The notes below the pieces were generated by a model. The model was not told the DNA's origin. It made no database searches and saw only the letters and a program-made list of their open reading frames with translations. The translations under genes and the position numbers were made by a program. DNA of 64,000 nucleotides from Plasmodiophora brassicae (lineage: Eukaryota): assembly GCA_036867785.1 (NCBI GenBank), contig CP145425.1, forward strand, positions 620,001 through 684,000. Direction: 5' to 3'. Positions 1 through 64,000 of the stretch are shown here, in pieces (within the stretch, counting starts at the first letter, position 1; each line of letters starts with the position of its first letter).

Positions 1-3000
1 TGCGCAGCCAAGGAAAGACCATCGATTTGACGCCACAGCTGATGAAATGGCGACAACGGTCGGGACGGAGATTCGTGCTGCAACGTTCCTTCTGACTGGA
101 TCTTTTTGCCCAGGCTTCCCAATGATTGGGAGGAACTGTCGACGTGGACAGATCGTGTTTCCTGGCGATTGCACGTGTTCGACCTGATCAGCCAGGTATT
201 GTCGGGACAAACGGCCTCCATTCACAGTAGTGTTAAGACGGCCCCAATGGTTAGTAGACCACACGAAATGTTTGTTTTGGCAGCAAGTAACGTTCCGTAC
301 AGGTTGAAGATCGTGTCTGGACGCTTCTGACGCTCGCTAAAATCGCAAGAAAGCAACAGCTCGGGTTACAATGTCTATCAGCGCTGGCTCAGACTGTCAC
401 AAACGGTTCGCGTCCTGGCCGCCATGCATGAGTTGATCCATGGCTGATTCGTCTTAGGCGAAGCGCCGATGGCTGCCAGCGACGCATTCACGCGGGTCCG
501 CGAACAGATTCGAATGTGCATGTGCTCTCCTGTGCAATACAAAGACGCCCTGGCGCTAATCAATTCGATCAATATCGACTACTTCACGAACGTTCAGGTA
601 TGTCTTTGTTTGGGGGTCTTTATTGACTGGTTTCTTACTGGCATTGTCGTGAAGAAAGCGGAACTGTTTCGATTGAAAGGAGACGCCCTTCAACATCTGG
701 GCCAGGGCGACGACGCAAATGCGTGCTTCTCCACTGCACTCTATGTTTGCGAGAACCATGGGAAGTCCTGGCTGTCGTGGGCGGATTTCTGCGACCGAGG
801 TATTGTACTGTGCACTACGTTCCCCTCGCCGGTGCTGACAGGACGTCAGTGTTCGCGATGAAGAAGGACCGTGAGTGGGCTACATGTGCTGTATCGTGCT
901 ATATGCATGCGATCACATACGGTGAAGCGCGCGCGCGTCTTATGATCACACGTGTTATATGGCTGCTGTCGTACGATGCCGAGGTTGCGCCTATGCCACA
1001 CCATACGTCGTCCCTCTTCTTACGTACGCCCGTTGACAGGAACGGTCAATTGCGACTGCATTTGAACGCGCTTCTGAACAAGTTCCTCTGTGGGCGTGGT
1101 TGCTATGGCTGCCGCAGCTCCTGACCTGTCTGGCGCGCCCTGAAGGGCCGTCGATGAAGTCCATCCTGCAACGGATTGCTCGTATTTATCCGCAGTCGCT
1201 TCATTACACTGTGCGCGCGTTCCTGTTCGAGAAGCGCGAAGTTCATTCCATTGCTAAGGGCGATCCTGCAGCTGGCAACCCAGCAGGAGAGCGTCCGTCT
1301 TCACTGTCGTCCCTCCATCTGGGTATGTGGAACACGGAGCGCGTGCTGGTATCGTCTGGACTTATGCCTGTGTCAGTGGAAAGCATCGTGCTGACGATGC
1401 GGGAGAACCATCCATCCCTGGTCACTGAGATTGAAAACATGCTGTCAGTGCGTTATCGGCAAAGCTTTGTAGACACTTACTCTTGGGACAGGGAGGAGAT
1501 CAACCTTCGGTTCCAGCCATTGCCGCAAGAAGAGCTGCTCGGCTCGATTCACTCCTGTTTCCTGAAGGCGTACAAACAGGTACGACTTGGTCTGCCAACT
1601 AGGTGCGCTCCACTAAGGTGCTCATGTGCAGGCCGTTCTTGTCTCGGGTATCATGGGCGCCATTCCCGAATCCGTTGTGGCTAACATCCAGAGGATCGTG
1701 CGGTCGTTCTTCAATTCGCCGAAACAGGCCACGAATCCGGTCCAGGCCGAGTTCATCCGACGATATCGATCCGTGTTCGAAACGGACTTCCTCTCGCAGC
1801 CCAGCATGACGCTGTCGAATCTTCTCCTTCGCCTGCAGAAATGGAAGGGTCACCTCGAGTACCAAGTCACACAGCGACGGCGCATGTCGCTCCGCCTGGA
1901 AACTCTGTCGCCGTATCTCGTTCGTTTCCAGACGTACGAGGTCGAGATCCCGGGGCAGTACTTCACCGATCAAGAGCCGTCGACCGACCAGGTATCGTCG
2001 GCCGCCCACCTCGTTCAGCCACCTTGCTGACGCGATCGCAGAACGTCCTCATCGTGCGGTTTGACCCTTCGGTGACCATTGTCCGCATGTCGCACAGCTA
2101 TTCGCACCGTCGTATCGGGATGCTGGGCACTGATGGCCAGACGTACTACTTCCTGGTGCAGTACTCCATTGCGCACATTACGCGCAGCGACGAGCGCATG
2201 ATGCAGCTGTACACGATCATCAATCGCCTCATGTCGCGCTATAAGGAAACCAGACGACGCCACCTGTCCGCTGTCGTGCCGCTGGTCGTCCCTCTGACGC
2301 ATCGCTTGCGCTTAATGCAAACGCAAACCGACATGGCAAGCCTGGAACAGGTAACCGCAACATGGAGGTATCTCTCCGTTGTGTTCTGTGCACCGACGCT
2401 GCTCGCTACAGATCTACGAGCAGTCATGCGTTGCCAGAGGGTTCGGCGTGGACTCCGCGCTGGAGGTTGTTCAGACGGAGGTGGCGGCCACTGGTCCAAC
2501 CCGTGCCTCCCATTTGCGGGCCTTCCACAAGATCCAAGCGACGTGCGTCCCACCGACGGCTATGTCGACGTACATGGCTACGATGGTCAGCTCCCACGAC
2601 ATGCTCTGGGCGTACCGGCGGCAGTTTGCGCAACAGATGGGCCTGTCGTGCTTCCTGGCGTACGTCCTTCGCGTCGGCGATCGATCGCTGCACAAGACGC
2701 TGCTGTCCCGGTCCACGGGCAACATCACGATGACGGAATTCTACCCATCGTACAACTCCAGCAACATCATCGAGACGAGCGACGCCGTCCCGTTCCGTCT
2801 GTCGCCGAACCTGTCCACATTCATCGGCCCGCACCTGATCTCGGGCGTCCTGTCGTCCACGCTGGTATCCGTGTCCGCGTGCCTCCTGAAGCACCAGGAC
2901 ATCCTGAAGAACTACCTGTACCTGTTCATTCGCGACGACCTCGTCTCGTGGCACTCGACGAAGAAGGTGCTGCTGGCGGATTCGGCGCAGCGCGCCCTCG

Positions 3001-3209
3001 AGTACGAGGTCCGCCTGCAGATCTCCAACAACACGCTGCAGGTGCTGCGCGGCATCCAGTCGTTCATGGCGTCGTCGAAGTCGGAGGGCGGCGCCGGCAG
3101 CGACACGTCGACGGAGCCGATCAACGCCAAGGTCCTGCACCTGATCCGGCAGGCCATGAAGGAGGAATATTTATGCGCCCAGTCGCCCACCTGGCACCCG
3201 TGGTTCTAA
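1..3209 (+). CDS. TRRAP: TRRAP/Tra1 PIKK-family pseudokinase, 3' part (FAT, kinase-like, FATC); multi-exon, 5' end outside window
   Basis: Exon peptides WLPQLLTCL, YPQSLHYTVR, VEIPGQY, GTDGQTYYFLVQ, VPFRLSPNL and terminal PTWHPWF-stop. Catalytic motifs are degenerate (DRSLHK, TEFY) as expected for TRRAP. Short GT-AG introns separate the ORF pieces; exon boundaries not fully resolved. Confidence 0.92.
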
Positions 3210-3370
3210 TAATGCTACATCTACCCATGTCTCGGCGTTCCGGTCCCGTGCAGCGCCTCGCCCTGCAGTTGGTGCGCGTCGGCGGCGGCCGTCTGCAGTC
3301 ATCCCCAGTCGTAGGAACTGCAGTGTCCGGGACGCGGGAGCTACCGGCACGGGCCTACAGACATGTGCGT

Positions 3371-4451
3371 ATGGCGGCCACTAGTGCATTCGCCGTGGCT
3401 GCCGGCATGGCGTCCATCGGCGTGCACCCGCTGGTGCTGCTGAACATCGCGGACCACAGCGCGCGGTCGGCGGTGCAGGCGGCGGCGGCCGCGCGACGGG
3501 TCGGCGTCGTGTTCGGGACGCAGGTCGGGCGCCAGGTCGAGATCTGCGCCTCCAGCGACATGGCGCTGCGCGACGACGACGACGCGGCGATCGACCACGA
3601 CGACCTCCGGGACGTCATCGAACTTCGTCAGTCTGGTGTTTGTGTCGCCGCCGTCGTGTCCAGCGCTGATGAGCAGCGGGCTCGGCAGACAAGGCCGTGT
3701 ACGCGTCGCACGAGGTGCTCGGGTGGTACACGTTCTCGTCGACGGATGCGCCGCCGGGTGACGACGCCTGGGCGATCCAGGACGAGATCACCGCGTACAA
3801 CGAGTCGCCGCTGCTGCTGCACCTGCAGACGCAGGGCGCCGATCCCGCCGGACGCCTCCTCCTGCACGTCTACACGGCCGGCACCCGCGACAAGAAGCCG
3901 ACCTTCATCACCGCGCCCTACACGATCGTCACCGACGACGTAACGTGCCCCGGCGCCGGATTGCGCCCCTCTTCTGACGTTTCCCGCAGGCGGAGCGCCT
4001 GTCGGTCGACTTCCTGGCGAACGAGCCGGGGCGCGGCGGGGCGAACGCCTGTACGCGCGCGCGCGCGATGTTCGCCGCCCATGGGTGCCAATGCTGACAC
4101 TGGTGTGCCGTTGCAGTGGCCGCCCACCTGCGGTCGTTGGCGAAGTCGGTGTCGCTGATGAGCGAACGGGCGGATGCGCTGGTGGCGTACCTGGAGAGGG
4201 CGGCGGGCGGCGGCGGCGCCGACGCCGACACCGTCCGAGCGATCCGGTCGGTCTGCGCCGCGTTGCCGGTCGTGCGCCAATCGCCCCTGTTCGACGCGGC
4301 GTTCCTGAAGGAGCTGAACGACGCGTTGCTGGTCAACGAGCTGGCAACGATAACGCAGACGTGCCTGTCCGTTCAGCAGCTGACCGACAAGTGCCGCCTG
4401 GCGTTCGACGAAGGGCACGAGCCGCGCAGCAAACGCGGCAAGTTCCTGTGA
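3371..4451 (+). CDS. CSN6: COP9 signalosome subunit 6 (MPN- domain), multi-exon
   Basis: VHPLVLLNIADH, GTQVGRQVEI, VLGWY, NESPLLL, YTIVTDD/AERLSVDFL and C-terminal NDALLVNELATIT match the CSN6 pattern; no JAMM metal motif. Confidence 0.82.
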
Positions 4452-4465
4452 TGAACGACGCAACC

Positions 4466-5739
4466 CTATCGTGTACTGTCGGTCGACCTTCTGGACGTCT
4501 GCATCACGGTCTGGCGGACGCGACGCCCGCTCAGGATGACGTACAGCATCTGCTGGACGATCTCGGCGTGCTGGAAGTGCACGTGCCAGAAGCCGGTGTG
4601 GCGCGCCACGCCCTGCACCAGGCTGCCGGCCTGCGACAGGTCGAACAGGAACGACCTGGACCCGTTCGCGTGCGTCACCGGCGTGATCTGCGCCAGCGCG
4701 CTCTTGTCGAACGCCAGCGAGATTTCCGTTGGGCGCTTCGGGTCCGCATCGGTCGACACGATGCTGCACGGGCACACACACACGAAACGGTCAGGGGCGG
4801 GCGAGCGTAGCGTGCGGGACCCCAACGCAACGTACATGGCGTGCGATTCCGTGACGGCATACGCCCAGGACAGGGCGCGGCGTCGGCCGACGATGACCAG
4901 CGCGACGCAGACCACGGCCGCGAGGCAACCGACGGCCAGGCTGACGAGTTGCGCGATGTGGACCGCCAGCCTAGCGTTCAGGACGACGGGCATGACGCCT
5001 GGGCAGCCGGGTGTCAGTTGTGCGTCGTCGTCCCCCACACAGCAGGCAGCAGCCGGACGCGCCATAGGTGGCGTACCGTCGACGTAGATGGCCAGCGACG
5101 CAGTGGCCGACACGAGGATGCAGACGAGGAGCAGGTAGTAGACGTAGCGGTGACGGTGCTGGGCGCTGTACGGCGCCTGGTCTGTGTAGGGCAGGCCGAC
5201 CCAGATGAGCGGCTCCTGCAGGGTGTCCGATGCCGCCTTCAGCATCAACGACAGGTGCCCGTTCGGCACGACCGCGTGAAGCTGGTCGAGCTCCTGTGTG
5301 CGGCACGGTCAGACGGCGACGACGACGTGGCCAGGAACATACACGACCGCACCTGGGTGCCGTTCTGCGCGTCGGCAACGGCGTCGGACGCGAGCATGGC
5401 GCGCATGCGCCCGACGAACATGTGGACGGCGATGCCGGTCGCCGCCAGGAACAGGAGGCACAGGGCGCCGATCTGCGGTACGATGGTGGACTCCAGCGCC
5501 ATCTGCAACGACGACGGGCACTGGCCGGCGTCAACGACGGTAACGGCGGCGGATCGGCCAGCGGCGACCGGGACGCATTGCCCGACGTTGCTGACGCCGG
5601 CCATGTACTGCCAGGCGCACGACGCGTGCACGCATGCCGCGCAGGACGTACGCGACGCGCACGGGTCGGCGGCGACGACGACGTCCAGCGCCAGCAGCCC
5701 GACAGCGACGACGAGCGCCGATATCGTCGTCGCCCTCAT
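4466..5739 (-). CDS. Membrane protein: signal peptide, PSI-like Cys-rich ectodomain, ~3 TM helices; 2 likely introns
   Basis: MRATTISALVVAVGLLALDVVVA, then CASRTSCAACVHASCAW...C, then hydrophobic stretches. An intron at ~5294-5352 joins ORFs 5245-5745 and 4466-5269 in frame. Confidence 0.65.
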
Positions 5740-6330
5740 CGACACAACACCGGCTCTGCGCTGCGCGTCGTCGACCTATTTCCGGACGCAATCCTGATTT
5801 AGCGCGCGCGATCGTCGTCAGGACGCCCTCCGTCGTGGACCGCGCTGGTGGCCGCTCCACGCCGCACGTCGGCCAATGACCCACCGGCGGCTGGCCTCGA
5901 CGGGCGCACGTCCGCACATTGGTACTGCGCGACCTGCGTGATGCGCAGTCGTCCGCGGCGCAGTCCGAGCTGCACGGCGAACCAGTGCGGGGGCGGCAGC
6001 TGACCACCAGCTAGCGAGGCACACGATCGACCCCCCGAGTCTGTTCGTGTATGGGGGCGACGACTTCCGGATCAGAGGCGCGCGCTCGTCTACGTGTGCC
6101 GCTGCGGCTGTCGAAAGCGACATGCTGGTGCGCCGGGGGCCTACGTACGTATCCTGCCACCGGCCGATTCGAACGTCGCGTCGCTCGCCACCGTCGCAAC
6201 TATCATCCTCCTGGCGCCGCCCAGCAAACGGGCCGTAACAGGGCATTCCCGCGGTCGCGCTCGTCAATGGCGCCGCCACATGACGCGACCAGGCCAGGGC
6301 GGACATGAAGTGTATTCGGGCAACGGTATA

Positions 6331-8305
6331 TCAGCAGTAAAGGAAGGTGATATGGTCCGGCAGTCCACCACGGGAGGTGTGCAGCGTTGTGCCGCAGATA
6401 GGGTTCCCCGTCAGGTGCCTGTACAGTCGTGTCAAATCAGATGCAGCACCAGGCGCAACTGGTACCAGTACAGCATGTCCAGGTATTTCGTGCGAGTAAA
6501 CGCGCCAGGGGCGATGCTTGCGATTCGGTTATTATTCAAGAAACTGATGAACAACAACGTCAGGGGGCGGGATGCGACTTGTCCATGTACGGGCCTCACA
6601 GTCGGTCCAGGTGTGGGAGCCCGTCGAAGGCGTCCGCGTCAATCGACTCAATCTGGTTGTCCGTCAAGTCCCTGTGCGGTGCTCCTCATTAATACTCGCA
6701 ATGCGTTGGCCGGATCCCAGCACACATACAGCATTATTAGTGAAATCAGCCCAGCAAACATGCCTGGTCCGATGGCCGCGATCTGATTTTCTTTCACAGA
6801 CCTGACGCGCATTCCCATTAGACGATGAAGCAGCTGGGGGCTACCAGGGCGTTTGGGTTGCACAGCGTTTCCAAACGTGACAGACCACGGAAAACATTCT
6901 TATCGAACGATTCAATCTGGTTCCCGTCCAGTATCCTGTGCCGAGGGGTGAGTTCATCGGAACCCATGATTGTTCGCGGTGGAAATGGTCCCCTTACAGC
7001 ATCGTCAGTGACGTCATATCACGGAAAGCGCCCCGTTTAAGTGTTGTAATCCGGTTGCTGTACAATTGTCTGGACAGTTTCCGTTAGTGGCCACGCTGGA
7101 CGACTGTCGACCTTCGTTTCTCACAGATATTGCAGTGATGGTAGCCCAGCAAACGTGTTCGCATTAATCGACGAGACTTCTGTGCCGGTGAGCTCGCTGC
7201 GCGCGCAGAGGCTATATCAACTGATGACTGGTCAAGCCTCACAAACACGGCGCCTACAGCGATTGTAACTTCTGCAACCCATGGAACGCATGGTCCTCAA
7301 TCATCCGGATAGTGTTTTGACCCAGAAGCCTGTGCAATATACAACTGGAAATGTAATTGTGGCATCACATGGGGACAGGATTACATCGACAAATGTGTCA
7401 ATTGGGGCATTCCAGAGAAAGAGCGACGCGCGATCGATTGGATGTACTGATTGCCACTGAGATCACTGACAGGAAGGGATCCGATTCAGCGGGGCCGAAC
7501 AGGGCGAACTGCCTGAAGGATAGGCCGCTTACAGTTGCTTCGTGTGGCGCCAGTTAGGTCGATGGAACCAGGCACTCCACAAGTGGCCCCAAATCTCCCT
7601 ATCGTCGCACTTGGCGACGCCGTCCTCATCTGGTGCACAACAGGAATCGAAGTACACCTTTGCCATAACGTGGTCACCGACGTATTCGAGGGCTTGCTCG
7701 TTGAAATGAGCGACGTCGCCAGTGCTGCGGAGTGGCATTCATATTCAGGAATACTGGACGGCCAAACATTTACGTCAGGGGCGAGCATACCTCTCGCCAG
7801 TCAGATACGCAACGACATCTGTGCGCGAGAAATCCTGAAGAAGTTCGAGAGCGGCGATGCTCTTCGCGGCCAGGGCGCGCGTTGTGACCGACAGCAAAGC
7901 CTCACACTTGAGCCAGTTTGCGGCACCTTGAAACATGACCAGTTCGGCGGTACTGTGAGGCTCCAAACGCAGATGGCGCGGGTCAATCAGATATTGTTTC
8001 ATCTGGACGGTTGCAACCATGAGTAATCGGTCGGACGACGGCGCCAGCCGGGCGGGACCCACCAATTCGAAACGGTTCGTGTCTATATATGGGAGTTGAA
8101 TGAGGTCGCTGCTGCCAGGCGTGCCGTCGAGCACGTACTTCAGTACACGGCAGTGCCTCGCACGATTTTCATCCATGATGCCGACGCTGTCATATCCCGC
8201 CAGCTGGAATGTGAAGTCGACAGCAGCGCTGCGCCCCGACAACGACGTGAACAGGATCAGCAGGCCGGCCAGCAGGACAGGAGCAGACGTGATCAGGAGC
8301 GGCAT
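6331..8305 (-). CDS. Secreted Skp1/POZ-like domain + leucine-rich-repeat protein, multi-exon
   Basis: N-terminal hydrophobic leader MPLLITSAPVLLAGLLILFTSLSGRSAA. Skp1-like motifs VLKYVLD..LIQLPYIDTNRFELV and FQGAANWLKCEALLSVTTRALA. Short LRR exons (ENQIAAIGPGMFAGLISLIML; NNRIASIAPGAFT). C-cap HLTGNPICG ending FLYC-TGA at 6331-6333. Confidence 0.7.
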
Positions 8306-9358
8306 CCGAGTAGCTGCAACCGGATACATATCAGACGACGAGGGCGCAAGAACGACTCCAGTAATGCGCAATGTGCCGAGCGTGGCCTGTCCGGGGCAGT
8401 GCGGCCAGTGCCCCAGGTGATGTCCGACAGGCGCCAAACTCCGCCACCGCGTGCGGAGTGCGAGGGGGTGACGTGACCTCGCCATGTCGTCACCCGACAC
8501 CCTCAGTCATGCTGGCGTTAACTGCTGATGTGCTGGTCGAATAATTTCAGGGCGGGCAGGTCGGCGACGTCTCGCTTTGCCGCATGAGCTGTTCGTGCGC
8601 GTCAAATACGTCACGGCGGCCGTCGTACGTCACGCCAAAACGTGCCCCGCGTTCGTGTAGGGCCGACCCTAGACGTCGGCGAAATCCACGCGGATGACGA
8701 GACCCGCCTATCATCGTCGTTAGTTGCGCAGGCCGACGGCCAGGGCATACCGTATCGATCGTCCCAATGTCCGGACCGCATCGCACCGTTCCTGGCCGGT
8801 TGGATGGCACGCAGGCCTGCCAGGGTCGCGGGGTCGCGAGGGCTTCGAAAGCATGAGCACGTCCAGCAGTACACCGTCCCGTTCGTGGCGATTTGACGTC
8901 CCGGTATCCAGTCCTGGCGGGCCGACGTTGCTCGTATGTCAATAGTACGTACCAGCTGCATAGTCGCCGTGGCGCCCCCGACGAATTGCCGTTGCGGGCG
9001 CTGGTCCTGCTGCAGGCGCCAGGCGTCCAGCCGCAATGACGATTGCACCAGGTGCGCTGCATGAGGTACTCCATCATCTAAGCATAGGCAGCCGCGGCCG
9101 TCGTCATTCTGGAAGCTGACCTTAGGTCACCTTTGGGCCGCCGCTGGAGATCGCGGTGTTCGACGTACGTAGTCGAATCACGAAGAGCGCGTCAGTGCCG
9201 ACATTGAATGTTCACTGAGGTCAGGCTAACTGGAGACCAAGTGCAACAGATTCAGATTTGGTTGTTAAACGTCTGTCGTCGTTTGAACGCCGTCTGCTCC
9301 CGAAATTAAAGCGCTCATGTGCGTGCAGCGTTCCACAATTGATGACGTCGAAAATTCT

Positions 9359-9878
9359 TTAGTATAGTTTAGTTTAGTTTAGTTTATTTGTGTTTCGCGC
9401 TTTTCAAGCAGGCGCCTCGGTCTCGGGTCCGAGGACCGTAGGATCGGCTTCCAGAACGTCAGCTTCTCCCGGCCTGGCAGTGCCGGCCTGTCACCTTTGT
9501 GCTGGGATCTCGCAGGGCCCCCTGTGGGAGGTGGTCACCTATTTTACAGGCGCCCTTTGCCTTCCAACCTGCTCAAGTGGTCCCCTAAGAAAGCTCCAAG
9601 ACGGCACTTACCGGCCGGCTGTCGGGTACCCATAACATTTAGGCCCTGTGGCCTTGGCGGGGCAGTGAAAACTGCACCGCGGGATTTCGTTGGTCGCATA
9701 GCAGAACGGATTTGTTCTTCGTTCTTGGTTGTGTCGGTGGTCTTGGCGTGTTGTTAAATGTATAGCCACTTTTTGGCCTTTGCAGAGCTGAGAATATTCG
9801 TCATCTCGTCTTCATATTTCCACAGAGCTTCTGTGAAGGAGTTTTTCCATAATCGTGCGTACACGTCCCGTTCTTGTT
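9359..9878 (-). mobile_element. LINE 3' end (5'-truncated): ORF C-terminus, 3' UTR and (TAAAC)n tail
   Basis: Peptide QERDVYARLWKNSFTEALWKYEDEMTNIL is shared with 53716-54171. The UTR and tail are the reverse complement of 54172-54288 + 59622-59988. Confidence 0.85.
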
Positions 9879-10129
9879 CATTCTGCAAAATGCCGTGACG
9901 GAGATGAAGCTTGCAAAGGTAAGAGGACGGGATGGGAGGGCGCAGCGTGCATGCTCGTATGAGCACCGCTGTCGCGGCGGCGCTAGAACGCCGCCTGGCT
10001 CGGAAGGCCACCCCCACCAATGTCGCCCCGCGGGTGACATTGGCTGCGAGAAGAGCATGAAACACTGCTCGACAACAACGCACCCTCCAACTCACGGCCT
10101 GACCACAGCCGTTCGGGGCTTGCCCCTAC

Positions 10130-10252
10130 CAACAAACCCACCGCCACAAAACCCACCGCCACGAATCCCACTACCACAGAACACACCGGCACAAAACACA
10201 CTGCCACATAACACACCGCCACAAAACACACTGCCACATAACACACCGCTAT
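10130..10252 (+). repeat. 15-bp tandem repeat (ACACCGCCACAAAAC-like, encoding PPQNT-like units) in an A/C-rich, probably LINE-derived segment (9880-10490, continuing 16694-16944)
   Basis: About 8 degenerate units read directly. Composition resembles the LINE at 28.3-30.5 kb; the LINE assignment is tentative. Confidence 0.6.
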
Positions 10253-10490
10253 ACAGCGCGTCTCCTTTAAACGTGCGTCACCGAAACATGCAGGGCGCAT
10301 ACTCACTACAAGAGCGACAACTATCGAGGGGCCAGACCACTTCGTCACCTAAGTGCCTGAAGAATAAGCATACAACAAACAAGAGAACCCGCGTAGATGA
10401 TAGACCCGTCGAGCACCTGAGTGGACGCTTGACGTGGATGAAACGAACATCGGGCGGAGCGCAATTAGGCCCCCTAAATTTGACTACTAC

Positions 10491-13400
10491 TGTAGACGGT
10501 GGAGCAGTGCAGCATGCCCTGTCGCAGCCAGAGATACCAAGAACAGCATCTAGGAGAGGCAGCCCTAAGACCAGGAGAGTCCGTACGGCATGCGGGAAGG
10601 CCGGACGGGGTAGAGGAGAAGGATCGAGAGATCTGGGAACGAGGACGCTGAGGTTCTCTATACACGATCTACAAAACCGGTTTTAGCCGATCGACGAGAT
10701 CCAAAGCACTATGGCACGACGATTGAAGCCCGGGCAGCAGCCAATGACGGAGGGGCTGGACCCGAGCTCACTGAAGAAGTTGGAGGAGCAGTACACGGAC
10801 TACTGTCGCATCACGTCGGAGGCGGAGGCGTACCTGCCGGAGCGAGAACGACGCGGCCCAGTCTCAATCCGGAACTGCTTCAAGTTTCATGAACGACAGG
10901 CAATTGCGATGGACGAGCTGGGACTCCAGGATGAGCAGGAGATGACGGACGCTCACCTCGAGGCGTGGATGGCCGAGGAGATTGCACAGCTGGGGAGCCG
11001 AATGGCGCACAATCTGAAGGCGGCGGAGAAGTTGCTGGCGAACGAACTGGCCATGAACACGAAACTGCCATTCCTGATCGACAGGATCAAGTCGATACGA
11101 TTCGAGTTGCGGCGTCTGGTGTCCCAAAACGGCCTGGAGTGGATGAACGACGACCAGGCGGGGAGGCGCGTCTTCGGCAAGCTAGTGGTGGATGCCATCA
11201 AGCCGATTCCGCTGCAGAAACACATGGTCGACTGGGTAGAACGGGATCCAGAAGCGCGCACTGGCGACATCGAGGGTCTGTTCCAGGAAGCCATCCGATA
11301 CGCGAATTCGGTCGTCGATGTGCTGGGCAACCCGAGCACATCTGACAAGGAGACGGTCGCCCAACTGAGGGCAATCGCGAAGGGCAATGGCGGCAACTAC
11401 CCTCGCGGTGTTAAGGTCAACAAGCGAGGCGGTCGACGGTCCCCGGAACCCACTCCCAAGCGTCAACGATTCGGTGGCGGATTCCAGCGCAACGGACGCG
11501 GTCATGAGCGCGAAGGCCCGAACGGACGACGCGGAGAAGGTCATGGTCGACACAAGACTGAAGGACACGGTCGGGACACGCCGGAAGGACAGCAGGAAGT
11601 CGTACCTGCGGGAGGCGGAAGCCAGCGAAACGGAGGACGTAATCGAGAAGATGAGCACGACGGCAACCGTGACACGAAGAAATCCCCCAAAGGTGGTTGT
11701 TTCCGATGCAAGGGCGATCACTACGTGAGCGACTGCCCGCAACCGCCAACGGAGGAGGAGCGCCGTGGTCGTGGCAACCGCGGAATAAACGCGGCACGTG
11801 TTCGAACGTACGATGGTGATGCAAGCGATGACACTCTGAGGGCAACCATCGGGGAGACCACATTCGAGTGCGCTCTGGATTCCGAATGTCGTGGAGGCAA
11901 CGTCATACCGGCGAACATTGCAGAACGGCTTGACGATGCAGCTGCGATACAGGAGATTGATCCGATCGAGATTGTCCTGGGTGATGACAAGACCACTGAG
12001 GTCTGCTCGAAGGTCCTTGCCGTTCCGATCATGAAACTGCACGGCGAACACGGGACATTGACGCTGTACAACATGCGATTCTACATCTCGACGATGATTG
12101 CGAAGACGCTGCTCGGAAACCCGATTCTCACGGCTATGGGAATTGATCCCAAACAGCAGTTGGAGTCGCTGATGTTAACGAACGTTGGGGTCATGCAGTT
12201 CGATGCTGACTCGCTCGAGACGGTGGAGAGGGTGACGGCCAAGATGATCGAACTGAGCGCCAACCACGGATGCAACCCCTACGCGAACGGCGAAGGCGAG
12301 CCGACGCGCAGTGAGATCGATCTCGGAAAGGTTGATCCGTCTGGTATCAGCAAGGCTGTCAACGACATGATCAAGCAGGCTAAGAAGAATGGCATTTCGA
12401 GGCAAGGCTTGAGGCGACTGCGGAAGATCTTGAACAAGCACATGAACGAATTCCGTACGACGCTGGGGTCTGATCCACCTGTGGACGTGGAACCACTGAG
12501 GACGGACCTGAAGGACGGTGCCACACCATATCGGTGCAAGCCGCGCATGTACAATCCGAAGCAAAAGGAGTTCTTGACGGACATGATACGGATGCTGAAG
12601 GACAACGGCCGGATCTTTGCGAATATGAACTCGAAGTGGGCCAGTCCTGTCCTGATCGTCAAGAAGCCACACGGAGACGGCTACCGACTATGCGTCGACC
12701 TTCGACAGGTGAACCTGCGATCTGAGCCAACTGTCTGGCCCATGCCGAACATCGAGGCGGGAGCCCGCAAGCTCGAAGGTATGTCGTGTTTCTTCAGCTT
12801 GGATGCCTTCAAGGGCTTCTGGTTGATGCCTCTGGACAAATCTTGTCAAGAGATGTTTTCATTCATGACAGACGATTCGGTTTGGACACCTACACGAAGC
12901 ATCCAGGGCGGACTGAACACGGCCCCGCAATTCCAAGCAAGGATGGTGAACATCTTCGACGACCTGATGGATCGAATGATGGTCTGGATTGATGATCTGC
13001 TGGGATTCGCGAAGACGGAGGCCGAGCTTCTGGAACTGCTGGCCAACGTATTCGAACGGGCACGCGAAGTCGGACTGAAGTTCAACCCTACGAAATGCAC
13101 GATCTTCGCCAGGGAGCTGGTGTGGTGCGGGAAGATCTACTCTGGCAACGGCATTCGACATGACCCGGAACGGATAGCAGCTCTGACAAGCATGCCGGAG
13201 CCGAAGACGGTTAAAGACCTGCAGCAACTGATGTGGGCGGTGGGATGGATGCGCACGAGCATCCCGGACTACCCGTACATCATCGAGCCACTACAGGAGG
13301 TCGTTGACCGGGCGAATGAGGAGCTGAAACGAACGAAGTCCAGTTCTTATGCCTCATTGACGGTGGACGCGATGGGCTGGTCTGAACGACAACGAGAAGC

Positions 13401-16400
13401 ATTCGAGAAGCTGCGGGCGGTGCTGGTCGAACACGTGCAACTGGCCTACCCCAAGAAGGATTTCCAGACCTGCCTCTTCACGGACGCAAGCGAATTCGCA
13501 TGGTCGGCGGTCGTGACTCAGATTCCAATGGAGGACATCGAATTGCCGATCAGTGAGCAACGACATGAACCGCTGGCGTTCTACGGGAAACGCTTCGACA
13601 ACACGCAGCTACGATGGCCTATCATAGAGAAAGAGGCAGCGGCGATCGTCCAGGCGACTACGCGAGGCGATTTCTTGCTGCAAACCGGACGTGAGTTCCT
13701 GCTCTACTGCGATCATCGGAATCTACGATACATCTTCAACAACGACATGGAGATGAAGAAGCACACAGCCGCAAAGCTGGAGCGGTGGTCCGTTCATCTG
13801 CAAGGATTCCGATACAAAATGGTGGACATCAGCGGGGAGGACAATGCGTGGGCAGATCTACTGACGCGATGGGGCGCGGGTCGAATCGCGCTTACGTGTC
13901 GGGCAACTCGAGTCATGTCCATGGAAGACCTGCGAGTAACCCCCATGGCGCACGACGGATTCGAATGGCCTCGTGAAGCCGACATACGACAATCCCAGAA
14001 GCTGCTGACCGATGACGAGAAGGCAGCATTCAAGGCGCAATGGGATGATCGCGACAAACTGTGGAAATCTGACTCTGGACAGGTGTTAATTCCAAGCCAT
14101 GACGACGCAGAGACGTTACGACTACGGATCCTGGTCGTGGCGCACTGCGGCAGTGCTATGCATCGTGGCGGGACAACCACCAGAGAAGCGGTTATGAGAC
14201 GATTCCGCTGGGCTGGAGTGGAGGAGCACGTGCAACAAATGTGCGATCAGTGCATGCACTGCGTCATCACTCGAGGAGGAGAACGGATTCCGCGGCCGCT
14301 GGGTCAGGCTGTTCACGGTCACGAAAGGTTTCAGGTGCTGCATATGGACTACATGTACGTCGAGCCGGTTCGCGGAGCGGACCACGACTACAAGTACATA
14401 TTGCTGCTCAAGGACGACTTCTCGGGACTTGTCCGCCTGATTCCTTGCACGAACGCGACGGCCCGAACTGCAGCTGATTCCCTGATGGCGTGGATCGCTG
14501 ACTTCGGGACGCCAGAGATCCTGGTTACCGATGGTGGTTCACATTTCACCGCTGAGGTGATGGAGGATTTGAGTCGGCTACGTCACGTTGCGCATCACAT
14601 CACGCTGGCGTACTGCCCATGGTCGAATGGAACGGTCGAACGGGCGAATGGAACGGTCGTGGAGATGCTGAGGAGCCTACTGAATGAGAACCAGATCGAC
14701 ACCCACAACTGGCCGTACGCATGTCAGCTGGTGCAACACGCCATGAACCATACGCCTTCAAAGCGTCGTGGAGGTCATGCACCGGTGACGGCGGCGTTTG
14801 GCATCCAACCGGAGAATCCTCTAGACCTGATCTGGGACTTGAAGGCTAGCAATTGGCGACCTGTGAATCCTGCGACCATTACTCAGCACATCGAGAAGAT
14901 GAAGGATGATTTCGACAACATACACAAGGATGTCGAGATGGGCAAAGAGAAGCGGCATCGAGCCAATGTCCAGCAGCGCAACAGGCAGCTGCGTCCTGGA
15001 GACGATGAAGCGTTCATTCCAGGTGACTACGTCTTGTGCGCACGACCGAACATGGGCCCGGGGAACAAACTGATCGCCAAGTGGAATGGCCCATTCCGTG
15101 TGCTGCAGCGACTGAACGATCAGGTGTACCTGCTGTACGATCCTCTTCACGAGAAGGAGTTTCGGGCGCACATCCAACGGATCAGACGATACGCTGATGG
15201 GAAGTTGAACATGACGGCGACGATGAAGAAGCATCTTCAGCACTCGAATCACAAGCTCTTGGTGGAGAATCTAGCTGACTGCCGATACAATGCGAGCGAG
15301 AAGCGAGTCGAAATCAAAGTGCTCTGGGAAGGATTCGAGGAAGCGGACGCCACATGGGAACCGGCGGACATCATAATCGAGGACGTGCCGACGATGGTTC
15401 GTGATCTGTATGACCGACTGGGAGATGACCACCCTCAGGCGGAGGAATTGCGAACACTGTTGAACTCGGCGGCGACGAACGGGAATCGCCAGCCTGCCTC
15501 GAAACGACGTCAAGCAAAAGGAGCGCGACGTCAGAGGACTAAACGACCACGGAATTGACGATATGATGACCGGCCGGCTGGAACATGGTAAAATAGCTGG
15601 TCGAAGGTTGCTAACTGTACATAGGCAACGAGGAACAACGACGCGAAAACGGAAAGGACGTCGATCGGACGCACGGTGCGCGGAGCACCTGCGTGGGCAC
15701 GGGGCCCGAACCACTGGGCATGGGACTCAGTCTGGGAACATTCAGCAAATTGGCCACTGAATGGGATCATGTACCAAATGGAAACCAACGGTACGGAACT
15801 CGCATATGCATGGGGAAACACTCCACCACAGTCGGATCCTAAAGATTGGACTTCGGCTAACCCTGGTAGTCAAACGGACGCCAGTCATCGGACTCCTAAA
15901 GATTGGGCTTCGGTGAACCGATATCGGATGGGAACGGAACTAACTACGGATGCACATGGCTGGACGCGGTGTGGGTATTCGTGGTGGTTGCGAGCGGAAC
16001 TTACTGGACGCAGTAGTGAGCTCACAACCGGCGCTGATGTAGTGTGTTGGACGCAACTCACAGAATCAGTGCATGGGGAACGGGAACTGGAATTGGATGG
16101 AACTGGGTGCGAATTGGGAACTGTGGGAGTTGGAAATGGTGCCTTAATGTCGGCGTATGACTTGTCGTACACCACATGGGGACGGTTGGATGGATCACTG
16201 GGAAATATGGACCGTTTGGTGACTCGCTGGAGTGATTTGGAATGGATGGGTGCCTGTAACGAGGTGACCACCTCCCACGTGGGGGTGGATGTCGTCAGTA
16301 TGGCTGAGAACTGTTAGCACTATGCTGACATGGTCCGGCGAATCTGATTCACTCAACTCCGTCCTTATTGCGATGAGTCTAATCTCAAGAAACGGGCGTG

Positions 16401-16693
16401 ACCAATCTGAACGCGCACACGAACCAAGTAACGCCTACGTGTCGCACGAATGCAGCAACGAGCCTACGTATCTCTACGTCTGCATCCAGGTCATGTTCGG
16501 AAAAGGGCAGTGTAGACGGTGGAGCAGTGCAGCATGCCCTGTCGCAGCCAGAGATACCAAGAACAGCATCTAGGAGAGGCAGCCCTAAGACCAGGAGAGT
16601 CCGTACGGCATGCGGGAAGGCCGGACGGGGTAGAGGAGAAGGATCGAGAGATCTGGGAACGAGGACGCTGAGGTTCTCTATACACGATCTACA
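10491..16693 (+). mobile_element. Full-length Ty3/Gypsy LTR retrotransposon, family W1
   Basis: Identical 183-bp LTRs (10491-10673, 16511-16693; TGTAG...CTACA), 4-bp TSD CTAC, purine tract GGAAAAGGGCAG before the 3' LTR. Confidence 0.97.
10711..15558 (+). CDS. Gag-Pol polyprotein, 1615 aa: Gag zinc knuckle, protease, RT, RNase H, integrase, chromodomain
   Basis: CFRCKGDHYVSDC; LDSE; YRLCVDLR..LDAFKGFW..WIDD; FTDAS..EKEA..YCDH; HMDY..TDGGSHF..NGTVER; GPF; VLWEGFEEADATWEP. Confidence 0.96.
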   Translation: MARRLKPGQQPMTEGLDPSSLKKLEEQYTDYCRITSEAEAYLPERERRGPVSIRNCFKFHERQAIAMDELGLQDEQEMTDAHLEAWMAEEIAQLGSRMAHNLKAAEKLLANELAMNTKLPFLIDRIKSIRFELRRLVSQNGLEWMNDDQAGRRVFGKLVVDAIKPIPLQKHMVDWVERDPEARTGDIEGLFQEAIRYANSVVDVLGNPSTSDKETVAQLRAIAKGNGGNYPRGVKVNKRGGRRSPEPTPKRQRFGGGFQRNGRGHEREGPNGRRGEGHGRHKTEGHGRDTPEGQQEVVPAGGGSQRNGGRNREDEHDGNRDTKKSPKGGCFRCKGDHYVSDCPQPPTEEERRGRGNRGINAARVRTYDGDASDDTLRATIGETTFECALDSECRGGNVIPANIAERLDDAAAIQEIDPIEIVLGDDKTTEVCSKVLAVPIMKLHGEHGTLTLYNMRFYISTMIAKTLLGNPILTAMGIDPKQQLESLMLTNVGVMQFDADSLETVERVTAKMIELSANHGCNPYANGEGEPTRSEIDLGKVDPSGISKAVNDMIKQAKKNGISRQGLRRLRKILNKHMNEFRTTLGSDPPVDVEPLRTDLKDGATPYRCKPRMYNPKQKEFLTDMIRMLKDNGRIFANMNSKWASPVLIVKKPHGDGYRLCVDLRQVNLRSEPTVWPMPNIEAGARKLEGMSCFFSLDAFKGFWLMPLDKSCQEMFSFMTDDSVWTPTRSIQGGLNTAPQFQARMVNIFDDLMDRMMVWIDDLLGFAKTEAELLELLANVFERAREVGLKFNPTKCTIFARELVWCGKIYSGNGIRHDPERIAALTSMPEPKTVKDLQQLMWAVGWMRTSIPDYPYIIEPLQEVVDRANEELKRTKSSSYASLTVDAMGWSERQREAFEKLRAVLVEHVQLAYPKKDFQTCLFTDASEFAWSAVVTQIPMEDIELPISEQRHEPLAFYGKRFDNTQLRWPIIEKEAAAIVQATTRGDFLLQTGREFLLYCDHRNLRYIFNNDMEMKKHTAAKLERWSVHLQGFRYKMVDISGEDNAWADLLTRWGAGRIALTCRATRVMSMEDLRVTPMAHDGFEWPREADIRQSQKLLTDDEKAAFKAQWDDRDKLWKSDSGQVLIPSHDDAETLRLRILVVAHCGSAMHRGGTTTREAVMRRFRWAGVEEHVQQMCDQCMHCVITRGGERIPRPLGQAVHGHERFQVLHMDYMYVEPVRGADHDYKYILLLKDDFSGLVRLIPCTNATARTAADSLMAWIADFGTPEILVTDGGSHFTAEVMEDLSRLRHVAHHITLAYCPWSNGTVERANGTVVEMLRSLLNENQIDTHNWPYACQLVQHAMNHTPSKRRGGHAPVTAAFGIQPENPLDLIWDLKASNWRPVNPATITQHIEKMKDDFDNIHKDVEMGKEKRHRANVQQRNRQLRPGDDEAFIPGDYVLCARPNMGPGNKLIAKWNGPFRVLQRLNDQVYLLYDPLHEKEFRAHIQRIRRYADGKLNMTATMKKHLQHSNHKLLVENLADCRYNASEKRVEIKVLWEGFEEADATWEPADIIIEDVPTMVRDLYDRLGDDHPQAEELRTLLNSAATNGNRQPASKRRQAKGARRQRTKRPRN

Positions 16694-16944
16694 CTACGGA
16701 TCGGACACCATTCCTGAAAATAGGACATAGTGGGAGTAGACTGCAGCAACACAGGAGGTACAAGTACACGACTGGACCCACGGCGTTCAGAGTCACAGCT
16801 ACCATGAGTCACGAGCCACTAATAGCACGACCACTGTGCAACACAGCCTACAACAAGAGGCTCGAAGAAGCGCGAGACGCAATATATAGAATCCCCCCGC
16901 CAGGCAACGGGCCTAGCAACAAGTCGACATCCAGGCAGACATCA

Positions 16945-17156
16945 ATACTGTGCCTTTATGGCGGAAGAAGGGCAGGGAAGGTCTCACAAAAATGCGCAGT
17001 CACAAAACTGTGCCGGTGACCTCCGCCAGAATACCTGTACATACCTACTTACCTATCAACAAGGTTTAACAGCATCCAGCGCATTGGATTTGTTTATTCA
17101 ACCCTGCCATCCGCACCCGTTCGAAGGATGCGAGCCCGGGCACCGACGCTTCTTAA
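16945..17156 (-). mobile_element. Crypton 3'-terminal fragment (212 bp)
   Basis: Near-identical to 25858-26069; ends at the TTAA where a piggyBac-like end begins. Confidence 0.8.
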
Positions 17157-17697
17157 CCCCAAACTCCGTGGATGACATACTATGTCATGCACAGGCCTCT
17201 TTAAAGTAGAACATTGCCCTATTCGTACTATTCTAGCTTAAATAGTACACCTTGGGACGCTTAGAATAGTACATCTAGTACATCTACAGAATTCTGTCCA
17301 GTAGACGCCCTAGAATCGATCTAAGCTTAGTGTTTATCAATGCAGCAGGCCCTAGAAACGATTTGCCACATCCTGGAGTGCGCGGTATTGCTTGGCATAC
17401 ATGAATATTCCTTCCAGAACGAAATCTGTCATGGCGGCGCAATAGGCATTCCGGCGATAGGACATTAAGGAGAAGTCACCCTCGACCCGACTAGTGGTTG
17501 GCATCACGGGATACAGTTGTTGAGCCGTCATCCTCTGTTGCACAGTCGGGTTCAAATACATCCAAGCGGACCAAGCCCGTGTCACCGGCAGGTTCTTTGT
17601 CACGATCAGGCAAGCTGATGCAACGAACGCTTTGACGGACTGGCGAAGTCCGTCGCGGGGTTCGGGATTTATTCAGTTATCACAGAATAGTCCTCTT

Positions 17698-20690
17698 CTA
17701 GCGATTGGGTCTCCGCCGGTTTCGGGAGCGAGGGCCAGGTTTATCGGGATATCGAGCATGAAATTCAGCAATCGCTTGGTCCAGGCCTCCTGTCCCATGG
17801 AGATTGCCCGCGGGTTCCCAGGTGCGATCGGACGGGGAGTATCCTTCCCAATCTATGAGATATTGCAACCGCCCCGACCGGTATCGGGAATCCAAGATCG
17901 ACTTAACGATGAACAGGGGCTGGTCGTCATCTTCCAATACAATGGGCGGCGGCGGTGGCTGTTGGCGATGTGGAAGGACATTAGGCGTATACGGTTCCAG
18001 CTGTGACACATGGAAGACGTTATGTAGGCGCGAGGTAGGAGGCAGCTTCACTTCGTATGCGACGGGGTTAACTGTGCGAACAACTTGGAAGGGTCCCAGC
18101 AGACGGTCATCCAGTTTCCCGCACGGGCGGCCAGTCGATAAGGTTCCACGCCTGAGCATGACGAGATCGCCCACCTGCAGTGGTGGTGGTTCGCGGCGAC
18201 GGCGATCCGCAGAGCGCTTCATAGCGTCGACCGCCCGTTGCAGTTGGCCCTTCAAGTAGCGGCGAACCTTCTCAAGGAATTCGGCACGCTCATCGGCGGC
18301 TGGGTTACAGACTTGGCCATTCCTGGGTCGAGGCTCCGTCACCCTTGGATGAAACCCGTAGTTGGCGAAAAACGGCGACATGCCGGTGGCCGAATGGTCG
18401 GCGTTGTTGTACGCGAACTCGGCCATAGGCAGAAGTTGCAGCCAGTCGTCCTGCATGTAGCTAACATAGCAGCGTAAGTATTGTTCGAGGATCTGGTTCA
18501 CGCGTTCCGTCTGGCCGTCGGATTCCGGGTGCCGGGATGAAGACAAGTTCCGTTGGATACCAAGACGGTCCAGTAAGTGCTTCCAGAAGGCCGACACGAA
18601 CTGGGGCCCCCGGTCGGAGACGATGTCGTCCGGTAGGCCATGCAGGCGGAATATCTGCTGCAAAAACAGGTCGGACAGCTCGACCGCTGTGAGGGTCTCC
18701 TTGCACGGAATGAAGTGGGCCATTTTCGAAAACCGGTCGACGACGACGAGGACCGAATCGTAGCCGTCGGAAACTGGAAGCTTGACAATTAGATCCATTG
18801 AGATCGATGACCACAGAGAACTCGGCAAGGGAAGAGGCAGCAGGAGCCCGGACGGTTTGTGGCGCGGAGACTTGCTTCTCTGACAAATGTCGCAGGATGA
18901 GACGTACAGTTTGACGAAGGCCCTCATGCCAGGCCACCAAAATTCACGCTGGACAAGCCCAAGCGTTTTGCGGATACCAAAGTGACCAGAGGCCCTATTA
19001 TCGTGGAGTTGCCGGAGGATCTCGATCTTGCATTCGTCTCCGGAGACGACCAAGGAGCGTCCTTTGTACAGGAGGCCGTCTCTCAGGCAATACTTCCTAC
19101 CTTGAGGTCGGTCGAGCAGACCGGCAATCTTGGCGACGAACGGATCACTCGCTTGGTGTCGTCGGATACGGTCTAGGAGAGGCTCGGACGGAGCCGCCTC
19201 CGCGTGGACGGTGAACGCGTCCACCACGGGGGACGGAACTAGGCGATGAAGCGGGAGCAGTTGGAGAGATTGTTGCAGGATGCCTTCTTCAGACGCCGTC
19301 GGGACGTACTCCGGGCGGCGCGTCAAGGCGTCAGGTTTACCGTGCAAGCGGCCCGGTCGGTGCTGAATCATGAAGTCGAAGCCGCTAAGCAGTTGGGACC
19401 ATCGGATTTGGCGCGGATTAAGCTTGTGGGTCGTCATGAAGTACTTGAGGTTGCGGTGGTCGCTGTGCACAAGTGTCTGATGTTCATCCGAATCCAGGAA
19501 CTGGCGCCATTTCTCGAAGGACGCAACAACGGCCAGGAGCTCTTTGTCGTAGACCGCATATCGGATCTCAGCGGGGTCCAGTTTCCTCGAAAAGAACGCC
19601 AGAGGGTGTAAGTCCCCGTCACGGCCCCGTTGTGAGAGGACCATGGCAATGGCGAAGTCGGAGGCATCCGTTTCAATCTCGCACGGCACGCTAGGATCGA
19701 AGTGGGCGAGGACCGGAGCGCGTGTGAACGCGCTCTTCAGAGTTGCGAAGGCGGTCGAAGCAGTCTCGTTCCAGATAAATTCGGTTTCCCCGCGAGTAAG
19801 GTTCGTCAAGGGAAGTGCGATCTCCGCGAAATGCGGGATGAACTTTCGGTAGAAGTTGGCGAACCCAAGGAAGACTTGCAGCCCGTGGAGGTCACGCGGC
19901 GGGGCCCACGCGAGTATTGTGTCTACTCGGCTGGGATCCAACCGGAGGCCGTCCTTGGACACTAAGTAGCCGAGGAATTCGACCTCCGGTGCGTCGAACA
20001 AGCACTTAGACAGTTTGGCCGTCAGGCGCGCGGAGCGTAGACGTTCGAGCACCAAACGCACGTGCTGTTCATGTTCCTCAGCATTCTTGGAGAAAATCAA
20101 GATGTCGTCAAGGTAAACAACAACGAAACGGTCAATGAAGTCGCTGAATGTCTCGTTCATGAAGGCTTGAAAGGATGCCGGGGCGTTGGCAAGCCCGAAG
20201 GGCATAACCAGGTACTCGAACAATCCGTACGGTGTCCGGAATGCTGTCTTCCATTCGTCACCTTCGCGAATGCGGATCTGGTTGTACGCACTTCGAAGGT
20301 CGATCTTGGAGAAGACCGTTGCTTGACCGAGTGTCGAAAGCAGCTGGTCGATGAGCGGAAGTGGGTAACGGTTCTTCACGGTGACCGAGTTCAGGCCTCG
20401 GTAATCAACGCAAAGCCGTAACGAACCATCCTTCTTCTTCGCGAAAAGGATCGGCGCGCCGGCAGATGAACGCGACGGCCGTATGAAGTTCGACTGGAGG
20501 TTATCTTCCAAATACTTCTTGAGGGCTACCTGTTCGCGGGGAGACAAGCCGTAGAGGCGACAGAATGGAGGCTCCGTCCCCGGTTTCAGGTCGATCGAGC
20601 AGTCAGAGGCGCGGTGCGGCGGTAAGGATGTGGCGGTGGCCTCGTCGAACACGTCGGCAAAATCCTGGTATTTTTCAGGTATCTTCGTCT
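17698..20690 (-). CDS. S1 Pol: RT, RNase H, integrase, chromodomain
   Basis: [73 protein letters not shown]. Confidence 0.95.
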
Positions 20691-22061
20691 GCTCTGACTC
20701 GGGTGTCCTCGGTCCACGTATAATGGATGAGGTAGCACTGAGCGTCGTCCATGAGTGCGTCCAGGAACGGTTCGGCGTCGACTAGATGGATGGGAACGTT
20801 GGCCGCCAGAGGTTCTTCAGTGCTTGGTGCCGGCAAGGGAACGTGGTCGATCCGCGTCCCGTCGCCTTGATTAGAATCCGTGGGCCGTACGTCGCACGAC
20901 GACTGTGGAGCATCTCCGGCTAGAACGTCAGGGCCGGCGTTCGGCGGGGCGATCGGACAGGCGTCGTCAGATGACGTGTTTAGATAAGCACGAAGGTCGA
21001 CGCGTGCGGGTTCGCGGCACATAGTGACGAAGGCAAGCGCCCAAGCGGCCGCCACGATGGATGAGCACATGAACAGGCTGACCACCTGGCGTGCCCTGGA
21101 ACCGTCGTCCAAACGACAATCTGGTAGACGTCGACCGGCTCCCCGCCTGTGTCGCTGCTCCCGCGCCGGCGACGTTAGCCAGCCTGTCTGGTCGGGGAAC
21201 GATTCGAGCTCGAGGCAGTTCGCAGGGGTGTTACCGGTGTCAGCCGTTTCCAGGTCGCCAGCGGCTTTGTCCTGAGTCTCAATTGCGGCTGTCGCCAAGG
21301 ACTCTGCCACCCGGCGTTCATCGTTGGCCGCAGGCGGCAATGGTGTCACGATCAGGTCTTGTGCGGAAGTTGGATCTGGATGTTGTTTTGTGTTAACAGG
21401 CGCCTGGGCGATGAGCGGAGCTGCACTAGAGGCGTCCAGGGCCGGATAACGGCAGTCGTCGTGTGGCGCAGCCACGCTTGCCTCGGTTGTCTCAGCTTCT
21501 GCATGGCCAGGATCCGCCACAGTTGTCGGCGTTGACGTTGACGGCGAGGGGGGGCACTGGCGCGGCGAGACGAGCCGCCGGCGCCAATCCACATCTGGAT
21601 TAGTCTGGGCTAGCCAGGGCAGACCCAGGGATGACGGGATAGGTCGGCGAATTGATCAGATTCAGGACGATCTCACACGAGAACTGGGCGTCCACCGTCG
21701 TTCTCAACGGCTGAGTCTCCTGTGATATAGGTGCGAGCTGGCGGCCGTCGACAACGCGGACAGGTATCGGACGATGCGTCGGGCGGGTAGGCAGAACGTG
21801 GAGCCGCGCGAAGGACCAGTCGATAAAGTTGCTAGTCGCGCCACAGTCGATCAAGGCCGTTGTCGAGATACTTTCGGACCCGGTGTATATGGTCATCGGA
21901 AGTACGAGATGCGGGACAGAGCGGGCGTGGAGAAACATGAGATCGCTTATTTGAACAGGGTCGGGTTCGGATGACAATGCAGAGTTTACTGGGTGGCCGG
22001 CGAACCCGTTGGCGGTCACCCTTGGACATTTCCCGGTGCAACCGGCGGCCGTTTCGGGCAA
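20675..22061 (-). CDS. S1 aspartic protease plus ~300-aa linker with a hydrophobic helix (frameshifted near 21628 and ~20700)
   Basis: [13 protein letters not shown]. The expected VILGLPWL motif is split across frames. Linker ORF 20675-21592. Confidence 0.8.
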
Positions 22062-22864
22062 TCCGCGATCCGGTGGCCATCTTCTTTGCAGTAGAAGCAG
22101 AGGCCGTCCTTGCGGGCACGCTCACGGGCATCGGCGGCGACAACCTTCGGAACGGGGTAGCGCGGGCAGAGGTGTTTCGCCTTTTTGACCATCTCGTCGA
22201 AGTCGGTGATCATGTCCTCGAACAGTTTTTCCGACAAGGCAGTATGCAGCGACTTCCGGAACTTCGACGCGCGCCGGGCCGAACTCATCTTGAAGGTTGC
22301 ATCCGCGCGCTGAAGCGCTTGATACAAATTGTTGAACATCAACACATGCTCTTCGACAGGTTCGGTCTGGGTGAGGTTGTCGAAGCACTCCTCCAGCTGT
22401 TCGAACGTCGGCACCGGAAACCATTTTGACATCGCGTAGGACAGGTCGGCCATCGTGGCGTCGTCCGGCAGCCCGAAATAGACTTCCAACGCCGGGCCTT
22501 CCAGCGATCTAAGAAGGGCGCTGTGCGCCGCCGGCGGAAGGCGGGTCGTCGATGACGGGAGCTGCAGCGTCCTTGACAGACACTTCAGAAAGTCGCGGGA
22601 GTTCGTGGAACTGTCGCGAATACGCCCGGTAAAGCGGGGCAGGTGGATCTGGTGGTCGACGATGTGTCGGGATGTCGGCGACGGCTCGCTCGGCGGCATC
22701 TTGTCGGGCAGCGAGCGATTTATCGCTGTCCCAACGGCATCTTCGACCCGGTCGGCCACTACGGACTGCATAGCTTTCAGCTGGTGCAGCATGTCGCTGA
22801 CAGTGAGCGTGAGGTCCCGCACTTGATCTGCCAGTGCGGCGATCTGGTCCTCGCTCGTTGTCAT
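22016..22864 (-). CDS. S1 Gag
   Basis: LPRFTG capsid-like motif and [14 protein letters not shown] zinc knuckle. Confidence 0.9.
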   Translation of the reverse strand: MTTSEDQIAALADQVRDLTLTVSDMLHQLKAMQSVVADRVEDAVGTAINRSLPDKMPPSEPSPTSRHIVDHQIHLPRFTGRIRDSSTNSRDFLKCLSRTLQLPSSTTRLPPAAHSALLRSLEGPALEVYFGLPDDATMADLSYAMSKWFPVPTFEQLEECFDNLTQTEPVEEHVLMFNNLYQALQRADATFKMSSARRASKFRKSLHTALSEKLFEDMITDFDEMVKKAKHLCPRYPVPKVVAADARERARKDGLCFYCKEDGHRIADCPKRPPVAPGNVQG

Positions 22865-22904
22865 CGCGAACACACCGGTAGACGGACAGGAAACGGGACG
22901 GCAG

Positions 22905-23018
22905 GAACGGAGCGGGCGGAACGGAGCGGGCGGAACGGAGCGGGCGGAACGGAGCGGGCGGAACGGAGCGGGCGGAACGGAGCGGGCGGAACGGAGCGGG
23001 CGGAACGGGGCGGGCGGG
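22905..23018. repeat. 14-bp tandem repeat (GGAACGGAGCGGGC)n in the S1 5' leader
   Basis: About 8 copies read directly. Confidence 0.9.
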
Positions 23019-25857
23019 ACGGCGGTGACCGTTGGTTAGTCCGTCAAAATGTCACGATCAGGCAAGCTGATGCAACGAACGCTTTGACGGACTGGCGAAG
23101 TCCGTCGCGGGGTTCGGGATTTATTCAGTTATCACATTCTTCGCTTTCCGAATCGTCCTGCCAGCTGGACGGAGCAACACATCGCGAACGACCACGCCGA
23201 CAATAATCTTATCGATTGTGATGATTCGTTTGCGGCCAACAACAGTGCTGTGTTTCTCAAAGAACACCTCAACGGCAGTCTGATTGAAGAAATTCCTGAG
23301 AACTTCAGGTGTCGAGGCGTCAAGGTTACGGAGATTGGAATATTCCATGAGTCCATACCTTCGTAGGGTGCTGCTCAATCATATTCTTGCGAATATATCC
23401 TTCCAATGTTTGCGATTCACCGTTTTCTTTCGTTTCCGACCATCAGCAACTTCGTCATCTGCATCCTCGCGCCCCCAGCACTCACAAAAGCGGCACACTA
23501 ACAGCCTCAACAGAGCCACTGCTTTCGTTCCGTGACGTCACTCGCATCCGAACTCAAGTTCGAACTTATCCAGGTAGGGATATAATCGTTTCGGATGTTT
23601 ACGTGGAGGACCCGACATCGCGGCAGCTATCACGGGTCAGTGGGGGTGTTAGGCTGCTCCGGAACAGTACAAACAGACTCGGGGAAGTCCGTAGGCACTT
23701 GGTAAGTCCGCCACGCACTAATTAAAATAGTACAGACAGGTGCCCTTATATTAGTACATTGTACTATTCTAACGCGATTGTACTACTTTATCGAGCCCTG
23801 CATGACTCATGCAGGGCTCGGGTGTCAGAAATAGCTTTTCCGTTGTATGACATAGTATGTCATGTATGGGGGTGATTTCCGGTGGCCTGTTGCAACGGCT
23901 AGACTGACAACTATGCTGTCTGAATCGGTTCGAATGGCGTAGTCCGCCGTGCGGCGTTACCTGCGGACTTTCGTCCGATTTGAAACCGAGTGGGTTCCAT
24001 GGAGGAAGACCGCAAAGTGTGGGAGGCGGCTGTCCGCATGCTGCGGGCTGCATATGACGATGATCATGTCCGAGCACAGTGGTCTCAACCCGACGACGAG
24101 GTCAACGATGATGGGCAAACAATGTACGTAGGTTTTCCGGTATGACTACGAGAGCAGCTGCTCTCGTGGCCGAGTTGGGCGGTCCGGTCTACATGATATA
24201 TGATAACAGGGCCTATGAACACTTCTCGAGCGAAGCAAGTTTACAGTGTCGATGCATGGCTTCTTGCAAATGCGAGGCTCGTCGTACCTATTGTTTGCGA
24301 CGACATCAAAATAGTCGTTGAACAAGACGTCCGCGACCAGTCTCATCATGGTGTCGGATGTTAGCAACCTGTGTCTACAGTACTCTTGTTTCTTTGATGT
24401 TCCGGTGCGTTGCCTTCTGACATCCTTGCAGGCCATTGTTTTCGCATCTGTCGACAGCTGTTAACAGCCAACGGGCTGCCGCCCATTTGTCGCGCTTGAA
24501 TCCCGATGCGATATGGGCGATGAGCCTCTACGCGACGACGCCGACTGATACCTTCGACCCTGAGTGGTCGGATTCGTATCCACTGGCGTTTGCCGTCGAG
24601 AAACAAGCATGGTGGGAACATCGAGCACTTCAGTGCTGTGTGCTGTCTTGGTAACCGTTCCTGGCGTTTTGCGTGAACACGTGAACATTACTTGCTTGCT
24701 TGTCAGCGCATCGGGGACAAACATGCTGGACCTGCGCAGATCGACGCTTTACCCGTACCCACTCTGGAACACGCGGTTGATCACCACATTGTTAAGTTCT
24801 GGCGACAAATGAAGCAAGCGCTTCTTCAATGCCGAAGCCCACCTCCTGCCCGCGAAATCGTCCCAGCCGCTGTCTGGTTCTGAAATCATGTGAAAGGCGG
24901 CCAGGACGTTGTCTCGAGAGAGAGAGATGAACAATGTTAAGGTATGCAAATACCGCGATGTATGAGATCCATTACTGAACAGTGGCACCAGGTCGATTTC
25001 CGGCGACCGTCCCAAGACGTTAAATTGGCAGCGGCTTTGTTTCGTGTGCATGCTAAATGCGCACGAGCTGTGGCGTCTGCAGCAGCTGCAATCCCGTATT
25101 GCCGATGTGTCCAGTTTCGACAAATGGAAACATTTGTTGAACGATGAGGGTCCTTCAAACATTTTCTTCGGCTGGCCTGCCGCGACTGAGTGCCTTCTGA
25201 ATTGCAGCGTGCAGCAGAGGCAGCTGACAATCCAGTGCCGCTCCTCCAGCCACCTAAGCGGAATCTTCGGTTGTTCTTCCTGACTGAGGACGGTCGCGCG
25301 CTCCGTTTCAGACAGGGCATACGTTGTCCAGCGCTCTGGCAATAAGGGGGATGTTTACTGGGTCAATATCGGGAACCGAATGGGACATGTCGACAATGCA
25401 GCACGACGGTGTGGTGCAGCATTTGCCAAGTGCCGTTATGCAAGACGAGATTCGGTTCAAATACGTTATCATGCTTCGACAGATTCCATGATCCCGGTGA
25501 TGTCAACCTGTCTGTCCAGTTCCGCCCTGACAGTCGGACCGGGGAACGTGTATTCGACTTGGGCGTTCTGACGAACGATCGCCGTCCTCTCCTGAAGGTG
25601 GTTTGGACGCATTACTGCTTGCAAGTGGAGGACCTACAGTGCAGTCCATCGGCGGACGCCCACGACACGATGTGGCCACTTTACCCTCGGAAAACCCGGC
25701 AAGCAATCGCTCCGGACGCCGCTCGCGTGGACCAGTGACACGCTCGCAGTCCAGTCGATGATCGCATCCCCTTTGATCTTCTTGAGAATGCACCAGAGTA
25801 TCAATACAGGCAAAAGTGTGTTGCATGACATACTATGTCATGCTGCCTTTGCATGAC

Positions 25858-28320
25858 ATACTGTGCCTTTATGGCGGAAGAAGGGCAGGGAAGGTCTCAC
25901 AAAAATGCGAAGTCACAAAACTGCGCCGGTGACCTCCGCCAGAATACCTGTACATACCTACTTACCTATCAACAAGGTTTAACAGCATCCAGCGCATTGG
26001 ATTTGTTTATTCAACCCTGCCATCCGCACCCGTTCGAAGGATGCGAGCCCGGGCACCGACGTTTCTTAAAATCTGTGTGCGCGAACTGGTCCCCCCATCG
26101 TCTAGCGAATTCGTCGTCATCATCGTTACAATGTCGCCTCAAACAGTTCAGGACGGGGGTCAGGACATTATAATAGAACGTTCTCATGGACGGCGTGAAC
26201 GAATTCTTGGCCCTCCCTGCACACTGGATCTCAATACGCCGCATCGTTCGCAACTTCGCGTGCGTATCAATGTTCGACATGTCCCGATCAGCGACGTCAA
26301 AATCGCCTGCTTCACGACGACGACGTTTCCCGGATCGAGGTTCGGGTTCAAGGTCATTACGTGGTTGCTCGTCAGAAATTCCACCTGCCTGTCGCCCATT
26401 GTCAGCAATGGGAACGTGGGCACGCGGTTGTGATTGATGAAGTCCTCGTTCAGCGTCTGCGTTGAAGGCATCGTTATTGTTGGCGGGCGCATCTCCACTG
26501 GAATCCTTGTCGCTAGACACAGCAGGTCGTGCCCGGTTACGCCCACGTGCAGAGCGGCGCTGGTCGGCATTGTTATCGGCAGCATCAGGAGCATGACGAT
26601 CTTGAACTCCTTGTAGAGCATACTTTCTTGCAAGTAGCTCAACAAGTTGTCCTGTCAAGTCGCCGAACCCTTTCGCTTGCATCAGCGCAAGAATGTTGTC
26701 GATTTTTGCGTCGATACTCTGATCCCTCGCCTGCAGAATAGCTTGTGAGAGTGCTATGATGTTTCTGGTCTTGTTCGGAGCCAGCACTCTTTGAGCAACC
26801 AAATTCTCGACGAAGATCCGTACATGCCTAAACAAATCCGGCAGGCCGCCGATGGGATTCTCGTTTAGAGCCACCAGCTCTCTATGGTCGGACATGTGGA
26901 TCGCCTCCCATGTGTAATCGACGGTTAACAAAGCGCTTCGCCTGTTGACGAGTCAGTTCCGAAATTGCGTTTGGTTCACATGAATGCGAATTACTTCTGA
27001 AGCGATATCATCTTCAGGAAAGCTGCTGCCGATCCGTAGTACCGTTTAGCGCTTTCAACGGTTTTGTGCCGTGCTGACAGCATGATCTGCCCCAGTTCAC
27101 CTTTCCCCCAAATAGCTAACAAATAGCCAGTTTTTCGGAGGGTATGCGTTCCCCAAACTCGCCCGTCATCGCGTCCAACAACGTCCGAGAGCAGCTTCTT
27201 CAGTCTACGGACACGATTCGCCGTCAAATACACATTCGTAAGTGCACCATACGAGACCTACTGGTTGTTAAAGGTGGTGAAATCGAAGCAGTCACTAGAA
27301 CCCTTCTTCTTGGGAAATAGGTAACCCGACGTTATGCCAGATACGCTGAGCCACAGTAGCAGGTGGCTAACCAAGCATAGTTCGGGAACGTCTGTACAGC
27401 GCCATATCATTAACGGGACAAACGATCCATCAGCCTTGCCCTTGGTCTTGACGCCCATGCAGTTAACGTCGCCATTATCGGGATTGACAGATACCAGACT
27501 CGTCAGAATGTCTTCAATTCGGAATGGACACCCTTCGGCGGATCGGAGGAAGAGCTGGCAGTGGAAAAAGATCATCGTATAGAGACGAAGTCCCTCATAT
27601 CGATCTGCGCTGAGTAGCACTTCGCGAATCAGTTCATGTGGCATCAGCGGCGAATCACCTTGCGCAGTGTCGAGGTCGATTTGCGTCACGCGACGGTACC
27701 GGTTCTTCACGTTCTGATGCGATCGCGGGCAGCTCGATCTCCACACGCGCGGGACTCCAGCGTGAAAATTACACGAGACATTATTGTCCCGGTACGCGAC
27801 AATACACGCAGGACATGGTTCTGAGTACTGTCCGCTCTGGTGCCTCGCAACATGCAAATCACTGACAGCTGACAACAGCTGGTTGCATGAGTTCGGATCG
27901 TTCCAGGCACCCGTTGCGAGGATAGGCTGTCTCGAGAAGTAATCCAGAACGGGACCAACGCGATGAGAACTGACAGCATCGTCGCGATGCACAACAACGG
28001 GAGTGCCAGGTGACAGGACCTTGAAATCGATGAACGCCATGAGTGTGTCTGCACTCATCGATGGACAGAATTCGGTGGGAGCTCGCTCGTCGAGAATGAT
28101 CAATGACTCAAAATCACCAATTCGTTTGCAGAACAGAGCCAGCTGACGGTAGAGCTGCTTGTACTGCTTGTGCGAGTTCTGCTTCAGGACGCGATTGCCA
28201 GTCAGTTGCCCGCCGTGAGCTGGGAAGCGCAGGCCCATGCGGGCCAATGCCTCGCCGACTCTCTGCCGAACCACATCTTCTTGCGACGTTGTGAGCGGAC
28301 GCATTCGCTGTTGCACACCG
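25858..28320 (-). mobile_element. Crypton-type tyrosine-recombinase DNA transposon with spliceosomal introns (5' end probably truncated)
   Basis: YR catalytic set LFLRSAE (R), KTKGK (K), HTLRK (HxxR), ARHK (H), KRYY (Y). GT-AG introns at ~27206-27261 and ~26942-26994 join ORFs 27258-28331, 26991-27233 and 26011-26931. No RT or LTR linked. Confidence 0.82.
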
Positions 28321-28321
28321 T

Positions 28322-30500
28322 TGTCGACCAACTCGTCAACTGCATGCGCCTACTTCACCATGCAGGATGCGCAGCAGCCAAAAATCAGCAGTTCGCAACA
28401 ATATTCTACGACTTCGCAAAAGCGTTCGACAGGGTGCAACATATAAAAATAAAAATATCAAAAATGCGTAAGATGCAAATTGACCCATACCTCATCCTCA
28501 TAATCGATGAATGGCTCAAAAACAGAAAGTTCGAGGTATCACACCGAGGATCCACCTCCAAACAACACCCTCAAACCAGTGGTATTCCGTAAGGATCCAG
28601 CCTCAGTGTCCTACTCTGGGCAATTTACGTCTATGATGCACCACTCGACGAAGACTCTAGCAACATATATGTAGATGACATCGCCTCTTGGGCCACTGGG
28701 AGAACGAAGAAACAAGTGAAGCGCACCCTACGCAGAAAGAACGCGGCACTAATGAAATGGTGCGATGCCAACCATATTAAAATCAACTGGGACAAGACGG
28801 TAATATTATTCAACGAGTACAACCCGAACCACGCTCTTAAAACAAACAAAACCAGTATAAGGACAGCGCCGGAGGTCAAATACCTAGGAATCACACTAAG
28901 GGCTAATGAGGAAAACAAACACGGTATGATGATGATCGACCTTAATGGTGTAGCGGCCAGCATAAAACAAAGAAGCAAAGTAGTCAGGTCGCTGCTAAAA
29001 TACAACTTCCCAATTAAAATATACCACCAAATATGCAAAGGATTCATCGGGGGCAAACTAAATTACTACATGCCGATACTTGGAGCAGAAACAGGTAAAG
29101 AAATGAAAAGTGCCATCAAGCCCCTAGAGACAGCTTACAACGAATATATGAGGACATACTCAGGAGCGTTCAGATCCACACCAATTCCCCTTGTACACGC
29201 AATGACTGGATTTCCGCTATTACGAGACGCGATATGCACAAGCGCTACCACGACAGTCCTGTCAGCAATTGCCAATGACACCCTGCTAGGTAGAGAATAC
29301 AGCACTTGGGACGGTGAGGGTGATGGATGGAGCCCCCTAGGAATAGTGGGGAAGACCCTCAACGAGGACATGCCCAGGACGTATACTGAAGTACATCCAA
29401 AGGTAAAGCTAGGTGAACAGACACTAGAAAAACTCTATCAGGTGCAATTCCACACGAGTTCTGTAGCAGAAGCGATCGAAAAACACCTCACAGACGAGCT
29501 ACTACCCCAAGAACCACCTATAGAAATCTGGACTGATGGAAGCCTGACCCCTGGGGAGAACGCAGGAGCAGCTGCGCTCGTCATAGACAATAGGGAATAC
29601 CCGCCCACTGAAACAGTGAGAGAAACCGCTTTAAACCCGGTCATCGTTCGTTCCAGCTACGAAACAGAACTCATTGCATTAGGGTGCGGACTGGACGTTG
29701 CCATCGATGAGAACTTCAACGACACCAAAGTACACATCTTCTCGGACCTTATCGTGGGTCAAACAGCTGCAAGCGCACGACGAGGTCGAAGCTAATGCTG
29801 ACAAGCTGGCCAACCTAATAGAGAATAACAACGAGGTACACGTACACTTCATCCCCAGCCACGTCCCAAAACCAGTTGAAGAAAATACGGACACAAGTTC
29901 ACAGAAGACCGAATGCTCGGAGTCGTATGTAAACACGTACACTGACAGGGAAAACCCACCCAGGCAAACAGGTATCAGAAACGGTCAAGAACAATACCCA
30001 TGTAAAGACAGTAGCAGTGACGGCTCAGACACTGACCAAACCTCGACTCGAGACTACGAAAACCCGCCAATCCACCCCAGATCGCTGATGGAGAATCAAC
30101 CACAAACATCGGATGCAGACAAAAGCAAAGCCAGTGACGGCACGAACCACACGGGCCAAAGGGCAGAAGAAGAGGACAACACAAACACATTGCACGACTC
30201 ACTACCTACGCAAAATGCGTCATTGACTGAGGAAAGCAGCGAGGATGACTCGGTGACAGACTCGGAGAGCAGAAAAAGGATCAAATACCTGGAAATAGGT
30301 CATAACGAGGAGATTGACAAGCTTGCCAAGCGAGCAGCAAAGGAAGGAAAATGTGGGGTAAACCACACACCATTCCTGTCCTCCTACAAACTCCATCTAA
30401 GACGTCTAGCAGTCGAGCGGCTAGAAGACTACCTAAAAAATAACATCAAAGACAGCAAGTGGGACGACTACCCGAAGCGAAAACGATACATAGACGACGC
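28322..30500 (+). pseudogene. LINE ORF2 fragment: RT + RNase H (stop and frameshift)
   Basis: YDFAKAFDRV, GIP*GSSLS, YVDD, KYLGI, WTDGS, ETELIAL, IFSD, FIPSH, HNEEIDKLAK; A-rich sense strand. Confidence 0.9.
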
Positions 30501-30504
30501 ATGG

Positions 30505-33085
30505 CCCATGCGTCGTCTATGTATCGTTTTGCCATAAAGCATCATCAGTCCTGAGTTGCATGGCAGGTCCTCTGGTAGGCAGAGGTTGATCGACAGCATG
30601 GGCGTTCGGGATTTGCTAACCCATTTTGTCACGCGGGCGGCATCGCTACCAGTCGACGTTGCGATCGGAATACAACCGTCCCTGAGACAAACCCGACAAC
30701 AATAAGTGGGCGGTACGCACGAGTCAACTCAGTACGTACTGTTTGCATTGTTCTGCGAAGGGAACGAACACGTTGCGAAATATGCTACCGTCACACCAAT
30801 CGTCATAGACGTCGCGCGGGTTATCGGCGATATCTTCAAAACGGCTGATATCTGAATGTATTGCGTCCGCTAAACATTTCGCCCTCAGTGTTTGTTGAAT
30901 CTACGATACAGTCAGCGACCGACAACGACAATTGTTGACTGAATAATGAGGTTACTGTACCTGTATGAGACGCGGTAGGTAATAAAATGGCTCAGTCTTA
31001 CCCCTACAACAAGGCGACCTTCCGCCACCTTCTTTCCTGTACGCCGGAAACACATGACCTTCTGGACAGACAGAGAACTCGAGTGCAGGGCACGAGAGCC
31101 CTATACGCGTCAAGGTCGTAATTAACTTTCTGACGGCGTCCTTCACTTGAACATCTTCGCTGAGCGCTGATACTTCAAGATCAGCGGTCTGATAATATTG
31201 TCGGGGATCAGGCAGAGTTTCGAGCTATAAGACGGCAGGAGCTCAGGCATGAACATAGGGAAGAAGAAGCATTACGCTTCCTTACGGCTTGAATGAATTC
31301 GACCACCTGCTCGCGCTTAATTTTCGCGTCCCTATTCAGGAGGCTTTCTAGGAGACTGTCTGATCGTGCGGTGCGAGTTGATCTAGGAAACTCCTCAAGG
31401 ACCGGCAGCGCTTCGTCCACATTACGGGGGAGCTGTGCATCGAAAGAATGAAGCTTCGGAGTAAATGACGTTGTAGGAATTCGATCAGAGTCTTAAAAGA
31501 CGACGATTACGCTCAGCAAGCGCTTACCTGTTCATTTTCATCAAGCTGGTCTCCAGGTCGGTTGCGAGGCCGGGCAGGTATCGCATCATGCAAAGCGTCT
31601 GCTAGAAGCAGCGAACCCAGAAACGCAGGCAAACGGCGGGACGACTGTTCGGATGACATGGGCGATAATGAATGCAGGAATTCTTCATCCAACGAATTTG
31701 TGTGATCATCGTGTACATCTGCAACTGTGAAGTCAGATATGCCGGCCTACACCATTAAATATGAGAATCTCAACAGAAACTAGTACGCCTACCTGGACAA
31801 GCCGGCGGAGAAGACGGTAATGGTATTGACATGGAAGTTTCATGGGGTACGACGCCTGATGTGTCCCTTGGCGGTAGCGCAGCCGGACTCGCAGGCAACA
31901 GCGGCCGTGAGTCCGGGTCTTCGAGTAACGACGGCGCCGGATCATCGGGTAGCGGCGAAGCCTGATCCTCAGGTAACGGCGGCACGTGAGCGGGATCGTC
32001 AAGCGAAAGCAGCGTTGACGCCTCTGACAGCTGACCAAACGGCAAATCGATAGGAAGATGATCGGGAAACGCGGACCCGATGTGTATCCGCATGGGACGG
32101 CGGTGGCGATTCAGGCGTCTCCTTGTCATTTAAGCCCGTTCGGACGACGACAATCGACGATGACTACCGCCGAGATGTGCGACTCTAGCTCTGTTGCAAG
32201 GTACAACGTCGGCGCACCGAGCTGCTCGCCCGACGAACCGGCCAGATTCGAGGCTGCGCAACCTCACGGACCAGACTCGGCCCGCTGCACTCCTGCAGAC
32301 GCGGTGGGGCACGGCGTCGCCAGTATAACAGCCCGTAATTTGGTGATGGGATCGCTTATAGCGGTTAAAGGTCGTTCATTTCAAGTACGCTTACTTAATT
32401 GTTGGATGAGATCATGTTGAGCTCACGCTGCGCTGGCGCAGCAGCCGGACCCCGTAGCCCGATCCGTTCGGTTCTTATACCAGAAACCCCGAGCCGATCC
32501 ACAATTATGGGCCCAAACCTCGACCCGGTGCCTCAATTGCCACTGTGCCCAGCGATCGACGTCGATCGAGCAGAATCGTGTGTTCGGACAGTGCTCATTC
32601 TGATTCGCTGGCCCCGAGTCGCGCACCAACGATCATGCCCGGGAGAAGCAAACACAGGCCCCAGGCGCGTCGCGGCATCGCTACGACTTCGTCCGAAGAT
32701 GACCGTGATCGTTCGACCAGACAGACGCAACGTCGGGGCAGTCGCAGGACTCATGCTAGTCCGGATCCAGATGAAACGAGGCGTCGTGAAGCCGAACCAG
32801 AGGAATCGGGGTGTCCTGAAGCCGCGCCAGAGGAAACGGGTCAGCCTGAATCCGATCCAGAATGGTATCGTGCACGATGGTTCCAAGCGGCTCCTTCCTA
32901 ATCGATGGTCAGGGTTGTTAATGTGCATCCACACCACATTGCGATGCGTAAGGACGCGACGTTTTACCCGAAGTTCCACAGGAAGGAACCGCTGAACCTG
33001 CTTCCGGCGCTGGTTCCTTACTGCCCAACGAGCGTTCACCGGGGGCGAGAATCGAAAGTATAGCGTCTTCCGTTTAACTCGGGTG
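30505..33085 (-). mobile_element. Probable CACTA/EnSpm-like transposase relic
   Basis: Fragments VCPEGHVF..PCC..FYYLP and DVYDDWCDGSIF resemble the TnpD/Transposase_21 N-terminal region. Possible CACCC terminus at 33085. Extent uncertain. Confidence 0.4.
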
Positions 33086-33761
33086 ACACAATAGACGAAT
33101 GACGTTCGTCCCATCGATCCCATACCCCGCTCTCCCACCAGCGACGCACGTGATCGCGTGCTCTCGATTCCCGCATATCTCGACACATGAATCTCTGGCG
33201 CATGAGAATATTGTAGAGCGGGGCTCTATATTTAGCGTCTCGTGCCCGACCTCAAGATGCTGCTGTCCTGAGGAGGGGGTCCTGCTGTCCTGAGGAAAGG
33301 GGGCCTGCACGGATTTAGCTCCACTGTGATGGCATGGCCCGACGCCGTGGACGGGATGGATGATAAAGCTCATTGGGATACTGGCTCGAGACTGACAACA
33401 GTGCGCACTCTGTCTGATCCCACACGTCTGACTTCGTCCCGCACCACGTTCGAGACGCTGCGCCACGGCATCGGAGACGACGTCCAGCACGGACGAGCAT
33501 ATTGGTGTCAAGGACGCGGATGTCAGCATCCTGCCACGGGTCGCGAAGTTGGACTCCACATCCATCTTGAAGTTGAAAGAGCAATAGAGTTATCCGTAAA
33601 CCCCCTAAACTGACAGCGAGTCACAGTCTGTTCACCACCAGAATGGGTGCGCGGCCTCGTCATGAGGTTCCAAATATAGACTGGCAGGCAAACTTTGAAA
33701 GGCCTCTGGGACGGTCCCCAAAAAGTTTTCAACTTCACTCTGAGTTGCAACAGTGGTCGTC

Positions 33762-34538
33762 ATGGACACGTCATCGTCGTCTTCCAGCGAGAGCGAGGTC
33801 GGCGTTCAGGCGATTGCGGCACCAGTAGGCCATGGCCAGCGCGACCAGTCCGAATTCAAGCCGAAGGGAAAGAAGGTTCGCGAGTTCGTGTCCACTGAGC
33901 ACATCTCTGCGCTGGCTGACAGCTACTACTCGCACTTCGAGCATTACTGCGAGGGCCGCAAGAAGGCGGTGACGCAAGTGATTCCAGGAGCGGTTTGGAA
34001 ACAGGTCAGGTTCACGATTTGGGCAACTCGTACTCCTGGTATTGATTTATGTTTCAAGGTCTACGCCGAGTACCGACAAAAGTTCCCCGATTCGACGTTC
34101 TGCGAGGCGAACTTGAAGGTTCGCCTTCGCGACACGCTCCTGGAGCTCAAAACCGGTACCTCCAACATGGAAAACGTGCCGAAACGCGAGCTTCAAGCCA
34201 AGTCGGTGATTGAGCGACTTAAGACGCTCGATTCACACTGCAAGCGGAACGTCATCCAGTTGCGTGACTCAATCGTGCAGCGGAAGACCCCCGAAAAGAA
34301 GCCACGGGTTGAGTCGCCGTCTCCCCCTGACACGGCGGCTCCGAAGAACAAGGCGCAGGCTCTGTCCTGTCAGGCAATGGCGTTCACGCAGATCGCGAAA
34401 GCGATGCACGATCGAGGTCGCCTAACCGAGTCCCGGATCAAGCAAACGGAGCTCTCAAATCTCAAGGAGCTCCGTGATGCGGGCGTCATTTCGGACGAGG
34501 AGTTCAGGCAGAAGGCCCGCACCCTTATGGGGCTTTAA
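33762..34538 (+). CDS. Accessory (Myb/SANT-like) protein of the Harbinger-type element with SHOCT-like C-terminus; probable 54-nt in-frame intron ~34005-34058
   Basis: Position opposite the transposase; WKQ|VYAEY..FP..LKVRLRD; C-terminal LSNLKELRDAGVISDEEFRQK. Confidence 0.65.
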   Translation: MDTSSSSSSESEVGVQAIAAPVGHGQRDQSEFKPKGKKVREFVSTEHISALADSYYSHFEHYCEGRKKAVTQVIPGAVWKQVRFTIWATRTPGIDLCFKVYAEYRQKFPDSTFCEANLKVRLRDTLLELKTGTSNMENVPKRELQAKSVIERLKTLDSHCKRNVIQLRDSIVQRKTPEKKPRVESPSPPDTAAPKNKAQALSCQAMAFTQIAKAMHDRGRLTESRIKQTELSNLKELRDAGVISDEEFRQKARTLMGL

Positions 34539-34575
34539 ACATGGCGTGTATTTCGATAAAGGTTCTTCGCGCTTG

Positions 34576-35712
34576 TCAATAATCCCCATCCCATCCGTAC
34601 AGGTCCTGGTGTGGTACGCGCTCGATGTCGAATGCCTCCATATCCATTCGACGTCTATGGATGAAATTGGTGAGCCCGCATCCACAGCGAAACATGATTG
34701 AGAACTTGGGCTTCCTTAGGTCGAACCCTTTCATGAGTCTCTTCCATTTGCGTTTAACTCCTCCAATTCCCCACTCGACACGTACGCGATACCCGCCGTG
34801 CATCTTGTTGAATGCGCGGAGGACGTCATTGTCAATTCCCTCTAGCTCCAGATCACGGGCACGCCCCATGACAAACATCTCCATTCCAAGATATCCTGGG
34901 TCCCCGAGAAGGTACTCGAAGTATTGTTCATCATCATCATGTGTGAAGTGTTCACGCCAGTTCGTGGCAAGGTTTGACTGCCGGAGACAGTTCACATCGT
35001 GGAACGATCCAGGGTAGCCGGGGTCCACGTAGCGAATTAAGCCGAAGTGGTCGATGACAACGGTATTGTTCATGGCGTACATCTTCTTCCGGCCATTGAA
35101 CCAACGTCCGTGTTCTGGGTTGTTGTGAGGTCTGGGAATCCTGACCAGAGTTCCATCGATGTTCCCAATGCAGCCTGGCATTTCCGGTAACGTTCTACCC
35201 AGCATCTTCCGCTCGTGTTCGTCAGGCCAGTATATCTCCTGGTCCAGGATCGCCTCATTGATGCAGGTAGCAACGAATATTGCGTCGTCACAATGGGATG
35301 ACTTCGCCCAATTCCACTTCCCGCTGTCGTAGACAAAGTTGTTGTCGTGCTTGAAGTGTAGAATGAAACTGAGAAGCCGCTGTTCAGGACTGAGCTTGGG
35401 TGGTCGACCACCAGCACCTCGAATCTCGCCCGTACTACGAGCATAGAGCTCAATTACTGGACACACAAGCGAGCACAACTCCTCGAATTCGCTTGCGGTG
35501 AAGTTCGTTGTCGCCCTAAATAACGATGGCCGTCGTAGAAGATATGCGAGCTCATCGCGAACGCCAATGTCTGGGTCAACATACACCTGGTTATTAACGT
35601 TGTCGTCAAGTTCGTAGGGGTTGAAGAACTCATCCGTGTTGCCAATAGCCGCCATACAGCACCACGCCACCGCGTCAATCTCAAAGGAGTCATCGCTATC
35701 GTCAGAATGCAT
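34576..35712 (-). CDS. HARBI1-like DDE transposase (DDE_Tnp_4)
   Basis: CIGNIDGTLVRI, FNGRKK, YPGSFHD, LLGDPGY, FNKMHGGYRVRVEWGIG. Confidence 0.93.
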   Translation of the reverse strand: MHSDDSDDSFEIDAVAWCCMAAIGNTDEFFNPYELDDNVNNQVYVDPDIGVRDELAYLLRRPSLFRATTNFTASEFEELCSLVCPVIELYARSTGEIRGAGGRPPKLSPEQRLLSFILHFKHDNNFVYDSGKWNWAKSSHCDDAIFVATCINEAILDQEIYWPDEHERKMLGRTLPEMPGCIGNIDGTLVRIPRPHNNPEHGRWFNGRKKMYAMNNTVVIDHFGLIRYVDPGYPGSFHDVNCLRQSNLATNWREHFTHDDDEQYFEYLLGDPGYLGMEMFVMGRARDLELEGIDNDVLRAFNKMHGGYRVRVEWGIGGVKRKWKRLMKGFDLRKPKFSIMFRCGCGLTNFIHRRRMDMEAFDIERVPHQDLYGWDGDY

Positions 35713-38700
35713 AGAGGTCGATAGACAGATCGAGATCCAAGACAGCCTTCTAAGAAGATTCTGGCGTAGCCGAGCAGGAGGCCCCAAGACAGCCTTCTAA
35801 GAAGATTCTGGCGTAGCCGCGCGCGCAGGAGGCCCTAACTGGTAGCCAGTCACACTCAGTTGATCAGGTTTGCGGATAATCGACAAAACTGAGTTTCAGC
35901 TGTAACTGGTAGCCAGAACTGTGAGAAACTGGTAGGCAAGTTTGCGGATAACTTTAATATGATCGATATTGTGCAGTGGTGATCGACCGTGAGGGTAACC
36001 GTCCGGACGCCGCGAGGATCAAGCCTCAAGCGATACGATTCTGCTTTACCACGCCGCAACTGACCTGCATCGCGTTGAATCACCTGTTCCTGAACAATGT
36101 CGACCTGCTGATCGATTCGCAGATCAAGAAGCTTCCAGCGAGTCATGGCCTGACGACCCAAGACATTGAGGCCAAAATCGCGAATGAGACCGTCGATGAT
36201 CTACAACGCGTAGTGCTGGAAGGCATACGTGTTCCGTACGAGTTGGATTCCGGCTGACGCGGAGGCAACATCATGCCTGGCCATATCGCTGTCCAGTTGA
36301 AAAAGGCCACGTTCCGTGACGTTCAGCAACGAGACGTCACCTCAGCAGAAGGCAAAGGCATCGGAACCATAACGCGCACGGTGCAAGTTCCAGTCACGAC
36401 CCTGGAAACCGAAGTTGGCAATTTGACGCTGTATCTTGTGACCTACTACGTGTGCGACGAGATTCCTGTGATCCTGTTCGGTGACAATCTGCTAACGACT
36501 CTCGGCATCAATCCGCGTCAGCAACTCGAGAACATCATCGCGTCAGGATGCACCGAGATGGATACGCTCCTAGGATGTGCCGCAGTCGATGTCGATTGTA
36601 TCGAGACCGTGAGGCGAATTGCCGCGAGAATGGCAACGTTGCGAGGAGATCACTACCCAGTACCAGAGTCGGACTCTATGGAACCATCGTCAAGTGAAGT
36701 TGACTTGGGACCGATCAATGCTCACGAGATCGAAGCTTCTTGTAACCGGATGGTACACCAAGCACGTCTCAATGGCATGTCTCGTCAAGGAGTTGCTAAG
36801 CTACGATTGATCTTGCGACGACATCTGAACGAATTCCGCACGCGTCTGGGTCAAGATAAGCCTGTCGATGTCGAACCGATGGTAACACAACTCAAGCAGG
36901 ACGCTACTCCGTACCGGTGCAAGCCTCGGTTCTACAATCCTAAGCAGAAGGTGTTCCTAGACGACATGATCAGTATGCTGAAGGAGAACGGTCTTGTCTA
37001 CATAAACATGAACTCGCGATGGGCAAGTCCAGTCCTAGTCGTCAAGAAACCGAAAGGCGATGGCTATCTTCAGCTTCATGACGGACGACGCTGTATCCAC
37101 GCCTACGAGGAGCATTCAAGGGGGAATGAAACTCCCGAATGGCAGCTATCTTCGACGACATGAAGGAGAATTTGCTCATCGGGATTGACGACATTCTCGG
37201 ATTCGCGACGTCGGAGGAAGACCTTCTTCATCAACTGACACGAGAGTTGGAGCGGTGTCGCGAGCGCAACCTGAAGCAGAATCCGAACAAGTGCACGTTG
37301 TTCGCTCGCGAGTTGAAGTGGTGCGGCAGGATATACTCGCGAGAAGGAGTTCGGCATGATCCAGAACGCATCGAGGCACTGACCAGCATGCCACGCCCGA
37401 AGACCGCTAACGACCTGCAGCAGTTTCTGTGGGCGGCCAACTGGATGCGTACCCACGTACCCGGCTACGCAAGTATAGTACGACCGCTGCAAGAGCTGCT
37501 TGACATTGCCAACGAGGAGCTCAAGCGCATTCGATCATCATCGCCATCATGTGTCTCGCTGGACGCACTGGGCTGGTCCGATCAGCACAGCAAGTCATTC
37601 GAGGACGTGCGCTTCGCTTTGATTCAACACGTTCAGCTGGCATTTCCGAAGGAGGATCATCAGACCTGTCTGTTCACGGACGCCAGTGATGCAGCATGGT
37701 CGGCGGTGGTTACGCAGATCCCGATGGAAGACGTCAACCTGCCTGTATGCGAACAACGACATGAACCTCTCGCATTCTACGGCAAGCGCTTCTCAGGTGC
37801 AGAGATCAGATGGCCCACGATCGAGAAGGAGGCAGCCGCGATCATCAACGCTACGCAGCGCGGTGATTTCCTACTGCAGACATCCCGGGAGTTCCTGCTC
37901 TACTGCGATCATCGCAATCTGACGTTCATCTTCGACCGGAACTCGGAGATCAAGAAGCATACGGCGCCGAAGCTAGAGCGATGGGCATTGCATCTACAAG
38001 GCTTCAGCCTCAAGATGAAGGAGATCGCTGGAACCGACAACGTATGGGCAGACCTTCTGACCCGATGGGGAGCTGGTCGCATCGCACTGTCATGTAGAGC
38101 AACGCGCATCATGCAAATGGACGATTTGCGGGTCACTCCTCGGCAACACCCTGAATTCAGCTGGCCGACTGAAAAGGAGATCCGCGATTCGCAAAGCTTC
38201 CTGTCACGAGAGGAAAAGATCGTGGACGGGGTGTACTTCGATGAAGCTGATCGTCTGTGGAAGAACGAGAGCAAAGCCGTCCTTATTCCTTGTAATCAAG
38301 ACTGCAAGAGTCTACGCCTTCGAATCCTGGTCATTAGCCATTGGGCAAGCGCTGGTCATCGTGCGTCGGAAGTAACCAAGCAGATGATCACGGAGCGCTT
38401 CTTCTGGACCAAGATCAATCAGGACATTGAAGCGATGTGTCAGCAATGCTTGCATTGCATCACGACACGCGGTGGTAAGAAAGTTCCTCGGCCGCTCGGT
38501 GAAGCATTACATGGTCATCAGCCGTTCGACGTACTCACGATGGACTATCTCTATGTGGAGCCTGTCAGGGGCGCGGACCACAAGTACAAGTATATCCTGC
38601 TCTTGAAGGACGACTTCAGTGGTTATGTTCGTCTGATTCCATCAGCTGAAGCGACAAGTCGTGTTGCTGCGGAAGCTCTGAATCAGTGGATTGCCGATTT

Positions 38701-39470
38701 CGCGACGCCCGAGTACTTGGTCACGGACGGTGGTTCACACTTCACTGCAGAAGTCATGGAGGAGCTTACCCGGCTACGAGATGTTCAGCATCACATCACA
38801 ACGGCATATTGTCCGTGGGCTAACGGCACGGTGGAACGCGCGAACCGCACTGTGCTTAACGTCATGCGATCAGTCCTGAACGAGGCCCAGATTAGCACGC
38901 ACAACTGGCCGTACTAATGTCCTGTTGTTCAGCATGTCATCAACCACACACCAAGTCGACGACTCAACGGCTACGCGCCATTCACGGTTATCACGGGACG
39001 TTCACCGGAAAGCCCGCTTGACCAGATCTGGGACCCAGTAGAAAGACAGTGTCGACGAGTACCACCGGAGGGATTCGCCAAATACGTGCAGATGTTGCAA
39101 GAGACTCTCGACGAGATCCACAAGGCCGTCGATGAAGCGAAGGCACAGCGACATGCTGCCAATGTTAAGCAACGACGACGACGACTCAAGAGTAGTCCCT
39201 ACGAATCGTTCATCGTTGGCGACTACGTGCTCAATGCCAAACCGGTACCAGGTCCTGCGCAGAAGCTGATAGCGCAGTGGCAGGGACCGTATCGAGTTGT
39301 CAAGCAAATCAGCGAGCAAGTGTATGAGTTGGAGAACCCACTATCTGAACGACGCTTCAACGCACACACGCAACGAATTCGACGATATGCAGACGCTGAC
39401 TTGAACATGACCGTCGATTTGAAGCGCCACCTCCAACACACTGACCAGCATTTGATTGTTGACGACCTAT

Positions 39471-42400
39471 TGAAACGACGAAATCAGAGTGAGATATTTT
39501 GATGGATATAGAGCGAAGATATTGGGTGTGTCGGGCAACGTCGTAGACGTGAGACGCGGTGCACGTTACATCATCGCGGGCGGCGCTGACACCAGCCTTG
39601 CGGAGTGCGTGGCAGCGTCGGTGTGCTGCACGAGTGTGCTGCTGGATATGGAGTTGGACCCGCCCCCTCCAGCAGCACACGTCCTGGGACTGGTGTCGGT
39701 GATGCCCGCCAGGATAAGGTTCGCATGAAACGAAGTGCTGAGAGCGGGCTTCGTCAGGTAATCGGCGGCCATCTCGGCGGACGGGCACTTATGAACCACA
39801 ACCAGACCGGCCTCGACAGCCTCGCGGGTGTAATGAAACTGCACCTCGATATCTTTCGTGCGACCGTACATCCGACGATATCCGGACCATGCCTTCGCGC
39901 CTTGGTTATCCTCGTACACGATCGTCGGACCGGGACGCGGGAAGCCTATCTCGTCCAGGAACGTTCGGATCCAGGCAAGCTGCCGGGTAACGGCGCACAA
40001 CGATTTAATCTCGGCCTGCGTTGATGATAAACTGACCTTAACGGCGCCTAGGTCCTGGCGTCGTGACTGCCAATGAACGGGGCCGCCGGCCATCAGAATG
40101 ACATGGCCGGAACGGGACCGGCGTGTATCCGGATCGGAGGCCCAGTCAGCATCGGCGTATGCGAGCAAGAGATCCTGCGGTTGACGCTCGTAACGAATGC
40201 CGCGCGTCGTCGTACCCGCGAGGTACTTCAGAACACGTTGGCCCGCGCGCCAGTGAGAGATGCCGGGGTTTGACGAGAACTGGGCCAGCACGTTCGTTAT
40301 GTACGCGATGTCGGGACGGCAGCGATGGGCGAGCCATGTCAGACATCCGATGAGCTTCAGGTATGGTTTGTTCGCCATTTCGTCCCGTTCGATGTCCGAT
40401 TGGGGACTCATCGACTTGGTCAGATGAACGCCGGGTTGATGCGGCGTGTCGACCGGATGACAATTGGACATGTTGAAGTCGTCGAGTACCTTCTCAATGT
40501 ACTCAGCTTGATCGAGTGTGATGGCGCCTGTGTCAGGGTCGCGTCGGATCCGCATGCCGAGTAATGTCGATGGTTCACCTTGATCAGTGATCTCGGCCAT
40601 GGCAGAGAGCTGGACGAGAAGCGATTCTGCGAACACGACGTCGTTGTACGCCAGCAGGCCGTCGTCGGTGTGCACAGACATGACCATGAACTTGCCATCA
40701 CGGTTGTACCCGAAGACGCACGGGTCCGTGATGATCGTTTCGAAACCGAGCGAGAACAGCATATCGCGGAGCGTCTTGTACCAACGTTCGGCGCCTTGTT
40801 TTGTACCATAAAGAGCCTTCTTGAGTTGACGAACTCGATACGGGACATGGTGGTCAGTAAAGCCGTCCGGCTGGCGGATGTAGACATCGTGGAGCATGTC
40901 GGCGTTCAGATATGCGGCTACCCAGTCGACCTGTCGAAGATGCAGGTTGTACTGAGCTGCGAGCGCTAGAATCACGAAGAACGCGGTGGCACGGGCGGTC
41001 GGCGCGAAGTTGTCGTCGAAGTCGATGCCGCGGCGCTGTCTGAACCCTTGAGCGCAGAGACGAGCGCTGAACTTACGGATGCCACCGTCGTCACTGAGCG
41101 AAGACTTTGAGAAGGACAATAATGAAGTGGATGTATTACGTACGGCGTGTGCGGCGGACGTTACAGTGGCGACGTAGTCGCCGACGGTGTAACGGTTGCC
41201 AACGCCGGCGGGCACGGAGTCGCGGAGTGCGTGACGGCGTTCACGTGCTGCAGGCATGTGCTGCAGGTCGTAGTGGATACGTTGTTCGACAGACTTGACC
41301 CGGAACACCCACTTGGCGCCAACAGCGATCTTACCTTTCGGCAGGTCGATGAGCGGGCCGAACGTGTCCTTGGAGTCCAGCGTTGCCATCTGGGTGAGGG
41401 CAGCGTCCCACCAGTGGCCGGCGAACGACGATGAGAGGGCCTCGGCCATCGTATTAGGAACAGGAACATTGATCGCTTTCAGACTCGAGAGATCGGGTCA
41501 TGGTAGAGCTGCTGGGTCGATTGGCGCCTGTATCTTAACGCGGCAGGCGGAGACAATGCCACCACGAGCGGCCGGTCGATGGGATCGGATGGCCTCGCGG
41601 ATGAGCCGGTGTTCTTCGACCTGTCGCCAGTGGTGAATCTGGCGGCGCGATGGGCGTGGCGGACGTTGAATGGGGGCTGTCAGCACTGGGTGCTAGAACC
41701 AGGCGTCCACCGTTGACGCCCACCGGGTGGAGGACCGGTTTGCCTTCGCGGGACCCTTCCACCATTCGCCCGGTGGTTGACGGTGACGTGTAGATCGACG
41801 AGGATGCGGCATGTCCAGAACATCGTCGTCGGCGACGACATCAGCCGCAATATCCATGTCAGCAGGAGAGTCATCACCATCGTTGGCGGCATCAGCCGCA
41901 ATATCCATGTCAGCAGGAGAATCAGCACCAGCGTCGTTGCCGGCCTCCTGATGGTCCTTAACGTCGGCAGCAACGATGCTGGATGCGCGGTTGCCGTCGT
42001 GGTTATCAGCGTCGACAGCAGCGTCGTTACCAGAATGACCGACGTTGCCGGCGAGATCAGGCAGGGGAGCATGATGGGTATGCGCAGATGGTTGAAGACG
42101 ATCAGATGACGGAGACGACACGACATTGGATGACACCGGAACGGGGGATGCTGATGGTAGCGGTGGGATAACGGCGTCGGCAGCAGCGGGTGATGATGTA
42201 AGAACGGCAACGGTGGACGGGGAACTGGCGGTGAGTACGGGCGCGGCCTGTGAAGACTCGAGACCAGAGTTCGACCGCCCGAAGCCGAAGGTGAACGACG
42301 TTTCCAGGAATTCGGCCGTCGTGCTCTCGAATGTGTCACCTCGTTCGACGTCATAGAAGCGCCATGCCTTCATCCCTGGCGTAAAGCCGATGAATACAGC

Positions 42401-44910
42401 GCGAACGCGACGATGATCCAGCTTGGTCGTCTTCTTCGAAGAGGGGTGAGGGCGCATGGCGTACGCGTCGCAGCCGTAGACGCGCAGGGAAGAGACATCA
42501 GGTTTAGCGAAGCGAGCCGCCTGGAACGATGAGCGACGCCCCGGAAGGACGGATCGAGGATGGACATTGTAGAGGACGGCAGAATACGAGAGTGACCAGG
42601 GCCAGGTGAAATCGGGCATACGCGCGTGACACCGGATAGCGCCTTCGATACAGCACAGGCTGTAGTTGACAATTTCGGCTCGGCCGTTCTGCTCGGGCGT
42701 ATACGGAACCGACTTGCGATGAAGGATGCCGGACTCATTGTAGAACGTAACGCATACCTTGGAATTAAACTCGCCCCCGCCGTCTGTTTGGAAGTCGGAA
42801 ATGCCACGTCCCTCCTGGTTGCGGAACGTGCTTCGTAGTGCTTGATGACATCGAGGGCGTCCGATTTCCTCGACGGAGCAGGTAGACGGTCAGGTAGCTC
42901 GTTGAATCATCCAGCATGGTCTGGTAATACTCGAAACCGCCAATACCGACGACAGGCCACCGCCCGGAGAGGTCACTATGGACGAGATCGCCAACGTGAC
43001 GTGCTCGCGACGTACTGGGAGGGAATGATGAGCGCTTGCCTTTGGTGAGAAGACAGGCCTCGCATGGACATCGATCCTGAAGCTTGGGAATGGGCTGATC
43101 GAAGGCCATTCCCCGACAGCGGCGCTGCAGGAGACGCAGATTGACGTAGCCGAGAGGTCCAACGCGCGCGTGCCAAAGGGCGGGCGATGCGGAGGCGACT
43201 GTGGCGGCGCGGCAGGACACGCTGGGCGCACCCGATGAATAAATTTCAGTTGACGATGGGGCAGCGGGAGCACGCAGGGCGATCCTGTAGAGATTATCGG
43301 CTCCTCGCGTGCTGACCGCTAGCGGGGTCCCGACAGGGGACGTCCAGTTGTCCTTGGAATAGATGGTCGCGTTGGGCCCATCGAAGACGATCTTGTGCCC
43401 GGATCGGGTGAGCTGTCCAACGGAGACGAGCGCTTGGCCGAGTCGTGGGACGTGCAGCGAATCGATAGGCGCCATCTGGGACTGATCAGCGCCCAATGAC
43501 GTCACGCCACGTCCGGAAGTGGTCGTACGAGACAGGTCTGCAAGTTCAACAGTCGGTCCGGCGACATGTCGGTAAGCGCCGAGATGCTCGCGCAGGGGCG
43601 TCATTGTGGTGGAACATCCAGAATCGAGCAGGCCGACGGAACTGTTGTCTACGGCGGGGTGACGGGCAGACATGGCGCGAACCGGGACGTACTGATCAGG
43701 TTGCGACGATGTATTCGATGTCGTCCGCCACAACGAGCGCTGTAGGAAACAGTTGCCATTCGTGTACGGCTTCCTCGAGGTCGTATGTAGGACGCACAGT
43801 CCATCGCGTTCGGGAGCCTTGATCGGGTGTGCGGTGGCGCTTGCACGGTTCGCCGTTGCGAACGATATCTCCCGGTCAGCATGAGCCTCTTGAATGCGCT
43901 GCTCTTCTGATGTGAGCGTGGACACGACCTCAGTGACAGTAGGCCGCGGTTCGAGTCCACGACTGTGCAGGTTGGATGCGGCCGTGTCCAATTCTGATGA
44001 GGCGTTGCCAGCCATCAGGACAGCCAGGAAGGAATCCGTCATGTGAAGCATGTCGTTCGGGACTGTTGTACGGAAACGTTGGGCAGCGGCTTGCAGACGG
44101 GCCGCGTACAAGGCGACCGATTCACCGGCTTGCTGTCGAACACTGAACAAATCTTTAGAAGCACGAATGACAGACGAAAACGTGCAGGGTCGCAGCATGC
44201 GGAAGAGAGCGCGCCAGCATTGCGCCGATGTACCGGCGTACAGCAAGTTGTAGCCGATCAGAACGGTCTTGTCGACCATCTGAAACAAGAGTATCTCCCG
44301 AGCAGTTGCCTCCAGATCCGCGTCCACATTGTCGGGGATACTCGGAGTCGGCGATCCGTCCAGGTCGATGCCGACAATTCCAGCGAATCCACGGTTGGTA
44401 AACCAAGACGCGGCGGCGGGCGCCCAAGCGGCAAACGATTCGTGCTTGCCGTCGAACCGAGGCGGAGGCACGCGATCTGTACCTGGACGCACTACGCCGT
44501 CCACAATGGTTGGGCGAGGCTGCGTCGTCGGCGTCGTGGCGATGCAGGAGTACGATGCGGTTTGCTGTCGCAGGAATGCGATGCGCGCGATCTTCTCCTG
44601 TCGCTCGGCCTCAGCGAGCTGCGCGTCGAGATCTTGGACATCTGACTCCGCCGTTCGGCCGCGATCGCCATGACGTTGGACGCGAGCGAGACGCCCAGAG
44701 CGCGGTTACGACTGTTAATCTGAAACGACGAAATCAGAGTGAGATTTATTGATGGATATAGAGCGAAGATATTGGGTGTGACGGGCAACGTCGTAGACGT
44801 GAGACGCGCTGCACGTTACATCATCGCGGGCGGCGCTGACACCAGACTTTCGGAGTGCGTGGCAGCGTCGGTGTGCTGCACGAGTGTGCTGCTGGATATG
44901 GAGTTCGACA
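39471..44910 (-). mobile_element. Ty1/Copia LTR retrotransposon (frameshifted): Gag, protease, integrase, RT, RNase H
   Basis: 190-bp LTRs 39471-39660 and 44721-44910 with a few differences; PPT GGAGGGGGCG. LLDSGCS, VHSDL, WVFRVK..ARLCAQGF, KALYGTKQ, HTDD, YADADWA, YEDNQ; integrase upstream of RT. Confidence 0.95.
41108..41291 (-). mobile_element. Solo LTR (184 bp) of a related Copia family inside the Copia RT
   Basis: TG...CA ends, 5-bp TSD GACTT (41103-41107, 41292-41296). Begins TGTCGAAC on the minus strand like the host LTR. Confidence 0.85.
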
Positions 44911-47900
44911 ACCACTGAGGTCTGCTCGAAGGGCCTTGCCGTTCCGATCATGAAACTGCACGGCGAACACGGGACATTGACGCTGTACAACATGCGATTC
45001 TACATCTCGACGATGATTGCGAAGACGCTGCTCGGAAACCCGATTCTCACGGCTATGGGAATTGATCCCAAACAGCAGTTGGAGTCGCTGATGTTAACGA
45101 ACGTTGGGGTCATGCAGTTCGATGCTGACTCGCTCGAGACGGTGGAGAGGGTGACGGCCAAGATGATCGAACTGAGCGCCAACCACGGATGCAACCCCTA
45201 CGCGAACGGCGAAGGCGAGCCGACGCGCAGTGAGATCGATCTCGGAAAGGTTGATCCGTCTGGTATCAGCAAGGCTGTCAACGACATGATCAAGCAGGCT
45301 AAGAAGAATGGCATTTCGAGGCAAGGCTTGAGGCGACTGCGGAAGTTCTTGAACAAGCACATGAACGAATTCCGTACGACGCTGGGGTCTGACCCACCTG
45401 TGGACGTGGAACCATTGAGGACGGACCTGAAGGACGGTGCCACACCATATCGGTGCAAGCCGCGCATGTACAATCCGAAGCAAAAGGAGTTCTTGACGGA
45501 CATGATACGGATGCTGAAGGACAACGGCCTGATCTTTGCGAACATGAAACTCGAAGTGGGCCAGTCCTGTCCTGATCGTCAAGAAGCCACACAGGGACGG
45601 CTACCGACTATGCGTCGACCTTCGACAGGTGAACCTGCGATCTGAGCCAACTGTCTGGCCCATGCCGAACATCGAGGCGGGCGCCCGCAAACTCGAAGGT
45701 ATGTCGTGTTTCTTCAGCTTGGATGCCTTCAAGGGATTCTGGTTGATGCCTCTGGACAAATCTTGTCAAGAGATGTTTTCGTTCATGACAGACGATTCGG
45801 TTTGGACACCTACACGAAGCATCCAGGGCGGACTGAACACGGTCCCGCAATTCCAAGCAAGGATGGTGAACATCTTCGACGACCTGATGGATCGAATGAT
45901 GGTCTGGATTGATGATCTGCTGGGATTCGCGAAGACGGAGGCCGAGCTTCTGGAACTGCTGGCCAACGTATTCGAACGGGCACGCGAAGTCGGACTGAAG
46001 TTCAACCCTACGAAATGCACGATCTTCGCCAGGGAGCTGGTCTGGTGCGGGAAGATCTACTCTGGCAACGGCATTCGACATGACCCGGAACGGATAGCAG
46101 CTCTGACAAGCATGCCGGAGCCGAAGACGGTTAAAGACCTGCAGCAACTGATGTGGGCGGTGGGATGGATGCGCACGAGCATCCCGGATTACCCGTACAT
46201 CATCGAGCCACTACAGGAGGTCGTTGACCGGGCGAATGAGGAGCTGAAACGAACGAAGTCTAGTTCTTATGCCTCATTGACGGTGGACGCGATGGGCTGG
46301 TCTGAACGACAACGAGAAGGATTCGAGAAGCTGCGGGCGGTGCTGGTCGAACACGTGCAACTGGCCTACCCCAAGAAGGATTTCCAGACCTGCCTCTTCA
46401 CGGACGCAAGCGAATTCGCATGGTCAGCGGTCGTGACTCAGATTCCAATGGAGGACATCGTATTGCCGATCAGTGAGCAACGACATGAACCGCTGGCGTT
46501 CTACGGGAAACGCTTCGACAACACGCAGCTACGGTGGCCTATCATCGAGAAAGAGGCAGCGGCGATCGTCCCGGCGACTACGCGAGGCGATTTCTTGCTG
46601 CAAACCGGACGTGAGTTCCTGCTCTACTGCGATCATCGGAATCTACGATACATCTTCAACAACGACATGGAGATGAAGAAGCACACAGCCGCAAAGCTGG
46701 AGCGGTGGTCCGTTCATCTGCAGGATTCCGGTACAAAATGGTGGACATCAGCGGGGAGGACAATGCGTGGGCAGATCTACTGACGCGATGGGGCGCGGGT
46801 CGAATCGCGCTTACGTGTCGGGCAACTCGAGTCATGTCCATGGAAGCCCTGCGAGTAACCCCCATGGCGCACGACGGATTCGAATGGCCTCGTGAAGCCG
46901 ACATACGACAATCCCAGAAGCTGCTGACCGACGACGAGAAGGCAGCATTCAAGGCGCAATGGGATGATCGCGACAAACTGTCTCTGGACAGGTGTTAATT
47001 CCAAGCCATGATGACGCAGAGACGTTACGACTACGGATCCTGGTCGTGGCACACTGCGGCAGCGCTATGCATCGTGGAGGAACAACCACCAAAGAAGCGG
47101 TTATGAGACGATTCCGCTGGGCTGGAGTGGAGGAGCACGTGCAACAAATGTGCTATCAGTGCCTGCACTGCGTCACCACTCGAGGAGGAGAACGGGCTCC
47201 GCGGCCTCTGGGTCAGGCTGTTCACGGTCACGAAAGGTTTCAGGTGCTGCATATGGACTACATGTACGCCGAGCCGGTTCGCGGAGCGGACCACGACTAC
47301 AAGTATATATTGCTGCTCAAGGACGACTTCTCGGGACTCGTCCGCCTGATTCCTTGCACGAACGCGACGGCCCGGACTGCAGCTGATTCCCTGATGGCGT
47401 GGATCGCTGACTTCGGGACGCCAGAGATCCTGGTTACCGATGACGGTTCACATTTCACCGCTGAGGTGATGGAGGATTTGAGTCGGCTACGTCACGTTGC
47501 GCATCACATCACGTTGGCGTACTGTCCATGGTCGAATGGAACGGTCGAACGGGCGAATGGAACGGTCGTGGAGATGCTGAGGAGCCTACTGAATGAGAAC
47601 CTGATCGACACCCACAACTGGCCGTACGCATGTCAGCTGGTGCAGCATGCCATGAACCATGCGCCTTCAAGGCGTCACGGAGGTCATGCACCGGTGACGG
47701 CGGCGTTTGGCATCCTCTAGACCTGATCTGGGACTTGAAGGCTAGCGATTGGCGACCTGTGAATCCTGCGACTATTACTCAACACATCGAGAAGATGAAG
47801 GACGATTTCGACAACATACACAAGGATGTCGAGATGGGCAAAGAGAAGCGGCATCCAGCCAATGTCCAGCAGCGCAACAGGCAGCTACGTCCTGGAGACG

Positions 47901-49558
47901 ATGAAGCATTCATTCCAGGTGACTACGTCTTGTGCGCACGACCGAACATGGGCGCGGGGAACAAACTGATCGCCAAGTGGAATGGCCCGTTCCGTTTGCT
48001 GCAGCGACTGAAAGATCAAGTGTACTTGCTGTACGATCCTCTTCACGAGAAGGAGTTTCGGGCGCACATCCAACGAATCAGACGATATGCTGATGGGAAG
48101 TTGAACATGAAGGCGACGTGAAGAAGCATCTTCAGCACTCGAATCACAAGCTCTTGGTGGAGAATCTAGCTGACTGCCGATACAATGCGAGCGAGAAGCG
48201 AGTCGAAATCAAAGTGCTCTGGGAAGGATTCGAGGGATCGGACGCCACATGGGAACCGGCGGACATCATAATCGAGGACGTGCCGACGATGGCTCGTGAT
48301 CTGTATGACCGACTGGGAGATGACCACCCTCAGGCGGAGGAGTTGCGAACACTGTTGAACTCGGCGGCGACGAACGGGAATCACCAGCCCGCCTCGAAAC
48401 GACGTCAAGCAAAAGGAGCGCGACGTCAGGCCGGGACTAAACGACAACGGAATTGACGATATGATGATGGACCGGCTGGAACATGGTAAAGTAGCTGGTC
48501 GAAGGTTGCTAACTGTACATAGGCAACGAGGAACAACGACGCGAAAACGGAAAGGACGTCGATTGGACGCACGGTGCGCGGAGCACTGGCGTGGGCATTC
48601 GGCCCGAACCACTGGGCATGGGACTCAGTCTGAGAACATTCAGCAAATTGGCCATTGAATGGGATCATGTACCAAATGGAAACCAACGGTACGGAACTCG
48701 CATATGCATGGGGAAACACTCCACCACAGTCGGATCCTAAAGATTGGACTTCGGCTAACCCTGGTAGTCCCGAATAACGGACGCCAGTCATCGGACTCCT
48801 AAAGATTGGGCTTCGGTGAACCGATATCGGATGGGAACGGAACTAACTACGGATGCACATGGCTGGACGCGGTGTGGGTATTCGTGCTGGTTGCGAGCGG
48901 AACTTACTGGACGCAGTAGTGAGCTCACAACCGGCGCTGATGTAGTGTGTTGGACGCAACTCACAGAATCAGTGCATGGGGAACGGGAACTGGAATTGGA
49001 TGAACTGGGTGCGAATTGGGAACTGTGGGAATTGGAAATGGTGCCTTAATGTCGGCGTATGACTTGTCGTACACCACATGGGGACGGTTGGATGGATCAC
49101 TGGGAAATATGGAATGTGTGGTGACTCGCTGGAGTGATTTGGAATGGATGGGTGCCTGTAACGAGGTGACCACCTCCCACGTGGGGGGTGGATGTCGTCA
49201 GTATGGCTGAGAACTGTTAGCACTATGCTGACATGGTCCGGGCAACTCCGTCCTTATTGCGATGAGTCTAATCTCAAGAAACGGGCGTGACAGTAACGCC
49301 TACGTGTCGCACGAAAGCAGCAACGAGCCTACGTATCTCTACGTCTGCATCCAGGTCATGTTCGGAAAAGTGCAGTGTAGACGGTGGAGCAGTGCAGCAT
49401 GCCCTGTCGCAGCCAGAGATACCAAGAACAGCATCTAGGAGAGGCAGCCCTAAGACCAGGGAGAGTCCGTACGGCATGCGGGAACGCCGGACGGGAGGAG
49501 GAGAAGGATTAGGAGATCTGGGAACGAGGACGCTGAGGTTCTCTATACACGATCTACA
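44911..49558 (+). mobile_element. Ty3/Gypsy family W1, second copy: 5'-truncated at protease, frameshifted, 3' LTR 49376-49558
   Basis: Near-identical to 11992-16693 with small indels and substitutions. Confidence 0.95.
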
Positions 49559-49720
49559 CAGTGCGGGCACGGTGGCCTATTCGGGCAGGACGCAATAAAA
49601 TGCCCAACTTCGCGACAATAGTGGCAAGCCAGGGGTTGTGCCCTTGCATCACCGCCAGCGTTGATGGCGGCGATTGGGTATTTCGACTCAAGATGAGCTG
49701 TGACGACAGAGCAAGATGTG

Positions 49721-52171
49721 TCAACCACACGGATTGACCGACTGAGGTCGGTCCGCGCCGTGGACGTTTATTGTACCTAGTGCGCTACGAAGGAGCCCAA
49801 TTTGGTGCCGGCTGAGTCGCCAACACGACTCAGTCGTGACATAATAGTCCCCTTTTAGCCGCACCGGGAACGGGCTGCGGGCTTGTCTGGGTGGAAGCAT
49901 TTGGTGAGGCCTAGCAAGAACTGCTTCATCATTAGGCGACAGTCTGTACTCCAGTCGACGAGTCAGGGCGTCAGGTGTCCAATGAACGAAACCAACTTCG
50001 CTAAGGAATTGGAGTGAACGAATCTGTCGTCGATGTAGCTTGTGGGCAAACGCACGTGCGGCGGCGTCCAGGAACATGAGATCGAGGTTGAGAAACGCGA
50101 TCGAGGTTGATGAGGCCTGGTCATCCTCTAGCGTAGCAAAAGGTGCAAAGAAGGACTCGGCGGGCGCATTCAAGGGCGGGGGCTCCGCAGAGGCGCTCGT
50201 ACACAGCTGTGCTATTGGAAAATACGGCCACCCAACTAGGATCCAGGTCAGGGCGACAACGGTTGCGAACATCAGAAGATTGAGGCTGTGGCCGTCTCGG
50301 AAGCCATCATTGGAGGGAGGCGGCGGGAGAGGCCGTCTGGCCCCTCGTCGCACGGGGCCCCAGTTCCGGAAGGAGGACATAAGGGGCGTGGACTCGGAGC
50401 CTGAACGGGGCAATGATAAGAGATCGGCGCGGCTGGGGGCAACAGTATCATTGAAGGCGGCGACCCCCGGGATGCTACCATAATCGAATGCGGAAGGGCG
50501 CGGCAACGTGTCAAGTGATTCAGCTGAAGGCCGGATGGCACACGCAGGCGCAGGAACGCTTCGTGCAGGAGGTGAGACCCCAGCTGAGAGACTATCCCCG
50601 CGCTTTACTGTTGCAAATGGTCCCGCCGAAGAGACGAAGGACCCAGACTCATGGACGTCTCCTGTACGGCGTGACATCCCCACGAGGGTATCTCCGCGGC
50701 GCTGTAGGCGGCGCTGACGCCAATCGATATCTGGGTTTGTATCCGCCAACCAAGGCAGCCCAAGAATGACAGGGTGTTGAGGCGAGTGGATCATGTTCAG
50801 GACGACGTCGCTGTCGAAACATTCGTCGACGGTAGCACGTAGCGGGACGGTTTCCTGAGTTACTGGAGACAGGTGTCGCCCGTCGATGACGCGAACAGGA
50901 ATGGCACGCGATTTAGAGCGAACCGGTATTTCGTGGTGACGACAGAACGACCAGTCGATGAAGTTGGAAGTCGCACCACAGTCTAACAGGGCGAAGGTGT
51001 TGACACGGCGTGAGCCGATAACGAGGCATACCGATACCAACAGATGCGGTATTGAGGGAGACGTCATAAGGAACAGATCAGTGACGTGGAGAGGGTTGCC
51101 GGACCGCTCGGGACACAGCGATGAGCGGTGGCCAACCTTACGACAGTGCGGGCACGGTGGCCTCTTCGGGCAGGACGCAATAAAATGCCCAACTTCGCGA
51201 CAATAGTGGCAAGCCAGGGGTTGTGTCCTTGCATCACCGCCAGCGTTGATGGCGGCGATTGGGTATTTCGACTCAAGATGAGCCGCCATCTCGAGAATTT
51301 TGTCGTAGTCTCTGAAGTTGTACAAGAACAGCGCTTCGGAGAGCGCAGGGTTCAGCGAGAGGCGGAACTTTTCCGCCAAGCGGGCCGGACTGAGTCTGTA
51401 CAATGGGTCAAGTCGTTGAAGGTCCTTGTACAAGCGTTGGAATGCCAGTGCGTGGTGAGCGACACCTGCAGTCTGCTTCAGGTTGTCAAACTTCGCTTCA
51501 ACCTGCTTGAACGAAGGTCCCGGGAAGTCATGGAGCAGGACGGACGAAACGTCCGCCATAGACGCGTCCGCAGGCAAGTCGAGGTAAGTCTCAAGAGCCT
51601 GACCTTGCAAGGCTGTCGTTAAGACACATTGCACTTCGCCGGATAGAGGACTTGTAGACGTTAACGACGTCTGGGTGATCCGAGAGAACGCAGTCAACCA
51701 GCGCGTCGTCGACAGACCATCCCTTCCCGAAAAACGCGGAATGTCTTGTGACTGGACAACAATAGACGTTAAGGGTGGGCCCGGAGACACCCGTGGCGCC
51801 GGCACCCGAGCCCCAACGGACGAAGCGCCAATATGCTGCGACGTTGGGGAGACAGGGTCATGCCGAGGCGCGCCGCCGGGGTCCTGCAGAGACGTCGAGG
51901 CGGCAGAAACGTGTAGGGACGATAAGGCAGGCGGGGAGTGACGGTCCGAAGAGGACAGAGAGTCGTCGGGCCAATCGGCAGCGGTACTATTGAGCGAATG
52001 CGGGGTGAGCGGTCGTGCAGGGAGATGATTCGCCAGTGGCCGAACACCACGCGCGAAGTGCAGCTGCGACAGGGGACCGAGAGCAAAATCCGACGCACCC
52101 GCAACATCCGGATTCGCGGACGATGGGACGTCGTCCGTCAATGACGGAATCGACCCATCGCCTCCTGCCAT
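49721..52171 (-). CDS. S2 Gag-protease-TM polyprotein (~816 aa), running into the 3' LTR
   Basis: IPRFSG, two CCHC knuckles, [21 protein letters not shown], hydrophobic LNLLMFATVVALTWILVGW. Confidence 0.88.
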   Translation of the reverse strand: MAGGDGSIPSLTDDVPSSANPDVAGASDFALGPLSQLHFARGVRPLANHLPARPLTPHSLNSTAADWPDDSLSSSDRHSPPALSSLHVSAASTSLQDPGGAPRHDPVSPTSQHIGASSVGARVPAPRVSPGPPLTSIVVQSQDIPRFSGRDGLSTTRWLTAFSRITQTSLTSTSPLSGEVQCVLTTALQGQALETYLDLPADASMADVSSVLLHDFPGPSFKQVEAKFDNLKQTAGVAHHALAFQRLYKDLQRLDPLYRLSPARLAEKFRLSLNPALSEALFLYNFRDYDKILEMAAHLESKYPIAAINAGGDARTQPLACHYCREVGHFIASCPKRPPCPHCRKVGHRSSLCPERSGNPLHVTDLFLMTSPSIPHLLVSVCLVIGSRRVNTFALLDCGATSNFIDWSFCRHHEIPVRSKSRAIPVRVIDGRHLSPVTQETVPLRATVDECFDSDVVLNMIHSPQHPVILGLPWLADTNPDIDWRQRRLQRRGDTLVGMSRRTGDVHESGSFVSSAGPFATVKRGDSLSAGVSPPARSVPAPACAIRPSAESLDTLPRPSAFDYGSIPGVAAFNDTVAPSRADLLSLPRSGSESTPLMSSFRNWGPVRRGARRPLPPPPSNDGFRDGHSLNLLMFATVVALTWILVGWPYFPIAQLCTSASAEPPPLNAPAESFFAPFATLEDDQASSTSIAFLNLDLMFLDAAARAFAHKLHRRQIRSLQFLSEVGFVHWTPDALTRRLEYRLSPNDEAVLARPHQMLPPRQARSPFPVRLKGDYYVTTESCWRLSRHQIGLLRSALGTINVHGADRPQSVNPCG

Positions 52172-52199
52172 GAATGCAATACAATACCAACGATAGAAG

Positions 52200-52395
52200 C
52201 GGTACGGCACGATACGATACGGCACAATACGATACGATACGGCACAATACGATACGATACGGCACAATACGATTCGATACGGCACAATACGATTCGATAC
52301 GACACAATACGATACGATACGGCACAATACGATACGGTACGGCACAATACGATACGAGTCGAGACAATACGATACGATACGGCACAATACGAGTC
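52200..52395. repeat. Pentamer-based tandem repeat (GATAC/GGCAC/AATAC; ~20-bp unit) in the S2 5' leader
   Basis: Read directly; only about 2 units in the older copy (53495-53535). Confidence 0.9.
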
Positions 52396-53715
52396 GAGAC
52401 AAGACGACGACAGAAGGTTAGTCGGTCAAAATGTGACGACAGAGCAAGATGTGTCAACCACACGGATTGACCGACTGAGGTCGGTCCGCGCCGTGGACGT
52501 TTATTGTACCTAGTGCGCTACGAAGGAGCCCAATTTGGTGCCGGCTGAGTCGCCAACACGACTCAGTCGTGACATGAGCCGCCATCTCGAGAATTTTGTC
52601 GTGGTCTCTGAAGTTGCAGAAGAACAGCGCTTCGGAGAGCGCAGGGTTCAACGAGAGGCGGAACTTTTCCGCCAAGCGGGCCGGATTGAGTCTGTACAAT
52701 GGGTCAAGTCGTTGAAGGTCCTTGTACAAGCGTTGGAATGCCAGTGCGTGGTGAGCGACACCTGGGGTCTGCTTTAGGTTGTCAAACTTCGCTTCAACCT
52801 GCTTGAACGAAGGGCCCGGGAAGTCATGGAGCAGGACCGACGCTACGTCCGCCATAGACGCGTCCGCAGGCAAGTCGAGGTAAGTCTCAAGGGCCTGACC
52901 TTGCAAGGCTATCGTTAAGACACATTGCACATCGCCGGATAGAGGACTTGTAGACGTTAACGACGTCTGGGTGATCCGAGAGAACGCAGTCAACCAACGC
53001 GTCGTCGACAGACCATCGCTTCCCGAAAAACGCGGAATGTCTTGTGACTGGACAACAATAGACGTTAAGGGTGGGCCCGGAGACACCCGTGGCGCTGGCA
53101 CCCGAGCCCCAACGGACGAAGCGCCAATATGCTGCGACGTCGAGGAGACAGGGTCATGCCGAGGCGCGCCGCCGGGGTCCTGCAGAGACGTCGAGGCGGC
53201 AGAAACGTGTAGGGACGATAAGGCAGGCGGGGAGTGACGGTCTGAAGGGGACAGAGAGTCGTCGGGCCAATCGGCAGCGGTACTATTGAGCGAAGGCGGG
53301 GTGAGCGGTCGTGCAGGGAGATGATTCGCCAGTGGCAGAACACCCCGCGCGAAGTGCATCTGCGACAGGGGACCGAGAGCAAAATCCGACGCACCCGCAA
53401 CATCCGGATTCACGGACGATGGGACGTCGTCCGCCAATGACGGAATCGACCCATCGCCTCCTGCCATGAATGCAATACAATACCAACGATAGAAACGGTA
53501 CGGCACGGTACGATACGGCACAATACGATACGAGTCGAGACAAGACGACGACAGAAGGTTAGTCGGTCAAAATGTGAAGACAGAGCAAGATGAGTCAACC
53601 ACACGGATTGACCGACTGAGGTCGGTCCGCGCCGTGGACGTTTATTGTACCTATTGCGCTACGAAGGAGCCCAATTTGGTGCCGGCTGAGTCGCCAACAC
53701 GACTCAGTCGTGACA

Positions 53716-56700
53716 CTATCCTCCTACAAACTCCATTTGAGACGCATGGCAGCCGACCGATTAGATGATCATCTAAAGAACAACATCAAAGAAAGCAAAT
53801 GGGGAGACTATCCCAACCGACAACGATATCGAGACGACGCCAAAAACATAGCATACGACAGCAGAAAAATCCATACCCTCCCCCTGCTGAATCGCGCCCG
53901 CTTGGGATACTGCGGCGCCCGGCAGCACCTCTATAACATTAGCCAAGACATGGCCGGAGAGTCATCTCAATGCCAGCACTGCGGGAACGCAACCGAAGCC
54001 ATTGAGCATCAACTCCTGCACTGCACCGCATTGCGCCACAAACTACAACAAGAACGCGACGTATACGCGAGACTATGGAAAAACTCCTTCACAGAAGCCC
54101 TCTGGAAATATGAAGACGAGATGACTAACATTCTCAAGTCTGCAAAGGACAAAAAATGCATGTACATCTAACAACACGCCAAGACCATCAACCCCACCAA
54201 GAACGAAGTACAAATCCGTGCTGATCTCGCGGTGCAGGTTACCCTGCGCCGCCAAGGCCACAGGGCCTAAAATTAATGTTATGGGTGCTGTAGTCAGTCT
54301 CGAGCCAATATCCCAATGAGCTTTATCATCCATCCCATCCACGGCGTCGACCATGCCATCACAGTGGAGCTAAATCCGTGCAGGCCCCCTTTCCTCAGGA
54401 CAGCAGGACCCCCTCCTCAGGACAGCAGCATCTTGAGGTCGGGCACGAGACGCTAAATATAGAGCCCCGCTCTACACTGCCTTTCTCCGAACTCGTGCCC
54501 GGAACCAGCAACATCATCATCGTGCCCGGCGAAGATAGAGCAGACGGCGAAGGGTAGTGTGAGACTCGGAATCACCCAGTACTCACTAAAAACCACCTTG
54601 TAACCCCATGGGAAAAATCGGTGGAAAATCCATTTACGGACACCCTTGCCACAGCCAGCCGAGATGGAGGTACATGAACTGACGAAAACATCGGCGATGG
54701 GGCGCTCGACCCAGATGGGTGGAGCCCGGTCCATATACACCCGAAAAGTATCATTCACCTAGCTCAGCGGCCGACACAGATGCGTGGACCCCCAGCGCAA
54801 CAGAGTCTCGATAGTCAGAACGCCCTGACCAGAGTCAAATCTGCGGTGACGAGTGACTTAACGGATGCTGCCGAATGTCCCGTGACACAACGATATTGAT
54901 GAGGCCACCTGTGTGACTACCCATCGAATAACGTGATGGCCTCTCAGAGGAGCGCCATAAACCGTGGTTGCATGATCGCATAACAACCAGGTTGACTGAT
55001 TCCATGACTTGCATGCAAACCAGTTGCAATGGTCCCATTTATTTGAGAACCGGGCCCACAATGATTGAGGACCATGATCATGATCATCCTCGTATCGTCC
55101 AGTGCAGAACCGATACGGTTGCGTCGTCCTTCCGGTCCCGACGGTACTGAATAAGCGTGTTTGACGGTTGACTCCTGTACAACCACAAACCGTAAACACT
55201 GCACAGGCATTGTCATTCATACCTAGTGCCGTCGTCGCTGCTTCCGCTTTGTCTGGCGTTGCGCGTTACTCGCTCGCTTTGGTGCTGGGGCGAGTCGTCG
55301 ACTTGGTGTGTGGTTGATGACATGCTGGACAACAGGACATAAGTACGGCCAGTTGTGCGTGCTAATCTGGGCCTCGTTCAGGACTGATCGCATGACGTTG
55401 AGCACCGTGCGGTTCGCGCGTTCCACCGTGCCGTTAGCCCACGGACAATATGCCGTTGTGATGTGATGCTGAACATCTCGTAGCCGGGTAAGCTCCTCCA
55501 TGACTTCTGCAGTGAAGTGTGAACCACCGTCCGTGACCAAGTACTCGGGCGTCGCGAAATCGGCAATCCACTGATTCAGAGCTTCCGCAGCAACACGACT
55601 TGTCGCTTCAGCTGATGGAATCAGACGAACATAACCACTGAAGTCGTCCTTCAAGAGCAGAATATACTTGTACTTGTGGTCCGCGCCCCTGACAGGCTCC
55701 ACATAGAGATAGTCCATGGTGAGTACGTCGAACGGCTGGTGACCATGTAATGCTTCACCGAGCGGCCGAGGAACTTTCTTACCACCGCGTGTCGTGATGC
55801 AACGCAAGCATTGCTGACGCATCGCTTCAATGTCCTGATTGATCTTGGTCCAGAAGAAGCGCTCCGTGATCATCTGCTTGGTTACTTCCGACGCACGATG
55901 ACCAGCGCTTGCGCAATGGCCAATGACCAGGATCCGAAGGCGTAGACTCTTGCAGTCTTGATGACAAGGAATAAGAACGGCTTTGCTCTCGTTCTTCCAC
56001 AGACGATCAGCTTCATCGAAGTACACCCCGTCCTCGATCTTCTCCTCTCGTGACAGAAAGCGTTGCGAATCGCGGATCTCCTTTTCAGTCGGCCAGCTGA
56101 ATTCAGGATGTTGCCGAGGAGTGACTCGCAAATCGTCCATCTGCATGGTGCGCGTTGCTCTACATGACAGTGCGATGCGACCAGCTCCCCATCGGGTCAG
56201 AAGGTCTGCCCATACGTTGTCGGTTCCAGCGATCTCCTTCATCTTGAGGCTGAAGCCTTGTAGATGCAATGCCCATCGCTCTAGCTTCTGCGCCGTATGC
56301 TTCTTGATCTCCGAGTTCCGGTCGAAGATGAACGTCAGATTGCGATGATCGCAGTAGAGCAGGAACTCCCGGGATGTCTGCAGTAGGAAATCACCGCGCT
56401 GCGTAGCGTTGATGATCGCGGCTGCCTCCTTCTCGATCGTGGGCCATCTGATCTCTGCACCTGAGAAGCGCTTGCCGTAGAATGCGAGAGGTTCATGTCG
56501 TTGTTCGCATACAGGCAGGTTGACGTCTTCCATCGGGATCTGCGTAACCACCGCCGACCATGCTGCATCACTGGCGTCCGTGAACAGACAGGTCTGATGA
56601 TCCTCCTTCGGAAATGCCAGCTGAACGTGTTGAATCAAAGCGAAGCGCACGTCCTCGAATGACTTGCTGTGCTGATCGGACCAGCCCAGTGCGTCCAGCG

Positions 56701-59700
56701 AGACACATGATGGCGATGATGATCGAATGCGCTTGAGCTCCTCGTTGGCAATGTCAAGCAGCTCTTGCAGCGGTCGTACTATACTTGCGTAGCCGGGTAC
56801 GTGGGTACGCATCCAGTTGGCCGCCCACAGAAACTGCTGCAGGTCGTTAGCGGTCTTCGGGCGTGGCATGCTGGTCAACGCCTCGATACGTTCTGGATCA
56901 TGCCGAACTCCTTCTCGCGAGTATATCCTGCCGCACCACTTCAACTCGCGAGCGAACAACGTGCACTTGTTCGGGTTCAGCTTCAGGTTGCGCTCGCGAC
57001 ACCGCTCCTACACTCGTGTCAGTTGATGAAGAAGGTCTTCCTCCGACCTCGCGAATCCGAGTATGTCGTCAATCCAGATGAGCAAATTCTCCTTCATGTC
57101 GTCGAAGATAGCTGCCATTCGGCCGTGGAACTGAACCGCCGAATTCATTTCCCCTTGAATGCTCCTCGTAGGCGTGAATACAGCGTCGTCCGTCATGAAG
57201 CTGAAGATTTCCTGACACTCCTTAGCCAAAGGCATCAACCAGAAGCCCTTGAAAGCATCAATCGTGAAGAAACAAGTCATGCCGGAGAGCTTGCGCGTAA
57301 CAGCCTCAACATTCGGCATCGGCCATGCTGTGGGAACACACCGTGCGTTCACTTGGCGAAGATCGACACATAGACGATAGCCATCGCCTTTCGGTTTCTT
57401 GACGACTAGGACTGGACTTGCCCATCGCGAGTTCATATTCATGTAGACAAGACCGTTCTCCTTCAGCATACTGATCATGTCGTCTAGGAACTCCTTCTGC
57501 TTAGGATTGTAGAACCGAGGCTTGCACCGGTACGGAGTAGCGTCCTGCTTGAGTTGTGTTACCATCGGTTCGACATCGACAGGCTTGTCTTGACCCAGAC
57601 GCGTGCGGAATTCGTTCAGATGTCGTCGCAAGATCAATCGTAGCTTAGCAACTCCTTGACGAGACATGCCATTGAGACGTGCTTGGTGTACCATCCGGTT
57701 ACAAGAAGCTTCGATCTCGTGAGCATTGATCGGTCCCAAGTCAACTTCACTTGACGACGGTTCCATAGAGTCCGACTCTGGTACTGGGTAGTGATCTCCT
57801 CGCAACGTTGCCATTCTCGCGGCAATTCGCCTCACGGTCTCGATACAATCGACATCGACTGCGGCACATCCTGAGAGCGTATCCATCTCGGTGCATCCTG
57901 ATGCGATGATGTTCTCGAGTTGCTGACGCGGATTGATGCCGAGAGTCGTTAGTAGATTGTCACCGAACAGGATCACAGGAATCTCGTCGCAAACGTAGTA
58001 GGTCACATGATACAGCGTCAAATTGCCAACTTCGGTCTCCAGGATCGTGATTGGAACTTGCACCGTGCGCGTTATGGTTCCGATAACTTTGCCTTCTGCT
58101 GAGGTGACGTCTCGTTGTTGAACGTCGCGGAACGTGGCTTCTTTCAACTGGACAGCGATAGGGCCAGGCATGATGTTGCCTCCGCGGCAGCCGGAATCCA
58201 ACTCGTACGGAACACGTATGCCTTCCAGCACTACGCGTTGTAGATCATCGACAGTCTCAGCGTACCCGTTAGTCTTCTGGATCTTTATCGGGCGATGGTT
58301 GGCGCGAACAAGCTCATAGCACTTCTCCTTGGACGGCTTCGTCGGACACTCCTTTAAACTGTGCGACCCCGCACAGTTCCAACACGTGATCTTGGCGCCT
58401 TTACGTTCAGCTGCAGTGTCGCGTGTCCGCTTCGTGCTCGACGTTGTCTCATTCTCGGCCGTCGACACGCTAGGGGGTATGAACTGTACCGTTGGTTCTC
58501 CAGGCGACTTGACCTTCGTAGCAGGTGTCTGCTGCTGACGCAGGTGAGCGGGCTTCGGACGGGTCGGCCGATTCAGAGGAGGAGGACGATGTTCCCGAAC
58601 GCGTCATCCCCCCGACGTGATCGCCACCTGATACTTGTGGCTGCGGTCGTTCAGACGAAGCTTGGCGCAGGTCTTCTTGGATACGCCACCAATCATGGCT
58701 GAACCGTTGACAGCGACCTTGTGCATGATCCACTCCTGCACCTGCTTCATAATCGCCTTCAAGTCCCCTTCGCGCTTGGACTTGTCCTCCTTGACCCATT
58801 GCCTTGTGAAGTCACGTAGCCTCCACGGTTGCAACGAATCAACCAAAAAACGGCCAAGGGCTCTACGCCCACCGACCGTTTCGCGCAAGTGCTGCCAGCC
58901 TCGTCTCCACTGGATTTCAGTCATGCGATCCAGGATCGACTGCACTTGATCCCTCAGAGTCGGGAGGCTGGTGTCCATCGACAGCTCACTCGCGATTTTG
59001 GCCTCAATGTCTTGGGTCGTCAGGCCATGACTCGCTGGAAGCTTTTTGATCTGCGCTTCGATCCATCCTTCCAGGTCGTCATCTGTCAGCAGGTCGACAT
59101 TGTTCAGGAATAGGTGATTCAACGCGATGCAGGTCAGCTGCGGCGTGGTAAAGCAGAATCGTATCGCTTGAGGCTTGATCCTCGCGGCTTCCGGACGGTT
59201 GCCCTCACGGTCGATAACCACTGCACAATATCGATCGTACTGCTCTTTCAACTTCAAGATGGATGTGGAGTCCAACTTCGCGACCCGTGGCAGGATGCTG
59301 ACATCCGCGTCCTTGACACCAATATGCTCGTCCGTGCTGGACGTCGTCTCCGATGCCATGGCGCAGCGTCTCGAACGTGGTGCGGGACGAAGTCAGACGT
59401 GTGGGATCAGAGAGTGCGCACTGTAGTCAGTCTCGAGCCAATATCCCAATGAGCTTTATCATCCATCCCATCCACGGCGTCGACCATGCCATCACAGTGG
59501 AGCTAAATCCGTGCAGGCCCCCTTTCCTCAGGACAGCAGGACGCCAGGACCCCCTCCTCAGGACAGCAGCATCTTGAGGTCGGGCACGAGACGCTAAATA
59601 TAGAGCCCCGCTCTACAGTGCCCGACAGCCCAGTAAGTGTCGTTTAGGAGTTTTCTTAGGGGATCACTTGAGCAGGTTGGAAGGCGAAGGGGCGCCTGTA

Positions 59701-59988
59701 AGACAAATGACCACCTCCCACGTGGGGGTGGATGTCGTCAGTAGTGTAGCCAGATCAACCACAGTGAGGGAGATCAAAGTCTACGAACCTGTGGGGTGCT
59801 CATTGAGCCCTCAGACTCGCACCGGAGTCGCCAACCTGCGAGATCCCAGCACAAAGGTGACAGGCCGGCACTGCCAGGCCGGGATGCTGCCGTTCTGGAA
59901 GCGATCCTACGGTCCTCGGACCCGATCGAGACCGAGGCGCCTGCCTGAAAAGCGCGAAACACAAATAAACTAAATTAAACTAAACTAA
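53716..59988 (+). mobile_element. LINE 3' part (53716-54288 + 59622-59988): CCHC C-terminus, 3' UTR, (TAAAC)n tail; split by W2
   Basis: SSYKLHLRR overlaps the 30380-30500 peptide; CQHC..EHQLLHC; the UTR is continuous across the GTGC TSD and matches 9359-9878. Confidence 0.9.
54289..59617 (-). mobile_element. Ty3/Gypsy family W2, two-LTR copy with stops/frameshifts and deleted integrase C-terminus
   Basis: LTRs 54289-54476 and 59422-59617 (8-bp indel), 4-bp TSD GTGC. Gag 58604-59359; CWNCAGSHSLKEC, LDSG, WIDD, RNase H and integrase core (55223-58468). Confidence 0.95.
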
Positions 59989-60099
59989 GGTTGCGTAAAG
60001 GTTGTGTTCCTCGGAAGGTTCCGAAGCTGCACGAGTGCATGGGCGTCAGCCCTCCAGCAATCGATAAACGATTCATTCTCATTTCAACTCGGTTCTGAG

Positions 60100-60223
60100 T
60101 GGGTCGAGTCGTCTTGGCGACTCAGCCGGCACCTAATTGGGCTCCTCCGATCCGCAGCGCACTACAAAACTCAAGCTCAGTCGGTCAATCAGTGAGGTTG
60201 ACACATCTTGTTCGGTCATCACA
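60100..60223 (+). mobile_element. Degenerate solo LTR related to family S2
   Basis: GAGTCGTCTTGGCGACTCAGCCGGCACC...CTCAGTCGGTCAATC...GGTTGACACATCTTG...TCACA aligns with the S2 LTR sense strand. Confidence 0.8.
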
Positions 60224-60359
60224 AGCAGCACCCAGACATGGGCGGGTAGCACGCCGATTGGGGTGAGCTGCACGCCGACACATGAGCCGAGCTGCACGCC
60301 GACAACAACCGAGATGCAAACAATGGAGAGTTTATCATTACAGTGGCAGCAGGGCCGGT

Positions 60360-63300
60360 TCAGGTGTGAGTGTTGAAAAGCAAGCGCCGCCAGTGCAACG
60401 TTAACAGTCGGGAGCCGTCACGGGACTCCTCGGCGCTATCCGACCTGCAGTCGTGCTTGCGATGCGGTTTGCGTTCCGGCGATCCATCGACGTCGCTCGC
60501 GTGGTGAGGTTTGCAGTTGCACTCCAGGGTTTCCGTCTCTGTGGTCTGATCCGCCGACGACGACGTGGACGACGAGCTGAACTCTGTCGCGGATGACCCC
60601 GGTGCGCCGTCTGATGAGTCCGGGCGGCACCACCCATGCCGGCATTGCGTTCGGGGCCTGCGGGGAGTCGCAGACGTGCCAGCTGGAGGCAATGGGCCTG
60701 GAGCATCCGACGACTTTGGCGCCGAAGTTGCTGCTGTCGCGGGGGCGGCAGACGTCCCTGGAGCATTGGTCACTGGGGCAGAGGATGTAGTAGTTGGTAC
60801 AGCAGAGGTCGGTGTACAAGGAGCCTCTGACGTAGACCTTGCTGGCGGAGTAGACCCTGTTGGTGAGGAAGCTGGAGCAAAAGATGTTCGAGCGGCACTT
60901 GTTGCTGGGACAGCAGTTGTTGATGGAGCAGCGGATGTCTCAGGGGCAACAGAGGCTGTTGAAGTAGCAGACGGTGGTGCTGGAACAGCAGGCGTTGTCG
61001 CAGTAGGAGATGCCGTTGGGGAAGTCGACGTCATTGGAGCAGCGCGGGACGTCGCTGCAATGGTCAACGTAGCGGGCGCGGACGACCTCGCCGGCGCAGT
61101 CGATGTCATTGGAGCCGTCGCTGGTGTGGCCGGCGCTGCCGACGTCGTGGACACGGCTGGCGAATATGCCGCAGGCGTCGTGGCTGGCAGAGAAGGAGTT
61201 GCCGGTGCGGGCGTCGCTTCCATTGTAGTCGGCGCGAGCGTTGTCTGCGTCGGGGGCGCCGGCGATGGCTGCGGGCTACTAGGTGCAGGTGTAGTCGGAT
61301 GGTCACTCGAAGGATACGTCTGACCTGGTGTGGGGACTGGCGTCCCATATTGGGGAGTCGGAGCTTTTGATTCACGTGCTGGAGTCGGCGCCCTCGTCGC
61401 ATACGTAGGCGGCGCCATGGTCGCATGGGGAGACGGCGCTTTTGTTTCATGTGCTGGAGTCGGGGCCTTGGTCGCATAGGTAGGTGGCGCCTTGGTCGCA
61501 TGGGGAGTCGGCGCCTTGGTCGCATGGGGAGTCGGCGTTTTCGTCGCATGAGGAGTCGGCGCCTTGGTCGCATACGTAGGCGGCGCCTTGGTCGCATGGG
61601 GAGTCGGCGCTTTTGTTTCATGTGCTGGAGTCGGGGCCTTGGTCGCATACGTAGGCGGCGCCTTCGTCGCATGGGGAGTCGGCGCTTTGGTCGCATGGGG
61701 AGTCGGCGCCTTGGTCGCATGAGGAGTCGGCGATTTGGTCGCATGGGGAGTCGGCGCCTTGGTCGCATAGGTAGGTGGCGCATTGGTCGCATGGGGGGTC
61801 GGCGCCTTGGTCGGATGGGGAGTCGGCGTTTTCGTCGCATGGGGAGTCGGCGCCTTGGTCGCATACGTAGGCGGCGCCTTGGTCGCATGGGGAGTCGGCG
61901 CTTTTGTTTCATGTGCTGGAGTCGGGGCCTTGGTCGCATACGTAGGCGGCGCCTTGGTTGCATGGGGAGTCGGCGCCTTGGTCGCATACGTAGGCGGCGC
62001 CTTGGTCGCATAGGGAGTCGGCGCTTTTGTTTCATGTGCTGGAGTCGGGGCCTTGGTCGCATACGTAGGGGGCGCCTTCGTCGCATGGGGAGTCGGCGCT
62101 TTGGTCGCATGGGGAGTCGGCGCCTTGGTCGCATGAGGAGTCGGCGATTTGGTCGCATGGGGAGTCGGCGCCTTGGTCGCATAGGTAGGTGGCGCATTGG
62201 TCGCATGGGGGGTCGGCGCCTTGGTCGGATGGGGAGTCGGCGTTTTCGTCGCATGGGGAGTCGGCGCCTTGGTCGCATACGTAGGCGGCGCCTTGGTCGC
62301 ATGGGGAGTCGGCGCTTTTGTTTCATGTGCTGGAGTCGGGGCCTTGGTCGCATACGTAGGCGGCGCCTTGGTCGCATGGGGAGTCGGCGCCTTGGTCGCA
62401 TGGGGAGTCGGCGCCTTGGTCGCATAGGTAGGTGGCGCCTTGGTCGCATGGGGGGTCGGCGCCTTGGTCGGATGGGGAGTCGGCGCATGATGTGGGGTCG
62501 GCGCGTGACCCTGCTGCGGCGTGGGTGCCGGCCTTGGACCGGGACCTGGGTGATGTTCACGACCCGTATAATCCGAACCGTCACCGCTGCGCGACGATTC
62601 GTCACCCGTCCCCTGATGATCACTGCTCGTCGATTCGTCCCCTTTCCGACTCGACCACGATTCACCATCATCGGTTCCCCCGCTGGTCGGCTCGTCGCTG
62701 ATTCGAGTGCCCGACGAATGACCGGATGACGTCGTGCCGGTCTCGTGGCCCGATCCGTCTCGCCGGCTGTCGCCGCCACCACTCGACGTTCCTTGATCTC
62801 CAGGACCGCATAACGGCCGCCCTCCCGTATGATAGGAACCCGTCCTGAACGTGATCGGTGGCGGCCGGGGGCAACGGCTCAGCTTGTGCATGCCCGTGTC
62901 CAGGTCCCTACGTACATGCAGGCATGCGACGTTGGCGTACGTTTGGCACGACACCGGCCGGCGAGGGCGTTGGGCTCGCTTACAGGTCCTTATCGGGGCA
63001 GTACGACGTCAGGTGCGCGAACAGTGCATCGTCCAGGTCGCCCAGGTTTGGCATGCCGTGCATCTCGCTACAGTCAGGGCGCACGACATCAGTCATGATC
63101 AGCGGCCGGCCGTCAAGCCCGGCCTCAGCCGCTCACGTGTACGTACAGGTATTCGAGACGTGTGAGACTGTGGAACAGGGTCGGCGGGATCGTCCGCAGC
63201 GGCGTGTCGTTCATGAGCAGCGTCTTCAGCTGTGTCAGGTGCAGGAACGCGTCCTTGTCGATCGTCGTACACGGGTTCGTCTGAATGTTCCTGTTTGCGT

Positions 63301-63924
63301 GGCATGCCCGCGACGTCAGAGGTCGGCCTGGGCGCGTCGACCGGCGTTCCGGGGACGTACAGGAACGTCAACGACGTCAACTTGTCGAACATGTGGCCGT
63401 CGATCGCGGTGACCTTGTTGCAGTCCAGGCGGCTGACCAGGACAGGTGATCAGTCCCCTGCGCCCACTGCATATACTGCCGCCAGCCAGGCCTTACAGCT
63501 CGTGTAGCGACGTCAGGCACGCGAACGCGTCGACGGTGACGCTCGTGATGCCGTTCTCCGACAGGCAGCTACGTACATCCCCGGGTCAGCGAAACGTTTG
63601 CCATCCGATGAGCACGCGACACGGGCGCCGGTACATGTTCTCAATACTGTGGGCGTTCGGCAGCGTGCAGAACCAGGTGGAGTCGATCCGCCCGGTCAGC
63701 CCATGGTCCCGTAGTTGTCTGTTGCAAGGCGTGCCGTTAGGTGCATGCACGAGCGGCGAACGGTCGACGGCAGCCGGTGCGCCTTACACGTCAATGCTGT
63801 CGCCACAACCGCGCCCGTACCAGGTGCAGACGGAGGCCAGCGCCGAGCCAAGCAGCAGGGCAGGCGCCGCAACGACGATACACAGCGCACCAGCTGGCGT
63901 GTTCGCACGGATCATACGCATCAT
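60360..63924 (-). CDS. Secreted LRR + mucin-like Pro/Thr/His repeat protein, multi-exon
   Basis: Leader MMRMIRANTPAGALCIVVAAPALLLGSALA. LRR exons (LSENGITSVTVDAFACLTSL; LDCNKVTAIDGHMFDKLTSL; NDTPLRTIPPTLFHSLTRL). Long open exon with S/G-rich, (HATKAPTP)n and T/A/P/S-rich regions. C-terminal end uncertain. Confidence 0.75.
61345..62510 (-). repeat. Coding minisatellite, 24/27-bp units (HATKAPTP, YATKAPTP, AHETKAPTP) with a higher-order 414-bp period
   Basis: Read directly; the blocks starting at 61783 and 62197 are near-identical. Confidence 0.92.
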
Positions 63925-64000
63925 CACCGCTCTTTAGGTCGACGTTACGATCGGTCGCGCGAATGCAGAATGACAAGCCCGGCGATCCGCGTGTGCACAG

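What the first reader, a model, noticed from the sequence alone, without database searches (positions are those of the whole stretch)
20675..21592. Conserved transmembrane-like module downstream of the protease in Gypsy polyproteins
Seen: S1 carries ~300 aa between protease and RT, including [13 protein letters not shown]...[24 protein letters not shown]2 has an aligned segment RRGARRPLP..NDG.R...LNLLMFATVVALTWILVGW (~50185-50360) although the flanking low-complexity sequence has diverged. Known: PR-RT spacers are normally short and soluble, and env-like TM genes lie 3' of integrase. Inference: a basic patch plus membrane anchor under selection inside Gag-Pol, possibly tethering particles to membranes or vesicles; I know of no description of this.
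Basis: partly seen in the sequence, partly recalled or inferred. Interest (0 to 1): 0.8.

Follow-up and report, generated by a model that had tools for sequence, protein, structure and literature searches.

The report
Membrane-like helix inside retrotransposon polyprotein
A small group of jumping genes in the clubroot parasite carries, between its protease and its reverse transcriptase, a conserved positively charged patch followed by a membrane-type helix, a feature their relatives lack and whose job is still untested.

Summary
The segment is real. S1 is a chromovirus (Ty3/gypsy) of a Plasmodiophora brassicae genome. Its 299-aa protease-RT spacer is predicted disordered except for a basic patch followed by a 24-residue uncharged, non-amphipathic helix. 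The window copy is frame-broken at both ends of the spacer, but 6 of 7 other copies hold protease end, helix and RT in one frame. S2 is not a Gag-Pol: it is a non-autonomous Gag-protease-helix element without RT, derived from a sister family. The module changes less at amino-acid sites than its flanks in two independent family pairs (pN 0.06 vs 0.22; 0.23 vs 0.46) while synonymous sites diverge equally. Four of five autonomous sister families have such a helix; one lacks it; 0 of 103 outside spacers have one, including the two nearest outgroups. No precedent turned up in the searches run. Most likely it is a membrane-engaging helix acting on the Gag-protease side of the precursor. A simple particle tether is awkward, because a single span would put RT-integrase across the membrane. 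Membrane insertion, expression and function are untested.

The parts
23050..23136 (-). S1 5' LTR, 87 bp
   Evidence: Identical to the 3' LTR; 5-bp target-site duplication on both sides
23038..23048 (-). S1 primer-binding site, complementary to 11 nt inside the LTR (self-priming type; label recalled from Tf1/sushi)
22016..22864 (-). S1 gag with zinc knuckle
   Evidence: Pfam zf-CCHC on the sister copy
22028..22034 (-). Candidate -1 slippery heptamer between gag and pol
   Evidence: Same heptamer at the same place in families A, B, E, F, G; frameshifting itself is inferred
21575..21920 (-). S1 aspartic protease (catalytic motif 21834-21854); a frame break falls near its end in this copy
   Evidence: Pfam RVP_2 on an uninterrupted copy
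21164..21574 (-). N-terminal low-complexity linker of the spacer, predicted disordered, fast evolving
   Evidence: AlphaFold2 of family B equivalent, pLDDT under 50; flank dN/dS about 0.8
21089..21163 (-). Basic patch (9 R/K in the 30 aa before the helix)
   Evidence: A vs A2 dN/dS 0.10 over 27 codons
21017..21088 (-). 24-residue uncharged, non-amphipathic hydrophobic helix (TM-like)
   Evidence: KD19 2.13, 12 of 5000 shuffles as high; hydrophobic moment 0.08; only long helix in the modelled spacer
20792..21016 (-). C-terminal low-complexity linker of the spacer
20714..20791 (-). Conserved pre-RT block shared by all five autonomous families; second frame break of this copy lies just after it
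   Evidence: hhalign prob 90.7 between A/B/C and F/G rows
17698..20685 (-). S1 RT, RNase H, integrase, SH3, chromodomain
   Evidence: Pfam on an uninterrupted copy
17598..17684 (-). S1 3' LTR
52432..52574 (-). S2 5' LTR, 143 bp (shared with a truncated tandem unit reaching 53715)
49721..52171 (-). S2 single ORF: Gag, zinc knuckles, protease, spacer with helix, novel tail running into the LTR; no RT
50288..50350 (-). S2 basic patch
50222..50287 (-). S2 hydrophobic helix (within a 36-aa uncharged run)
   Evidence: KD19 1.97, 58 of 5000 shuffles
49848..49856 (-). S2 polypurine tract candidate
49699..49841 (-). S2 3' LTR

Best explanation
The module is a lineage-specific, selected membrane-engaging helix in the Gag-Pol precursor. 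Shown: it is in frame in Pol, hydrophobic enough to span a bilayer by simple scales, isolated in a predicted disordered linker, preceded by arginines, and conserved at the protein level. Inferred: only ribosomes that slip -1 make it, so it sits on a minority of Gag molecules; the folded Gag-protease half stays cytosolic (positive-inside rule) and is docked through a linker of roughly 120-190 aa on an endomembrane, most plausibly ER or nuclear envelope, which concentrates precursor, protease and the translating genomic RNA at an assembly site, as SRP-dependent ER docking does for Ty1. Inferred and required: RT-RH-IN must not be translocated, so either the protease cuts just after the helix (leaving a tail-anchored Gag-protease-linker) or the helix is embedded without threading the downstream chain. 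The RT-less family C keeps exactly the Gag-protease-linker-helix half, which fits an anchor that works for the N-terminal side.
For: Hydrophobicity: KD19 2.13/1.92/1.97/2.56/2.78 in families A/B/C/E/F against at most 1.46 anywhere in RT-to-chromodomain; Hessa-scale sums -2.7 to +0.2 against 6.9 or more; shuffles reaching the Hessa value 2, 52, 9, 4, 4 of 5000 (scales recalled). Uncharged runs 24-36 aa, moment 0.04-0.14. Basic residues on the N side in A, B, C, E (9, 8, 6, 6 in 30 aa). Selection: A vs A2 module pN 0.06 vs flanks 0.22 (Fisher p 3e-05), pS 0.27 in both; B vs C pN 0.23 vs 0.46 (p 2e-05), pS 0.50 vs 0.51, helix differences at codon positions 1/2/3 = 8/2/7; A vs B pS 0.75 with pN 0.40. 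All 3 amino-acid variants in the helix among 13 family C copies are hydrophobic swaps. AlphaFold2: one 23-residue helix in an otherwise unstructured spacer, not packed confidently on the protease. Hydrophobic helices of unlike sequence in E and F at similar or other places suggest the property, not the sequence, is kept. Precedent for ER docking of a retrotransposon nascent chain: PMC3945221 (abstract read).
Against: No TM predictor (DeepTMHMM, Phobius) could be run; A, B and C are only marginal on the Hessa sum. Family B's KD peak is reached by 544 of 5000 shuffles. Family G lacks the helix (KD 0.62) yet has a 1749-codon open frame. Among close family E copies the module shows no constraint (2 synonymous, 8 non-synonymous changes; dN/dS 1.75). 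Helix-only A vs A2 rests on 6 changes (dN/dS 0.47); much of that pair's signal is in the basic patch. B vs C flanks align poorly, which inflates flank pN. The A/B/C profile finds only the basic motif in E (6.6 bits; 2 of 300 shuffles as high). The tail after the helix is 60-120 aa, long for a tail anchor unless cut; no cleavage site is shown. No expression, peptide or localisation data.
Confidence: 0.5

Rival explanations
1. Not a membrane anchor but a buried helix that binds its own kind or a partner (another Gag-Pol, the capsid interior, a chaperone), helping protease dimerisation or Gag-Pol packaging; the arginines bind genomic RNA.
For: Needs no topology fix; position inside the particle fits; A, B, C share a small-xxx-small pattern (rows); F and G share a basic stretch plus an amphipathic helical block at a similar place that is not TM-like, so a basic-plus-helix unit may be ancestral to the clade.
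Against: The helices in A, B, C, E have almost no hydrophobic moment and no charged face, unusual for a soluble packing helix; the F/G block does not align with the A/B/C module; E and F helices differ in sequence from A/B/C.
Confidence: 0.2
2. A dose-limiting sink: the helix works as a type II signal anchor that sends part of the RT-RH-IN chain into the ER lumen or to degradation, keeping Pol low.
For: Follows directly from the N-side basic patch; 5-6 N-glycosylation sequons lie downstream in A, B, E.
Against: Family C keeps the helix without any RT to limit; sequon counts are not shown to exceed chance; a -1 frameshift already sets the ratio (inferred).
Confidence: 0.12
3. A non-env fusogen or egress factor (sORF2/FAST-like or a fusion peptide after a furin-type site) that spreads particles between cells.
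For: Env-less retrotransposons with small TM proteins exist (PMC11952523 passages; PMC5408684 passages); family A has an RxRR motif 20-odd residues before the helix.
Against: Polarity is reversed (FAST/sORF2 have the polybasic region C-terminal of the TM); no separate ORF, signal peptide or ectodomain; Pfam finds nothing in the spacer; the RxRR form is absent in B.
Confidence: 0.05
4. A by-product: a neutral low-complexity expansion, or conservation of an RNA element or another reading frame, that happens to read hydrophobic.
For: Ala/Val-rich spacers; family G lacks it; family E copies show no constraint; family B module folds with z -3.0.
Against: Synonymous sites in the module diverge as fast as in the flanks and saturate between A and B; pN below pS inside the module in all three pairs (p 0.001, 0.002, 0.0002); A, C, E fold no better than shuffles; the other five frames carry stops and no comparable peak in helix-bearing families.
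Confidence: 0.06

Closest known systems
Chromoviruses of the Tf1/sushi-like fungal-type group (Ty3/gypsy, Metaviridae; group label recalled)
   Same: LTR-gag-(-1)-PR-RT-RH-IN-SH3-chromodomain order, 5-bp TSD, self-priming-type PBS, RT 50-65% identical to fungal and metagenomic elements
   Different: PR-RT spacer 279-366 aa against medians of 77-88 aa, with a TM-like helix seen in 0 of 103 outside spacers
dUTPase inserted between PR and RT in bdelloid and basidiomycete LTR elements (PMC5408684, section 3.1 read)
   Same: Accessory module gained in the same interval of Pol
   Different: A folded soluble enzyme there; here a lone hydrophobic helix in a disordered linker with no known family
Ty1 SRP-dependent ER docking of nascent Gag and RNA (PMC3945221, abstract read)
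   Same: A retrotransposon nascent chain is taken to the ER to nucleate assembly; the model for how this helix may work
   Different: Ty1 is a copia element and the traffic concerns Gag, which passes into the lumen; here the candidate signal lies in Pol behind the protease
sORF2/FAST-like proteins of MDG1-group elements (PMC11952523, passages read) and TM-bearing extra ORFs of rotifer and plant elements (PMC5408684, PMC11728184, passages read)
   Same: Non-env TM helix with a basic neighbour encoded by an LTR element
   Different: Those are separate ORFs before gag or after pol; sORF2 has its basic region C-terminal of the TM; here the helix is inside the Pol frame with the basic region N-terminal
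TR-GAG-type non-autonomous LTR elements (name recalled; only search listing seen)
   Same: S2/family C: LTRs, PBS, PPT, Gag, no RT
   Different: Keeps a protease fused in frame to Gag and the helix

Membership tests
Chromovirus (Ty3/gypsy) | Pol order PR-RT-RH-IN | tested here: met
   Pfam RVP_2, RVT_1, RT_RNaseH, rve in that order
Chromovirus (Ty3/gypsy) | Chromodomain at integrase C terminus | tested here: met
   PF00385 E 7.6e-12 (A) and 5.4e-13 (B)
Chromovirus (Ty3/gypsy) | LTRs with TG..CA ends and target-site duplication | tested here: met
   87-bp identical LTRs, 5-bp TSD
Chromovirus (Ty3/gypsy) | Placement in a named clade (Tcn1, Tf1/sushi etc.) against reference elements | not tested
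   Trees held only database hits, no named reference elements
Single-span transmembrane anchor | About 20 uncharged residues of high mean hydrophobicity, low moment | tested here: met
   (recalled scales; marginal for A, B, C on the Hessa sum)
Single-span transmembrane anchor | Call by a trained predictor (DeepTMHMM, Phobius) | not testable with these tools
   No such predictor available
Single-span transmembrane anchor | Actual integration in a bilayer | not testable with these tools
   Needs bench work
env / env-like ORF3 | Separate ORF 3' of pol with signal peptide, ectodomain and C-terminal TM | tested here: not met
   Helix lies in the Pol frame; integrase-chromodomain is followed directly by PPT and LTR; no Pfam hit in the spacer
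sORF2/FAST-like fusogen | Stand-alone ORF of 63-107 aa, N-out, polybasic region C-terminal of the TM | tested here: not met
   Features; here basic region is N-terminal and the helix is in a 1473-codon frame
Autonomous Gag-Pol (claim for S2) | RT, RNase H, integrase present | tested here: not met

The most novel reading that the evidence does not exclude
A chromovirus clade of a plasmodiophorid parasite has evolved, perhaps twice (A/B/E and F), an integral membrane anchor inside Pol, so that Gag-protease precursors assemble or mature on an endomembrane such as the nuclear envelope without any env gene; and a non-autonomous family makes a constitutively fused, membrane-anchored Gag-protease that captures or regulates the particles of its autonomous partner.
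Probability: 0.3. Interest if true: 0.8.

Novelty: new variant of a known kind. Interest (0 to 1): 0.57.

Why it matters
LTR retrotransposon Pol proteins are taken to be soluble, with membrane contacts left to env-like or small accessory ORFs. A selected TM-type helix inside Pol would be a different way to couple retrotransposon assembly to a membrane, and poses a clear topological puzzle that a 60-residue reporter assay can settle. The sister family without the helix and the RT-less family that keeps it are natural controls. The reach is limited so far: one clade in one species.

Tried and rejected
Homologues of the module outside the species: profile search of 1.84 billion representatives gave 2 hits, both repeat proteins matching away from the helix; ESM Atlas gave no usable hit for the S1 spacer or the F/G block; the module profile found nothing in six frames of 80 metagenome loci or in 206 fetched proteins apart from the species' own P0001. 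These blanks do not show absence: I saw no named hit from another phytomyxid, so close hosts may be unsampled. Expression: no RNA holder listed on record; contigs of 4 runs from 4 studies, RNA status only guessed, span the stretch in one piece with no joint, which shows no splicing in those contigs but cannot show transcription. Homodimer prediction of the module: no answer, not used either way. AlphaFold2 of the family F spacer from one sequence gave a 60-residue straight helix and does not decide hairpin against two spans. An internal start at the methionine in the helix was considered: invariant in A, A2, B, C but absent in E, so dropped. Homology of the F/G helical block with the A/B/C helix was suspected by eye but not supported. 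An AU test that all helix-bearing families form one clade was inconclusive (p 0.057; group named after seeing the tree). The C-flank polymorphism count is spoiled by one rearranged copy and was not used. Supplements of the papers were not read.
Full report
Setting. The window is G000:C18:620001-684000 of a 25.3-Mb, 20-contig eukaryotic genome. The best named protein hits to these elements are Plasmodiophora brassicae proteins, so I take that as the host species. The region is dense in mobile elements.

What S1 is. S1 is a minus-strand LTR element with identical 87-bp LTRs (17598-17684, 23050-23136), a 5-bp target-site duplication, a primer-binding site complementary to its own LTR, gag, and a candidate -1 slippery heptamer. 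Pfam on a sister copy gives protease, RT, RNase H, integrase, SH3 and chromodomain in that order: a chromovirus. In the window the spacer frame 20675-21655 is in frame with neither protease nor RT. The genome holds 7 more near-identical copies, one diverged copy (A2, 77%) and one partial match. Of the 7, six hold protease end, helix and RT in one frame and five have a single 1473-codon Pol. Contigs of 4 public runs from 4 studies match the stretch with two gaps, no other difference and no joint. So the in-frame reading is the normal state of the family; the window copy is broken, by mutation or assembly error.

What S2 is. S2 has 143-bp LTRs, one 816-codon ORF with zinc knuckle and protease and no RT. 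Its LTR is about 90% alike to, and its Gag 56% identical with, an autonomous family B found through it. All 7 B loci fetched hold protease end, helix and RT start in one frame. Of 14 family C loci, 8 hold zinc knuckle, protease end and helix in one open frame.

Is the match real. S1 against S2: 16 of 39 identical, pairwise E 3e-05; 3 of 5000 shuffles reach the score.

The clade. An RT search found three more autonomous families (E, F, G). The five form one clade: support 100 in a quick tree of 48 rows, 90/95 and 95/92 in careful trees of 12 and 15 rows. F and G are sisters (97/97, 100/99); E with A and B is 89/96 in one tree and unresolved in the other. Spacers are 279-366 aa. A hydrophobic helix is in the RT frame in A, B, 4 of 7 E-type loci (the other three break upstream), and 4 of 4 F loci; it is missing in both G loci with a long frame. 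F has a longer hydrophobic stretch of about 50 aa at another place and without the basic patch before it.

Hydrophobicity. With recalled scales, best 19-residue Kyte-Doolittle means are A 2.13, B 1.92, C 1.97, E 2.56, F 2.78, G 0.62; the best anywhere from RT to chromodomain is 1.46. Shuffles of each spacer reach the value 12, 544, 58, 8, 1 and 3387 times in 5000; on the Hessa scale 2, 52, 9, 4, 4 and 3457 times. Uncharged runs are 24-36 aa with hydrophobic moments of 0.04-0.14. A, B, C, E have 9, 8, 6, 6 basic residues in the 30 aa before the helix and 3, 1, 0, 2 after it. AlphaFold2 on family B protease plus spacer folds the protease, leaves the spacer unstructured and draws one helix at the module, at low confidence. 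No trained TM predictor was available.

Outside controls. Spacers that my patterns could delimit: 57 of 84 proteins, 37 of 120, 7 of 80 metagenome loci and 2 more. None of these 103 has a TM-like run (KD 1.9 or more, or Hessa sum 2.5 or less); medians are 77, 83 and 88 aa; only 6 are 200 aa or longer, so the length-matched control is small. Among rows dropped for lack of a parsable protease end, P0067 has a hydrophobic run that lies before its protease and P0192 has a borderline one (KD 2.01, Hessa 3.1) that I did not follow up. The two nearest outgroups, P0096 and P0207 (joined to the clade at 100/99), have 100-aa spacers with KD 0.85 and 0.79. The long spacer and the helix therefore arose within this clade, as far as sampled.

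Selection. Over 49 codons of basic patch plus helix, A vs A2 gives pN 0.06 against 0.22 in 172 in-frame flank codons (Fisher p 3e-05) with pS 0.27 in both; B vs C gives 0.23 against 0.46 (p 2e-05) with pS 0.50 and 0.51; A vs B has pS 0.75 and pN 0.40. In the B-C helix the codon positions differ 8/2/7 times, the pattern that keeps hydrophobicity. The three amino-acid variants among 13 C copies are F/V, A/T, I/L. Against: close E copies show 2 synonymous and 8 non-synonymous changes in the module; helix-only A vs A2 rests on 6 changes; B-C flanks align badly; the A/B/C profile recognises only the basic motif of E and nothing clear in F or G. Nucleotide-level constraint is unlikely: synonymous sites are free and only B folds better than shuffles (z -3.0; A, C, E within 0.5).

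How it most likely works. Shown: position, frame, hydrophobicity, flanking charge, selection in A, B, C. Inferred: a minority Gag-Pol product carries the helix; the arginines keep the N side cytosolic; a long flexible linker lets Gag-protease dock on an endomembrane and gather there with the translating RNA. Ty1 offers the model, its RNA being taken to the ER by SRP to nucleate assembly (PMC3945221, abstract). The catch is topology: a plain single span would carry RT-integrase into the lumen, and in a closed capsid the helix would lie inside. The anchor must therefore act on the precursor, with the downstream chain cut off or not threaded. Family C, which keeps only the upstream half plus helix, fits this. 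I put it at 0.5; a non-membrane packing helix at 0.2; an ER sink at 0.12; a fusogen at 0.05; a by-product at 0.06.

Comparison with what is known. The PR-RT interval is a known insertion site: dUTPase sits there in rotifer and basidiomycete elements (PMC5408684, section 3.1). TM helices in LTR elements are described in separate ORFs: rotifer ORF3s, Athila extra ORFs (PMC11728184 passages), errantivirus env (PMC13524379 passages) and sORF2 (PMC11952523 passages). The module fails the env and sORF2/FAST tests on position and polarity. Five searches aimed at a TM within gypsy Pol or at the PR-RT spacer returned 0, 21, 0, 0 and 50 papers; I saw the listings and read passages of four listed papers, none of which describes it. 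A genome paper of the species mentions Gypsy repeats only in general (passages). The library lacks most subscription journals, so this is not proof of novelty.

Verdict. A real, selected, lineage-specific TM-like module inside the Pol of an ordinary chromovirus: a new variant of a known kind. Interest 0.57. A separate lead met on the way, an apparent Gypsy-Copia chimeric family elsewhere in the genome, may be as interesting as the finding itself.

Noticed in passing
G000 C1:1808921, C12:126617, C15:177242, C16:727701, C17:377250, C13:274293, C6:327287, C13:996024, C17:220950 (loci L161-L169; outside the window): An LTR family that looks like a natural Ty3/gypsy-Ty1/copia chimera: Gag with Ty3_capsid, Retrotrans_gag and DUF4939 hits, a slippery heptamer, a gypsy-type protease 41-45% identical to S1's, then copia-order gag_pre-integrase, integrase, SH3 and RVT_2 in one frame (1189-1307 codons in 8 of 9 matches; LTRs 99-100% alike in the 3 checked). 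No literature check was possible. Worth its own study.
   Followed up: partly
window 49699-53715 and family C loci L011-L024: Non-autonomous family with Gag fused in frame to protease (no frameshift), 8 of 14 loci with zinc knuckle, protease end and helix in one open frame; ORF ends inside the 3' LTR; tandem units share LTRs.
   Followed up: partly
L066:3835-4335 and L071:3749-4249: Families F and G share a basic stretch and a helical block of about 55 aa before the pre-RT motif, with no Pfam or Atlas match.
   Followed up: partly
window 22878-23036 and 52169-52425: Short tandem arrays (14-bp and 10/20-bp units) lie between PBS and gag start in both S1 and S2.
   Followed up: no
window 23038-23048 and 52413-52431: Both elements have a PBS complementary to their own LTR rather than an obvious tRNA end; S1 LTRs are only 87 bp (S2 complement seen by eye).
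   Followed up: partly
window 10687-15558: A second, distant Gypsy lineage with chromodomain and a single 1623-codon frame; its PR-RT interval (92 aa scored) has no hydrophobic peak, KD 0.65.
   Followed up: partly
window 60360-63008 (-): Long Thr/Pro/Ala-rich ORF built of 24-nt repeats, mucin-like by eye.
   Followed up: no
window 27258-28349 (-), 28593-29795 (+), 34576-35796 (-), 39566-44705 (-): Other mobile-element-like ORFs that by eye resemble a tyrosine recombinase, a LINE, a DDE transposase and a copia element (labels recalled, not tested).
   Followed up: no

What the first reader, a model, noticed from the sequence alone, without database searches (positions are those of the whole stretch)
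23038..23136. tRNA-independent self-priming signature, with covariation, in two short-LTR Gypsy families
Seen: neither S1 nor S2 has a TGG-type tRNA PBS. On the element strand the S1 PBS TTTGACGGACT (23038-23048) is the exact complement of AGTCCGTCAAA inside its own LTR (23083-23093). The S2 PBS TTGACCGACT (52420-52429) complements AGTCGGTCAA in its LTR (52467-52476). The families differ by a compensatory C-G to G-C swap, and both have an AATAAA/TATA-like box about 25 nt upstream of the matching A. Known: fission-yeast Tf1 primes from the first 11 nt of its own mRNA. Inference: a Tf1-like self-priming lineage in this non-yeast genome.
Basis: partly seen in the sequence, partly recalled or inferred. 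Interest (0 to 1): 0.8.

Follow-up and report, generated by a model that had tools for sequence, protein, structure and literature searches.

The report
Self-priming retrotransposons in the clubroot parasite
Two related jumping genes in what is almost certainly the clubroot parasite Plasmodiophora brassicae carry the sequence signature of copying themselves with a primer cut from their own RNA instead of a host tRNA, a trick long known from fission yeast and its relatives, so this is a new host rather than a new mechanism.

Summary
S1 (17598-23136, minus strand) is a complete chromodomain Gypsy element with identical 87-bp LTRs and a 5-bp target duplication. S2 (49699-52574, nested in a second S2 copy) has 143-bp LTRs. 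In both, the sequence just after the 5' LTR has no TGG. Instead it is the exact complement of 11 nt (S1) or 10 nt (S2) lying 44-45 nt before the LTR end, which 1 of 5000 shuffles matched. The two families differ by a matched C:G to G:C swap. An AATAAA box sits 29-32 nt upstream.

Three other LTR families in the window lack the signature. Nine or more metagenomic relatives (40-53% Pol identity) show it with different sequences. An empty site in 4 of 4 other runs shows that S1 moved recently.

The best reading is Tf1/sushi-type self-priming (about 0.8). The transcription start could not be tested, because no RNA run and no host genome or tRNA set were available. The mechanism is already described in print for fungi, vertebrates and non-seed plants. 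This is therefore a new member in a new host group (Rhizaria).

Unexplained extras are a third, covarying arm in U3 that forms a hairpin with the primer, and tandem repeats in both leaders.

The parts
17598..23136 (-). S1: complete chromodomain Ty3/Gypsy LTR retrotransposon (5539 bp)
   Evidence: LTR pair 100% identical. TSD TTCTT. Pfam RVT_1, RNase H, integrase, SH3_Tf2-1 and Chromo. Empty site 17592|23137 in 4 of 4 other runs.
23050..23136 (-). S1 5' LTR, 87 bp, TG...CA
17598..17684 (-). S1 3' LTR, 87 bp. It is preceded on the element strand by the purine-rich tract at 17685-17699.
23038..23048 (-). S1 primer-binding site TTTGACGGACT, starting 1 nt after the LTR's terminal CA
   Evidence: Variant contigs in 3 of 4 runs keep the LTR and this site but differ from 23036 leftwards (table 7).
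23083..23093 (-). S1 candidate self-primer AGTCCGTCAAA (LTR positions 44-54). A 23093 is the predicted first base of the RNA.
   Evidence: Exact complement of the PBS, matched by 1/5000 shuffles. The 12-bp closing stem gives MFE -26.9 kcal/mol, z -3.6. The start site itself is inferred, not shown.
23099..23106 (-). S1 U3 arm GACGGACT. It has the same sequence as 8 nt of the PBS and forms an 8-bp hairpin with the primer (loop 23094-23098).
   Evidence: 37-nt fold -15.0 kcal/mol, z -3.5, 0/200 shuffles
23120..23125 (-). S1 AATAAA box, starting 32 nt upstream of A 23093. It could be a TATA-like box, a poly(A) signal, or both.
   Evidence: its function is inferred
23051..23076 (-). S1 predicted U5 hairpin between primer and PBS
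   Evidence: -8.2 kcal/mol alone. The pairing register is not conserved in S2.
22878..23036 (-). S1 leader: about 10 tandem copies of a 14-nt unit immediately after the PBS
   Evidence: family D6
22016..22873 (-). S1 gag ORF with a CCHC zinc knuckle
17698..22121 (-). S1 pol (PR-RT-RH-IN-chromodomain), in the -1 frame relative to gag. In this copy it is broken into three frames near 21628 and 20701.
   Evidence: In 4 of 4 other runs the contigs lack one base at 21628 and one at 20701 (table 4).
49699..52574 (-). S2a: internally deleted S2 copy (2876 bp) with identical 143-bp LTRs (49699-49841, 52432-52574) and TSD TGAGC (49694-49698, 52575-52579). It is inserted in the gag of another S2 copy.
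52420..52429 (-). S2a primer-binding site TTGACCGACT, 2 nt after the LTR's CA
52467..52476 (-). S2a candidate self-primer AGTCGGTCAA, 45 nt before the LTR end
   Evidence: 1/5000 shuffles; MFE -23.9 kcal/mol, z -3.6
52480..52486 (-). S2a U3 arm GACCGAC, forming a 7-bp hairpin with primer bases 2-8. It carries the family-specific base.
   Evidence: 36-nt fold -19.0 kcal/mol, z -3.95, 0/200 shuffles
52500..52505 (-). S2a AATAAA box, starting 29 nt upstream of A 52476
52169..52425 (-). S2a leader tandem repeats (10/20-nt unit) directly after the PBS
   Evidence: family D2
53573..53715 (-). S2b 5' LTR (97.9% identical to S2a). The same PBS lies at 53561-53570 and the same primer at 53608-53617. 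This host copy is interrupted by S2a and cut off at about 49558 by another Gypsy element.

Best explanation
S1 and S2 are two related families (Gag 44% identical) of chromodomain Ty3/Gypsy retrotransposons. Their host is almost certainly Plasmodiophora brassicae. They start minus-strand DNA synthesis by Tf1/sushi-type self-priming.

Proposed mechanism:
1. Transcription starts at or next to the A of AGTC(C/G)GTCAA, about 30 nt downstream of an AATAAA box in a very small U3.
2. These first 10-11 bases fold back over a U5 hairpin and pair with the site 1-2 nt beyond the 5' LTR.
3. The element's RNase H cuts the RNA at the end of this duplex.
4. The freed 3' end primes reverse transcription.

Because the plus strand copies the primer, the PBS is rewritten from the primer at each cycle. 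This explains why the two families show a matched C:G to G:C difference.

Shown here: the anatomy, its non-random nature, its presence in relatives, and the recent mobility of S1.
Inferred: the start site, the cleavage, and the priming itself.
For: 1. Exact 11-nt (S1) and 10-nt (S2, two copies) complementarity between the post-LTR sequence and the LTR. Shuffles matched it in 1/5000 each. The three other LTR families in the window (4 LTRs tested) gave 0-6 nt, at chance level.
2. The U5 end of an LTR is set by where the primer's 3' end sits. Here the duplex begins 1-2 nt after the terminal CA, the usual spacing that integrase trims. Whatever primes must pair exactly there.
3. There is no TGG after the LTR. 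No tRNA-like or other credible Rfam match was found in 22700-23300 (3 matches up to E 10, none above 25 bits).
4. S1 and S2 align through R-U5-PBS and differ at the centre of the duplex on both sides.
5. Folds of the primer-to-PBS stretch give a 12-bp or 10-bp closing stem around an inner hairpin, with z -3.6 in both.
6. An A/T box starts 32 nt (S1) and 29 nt (S2) upstream of primer base 1. My motif scan found a box at -27 to -37 in 4 of the 9 relatives with the signature.
7. Among 80 metagenomic relatives, L009 (13-14 bp), L037 (12), L052 (10), L012 (11), L013 (11), L021 (10), L062 (10), L075 (10) and L076 (12) have a post-'CA' sequence complementary to a site 90-240 nt upstream. Each has its own sequence, and the sisters L012, L013/L037 and L021 show further matched changes. 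Inverted repeats of this geometry occur at 0.236/kb in the expected zone and 0.047/kb in pol coding sequence.
8. S1 pol carries RVT_1, RNase H, integrase, SH3_Tf2-1 and Chromo domains. It groups (SH-aLRT 98) with these relatives and a frog chromovirus, far from the window's two other Gypsy families.
9. S1 is competent, or was very recently. Its LTRs are identical, an empty site with the 5-nt duplication was found in 4 of 4 other runs, and several other LTR-flank junctions appear.
10. The mechanism and its spread in the Tf1/sushi group are in print (passages read).
Against: - No transcript data. No RNA holder was listed, and the four runs laid were contigs that carry flanks and the empty site, so they are DNA. 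The start site at 23093/52476 is therefore untested.
- No host genome is held, so the PBS could not be compared with the host tRNA set.
- The covariation between S1 and S2 is a single event.
- Of the three duplexes of the published 'pretzel' structure, only the central one is strong. The duplex between the U5 region and the sequence after the PBS is no better than shuffles (180/500, 346/500 and 451/500 shuffles as good). The inner hairpin is not in the same register in S1 and S2.
- In the energy-based test on 18 of the 31 loci that had candidate LTR pairs, only L009 (0/300) and L037 (5/300) stood out with the expected geometry.
- Well-bounded relatives such as L028 and L071 (matching TSDs) show no signature.
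- On the tree the signature is scattered and not clustered (5 changes; 334/500 shuffles as low).
- With the start at LTR position 44, only 33 nt of R-U5 lie beyond the primer. An AATAAA 26 nt upstream leaves open where the RNA 3' end forms.
- The U3 arm can pair with the primer and would compete if transcription started further upstream.
Confidence: 0.8

Rival explanations
1. A host RNA (a tRNA fragment, a half-tRNA as in copia-type elements, or another small RNA) primes at this site. On this view the LTR-internal complement is a by-product or has another role.
For: The host tRNA set could not be examined: no genome is held, no tRNA is in the window, and no tRNA sequence was recovered in my aragorn scans of the 80 loci plus the window. 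Half-tRNA priming exists in other LTR elements (passage). GGTTAGTC next to the PBS is conserved between S1 and S2.
Against: S1 and S2 differ in the middle of the site, and each matches its own LTR, not a common RNA. There is no TGG. No tRNA-like Rfam match was found. Relatives have unrelated PBS sequences that each match their own LTR.
Confidence: 0.07
2. The inverted repeat is a leader stem with another job, such as packaging, dimerisation, translation control or start-site/3'-end definition. On this view priming uses something else or another register.
For: A third arm in U3 covaries with the other two and forms a stable local hairpin with the primer, so the motif has a role beyond a simple primer-PBS pair. 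The extra 'pretzel' duplex is not supported.
Against: The stem's 3' arm lies exactly where a primer must pair, 1-2 nt after the CA that ends the LTR. No alternative PBS is visible. The same geometry recurs in distant relatives that lack the U3 arm (8 of 11 elements).
Confidence: 0.1
3. The complementarity is chance, or an artefact of LTR boundary calling.
For: The LTRs are short, and only two families are in the window.
Against: Shuffles matched the complement in 1/5000 in each of three LTR copies. Boundaries are fixed by 100% identical LTR pairs, TG...CA ends and 5-bp TSDs, and for S1 by the empty site.
Confidence: 0.01

Closest known systems
Tf1 and Tf2 of Schizosaccharomyces pombe, and Tj1, Tosmo1-3 and Tcry1 of other fission yeasts
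   Same: These are chromodomain Ty3/Gypsy elements. Their PBS is complementary to the first 11 bases of their own RNA. They have a duplex next to the 5' LTR's CA and a stem-loop between primer and PBS. S1 also matches the Pfam model SH3_Tf2-1 (passages).
   Different: Here the LTR is 87 or 143 bp, with only 44-45 nt from primer to LTR end. Gag and pol are in different frames (-1) rather than one ORF or an in-frame stop. The third 'pretzel' duplex is not supported. An extra U3 arm pairs with the primer. The host is a rhizarian parasite. Priming, cleavage and start site have been tested for Tf1 but not here.
Other Tf1/sushi-group elements predicted to self-prime: Tcn1 (Cryptococcus), Maggy/Skippy/Cft-1-type fungal elements, sushi-ichi and other vertebrate chromoviruses, and the moss/club-moss Tcn1 clade
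   Same: Self-priming is inferred from sequence alone, exactly as here, in non-yeast hosts. S1's closest named non-Plasmodiophora relatives include a frog chromovirus (43% identity), an amoebozoan and a charophyte alga. They lie in one clade with S1 on my tree.
   Different: The host groups named in the papers I read are fungi, vertebrates and non-seed plants. I found no paper joining Plasmodiophora or Rhizaria with self-priming. No named Tf1/sushi reference sequence could be put on my tree.
Plant TAR-lineage Ty1/copia elements predicted to self-prime
   Same: They lack a tRNA-type PBS and have an LTR-derived complement (passage).
   Different: They belong to a different superfamily, so this is convergence or a separate origin, not kinship.
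Skipper (Dictyostelium), Tcn2-5 and SM-Tcn1: chromoviruses without a TGG PBS and without an LTR complement
   Same: They are also chromoviruses lacking a tRNA-type PBS (passages).
   Different: Those lack the LTR complement that S1 and S2 have. They resemble instead the window's other Gypsy families G3 and G4.

Membership tests
Tf1/sushi group of self-priming chromoviruses | Ty3/Gypsy domain order with a chromodomain at the integrase C-terminus | tested here: met
   Pfam on the S1 pol ORF: RVT_1 3e-38, RT_RNaseH 5e-33, Integrase_H2C2 1e-21, rve 1e-10, SH3_Tf2-1 2e-20, Chromo 5e-12
Tf1/sushi group of self-priming chromoviruses | [quoted passage not shown] | tested here: met
   11 nt in S1 and 10 nt in S2 (two copies), matched by 1/5000 shuffles each
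Tf1/sushi group of self-priming chromoviruses | The complementary LTR sequence is the 5' end of the element's RNA | not testable with these tools
   No RNA run was listed, and only DNA-like contigs were laid. An A/T box at -32 (S1) and -29 (S2) is consistent but is not a test.
Tf1/sushi group of self-priming chromoviruses | RNase H cuts the RNA at the end of the primer-PBS duplex and the primer is extended | not testable with these tools
   This needs biochemistry or cDNA intermediates.
Tf1/sushi group of self-priming chromoviruses | Three-duplex 'pretzel' RNA structure: primer-PBS plus two duplexes between PBS-adjacent and LTR sequences | tested here: inconclusive
   The central duplex is strong. 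An inner hairpin that uses the U5 end is predicted in both families, but in different registers. The duplex with the sequence after the PBS is no better than shuffles (180/500, 346/500, 451/500).
Tf1/sushi group of self-priming chromoviruses | RT/RH/IN phylogeny places the element inside the monophyletic Tf1/sushi group | tested here: inconclusive
   Quick ML tree of 90 rows. S1 and two other P. brassicae proteins form a clade (support 100). That clade sits inside an 86-row clade (support 98) with a frog chromovirus, an amoebozoan protein and all 80 metagenomic relatives, several of which carry the signature. No named Tf1, Tf2, sushi or plant chromovirus reference was available, so the group's boundary could not be drawn.

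The most novel reading that the evidence does not exclude
S1 and S2 may be a minimal version of the self-priming design, with a regulatory layer not described for Tf1. The layer is a three-way covarying module of U3 arm, self-primer and PBS. The U3-R hairpin exists only in the 3' copy of R if transcription starts at the primer's A. It could hide the 3' copy of the primer from the PBS, or mark the RNA's start or 3' end. This would let an LTR of only 87 bp carry promoter, primer and end signals, with the leader's tandem repeats supplying what the tiny U3 cannot. It would also be the first self-priming chromovirus lineage shown in Rhizaria, and one that is currently mobile in a crop parasite.
Probability: 0.2. 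Interest if true: 0.5.

Novelty: new member of a known kind. Interest (0 to 1): 0.3.

Why it matters
It extends the host range of a well-studied but unusual way of starting reverse transcription to a rhizarian plant parasite. It gives two compact, naturally paired test cases: 87-bp and 143-bp LTRs with a matched base change. It also shows that at least one of the families has moved recently among isolates. That bears on the transposon-rich variable regions now being described in clubroot genomes (passages). It does not change what is known about the mechanism.

Tried and rejected
- Whole genome of the window: not held. No genome-wide copy census and no host tRNA comparison was possible.
- tRNAs: none in the window. 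My aragorn scans of the 80 loci plus the window recovered no tRNA sequence (parsed none; searches show empty or near-empty output). The tRNA alternative therefore could not be tested against real tRNAs.
- RNA evidence: no RNA holder was listed among 24 runs. The four runs laid (three labelled 'RNA?' as a guess) were contigs carrying flanks and the empty site, so they give no information on the start site.
- Rfam on 22700-23300 with loose thresholds: 3 weak matches, none credible.
- Third 'pretzel' duplex: not supported.
- Energy-based duplex test on relatives: significant with the expected geometry only for L009 and L037. L041 (34/300) and L052 (49/300) are not significant by this measure, although their exact or bulged complements are well placed. 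L024's best duplex lies 580 nt before the LTR end and was not counted.
- Inverted-repeat scan: many hits in L031, L055 and L080 are A/T-rich low-complexity matches and were not counted as signatures.
- First tree attempt failed because rows with stops had been dropped. It was redone with query-anchored rows.
- Papers by Levin and Lin (PMC1369541, PMC109269, PMC230564) are not held. The mechanism is cited from passages in other papers.
- A search for 'shortest LTR' gave nothing usable (listing only). My recollection that LTRs under 100 bp are rare but known is not checked.
- Supplementary files, for example the per-element PBS tables of the plant survey, could not be seen.
Full report
**What is there**

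S1 lies on the minus strand from 23136 to 17598.
- Its two LTRs are 87 bp, begin TG and end CA, and are 100% identical.
- A 5-bp duplication, TTCTT, flanks the element. A purine-rich tract precedes the 3' LTR.
- The internal part encodes a Gag with a zinc knuckle and a Pol with RVT_1, RNase H, integrase, SH3_Tf2-1 and chromodomain matches.
- Pol is in the -1 frame relative to gag. In this copy it is split into three frames near 21628 and 20701.
- At exactly those two places, both in short homopolymer runs, the contigs of 4 of 4 other runs lack one base (table 4). The breaks are therefore either private to this copy or assembly errors.

S2 has 143-bp LTRs.
- The copy at 49699-52574 is internally deleted, with identical LTRs and TSD TGAGC.
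- It sits inside the gag of a second S2 copy whose 5' LTR is 53573-53715.
- That host copy is cut off near 49558 by another Gypsy element.
- S1 and S2 Gag are 44% identical, so these are related but well separated families.

**The signature and chance**

On the element strand the S1 LTR ends ...GTGACA and is followed by T, then TTTGACGGACT. The exact complement, AGTCCGTCAAA, occupies LTR positions 44-54. In S2 the LTR ends ...GTCACA and is followed by TT, then TTGACCGACT. AGTCGGTCAA lies 45 nt before the LTR end, in both S2 copies.

I shuffled the 20 nt after the LTR 5000 times. A complement as long arose once in each of the three cases. The window's other LTR families served as controls: Gypsy G3 at 10491-16693, Gypsy G4 at 54288-59622 with a second copy from 33212, and a Copia at 39471-44909. 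They gave 0-6 nt, at chance level.

The two families align through this whole stretch. Within the shared 10-nt duplex they differ only at the central base, on both sides. Neither has TGG after the LTR. Rfam found nothing tRNA-like.

**Structure**

From the A of the LTR site to just past the PBS, both RNAs fold into a closing stem around an inner hairpin.

| Family | Closing stem | Energy | z | Shuffles as good |
|---|---|---|---|---|
| S1 | 12 bp | -26.9 kcal/mol | -3.6 | 0 of 200 |
| S2 | 10 bp | -23.9 kcal/mol | -3.6 | 1 of 200 |

The inner hairpin uses the U5 end in both families, but not in the same register. The published Tf1 structure has three duplexes, the 'pretzel' (passages). The third one, between U5 and the sequence after the PBS, is no better than shuffles here.

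An AATAAA box starts 32 nt (S1) and 29 nt (S2) upstream of the A. That is ordinary TATA-to-start spacing, by general knowledge.

Just upstream of the LTR site lies a third arm. It is GACGGACT in S1 (23099-23106) and GACCGAC in S2 (52480-52486). It has the sequence of the PBS and forms a local hairpin with the primer:
- S1: -15.0 kcal/mol, z -3.5, 0 of 200 shuffles as good.
- S2: -19.0 kcal/mol, z -3.95, 0 of 200 shuffles as good.

The family-specific base is changed in all three arms. If the RNA starts at the A, this arm is transcribed only in the 3' LTR. I have no tested explanation. It could mask the 3' copy of the primer, or help define the start or the 3' end. Among 11 elements with the signature, only S1, S2 and L009 have such an arm.

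**Host and mobility**

The S1 Pol ORF is 100% identical to a protein that a source names as from Plasmodiophora brassicae. Two more proteins of that species are 69% and 62% identical.

Twenty of 24 listed runs, from 11 studies, hold at least 0.94 of the sampled words of S1. None is on record as RNA. In the four runs laid:
- A contig joins 17592 to 23137 with 5 shared bases. This is the empty site, so this insertion is polymorphic.
- The element itself is present at several-fold higher depth than the flanks.
- Several contigs join the LTR to other flanks.
- Contigs in 3 of the 4 runs keep the LTR plus the 12-13 nt of the PBS but differ from 23036 leftwards. A separate variant differs only in the first 10-15 nt of U3.

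An element with this LTR and PBS has therefore transposed recently.

**Relatives**

A profile of S1 Pol and 23 hits recovered 80 metagenomic loci with 40-53% identity.
- Thirty-one loci had candidate repeat pairs around the Pol match.
- With exact matching, L009 (13 nt), L037 (12) and L052 (10) had a post-LTR complement that at most 1 of 1000 shuffles reached.
- In an energy-based test on the 18 loci whose repeats do not touch contig ends, only L009 (0/300) and L037 (5/300) were clear. L041 has a well placed 13-bp bulged duplex (34/300). L028 and L071, both with matching TSDs, had nothing.
- A scan that needs no second LTR was run on the 42 of 80 loci holding at least 900 nt of the zone 1.5-4.5 kb upstream of RT. 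It looked for arms of 10 nt or more, a loop of 20-320 nt, and CA 0-3 nt before the second arm. It gave hits in 16 of 42 loci (0.236 per kb), against 0.047 per kb in Pol coding sequence.
- After setting aside A/T-rich hits, L012, L013, L021, L037, L052, L062, L075 and L076 look like true primer-PBS pairs, plus L009 outside the zone.
- The sisters L012, L013/L037 and L021 have AGTTTGAAAAT, AGTTCGAATAT and AGTCTGAAAT, each matched by its own PBS. This is further covariation.
- Like S1 and S2, five of these nine primers begin AGT or contain it at their second base.

On a quick ML tree of 90 rows, S1 and the two other P. brassicae proteins form a clade (support 100). That clade lies inside a clade of 86 rows (support 98) with a frog chromovirus, an amoebozoan protein and all 80 loci. 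G3 and G4 are distant. The signature is scattered over this clade and not clustered (5 changes; 334/500 shuffles as low).

**Mechanism**

The best reading is Tf1-type self-priming. [quoted passage not shown]

Two arguments go beyond resemblance. First, the end of U5 is set by the primer's 3' end, and the duplex starts 1-2 nt after the CA. Whatever primes must therefore pair exactly where the element's own RNA can. Second, the plus strand copies the primer to make the PBS; that the Tf1 self-primer is not removed is known to me only from the title of a paper in the reference list read. A change in the primer is then written into the PBS, so matched changes between families are expected under self-priming and not under tRNA priming.

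The start site, the cut and the priming are inferred. I put this reading at about 0.8.

**Comparison and novelty**

Self-priming is described or predicted for the following (passages read):
- Tf1, Tf2, Tj1 and other fission-yeast elements.
- Tcn1.
- Several filamentous-fungus elements.
- Vertebrate sushi-type elements.
- The moss/club-moss Tcn1 clade.
- Plant TAR copia elements.

Three searches joining Plasmodiophora or Rhizaria with retrotransposons or self-priming found only general repeat annotation of clubroot genomes (passages). Supplements could not be seen.

This is therefore a new member of a known kind in a new host group. It has small LTRs, a gag/pol frameshift, and an unexplained third arm. 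Membership in the Tf1/sushi group by phylogeny remains open, because no named reference sequence could be used.

Noticed in passing
window 22878-23036 and 52169-52425: Both S1 and S2 have tandem repeats in the leader directly after the PBS (14-nt unit in about 10 copies; 10/20-nt unit in about 12 copies). The repeat sequences are unrelated. With a U3 of only about 43 nt in S1, these may carry regulatory or packaging functions.
   Followed up: no
window 23099-23106 and 52480-52486: A third arm in U3 has the sequence of the PBS, pairs with the self-primer and carries the family-specific base. It is also present in relative L009, but in only 3 of 11 elements with the signature.
   Followed up: partly
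window 17592/23137: The S1 insertion is absent (empty site, 5 shared bases) from contigs of 4 of 4 other runs that otherwise hold the element at higher depth. The insertion is polymorphic, so the family has been active recently.
   Followed up: yes
window 20701 and 21628: The window's S1 copy has one base more than the contigs of 4 of 4 other runs at two homopolymer runs, exactly where its pol frame breaks. These are private mutations or assembly errors.
   Followed up: partly
window 10491-16693 (G3, + strand; second copy 44911-49559) and 54288-59622 (G4, - strand; second copy 33212-38965): Two further Gypsy families (G3 with a weak Chromo match) have neither a TGG-type PBS nor an LTR complement after their 5' LTR. 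This resembles the 'unknown priming' reported for Skipper and Tcn2-5.
   Followed up: partly
window 39471-44909: A Copia element (RVT_2) on the minus strand has 189-bp LTRs that are 96% identical. Together with the other elements it makes the window a nest of LTR elements inserted into one another.
   Followed up: no
window 61309-62486: A long array of 24-nt tandem repeats lies inside an 864-aa minus-strand ORF (60360-62954) that matches the proline-rich Cornifin repeat model. It is probably a repetitive low-complexity protein or not a gene.
   Followed up: no
window 1841-3943: A 700-aa ORF has a weak JAB/MPN match just below Pfam's cut-off. It is one of the few non-transposon candidates in the window.
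   Followed up: no

What the first reader, a model, noticed from the sequence alone, without database searches (positions are those of the whole stretch)
44697..44720. Copia PBS complementary to the anticodon arm of tRNA-Asn (half-tRNA priming with a non-Met tRNA)
Seen: directly inside the 5' LTR the plus strand reads AGAGCGCGGT-TACGA-CTGTTAA-TC. This looks like a 5-nt anticodon stem strand, a canonical CT-GTT-AA loop and two bases of the 3' stem, with a D-arm-like AGAGCG upstream. Known: Drosophila copia and yeast Ty5 prime from the 5' half of initiator tRNA-Met cut in the anticodon stem. Inference: the same mechanism using tRNA-Asn(GUU), which would be unusual.
Basis: partly seen in the sequence, partly recalled or inferred. 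Interest (0 to 1): 0.72.

Follow-up and report, generated by a model that had tools for sequence, protein, structure and literature searches.

The report
Copia primer site matching tRNA-Asn
A jumping gene (Ty1/copia retrotransposon) of the clubroot protist Plasmodiophora brassicae appears to start its DNA copying from a cut half of an asparagine tRNA, a priming trick already described with other tRNAs in flies, yeasts, plants and rust fungi.

Summary
The sequence is there as described. 44697-44720 lies directly inside the 5' LTR (44721-44910) of a minus-strand Ty1/copia element (39471-44910). Its reverse-transcriptase frame is 99% identical to a Plasmodiophora brassicae protein.

The 14 bases next to the LTR (44707-44720, TACGACTGTTAATC) equal positions 27-40 of real tRNA-Asn(GTT) genes. 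That span is the 5' strand of the anticodon stem, the loop and two bases of the 3' strand. It occurs in 25 of 119 tRNA-Asn genes fetched from metagenomes.

Two other priming modes fail. No CCA-complementary primer site abuts the LTR, and self-priming complementarity is no better than shuffles.

Real tRNA-Asn genes read AGAGC-R-N-ACGA, while the window has four extra bases; 0 of 120 genes match beyond 14 bases.

The decisive test could not be run: no P. brassicae tRNA-Asn sequence was reachable with these tools. Half-tRNA-Asn priming is therefore likely (about 0.65) but unproven.

It is not unusual in kind. Priming from the anticodon region of non-Met tRNAs is in print for Candida (Arg), the plant Bianca lineage (Ile) and rust fungi (Tyr, Ile, Asp, and "Asn-GTT").

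Verdict: a new member of a known kind, of modest interest.

The parts
44721..44910 (-). 5' LTR (190 nt). In element sense it reads TGTCGAAC...GTCGTTTCA, with TATATCC and AATAAA motifs near its 3' end.
   Evidence: Direct repeat with 39471-39659. Sequence and 8 of 190 differences between the LTRs. Outer edge 44910/44911 and inner edge 44721 are marked by contigs that run on into other sequence.
44707..44720 (-). Core primer-binding site, 14 nt (element sense GATTAACAGTCGTA). Its complement TACGACTGTTAATC equals tRNA-Asn(GTT) positions 27-40.
   Evidence: Abuts the LTR's terminal CA with no gap. The exact 14-mer is present in 25 of 119 tRNA-Asn genes from metagenome contigs. Contigs of 4 public runs that span it show no difference here except T>A at 44707, in one minor contig seen in two of the runs.
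44703..44706 (-). Four bases (plus strand CGGT) with no counterpart in tRNA-Asn genes. Either a spacer or bulge, or an insertion.
   Evidence: Real tRNA-Asn genes go from AGAGC-R26 straight to N27-ACGA. 0 of 120 contain the window's 15-mer or longer.
44697..44702 (-). AGAGCG on the plus strand, equal to tRNA-Asn positions 21-26 but displaced by 4 nt. Possibly a second contact with the primer, or a remnant of a longer primer site.
   Evidence: AGAGCG stands at positions 21-26 in 34 of 119 tRNA-Asn genes, and 6 of 119 carry it contiguous with the 14-mer. AGAGCG occurs 31 times in 128,000 window positions, so P is about 0.002 for any of 10 offsets.
42765..44705 (-). Open frame for gag, protease and the N-terminal part of integrase (646 aa, stop to stop). 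The first ATG (44671-44669) is out of this frame in the window copy.
   Evidence: Pfam Pol_BBD 2.6e-09 and gag_pre-integrs 9.8e-05. Translations. Contigs of all 4 runs carry one more base behind 44666.
41693..42889 (-). Integrase C-terminal part (398 aa), in a different frame from the upstream frame.
   Evidence: Pfam SH3_retrovirus 1.9e-17. Frame coordinates.
39566..41497 (-). Frame for reverse transcriptase (RVT_2) and the rest of pol (643 aa).
   Evidence: Pfam RVT_2 1.1e-46. 99% identity to a protein named PBRA_009602 [Plasmodiophora brassicae].
39661..39671 (-). Polypurine tract (element sense GGAGGGGGCGG), directly upstream of the 3' LTR.
   Evidence: Sequence.
39471..39660 (-). 3' LTR. 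Its first base in element sense is G, not T.

Best explanation
44707-44720 is the minus-strand primer-binding site of a Ty1/copia retrotransposon of Plasmodiophora brassicae.

In the element's RNA, the 14 nt directly after the 5' LTR (GAUUAACAGUCGUA) pair with positions 27-40 of tRNA-Asn(GUU). That span is the 5' strand of the anticodon stem, the whole anticodon loop and the first two bases of the 3' strand.

A free 3'-OH is needed exactly at the LTR border. The primer must therefore be a 5' fragment of about 40 nt, cut inside the 3' strand of the anticodon stem. That is the half-tRNA mechanism shown for Drosophila copia and yeast Ty5 with initiator tRNA-Met, here with an elongator tRNA.

Shown: the anatomy, the position, the identity to natural tRNA-Asn anticodon arms, and the lack of the alternatives tested.

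Inferred: that the host's own tRNA-Asn has this arm, that it is cleaved, and that the fragment primes.

The complementarity stops at position 27. This would fit plus-strand strong-stop synthesis halting at a modified G26 (recalled knowledge of m2,2G26 as a block to reverse transcriptase; not tested).
For: 1. Element anatomy. There is an LTR pair. The minus-strand frames carry Pol_BBD, gag_pre-integrs and SH3_retrovirus upstream of RVT_2, which is the copia order. A polypurine tract lies before the 3' LTR.

2. Position. The site abuts the terminal CA of the 5' LTR with no gap. That inner edge is confirmed by a contig with other sequence before 44721.

3. Match to real tRNA genes. The metagenome pattern scan returned 120 loci, and ARAGORN calls tRNA-Asn(gtt) in 115 of them. 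25 of 119 carry the whole 14-mer at positions 27-40. The pattern itself fixed positions 28-42, so only position 27 and the upstream bases were free.

4. Chance. The generic anticodon-arm shape occurs at only 0.3-0.7% of window positions.

5. Self-priming fails. The longest complementarity between the primer site and the LTR is 6 nt, reached or exceeded in 840 of 2000 shuffles.

6. Stability among copies. The site is unchanged in the main contigs of 4 of 4 public runs laid.

7. Precedent. Half or internal tRNA primers are reported only in the Copia superfamily, and with several tRNAs (PMC6317226 passages; PMC10886601 section 3.6; PMC4139406 passages).
Against: - The host's tRNA-Asn was never seen. 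No genome is held. The window has no tRNA gene and no Rfam match at gathering scores. The 120 metagenome loci have no similarity to the window.
- Anticodon stems of tRNA-Asn vary. Only 25 of 119 genes in a sample already selected for ACGA...TCGT have T at position 27.
- Complementarity is only 14 nt.
- Rfam finds no partial tRNA match at the site, even at E up to 10. For 14 nt this is expected.
- The copies compared are near-identical, so the constancy of the site shows little selection. One minor contig differs at 44707, which is position 27.
- The window copy itself is defective, so function is inferred for the family, not for this copy.
Confidence: 0.65

Rival explanations
1. Chance resemblance. 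The bases next to the LTR do bind a primer, but it is another host RNA (another tRNA's internal region or a non-tRNA RNA). The likeness to a tRNA-Asn anticodon arm is coincidental.
For: The host tRNA set was not available. The generic arm shape is not vanishingly rare, at 0.3-0.7% per position and register, and several registers would have been accepted. The match is only 14 nt. No Rfam tRNA match at the site.
Against: The 14-mer is not merely arm-shaped. It is identical to positions 27-40 of 25 of 119 real tRNA-Asn genes. It ends at the LTR border in the 3' strand of the anticodon stem, as described for half-tRNA primers of Copia elements. A second tRNA-Asn piece (AGAGCG, positions 21-26) lies 4 nt further on, with P about 0.002 for 10 offsets.
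Confidence: 0.2
2. A classical primer site for the 3' end of a whole tRNA lies further in. TGGGCGTCTCGC starts 22 nt from the LTR (plus strand 44676-44698 region), and the LTR-proximal bases are only a spacer.
For: It is the first TGG after the LTR in element sense.
Against: A 22-nt gap is far beyond the 2-10 bp gaps described (PMC4139406 passage). The tRNA 3' end it would imply has G where tRNAs keep A58 and C61; these invariants are recalled, though all 120 fetched tRNAs read GTTCRA at positions 53-58 because the pattern required it. Not tested against host tRNAs.
Confidence: 0.05
3. Self-priming of the Tf1 type. The 5' end of the element's own transcript folds back on the primer site and is cut to give the primer.
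For: Self-priming is predicted for some plant Copia (TAR) and for many Gypsy elements (PMC6317226 passages).
Against: The longest complementarity between the 24 nt after the LTR and the 190-nt LTR is 6 nt. 840 of 2000 shuffled primer sites do as well or better.
Confidence: 0.03
4. The site is a decayed primer site of a dead family. It no longer matches any primer, and the present sequence carries no function.
For: The window copy is broken. The ATG is out of frame, there are frame changes and stops in pol, and there is no target-site duplication. A 4-nt interruption lies between the two tRNA-like pieces.
Against: The family is multi-copy, with several different flanks at the LTR edge. The same site sequence stands in the main contigs of 4 of 4 runs. 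The 14-nt core has no mismatch to natural tRNA-Asn arms.
Confidence: 0.07

Closest known systems
Drosophila copia and yeast Ty5 (half-molecule initiator tRNA-Met primer)
   Same: Same superfamily. The primer site abuts the 5' LTR, lacks the CCA complement, and pairs with the anticodon stem-loop, so a cleaved 5' tRNA fragment must prime. Sources: PMC10275265 passage, bioRxiv 10.1101/2025.04.25.647736 passages, PMC10886601 section 3.6. The original papers, Kikuchi 1986 and Ke 1999, were not held and are known to me only by citation and recall.
   Different: The tRNA here would be elongator tRNA-Asn(GUU), not initiator tRNA-Met. The host is a rhizarian protist. Priming is inferred here, not shown biochemically.
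Rust-fungus Copia families and Helenus TRIMs (anticodon loop of tRNA-Tyr, -Ile, -Asp, -iMet; 'tRNA-Asn-GTT chosen once')
   Same: [quoted passage not shown] One passage names tRNA-Asn-GTT as a primer type (PMC10886601 section 3.6, read whole).
   Different: The hosts are fungi. That paper calls what seems to be one class 'tRNA-Asp' in one paragraph and 'tRNA-Asn-GTT' in another. Its Figure 3 and supplements were not visible, so I could not compare sequences or cleavage positions.
Plant Ty1/copia lineages Bianca (1/2 tRNA-Ile) and Osser, Bryco, Gymco-II (1/2 tRNA-Met)
   Same: The half-molecule tRNA is described as generated by cleavage in the anticodon stem. The trait is lineage-specific and found exclusively in Ty1/copia (PMC6317226 passages).
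   Different: A different tRNA. In that survey tRNA-Asn is listed among the tRNAs whose 3' ends most putative primer sites match (2% of elements); the half-molecule primers named there are Met and Ile only. Additional files 1 and 5 were not visible.
[quoted passage not shown]
   Same: The primer site is homologous to an internal region of a non-Met tRNA, in several LTR families (PMC4139406 passages).
   Different: A different tRNA and host. The extent of complementarity there is described as 'extensive' for some families. Here it is 14 nt, plus a displaced 6 nt.
Ty1 extended primer contacts (boxes complementary to the T and D arms of tRNAiMet)
   Same: Would resemble the displaced AGAGCG piece, if that is a second contact with the D-arm side of the primer.
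   Different: Recalled from memory only, with no call. Ty1 uses the 3' end of a whole tRNA. The second contact here is speculative.

Membership tests
Ty1/copia (Pseudoviridae-type) LTR retrotransposon | Two direct LTRs with TG...CA ends | tested here: met
   190-nt LTRs differing at 8 of 190 positions. The 5' LTR reads TG...CA. The 3' LTR starts with GG instead of TG.
Ty1/copia (Pseudoviridae-type) LTR retrotransposon | Integrase upstream of an RVT_2-type reverse transcriptase | tested here: met
   In that order on the minus strand: Pol_BBD, gag_pre-integrs, SH3_retrovirus, then RVT_2 (1.1e-46). The rve core itself did not reach E 0.001, probably because of the frame break.
Ty1/copia (Pseudoviridae-type) LTR retrotransposon | 5-bp target-site duplication | tested here: not met
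   The flanks are CCTAT (39466-39470) and ACCAC (44911-44915). They belong to two different Gypsy fragments. This points to a rearranged or recombinant copy, not to a different class.
Half-tRNA (anticodon stem-loop) primed Copia elements | Primer site abuts the 5' LTR and has no complement of CCA | tested here: met
   The element-sense sequence after ...TTTCA is GATTAACAGTCG..., and the first TGG comes 22 nt further on.
Half-tRNA (anticodon stem-loop) primed Copia elements | [quoted passage not shown] | tested here: inconclusive
   Identical to positions 27-40 of 25 of 119 tRNA-Asn(GTT) genes from metagenome contigs. None of these is from the host, and no host genome is held.
Half-tRNA (anticodon stem-loop) primed Copia elements | A cleaved 5' tRNA fragment exists and is attached to minus-strand strong-stop DNA | not testable with these tools
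   All runs laid are kept as contigs, which cannot show short RNAs or ends.
Half-tRNA (anticodon stem-loop) primed Copia elements | Primer site conserved among copies and related families | tested here: inconclusive
   The main contigs of 4 of 4 runs are unchanged over 44707-44720. One minor contig has T>A at 44707. All are near-identical copies.
Self-priming LTR elements (Tf1 type) | Start of the transcript complementary to the primer site (about 11 nt) | tested here: not met
   The best LTR-to-site complementarity is 6 nt, equalled or exceeded in 840 of 2000 shuffles.
Classical 3'-end tRNA primed LTR elements | TGG... complementary to the tRNA 3' CCA end within a few bases of the LTR | tested here: not met
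   No TGG in the first 21 nt after the LTR.

The most novel reading that the evidence does not exclude
The primer site is bipartite. The 14-nt core (tRNA-Asn positions 27-40) and the displaced CGCTCT (complement of positions 21-26) both pair with the tRNA-Asn 5' half, across a 4-nt bulge in the template. That would give an extended primer-template contact, of the kind known for Ty1, in a half-tRNA-primed element. It would also be the first inferred half-tRNA-Asn priming in Rhizaria.
Probability: 0.15. Interest if true: 0.45.

Novelty: new member of a known kind. Interest (0 to 1): 0.25.

Why it matters
If confirmed, it would extend half-tRNA priming with an elongator tRNA to a rhizarian protist. 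That adds to the evidence that switching the primer tRNA while keeping the anticodon-arm cleavage mechanism is a recurrent trait of the Copia superfamily. It would also predict a specific, abundant 5' tRNA-Asn fragment of about 40 nt in P. brassicae. It opens no long-standing question, because the mechanism and its use with non-Met tRNAs are already described.

Tried and rejected
- Whole genome of the window: none is held, so the host's tRNA genes could not be scanned.
- ARAGORN on the window found 0 tRNA genes. Rfam at gathering scores found 0 matches in the window.
- Rfam at E up to 10 on 44600-44800 gave only 4 chance-level snoRNA or lncRNA matches and no tRNA.
- Full-text search for the 13-mer in DNA or RNA letters found 1 paper, an unrelated insect RNAi primer.
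- A paper search for Plasmodiophora tRNA-derived small RNAs listed nothing relevant. A search for P. brassicae retrotransposon papers gave no description of this family in the 15 listed.
- Searches for a tRNA-Asn primer site in retrotransposons led only to PMC6317226 and PMC10886601.
- Ke et al. 1999 (PMC1369817) is not held.
- The search for related loci with the reverse-transcriptase frame found no relative in viral contigs or in genome contigs.
- blastn of the 120 metagenome loci against the window gave no hit, so none is recognisably from the host.
- Sequencing runs: no RNA holder is listed, and some rows are only guessed to be RNA. Contigs cannot show transcript starts, small RNAs or primer junctions.
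- The minor 152-nt contig with 11 other letters over 44667-44745 could not be read base by base, so it does not settle whether the site is conserved.
- Self-priming and a distal TGG primer site were considered and rejected (and reasoning given under the rivals).
- Supplements and figures of PMC6317226 and PMC10886601, which hold the actual primer-site alignments, were not visible.

Full report
**What is there**

The plus strand at 44697-44720 reads AGAGCGCGGTTACGACTGTTAATC and is followed at 44721 by TGAAACGAC.... The stretch 44721-44909 is a direct repeat of 39471-39659, 96% identical. I extend both copies by one base, to 39660 and 44910, so that the minus-strand 5' LTR reads TG...CA. The two 190-nt LTRs then differ at 8 of 190 positions.

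Between the LTRs, the long frames lie on the minus strand and carry these Pfam families:

| Frame (minus strand) | Pfam families |
|---|---|
| 42765-44705 | Pol_BBD, gag_pre-integrs |
| 41693-42889 | SH3_retrovirus |
| 39566-41497 | RVT_2 (1.1e-46) |

Integrase lies before an RVT_2 reverse transcriptase, which is the Ty1/copia order. A polypurine tract (element sense GGAGGGGGCGG) lies directly before the left LTR. The element therefore runs right to left. The right LTR is the 5' LTR, and the finding occupies the primer-binding position with no gap.

The reverse-transcriptase frame is 99% identical to a protein that a source names PBRA_009602 [Plasmodiophora brassicae]. The next relatives are at 56% and 55%.

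**Independent check of the borders and of copy number**

Of the 24 listed public runs, 20 hold half or more of the sampled words of 44400-44950, from 13 studies. I laid contigs of four runs on 44300-45000.

- Several contigs stop matching behind 44910 and run on with different sequences.
- Others reach 44911 from unrelated sequence.
- One contig has unrelated sequence before 44721.

Both LTR edges are therefore real, and the family has several insertions or solo LTRs.

Across the primer site the main contigs of all four runs agree with the window. The only listed difference inside 44697-44720 is T>A at 44707. It sits in a minor 152-nt contig, seen in two runs at about 5-7% of the depth, that has 11 other letters over 44667-44745. 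I could not read that contig base by base.

All four runs carry one more base behind 44666. In the window copy the first ATG (44671-44669) meets a stop after 59 codons and is out of the long frame. Pol is also interrupted. This copy is defective.

It also lacks a target-site duplication: the flanks are CCTAT and ACCAC. The flanks are parts of two different Ty3/gypsy fragments. The copy is therefore rearranged or recombinant.

**Is the tRNA-Asn likeness real?**

No tRNA gene lies in the window, and no Rfam family reaches its gathering score. No genome is held for the window.

I therefore asked whether tRNA-Asn genes with this anticodon arm exist at all. I scanned the metagenome contigs for the 13 bases 44708-44720, continued by two bases of the predicted 3' stem strand, a gap, and the T-loop motif.

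| Test on the fetched loci | Result |
|---|---|
| ARAGORN calls tRNA-Asn(gtt) | 115 of 120 (the other five include contig-end truncations) |
| Whole 14-mer TACGACTGTTAATC at positions 27-40 | 25 of 119 with enough upstream sequence |
| Window's 15-mer or anything longer | 0 of 120 |
| Positions 21-26 read AGAGCA | 60 of 119 |
| Positions 21-26 read AGAGCG | 34 of 119 |
| AGAGCG contiguous with the 14-mer | 6 of 119 |

The pattern fixed positions 28-42, so only position 27 and the bases upstream of it were free to vary. In real genes, positions 21-26 are followed at once by N27-ACGA. In the window the same two pieces are separated by four extra bases (CGGT).

The "D-arm" is out of register and cannot belong to one colinear tRNA. 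A tRNA colinear with all 24 bases would also violate the usual invariants (A14, G18-G19, A21; recalled, not from a call).

**Chance**

- A generic arm shape occurs at 0.3% of window positions (Watson-Crick pairs only) to 0.7% (G-U allowed).
- AGAGCG occurs 31 times in 128,000 positions, about 0.2% for any of ten offsets.
- Both figures are post hoc. Together with the exact identity to real genes, they make pure coincidence the less likely reading.

**Alternatives**

- Self-priming fails. The best complementarity between the site and the LTR is 6 nt, matched or beaten by 840 of 2000 shuffles.
- A classical CCA-complementary site is absent next to the LTR. The first TGG lies 22 nt in, and the 3' end it would imply does not look like a tRNA (recalled invariants A58 and C61).
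- Rfam finds no partial tRNA at the site, even at E up to 10. For 14 nt this says little.

**Mechanism proposed**

A 5' fragment of tRNA-Asn(GUU), ending at about position 40, anneals to the 14 nt after U5 and primes minus-strand synthesis, as in copia and Ty5.

- Shown: position, anatomy, identity to natural tRNA-Asn arms, and failure of two alternatives.
- Inferred: the host tRNA has this arm, it is cleaved, and it primes.
- The stop of complementarity at position 27 would fit a block at a modified G26 during plus-strand strong-stop synthesis (recalled; untested).
- The displaced AGAGCG may be a remnant of a longer site split by a 4-nt insertion, a second contact across a bulge, or chance.

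**What could not be done**

- None of the 120 loci resembles the window.
- The reverse-transcriptase frame finds no relative in viral contigs or genome contigs.
- The caps for metagenome scans, run searches and read laying were used.

**Comparison with what is known**

- Half-tRNA priming is established for copia and Ty5 (PMC10275265 passage; 10.1101/2025.04.25.647736 passages).
- Non-Met cases are in print:
  - 1/2 tRNA-Ile in the plant Bianca lineage, with half-tRNAs found exclusively in Ty1/copia (PMC6317226 passages);
- That last paper names the class inconsistently (Asp in one place, Asn in another), and its figure was not visible.
- My searches for a tRNA-Asn primer site in retrotransposons and for P. 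brassicae retrotransposons turned up no description of this element.

**Verdict**

This is a new member of a known kind. Interest is 0.25.

Noticed in passing
window 10491-16693: Ty3/gypsy chromovirus on the plus strand. It has 100% identical 183-nt LTRs (TGTAG...CTACA) and one uninterrupted 1623-aa frame carrying RVT_1, RNase H, integrase and a chromodomain. It looks very young. The sequence after its 5' LTR (AAACCGGTTTTAGCC...) also lacks a TGG start.
   Followed up: partly
window 16945-26069 and 54288-59545: Two more minus-strand Ty3/gypsy elements, each with LTRs 99% identical. The window is a nest of LTR elements.
   Followed up: partly
window 39466-39470 and 44911-44915: The copia copy has no target-site duplication (CCTAT and ACCAC). 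Its flanks are parts of two different Gypsy fragments. Contigs of other copies read ...GGGTGATGACAAG before 44911, which is not what lies left of the element. The copy is therefore recombinant or rearranged.
   Followed up: partly
window 44666/44667: Contigs of all four runs laid carry one more base here than the window. In the window the first ATG of the element is out of the long gag-pol frame.
   Followed up: yes
window 44667-44745: A minor 152-nt contig appears in two runs, with 11 other letters over this span. Only T>A at 44707 is listed. It may be a diverged subfamily or a junction to other sequence.
   Followed up: no
window 52169-52425: Tandem array with spacing of 10 nt between shifted copies (ACGATACGATACGGCACAAT...), inside a repeat-rich stretch with further dispersed repeats at 49558-53724.
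   Followed up: no
window 61309-62400: Array of 37 listed copies with 24-nt spacing (occasionally 27 or 51), lying inside long frames on both strands (60360-63008 minus, 61371-62729 plus). It may be a repeat-containing protein or a minisatellite.
   Followed up: no
loci L013, L038, L074, L036, L098, L009: Six metagenome tRNA-Asn genes carry AGAGCG contiguous with TACGACTGTTAATC (positions 21-40). Several have no encoded CCA, and L009 and L013 are followed by T-runs, as eukaryotic nuclear tRNA genes are (my inference). Their organisms are unknown.
   Followed up: partly

What the first reader, a model, noticed from the sequence alone, without database searches (positions are those of the whole stretch)
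49699..52574. Recently mobile RT-less LTR element that keeps an intact Gag-protease-TM ORF and inserted into its own kind
Seen: identical LTRs, perfect TSD, PBS and PPT, one uninterrupted ~816-aa ORF, but no RT, RNase H or integrase. It sits in the gag of an older S2 copy, and a related solo LTR lies at 60100-60223. Known: plant TR-GAG and BARE-2-type elements are partially autonomous. Inference: S2 makes its own capsid and borrows enzymes from an S1-like helper (shared PBS logic and GGACTATT next to the 3' LTR), i.e. a helper/satellite retroelement pair.
Basis: partly seen in the sequence, partly recalled or inferred. Interest (0 to 1): 0.72.

Follow-up and report, generated by a model that had tools for sequence, protein, structure and literature searches.

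The report
Capsid-making satellite retrotransposon with identified helper
This is a real, recently spreading family of short jumping genes, likely in the clubroot protist, that lost its copying and inserting enzymes but keeps a shell-protein-plus-protease gene, and it likely borrows the missing enzymes from a full-length relative in the same genome, a partnership known from plants.

Summary
Observation confirmed: 2,876-bp element, identical 143-bp LTRs, 5-bp target duplication, 816-aa ORF, nested in an older copy's gag. It is not a one-off deletion. About 18 S2 copies lie on 14 contigs, and three deletion junctions recur in 14-16 of them. S2 descends from a Ty3/Gypsy chromovirus: one deletion removed the gag/pol -1 slippery site and fused Gag to protease in frame, and two removed RT, most of RNase H, integrase and chromodomain. 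Gag variants shared between copies show purifying selection (14 synonymous/13 nonsynonymous) while private ones look neutral (12/35; p=0.04). The hydrophobic helix is inherited from the helper's protease-RT spacer. Complementation is inferred, not shown. Gag/protease-only partners are known in plants (Quinta/Cereba, TR-GAG-like); the protist host, lost frameshift and self-priming make this a variant. The scan had noted the self-priming signature and spacer helix on other DNA of this genome; three look-ups showed no note on this family.

The parts
52432..52574 (-). 5' LTR, 143 bp, TG...CA; its last ~60 nt are identical to the helper family's LTR
49699..49841 (-). 3' LTR, identical to the 5' LTR; holds the ORF's stop codon
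49694..49698 (.). target-site duplication TGAGC (left copy)
52575..52579 (.). target-site duplication TGAGC (right copy)
52467..52476 (-). 10 nt inside the 5' LTR complementary to the primer-binding site (predicted self-primer and RNA start)
52420..52429 (-). primer-binding site, pairs 10/10 with the LTR; same in helper family H
52172..52419 (-). leader with 10/20-nt microsatellite; LTR-to-ATG distance 125-276 nt among 9 copies
49721..52171 (-). single ORF, 816 aa: Gag-protease-spacer-RNase H remnant-tail
51263..51763 (-). capsid region (aa 137-303); capsid plus knuckles are 77% identical to helper Gag; Ty3/Arc-type by profile
51107..51211 (-). nucleocapsid, two CCHC knuckles
   Evidence: sequence
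51092..51106 (-). junction J1: about 128 nt shorter than H, removing the GGGAAAT slippery site and gag stop, so Gag and protease are in one frame
50714..51091 (-). aspartic protease, active-site motif DCG at 50975-50983
50495..50510 (-). approximate site of a 96-nt in-frame deletion; a C2 copy has a gap at the same place
50228..50350 (-). arginine-rich stretch plus hydrophobic helix (KD19 1.97), inherited from the protease-RT spacer of the autonomous families
50045..50070 (-). junction J2: RT and most of RNase H deleted, frame kept
49889..50044 (-). RNase H C-terminal remnant (aa 710-761)
49857..49888 (-). junction J3 and last bases of the pol region: integrase and chromodomain deleted, frame shifted so the ORF reads through the helper's stop into the LTR
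49842..49856 (-). polypurine tract AAAAGGGGACTATTA, same 15 nt in H
52575..53715 (-). host: 5' half of an older S2 copy (LTR 53573-53715, three differences from the inner LTR)
49559..49698 (-). host: continuation of the older copy's gag, cut at 49558 by another gypsy LTR
60100..60223 (+). diverged solo LTR of the helper (H) type

Best explanation
S2 is a multi-copy, non-autonomous Ty3/Gypsy chromovirus derivative whose single ORF fuses Gag to protease in frame, and it likely moves by co-assembling its Gag with Gag-Pol of the 5.8-kb family H, which would supply reverse transcriptase, RNase H and the chromodomain integrase. Shown: family structure, shared junctions, loss of the slippery site, identical cis-signals in S2 and H, different target duplications at each locus. 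Supported by statistics: selection on S2 Gag and protease. Inferred: RNA from the 5' LTR is translated into one 816-850-aa polyprotein; its Gag favours its own RNA for packaging; H Gag-Pol (made by -1 frameshift) enters the same particle through its Gag part; the 10-nt duplex self-primes; H integrase inserts the cDNA into the retroelement clusters, which is why S2 lands in S2, in H and in other elements.
For: Family: 11 copies with both LTRs and 7 partial ones (two may be halves of one copy) on 14 contigs; target duplications all different, perfect in 10 of 11 and one mismatch in the other; LTR pairs identical in 6 of the 9 uninterrupted copies, one mismatch in 3. Junctions J1, J2, J3 found in 14, 16 and 14 copies. 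ORF intact in 5 of those 9 (816-850 aa), with in-frame indels. Helper: H has gag plus a 1,516-aa pol with PR, RT, RNase H, integrase, SH3 and chromodomain; two copies have both ORFs open, identical LTRs and target duplications. LTRs 87-90% identical, same termini, PPT and self-priming pair, against dS about 0.85 in gag and protease. The last ~60 nt of the LTR are identical to H in the window's subfamily. GGGAAAT precedes the gag stop in 3 of 3 autonomous families and is absent around J1 in 3 of 3 S2 copies tested. Selection among 17 copies: capsid+NC shared variants 14 syn/13 nonsyn (omega 0.30, p=0.002 against neutral), private 12/35 (0.93), Fisher p=0.042; protease 4/3 and 14/14. S2 branch: protease omega 0.14. 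Contigs of 3 of 3 RNA-guessed runs from three studies bridge J1 and J2; H pol pieces appear in 2 of 3.
Against: No protein, particle or complementation data. Gag constraint on the S2 branch (omega 0.45) is weaker than on H plus stem (0.17) and close to that of the decayed relative (0.55). Four of 9 uninterrupted two-LTR copies have a broken ORF, two of them (C14, C7b) with identical LTRs, so an intact ORF may not be strictly needed in cis, or these are later mutations or assembly errors. Within S2 the N-terminus (shared omega 1.44), helix region (0.82) and RNase H remnant (0 syn/5 nonsyn) show no constraint. Gag+protease pooled: shared versus private p=0.098. The counts have no transition correction, no tree correction, and several regions were tested. 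The RNA label of the runs is a guess. No H-derived coding segment was seen in an S2 copy, so co-packaging with H is not directly shown.
Confidence: 0.72

Rival explanations
1. The ORF matters mainly as an open frame: translation to the very end of the RNA stabilises it or delivers it to H particles, and H supplies the capsid too; S2 protein contributes little.
For: The ORF reads through non-ancestral sequence into the 3' LTR in all 5 intact copies; all indels in those copies keep frame; Gag constraint is relaxed on the S2 branch; mouse IAP 1-delta-1 has a gag-pol fusion that acts in cis (passage in PMC6466679).
Against: An open frame alone does not predict fewer amino-acid changes, yet capsid/NC and protease show them while the N-terminus does not; both zinc knuckles and the DCG motif are kept in the 5 intact copies.
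Confidence: 0.15
2. S2 depends on H but mainly acts as a defective-interfering or copy-number-control element: unframeshifted protease and excess variant Gag damp H.
For: S2 (about 18 copies) outnumbers H (7 near-complete copies, 2 with both ORFs, both LTRs and no insertion); every S2 Gag carries a protease; Tj1 needs its gag stop for efficient integration (passage in PMC4600332). Not exclusive of the best explanation.
Against: H has also moved recently (identical LTRs at C2, C15, C17). No functional data.
Confidence: 0.25
3. The helper is the 87-bp-LTR family at 17596-23136 or the third family D.
For: Both have copies with open gag and pol elsewhere in the genome, a GGACTAT PPT end and the same kind of LTR/PBS complementarity; self-priming is in cis, so any related RT might serve.
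Against: LTR match to S2 only 79% and 76% over 63 nt, different termini; Gag 44% and 35% identical to S2 against 77% for H.
Confidence: 0.07
4. This copy is a one-off post-insertion deletion of a full-length element, or an assembly artefact.
For: Only the window viewed alone.
Against: Same three junctions in 14-16 copies at different loci with different target duplications; junctions bridged by contigs of independent public runs; host and guest differ by 3.6%.
Confidence: 0.01

Closest known systems
RLG_Quinta / RLG_Cereba of wheat centromeres (PMC11302176; passages seen)
   Same: Non-autonomous Gypsy chromovirus derivative with an intact Gag ORF; partner assigned by identical PBS, LTR termini and PPT; partner integrase has a targeting domain; proposed Gag contribution; clustering.
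   Different: Quinta encodes Gag plus an unknown domain, S2 Gag plus protease plus spacer; Cereba has one ORF, H has a frameshift that S2 deleted; S2/H show a self-priming signature; host is a protist; centromere link untested here.
TR-GAG and GAG/PROT-only families of plants (PMC4350172; bioRxiv 10.64898/2026.03.01.708851; PMC9784723; passages seen)
   Same: Under 4 kb, LTRs, PBS, PPT, 5-bp TSD, one ORF with Gag, several copies. The sugar beet preprint lists 28 families with only GAG/PROT and 15 with further decayed pol pieces.
   Different: The original TR-GAG filter excluded protease similarity, and TR-GAG1 had no partner found; S2 has a conserved protease, an RNase H remnant and a clear partner; described hosts are plants and algae.
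Mouse IAP 1-delta-1 (review PMC6466679; passage seen)
   Same: Internal deletion makes a new in-frame fusion ORF; non-autonomous; successful in making new insertions; fusion reported to act in cis.
   Different: Retroviral lineage; its deletion removes part of gag, whereas S2 keeps whole Gag and protease.
Tf1/Tj1 self-primed elements of fission yeasts (PMC4600332; passages seen)
   Same: PBS complementary to the element's own 5' RNA end.
   Different: Autonomous; S2 would need the priming steps done by a helper's enzyme.
BARE-2 / BARE-1 (passages in PMC4350172)
   Same: Two-component complementation.
   Different: Opposite architecture: BARE-2 lacks Gag and keeps enzymes.

Membership tests
LTR retrotransposon | Direct terminal repeats TG...CA, PPT, 5-bp TSD | tested here: met
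Ty3/Gypsy chromovirus lineage (by descent) | Closest full-length relative has order PR-RT-RH-IN with C-terminal chromodomain | tested here: met
   H pol domains; S2 colinear with H at 66-88% nucleotide identity
Ty3/Gypsy chromovirus lineage (by descent) | Ty3/Arc-type capsid | tested here: met
   No direct Pfam hit on S2 or H Gag; profile of S2/H/C3 Gag finds proteins of which 8 of 16 scanned carry Retrotrans_gag; widened profile hits dArc1 and Ty3 capsid (E 2e-14, 5e-12). Transitive evidence.
Autonomous chromovirus | Own RT, RNase H, integrase | tested here: not met
TR-GAG (original definition) | Under 4 kb, single ORF with Gag, two or more copies | tested here: met
TR-GAG (original definition) | No similarity to protease, RT, RNase H or integrase | tested here: not met
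   Protease with DCG motif and RNase H remnant present
Autonomous/non-autonomous pair (criteria in PMC11302176) | Identical PBS | tested here: met
   same 10 nt in 9 of 9 S2 and 4 of 5 H copies
Autonomous/non-autonomous pair (criteria in PMC11302176) | Identical LTR termini and PPT | tested here: met
   first 7 and last 9 LTR bases and the 15-nt PPT shared; 3 of the 9 S2 copies differ at one PPT base and one of them at a second
Autonomous/non-autonomous pair (criteria in PMC11302176) | Only one family in the genome shares these features | tested here: met
   two other chromovirus families examined do not; genome searches score only the best 40 candidates
Autonomous/non-autonomous pair (criteria in PMC11302176) | Co-expression and actual cross-mobilisation | tested here: inconclusive
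   contigs only, RNA label guessed
Tf1-type self-primed elements | PBS complementary to sequence inside the 5' LTR | tested here: met
   10/10 in S2 and H, 11/11 with a different sequence in the 87-bp-LTR family
Tf1-type self-primed elements | RNA starts at the pairing site and is cleaved to give the primer | not testable with these tools
   no raw RNA reads offered
Centromeric retrotransposon pair | Location in CENH3 chromatin | not testable with these tools
   clustering seen; centromeres only putative in the literature passage seen

The most novel reading that the evidence does not exclude
S2 is a specialised satellite that deleted the gag/pol frameshift so that every Gag it makes carries a protease and a membrane-anchor-like helix. 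It supplies shell and processing enzyme in bulk to mixed particles, keeps its R-U5 matched to the helper by template switching, primes without tRNA, and through excess protease sets the helper's copy number while both build the one-per-chromosome retroelement clusters (candidate centromeres) of a protist pathogen.
Probability: 0.2. Interest if true: 0.7.

Novelty: new variant of a known kind. Interest (0 to 1): 0.45.

Why it matters
It extends the Gag-donating satellite/helper pairing known from cereal centromeres to a distant eukaryote (likely Rhizaria), in a small genome where the whole pair can be counted. It is a natural experiment on why Gag:Pol frameshifting exists, since a lineage that abolished the frameshift before protease keeps spreading. 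The family is also a source of recent structural variation in a crop pathogen's repeat clusters, and standard annotation would miss it as a family.

Tried and rejected
Homolog search with the whole ORF found only 9 distant chromovirus-type proteins, none of them close (only 8,000 candidates of 448-1,428 aa scored). Single-sequence PDB search with Gag found only zinc knuckles. The structure prediction of the Gag core had not finished after nine collection attempts, so no fold evidence is used. Regional dN/dS is discarded because a frameshifted copy (C14) was mistranslated; only its S2-versus-H values and alignment are used. A third Fisher table was post hoc and had a miscount; not used. The idea that the C6 copy is a full-length parent was rejected: it breaks just before the protease active site and joins an RT fragment only 71% identical to H. 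The idea that the ORF tail is a chromodomain relic was rejected: it matches RNase H, then out-of-frame sequence. Triplet scans for mosaic S2 copies gave mixed blocks, suggestive only. No RNA holder was on record as RNA. Depth differences between S2 and H in the contig runs, and the lack of H cover in run X9, are not used as evidence. No tRNA gene in the window. Literature searches listed no paper whose title or abstract start describes this family, and the passages seen in two genome papers on the likely species name only Gypsy and Copia classes; their supplements and repeat libraries were not seen and may hold it as an unnamed consensus.
Full report
Observation. The element occupies 49699-52574 on the minus strand. 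Its LTRs are 143 bp and identical, and TGAGC is duplicated on both sides. One ORF of 816 aa runs from 52171 to 49721; Pfam finds a zinc knuckle and a retroviral protease and nothing else. Shuffled internal sequence never gave a frame over 297 aa in 500 tries. The flanks are the two halves of an older copy, 96.4% and 98.6% identical to the inner element, and that host is cut at 49558 by another element's LTR.

A family, not an accident. The window lies in a 25.3-Mb genome of 20 contigs. Genome layout fits Plasmodiophora brassicae as described in passages of bioRxiv 10.64898/2026.10.14.759018 and as earlier scan notes say; this is a species-level inference that I did not test with host genes. 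Searches with the element and its LTR, each scoring the best 40 candidates, gave 11 copies with both LTRs (two of them interrupted by nested insertions, one internally rearranged), 7 partial copies and an S2-type solo LTR, on 14 contigs. Target duplications differ at every locus and are perfect in 10 of 11. Of the 9 two-LTR copies without a nested insertion, 6 have identical LTRs and 5 have an intact ORF of 816-850 aa; three have one frameshift each and one is rearranged. Copies differ by 0.2-4.6%. The window copy lacks 96 nt in frame, and its nearest relative on C2 has a gap at the same place.

Origin. The same searches revealed family H: 5.8 kb, 146-bp LTRs, gag overlapping a 1,516-aa pol frame with protease, RT, RNase H, integrase, SH3 and chromodomain. 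Seven near-complete copies were seen, two with both ORFs open, identical LTRs and target duplications. S2 is colinear with H apart from three deletions. J1 removes about 128 nt holding the GGGAAAT slippery heptamer and the gag stop, which are present in all three autonomous families examined, so Gag and protease are in one frame (that GGGAAAT drives a -1 frameshift is inferred from its form and the frame offset). J2 removes RT and most of RNase H in frame. J3 removes integrase and chromodomain and shifts the frame, so translation passes H's stop and ends in the LTR. The three junctions are found in 14, 16 and 14 copies. S2 is not a fresh derivative of present-day H: dS is about 0.85, dN 0.07-0.13 in Gag and protease. 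A decayed C17 relative shares the in-frame fusion and groups with S2 at 90/100 support.

Which helper. S2 and H share LTR termini, the PPT and a 10-nt pairing between the PBS and the LTR; LTRs are 87-90% identical, and the last ~60 nt are identical in the window's subfamily. I took the self-priming lead from earlier scan notes and confirmed the pairing in 9 of 9 S2 and 4 of 5 H copies; the mechanism is described for Tf1 and Tj1 (PMC4600332, passages). By the criteria used for Cereba/Quinta (PMC11302176, passages), H is the partner. Whether R-U5 identity reflects selection or exchange is open; the mismatch between internal and U5 relationships of the window and C2 copies hints at template switching.

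Is the protein used? Among 17 copies (the fragmented C11 copy left out), variants shared by two or more copies in capsid plus nucleocapsid are 14 synonymous to 13 nonsynonymous (omega 0.30), while private variants are 12 to 35 (0.93); Fisher p=0.042. Protease is low in both classes (4/3 and 14/14). The spacer's shared variants are also low (12/9). The N-terminus, helix region and RNase H remnant show no constraint. On the S2 branch protease omega is 0.14, but Gag is 0.45 against 0.17 for H plus stem. This pattern is what selection in cis during transposition predicts, but the counts are small, uncorrected for transitions, tree or multiple tests, and four copies with young LTRs have broken ORFs. 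The capsid assignment is transitive: profile hits carry Retrotrans_gag (8 of 16 scanned) and a widened profile hits Ty3 and dArc capsids.

Expression and spread. Twenty public runs from 9 studies hold part of the stretch, none on record as RNA. On a C20 stretch carrying both H and S2, contigs from three RNA-guessed runs of three studies bridge J1 and J2, and H pol pieces appear in two; levels cannot be read from contigs. One contig joins an S2/H-type LTR end to a site that is empty in this genome, a weak sign of polymorphism. S2 and H copies sit in one region per contig (spans up to about 105 kb), and the flanks I examined were largely other retroelements. Chromodomain targeting to heterochromatin (passage in PMC4600332) would explain this and makes insertion into its own kind an expected by-product; such non-coding stretches are only putative centromeres in the passage seen (10.1101/2024.04.03.587992).

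Mechanism and verdict. Most likely S2 RNA makes one Gag-protease polyprotein, is packaged with preference in cis, and shares particles with H Gag-Pol, which supplies RT/RNase H and integrase. The steps from translation onward are inferred. Gag- and Gag/protease-only non-autonomous families are known in plants (PMC4350172; 28 such families in the sugar beet preprint; PMC9784723), and an in-frame fusion acting in cis is known for mouse IAP 1-delta-1 (PMC6466679); all papers were seen as search passages only. S2 fails the original TR-GAG definition because it has a protease, but works like that class. The distinctive combination is a protist host, a deleted frameshift, self-priming and a countable helper. 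Eight literature searches and three look-ups in the scan's notes showed no description of this family. Verdict: new variant of a known kind, interest 0.45.

Noticed in passing
L052:1501 (G000:C10:273232): One contig of run X9 runs from an S2/H-type LTR end into this site, which in G000 has no S2, H or related sequence within 1.5 kb and lies in a 437-aa stop-free frame without Pfam hit: a possible insertion polymorphism outside the repeat cluster. Single contig; S2 or H cannot be told.
   Followed up: partly
L038:2415-4114 (G000:C17:586914-588613): Decayed relative about 84% identical to S2 that also has Gag and protease in one frame (five residues longer at the joint); groups with S2 at 90/100 support, so the fusion looks old. 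It is cut after the protease, so its pol status is unknown.
   Followed up: partly
L041:2422-2564 (G000:C20:144921-145063): S2-type solo LTR with a 5-bp duplication inside the gag of an H copy.
   Followed up: yes
S2 LTRs genome-wide: Two U5 types: one identical to H over the last ~60 nt (window copy), one with four changes, two of which turn an A-U pair of the predicted stem into U-G. The window copy's closest internal relative (C2, 0.7%) has the other type, which suggests template switching.
   Followed up: partly
L058:1292-7321; L059:1606-7444 (minus): A further chromovirus family (D) with GGGAAAT before the gag stop, LTR/PBS complementarity visible in the printed sequence, and the most hydrophobic spacer helix (KD19 2.56); the C7 copy has part of its 5' LTR duplicated.
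   Followed up: partly
window 49699-49841: AATAAA lies at LTR position 70-75, 29 nt before the predicted RNA start, and the ORF stop at 119-121; if polyadenylation follows soon after the start position the S2 mRNA could lack a stop codon.
   Followed up: no
L051:1304-2254 (G000:C20:145603-146553): About 950-bp insertion in an H copy with very high summed contig depth in three of four runs: an unclassified high-copy repeat.
   Followed up: no
window 10491-16693 and 44911-49558; 33212-38965 and 54351-59617: Two further gypsy families with chromodomain or integrase ORFs, 68-70% alike, unrelated to S2 in their LTRs; one has a single 1,623-aa ORF.
   Followed up: no
window 39471-44909 (minus): Copia-type element with its ORF in three pieces.
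   Followed up: no
window 34576-35796 (minus): DDE_Tnp_4 (PIF/Harbinger-type) transposase frame lying inside the gypsy element that starts at 33212.
   Followed up: no
window 60360-63008 (minus): 882-aa frame with 24-nt tandem repeats (Cornifin-like Pfam hit, probably compositional), at the edge of the repeat cluster.
   Followed up: no
L043:738-9672; L042:1624-7376: Nested insertions in two S2 copies begin with the same 30 bases and have internal inverted repeats; they match none of the window's families used as library.
   Followed up: no
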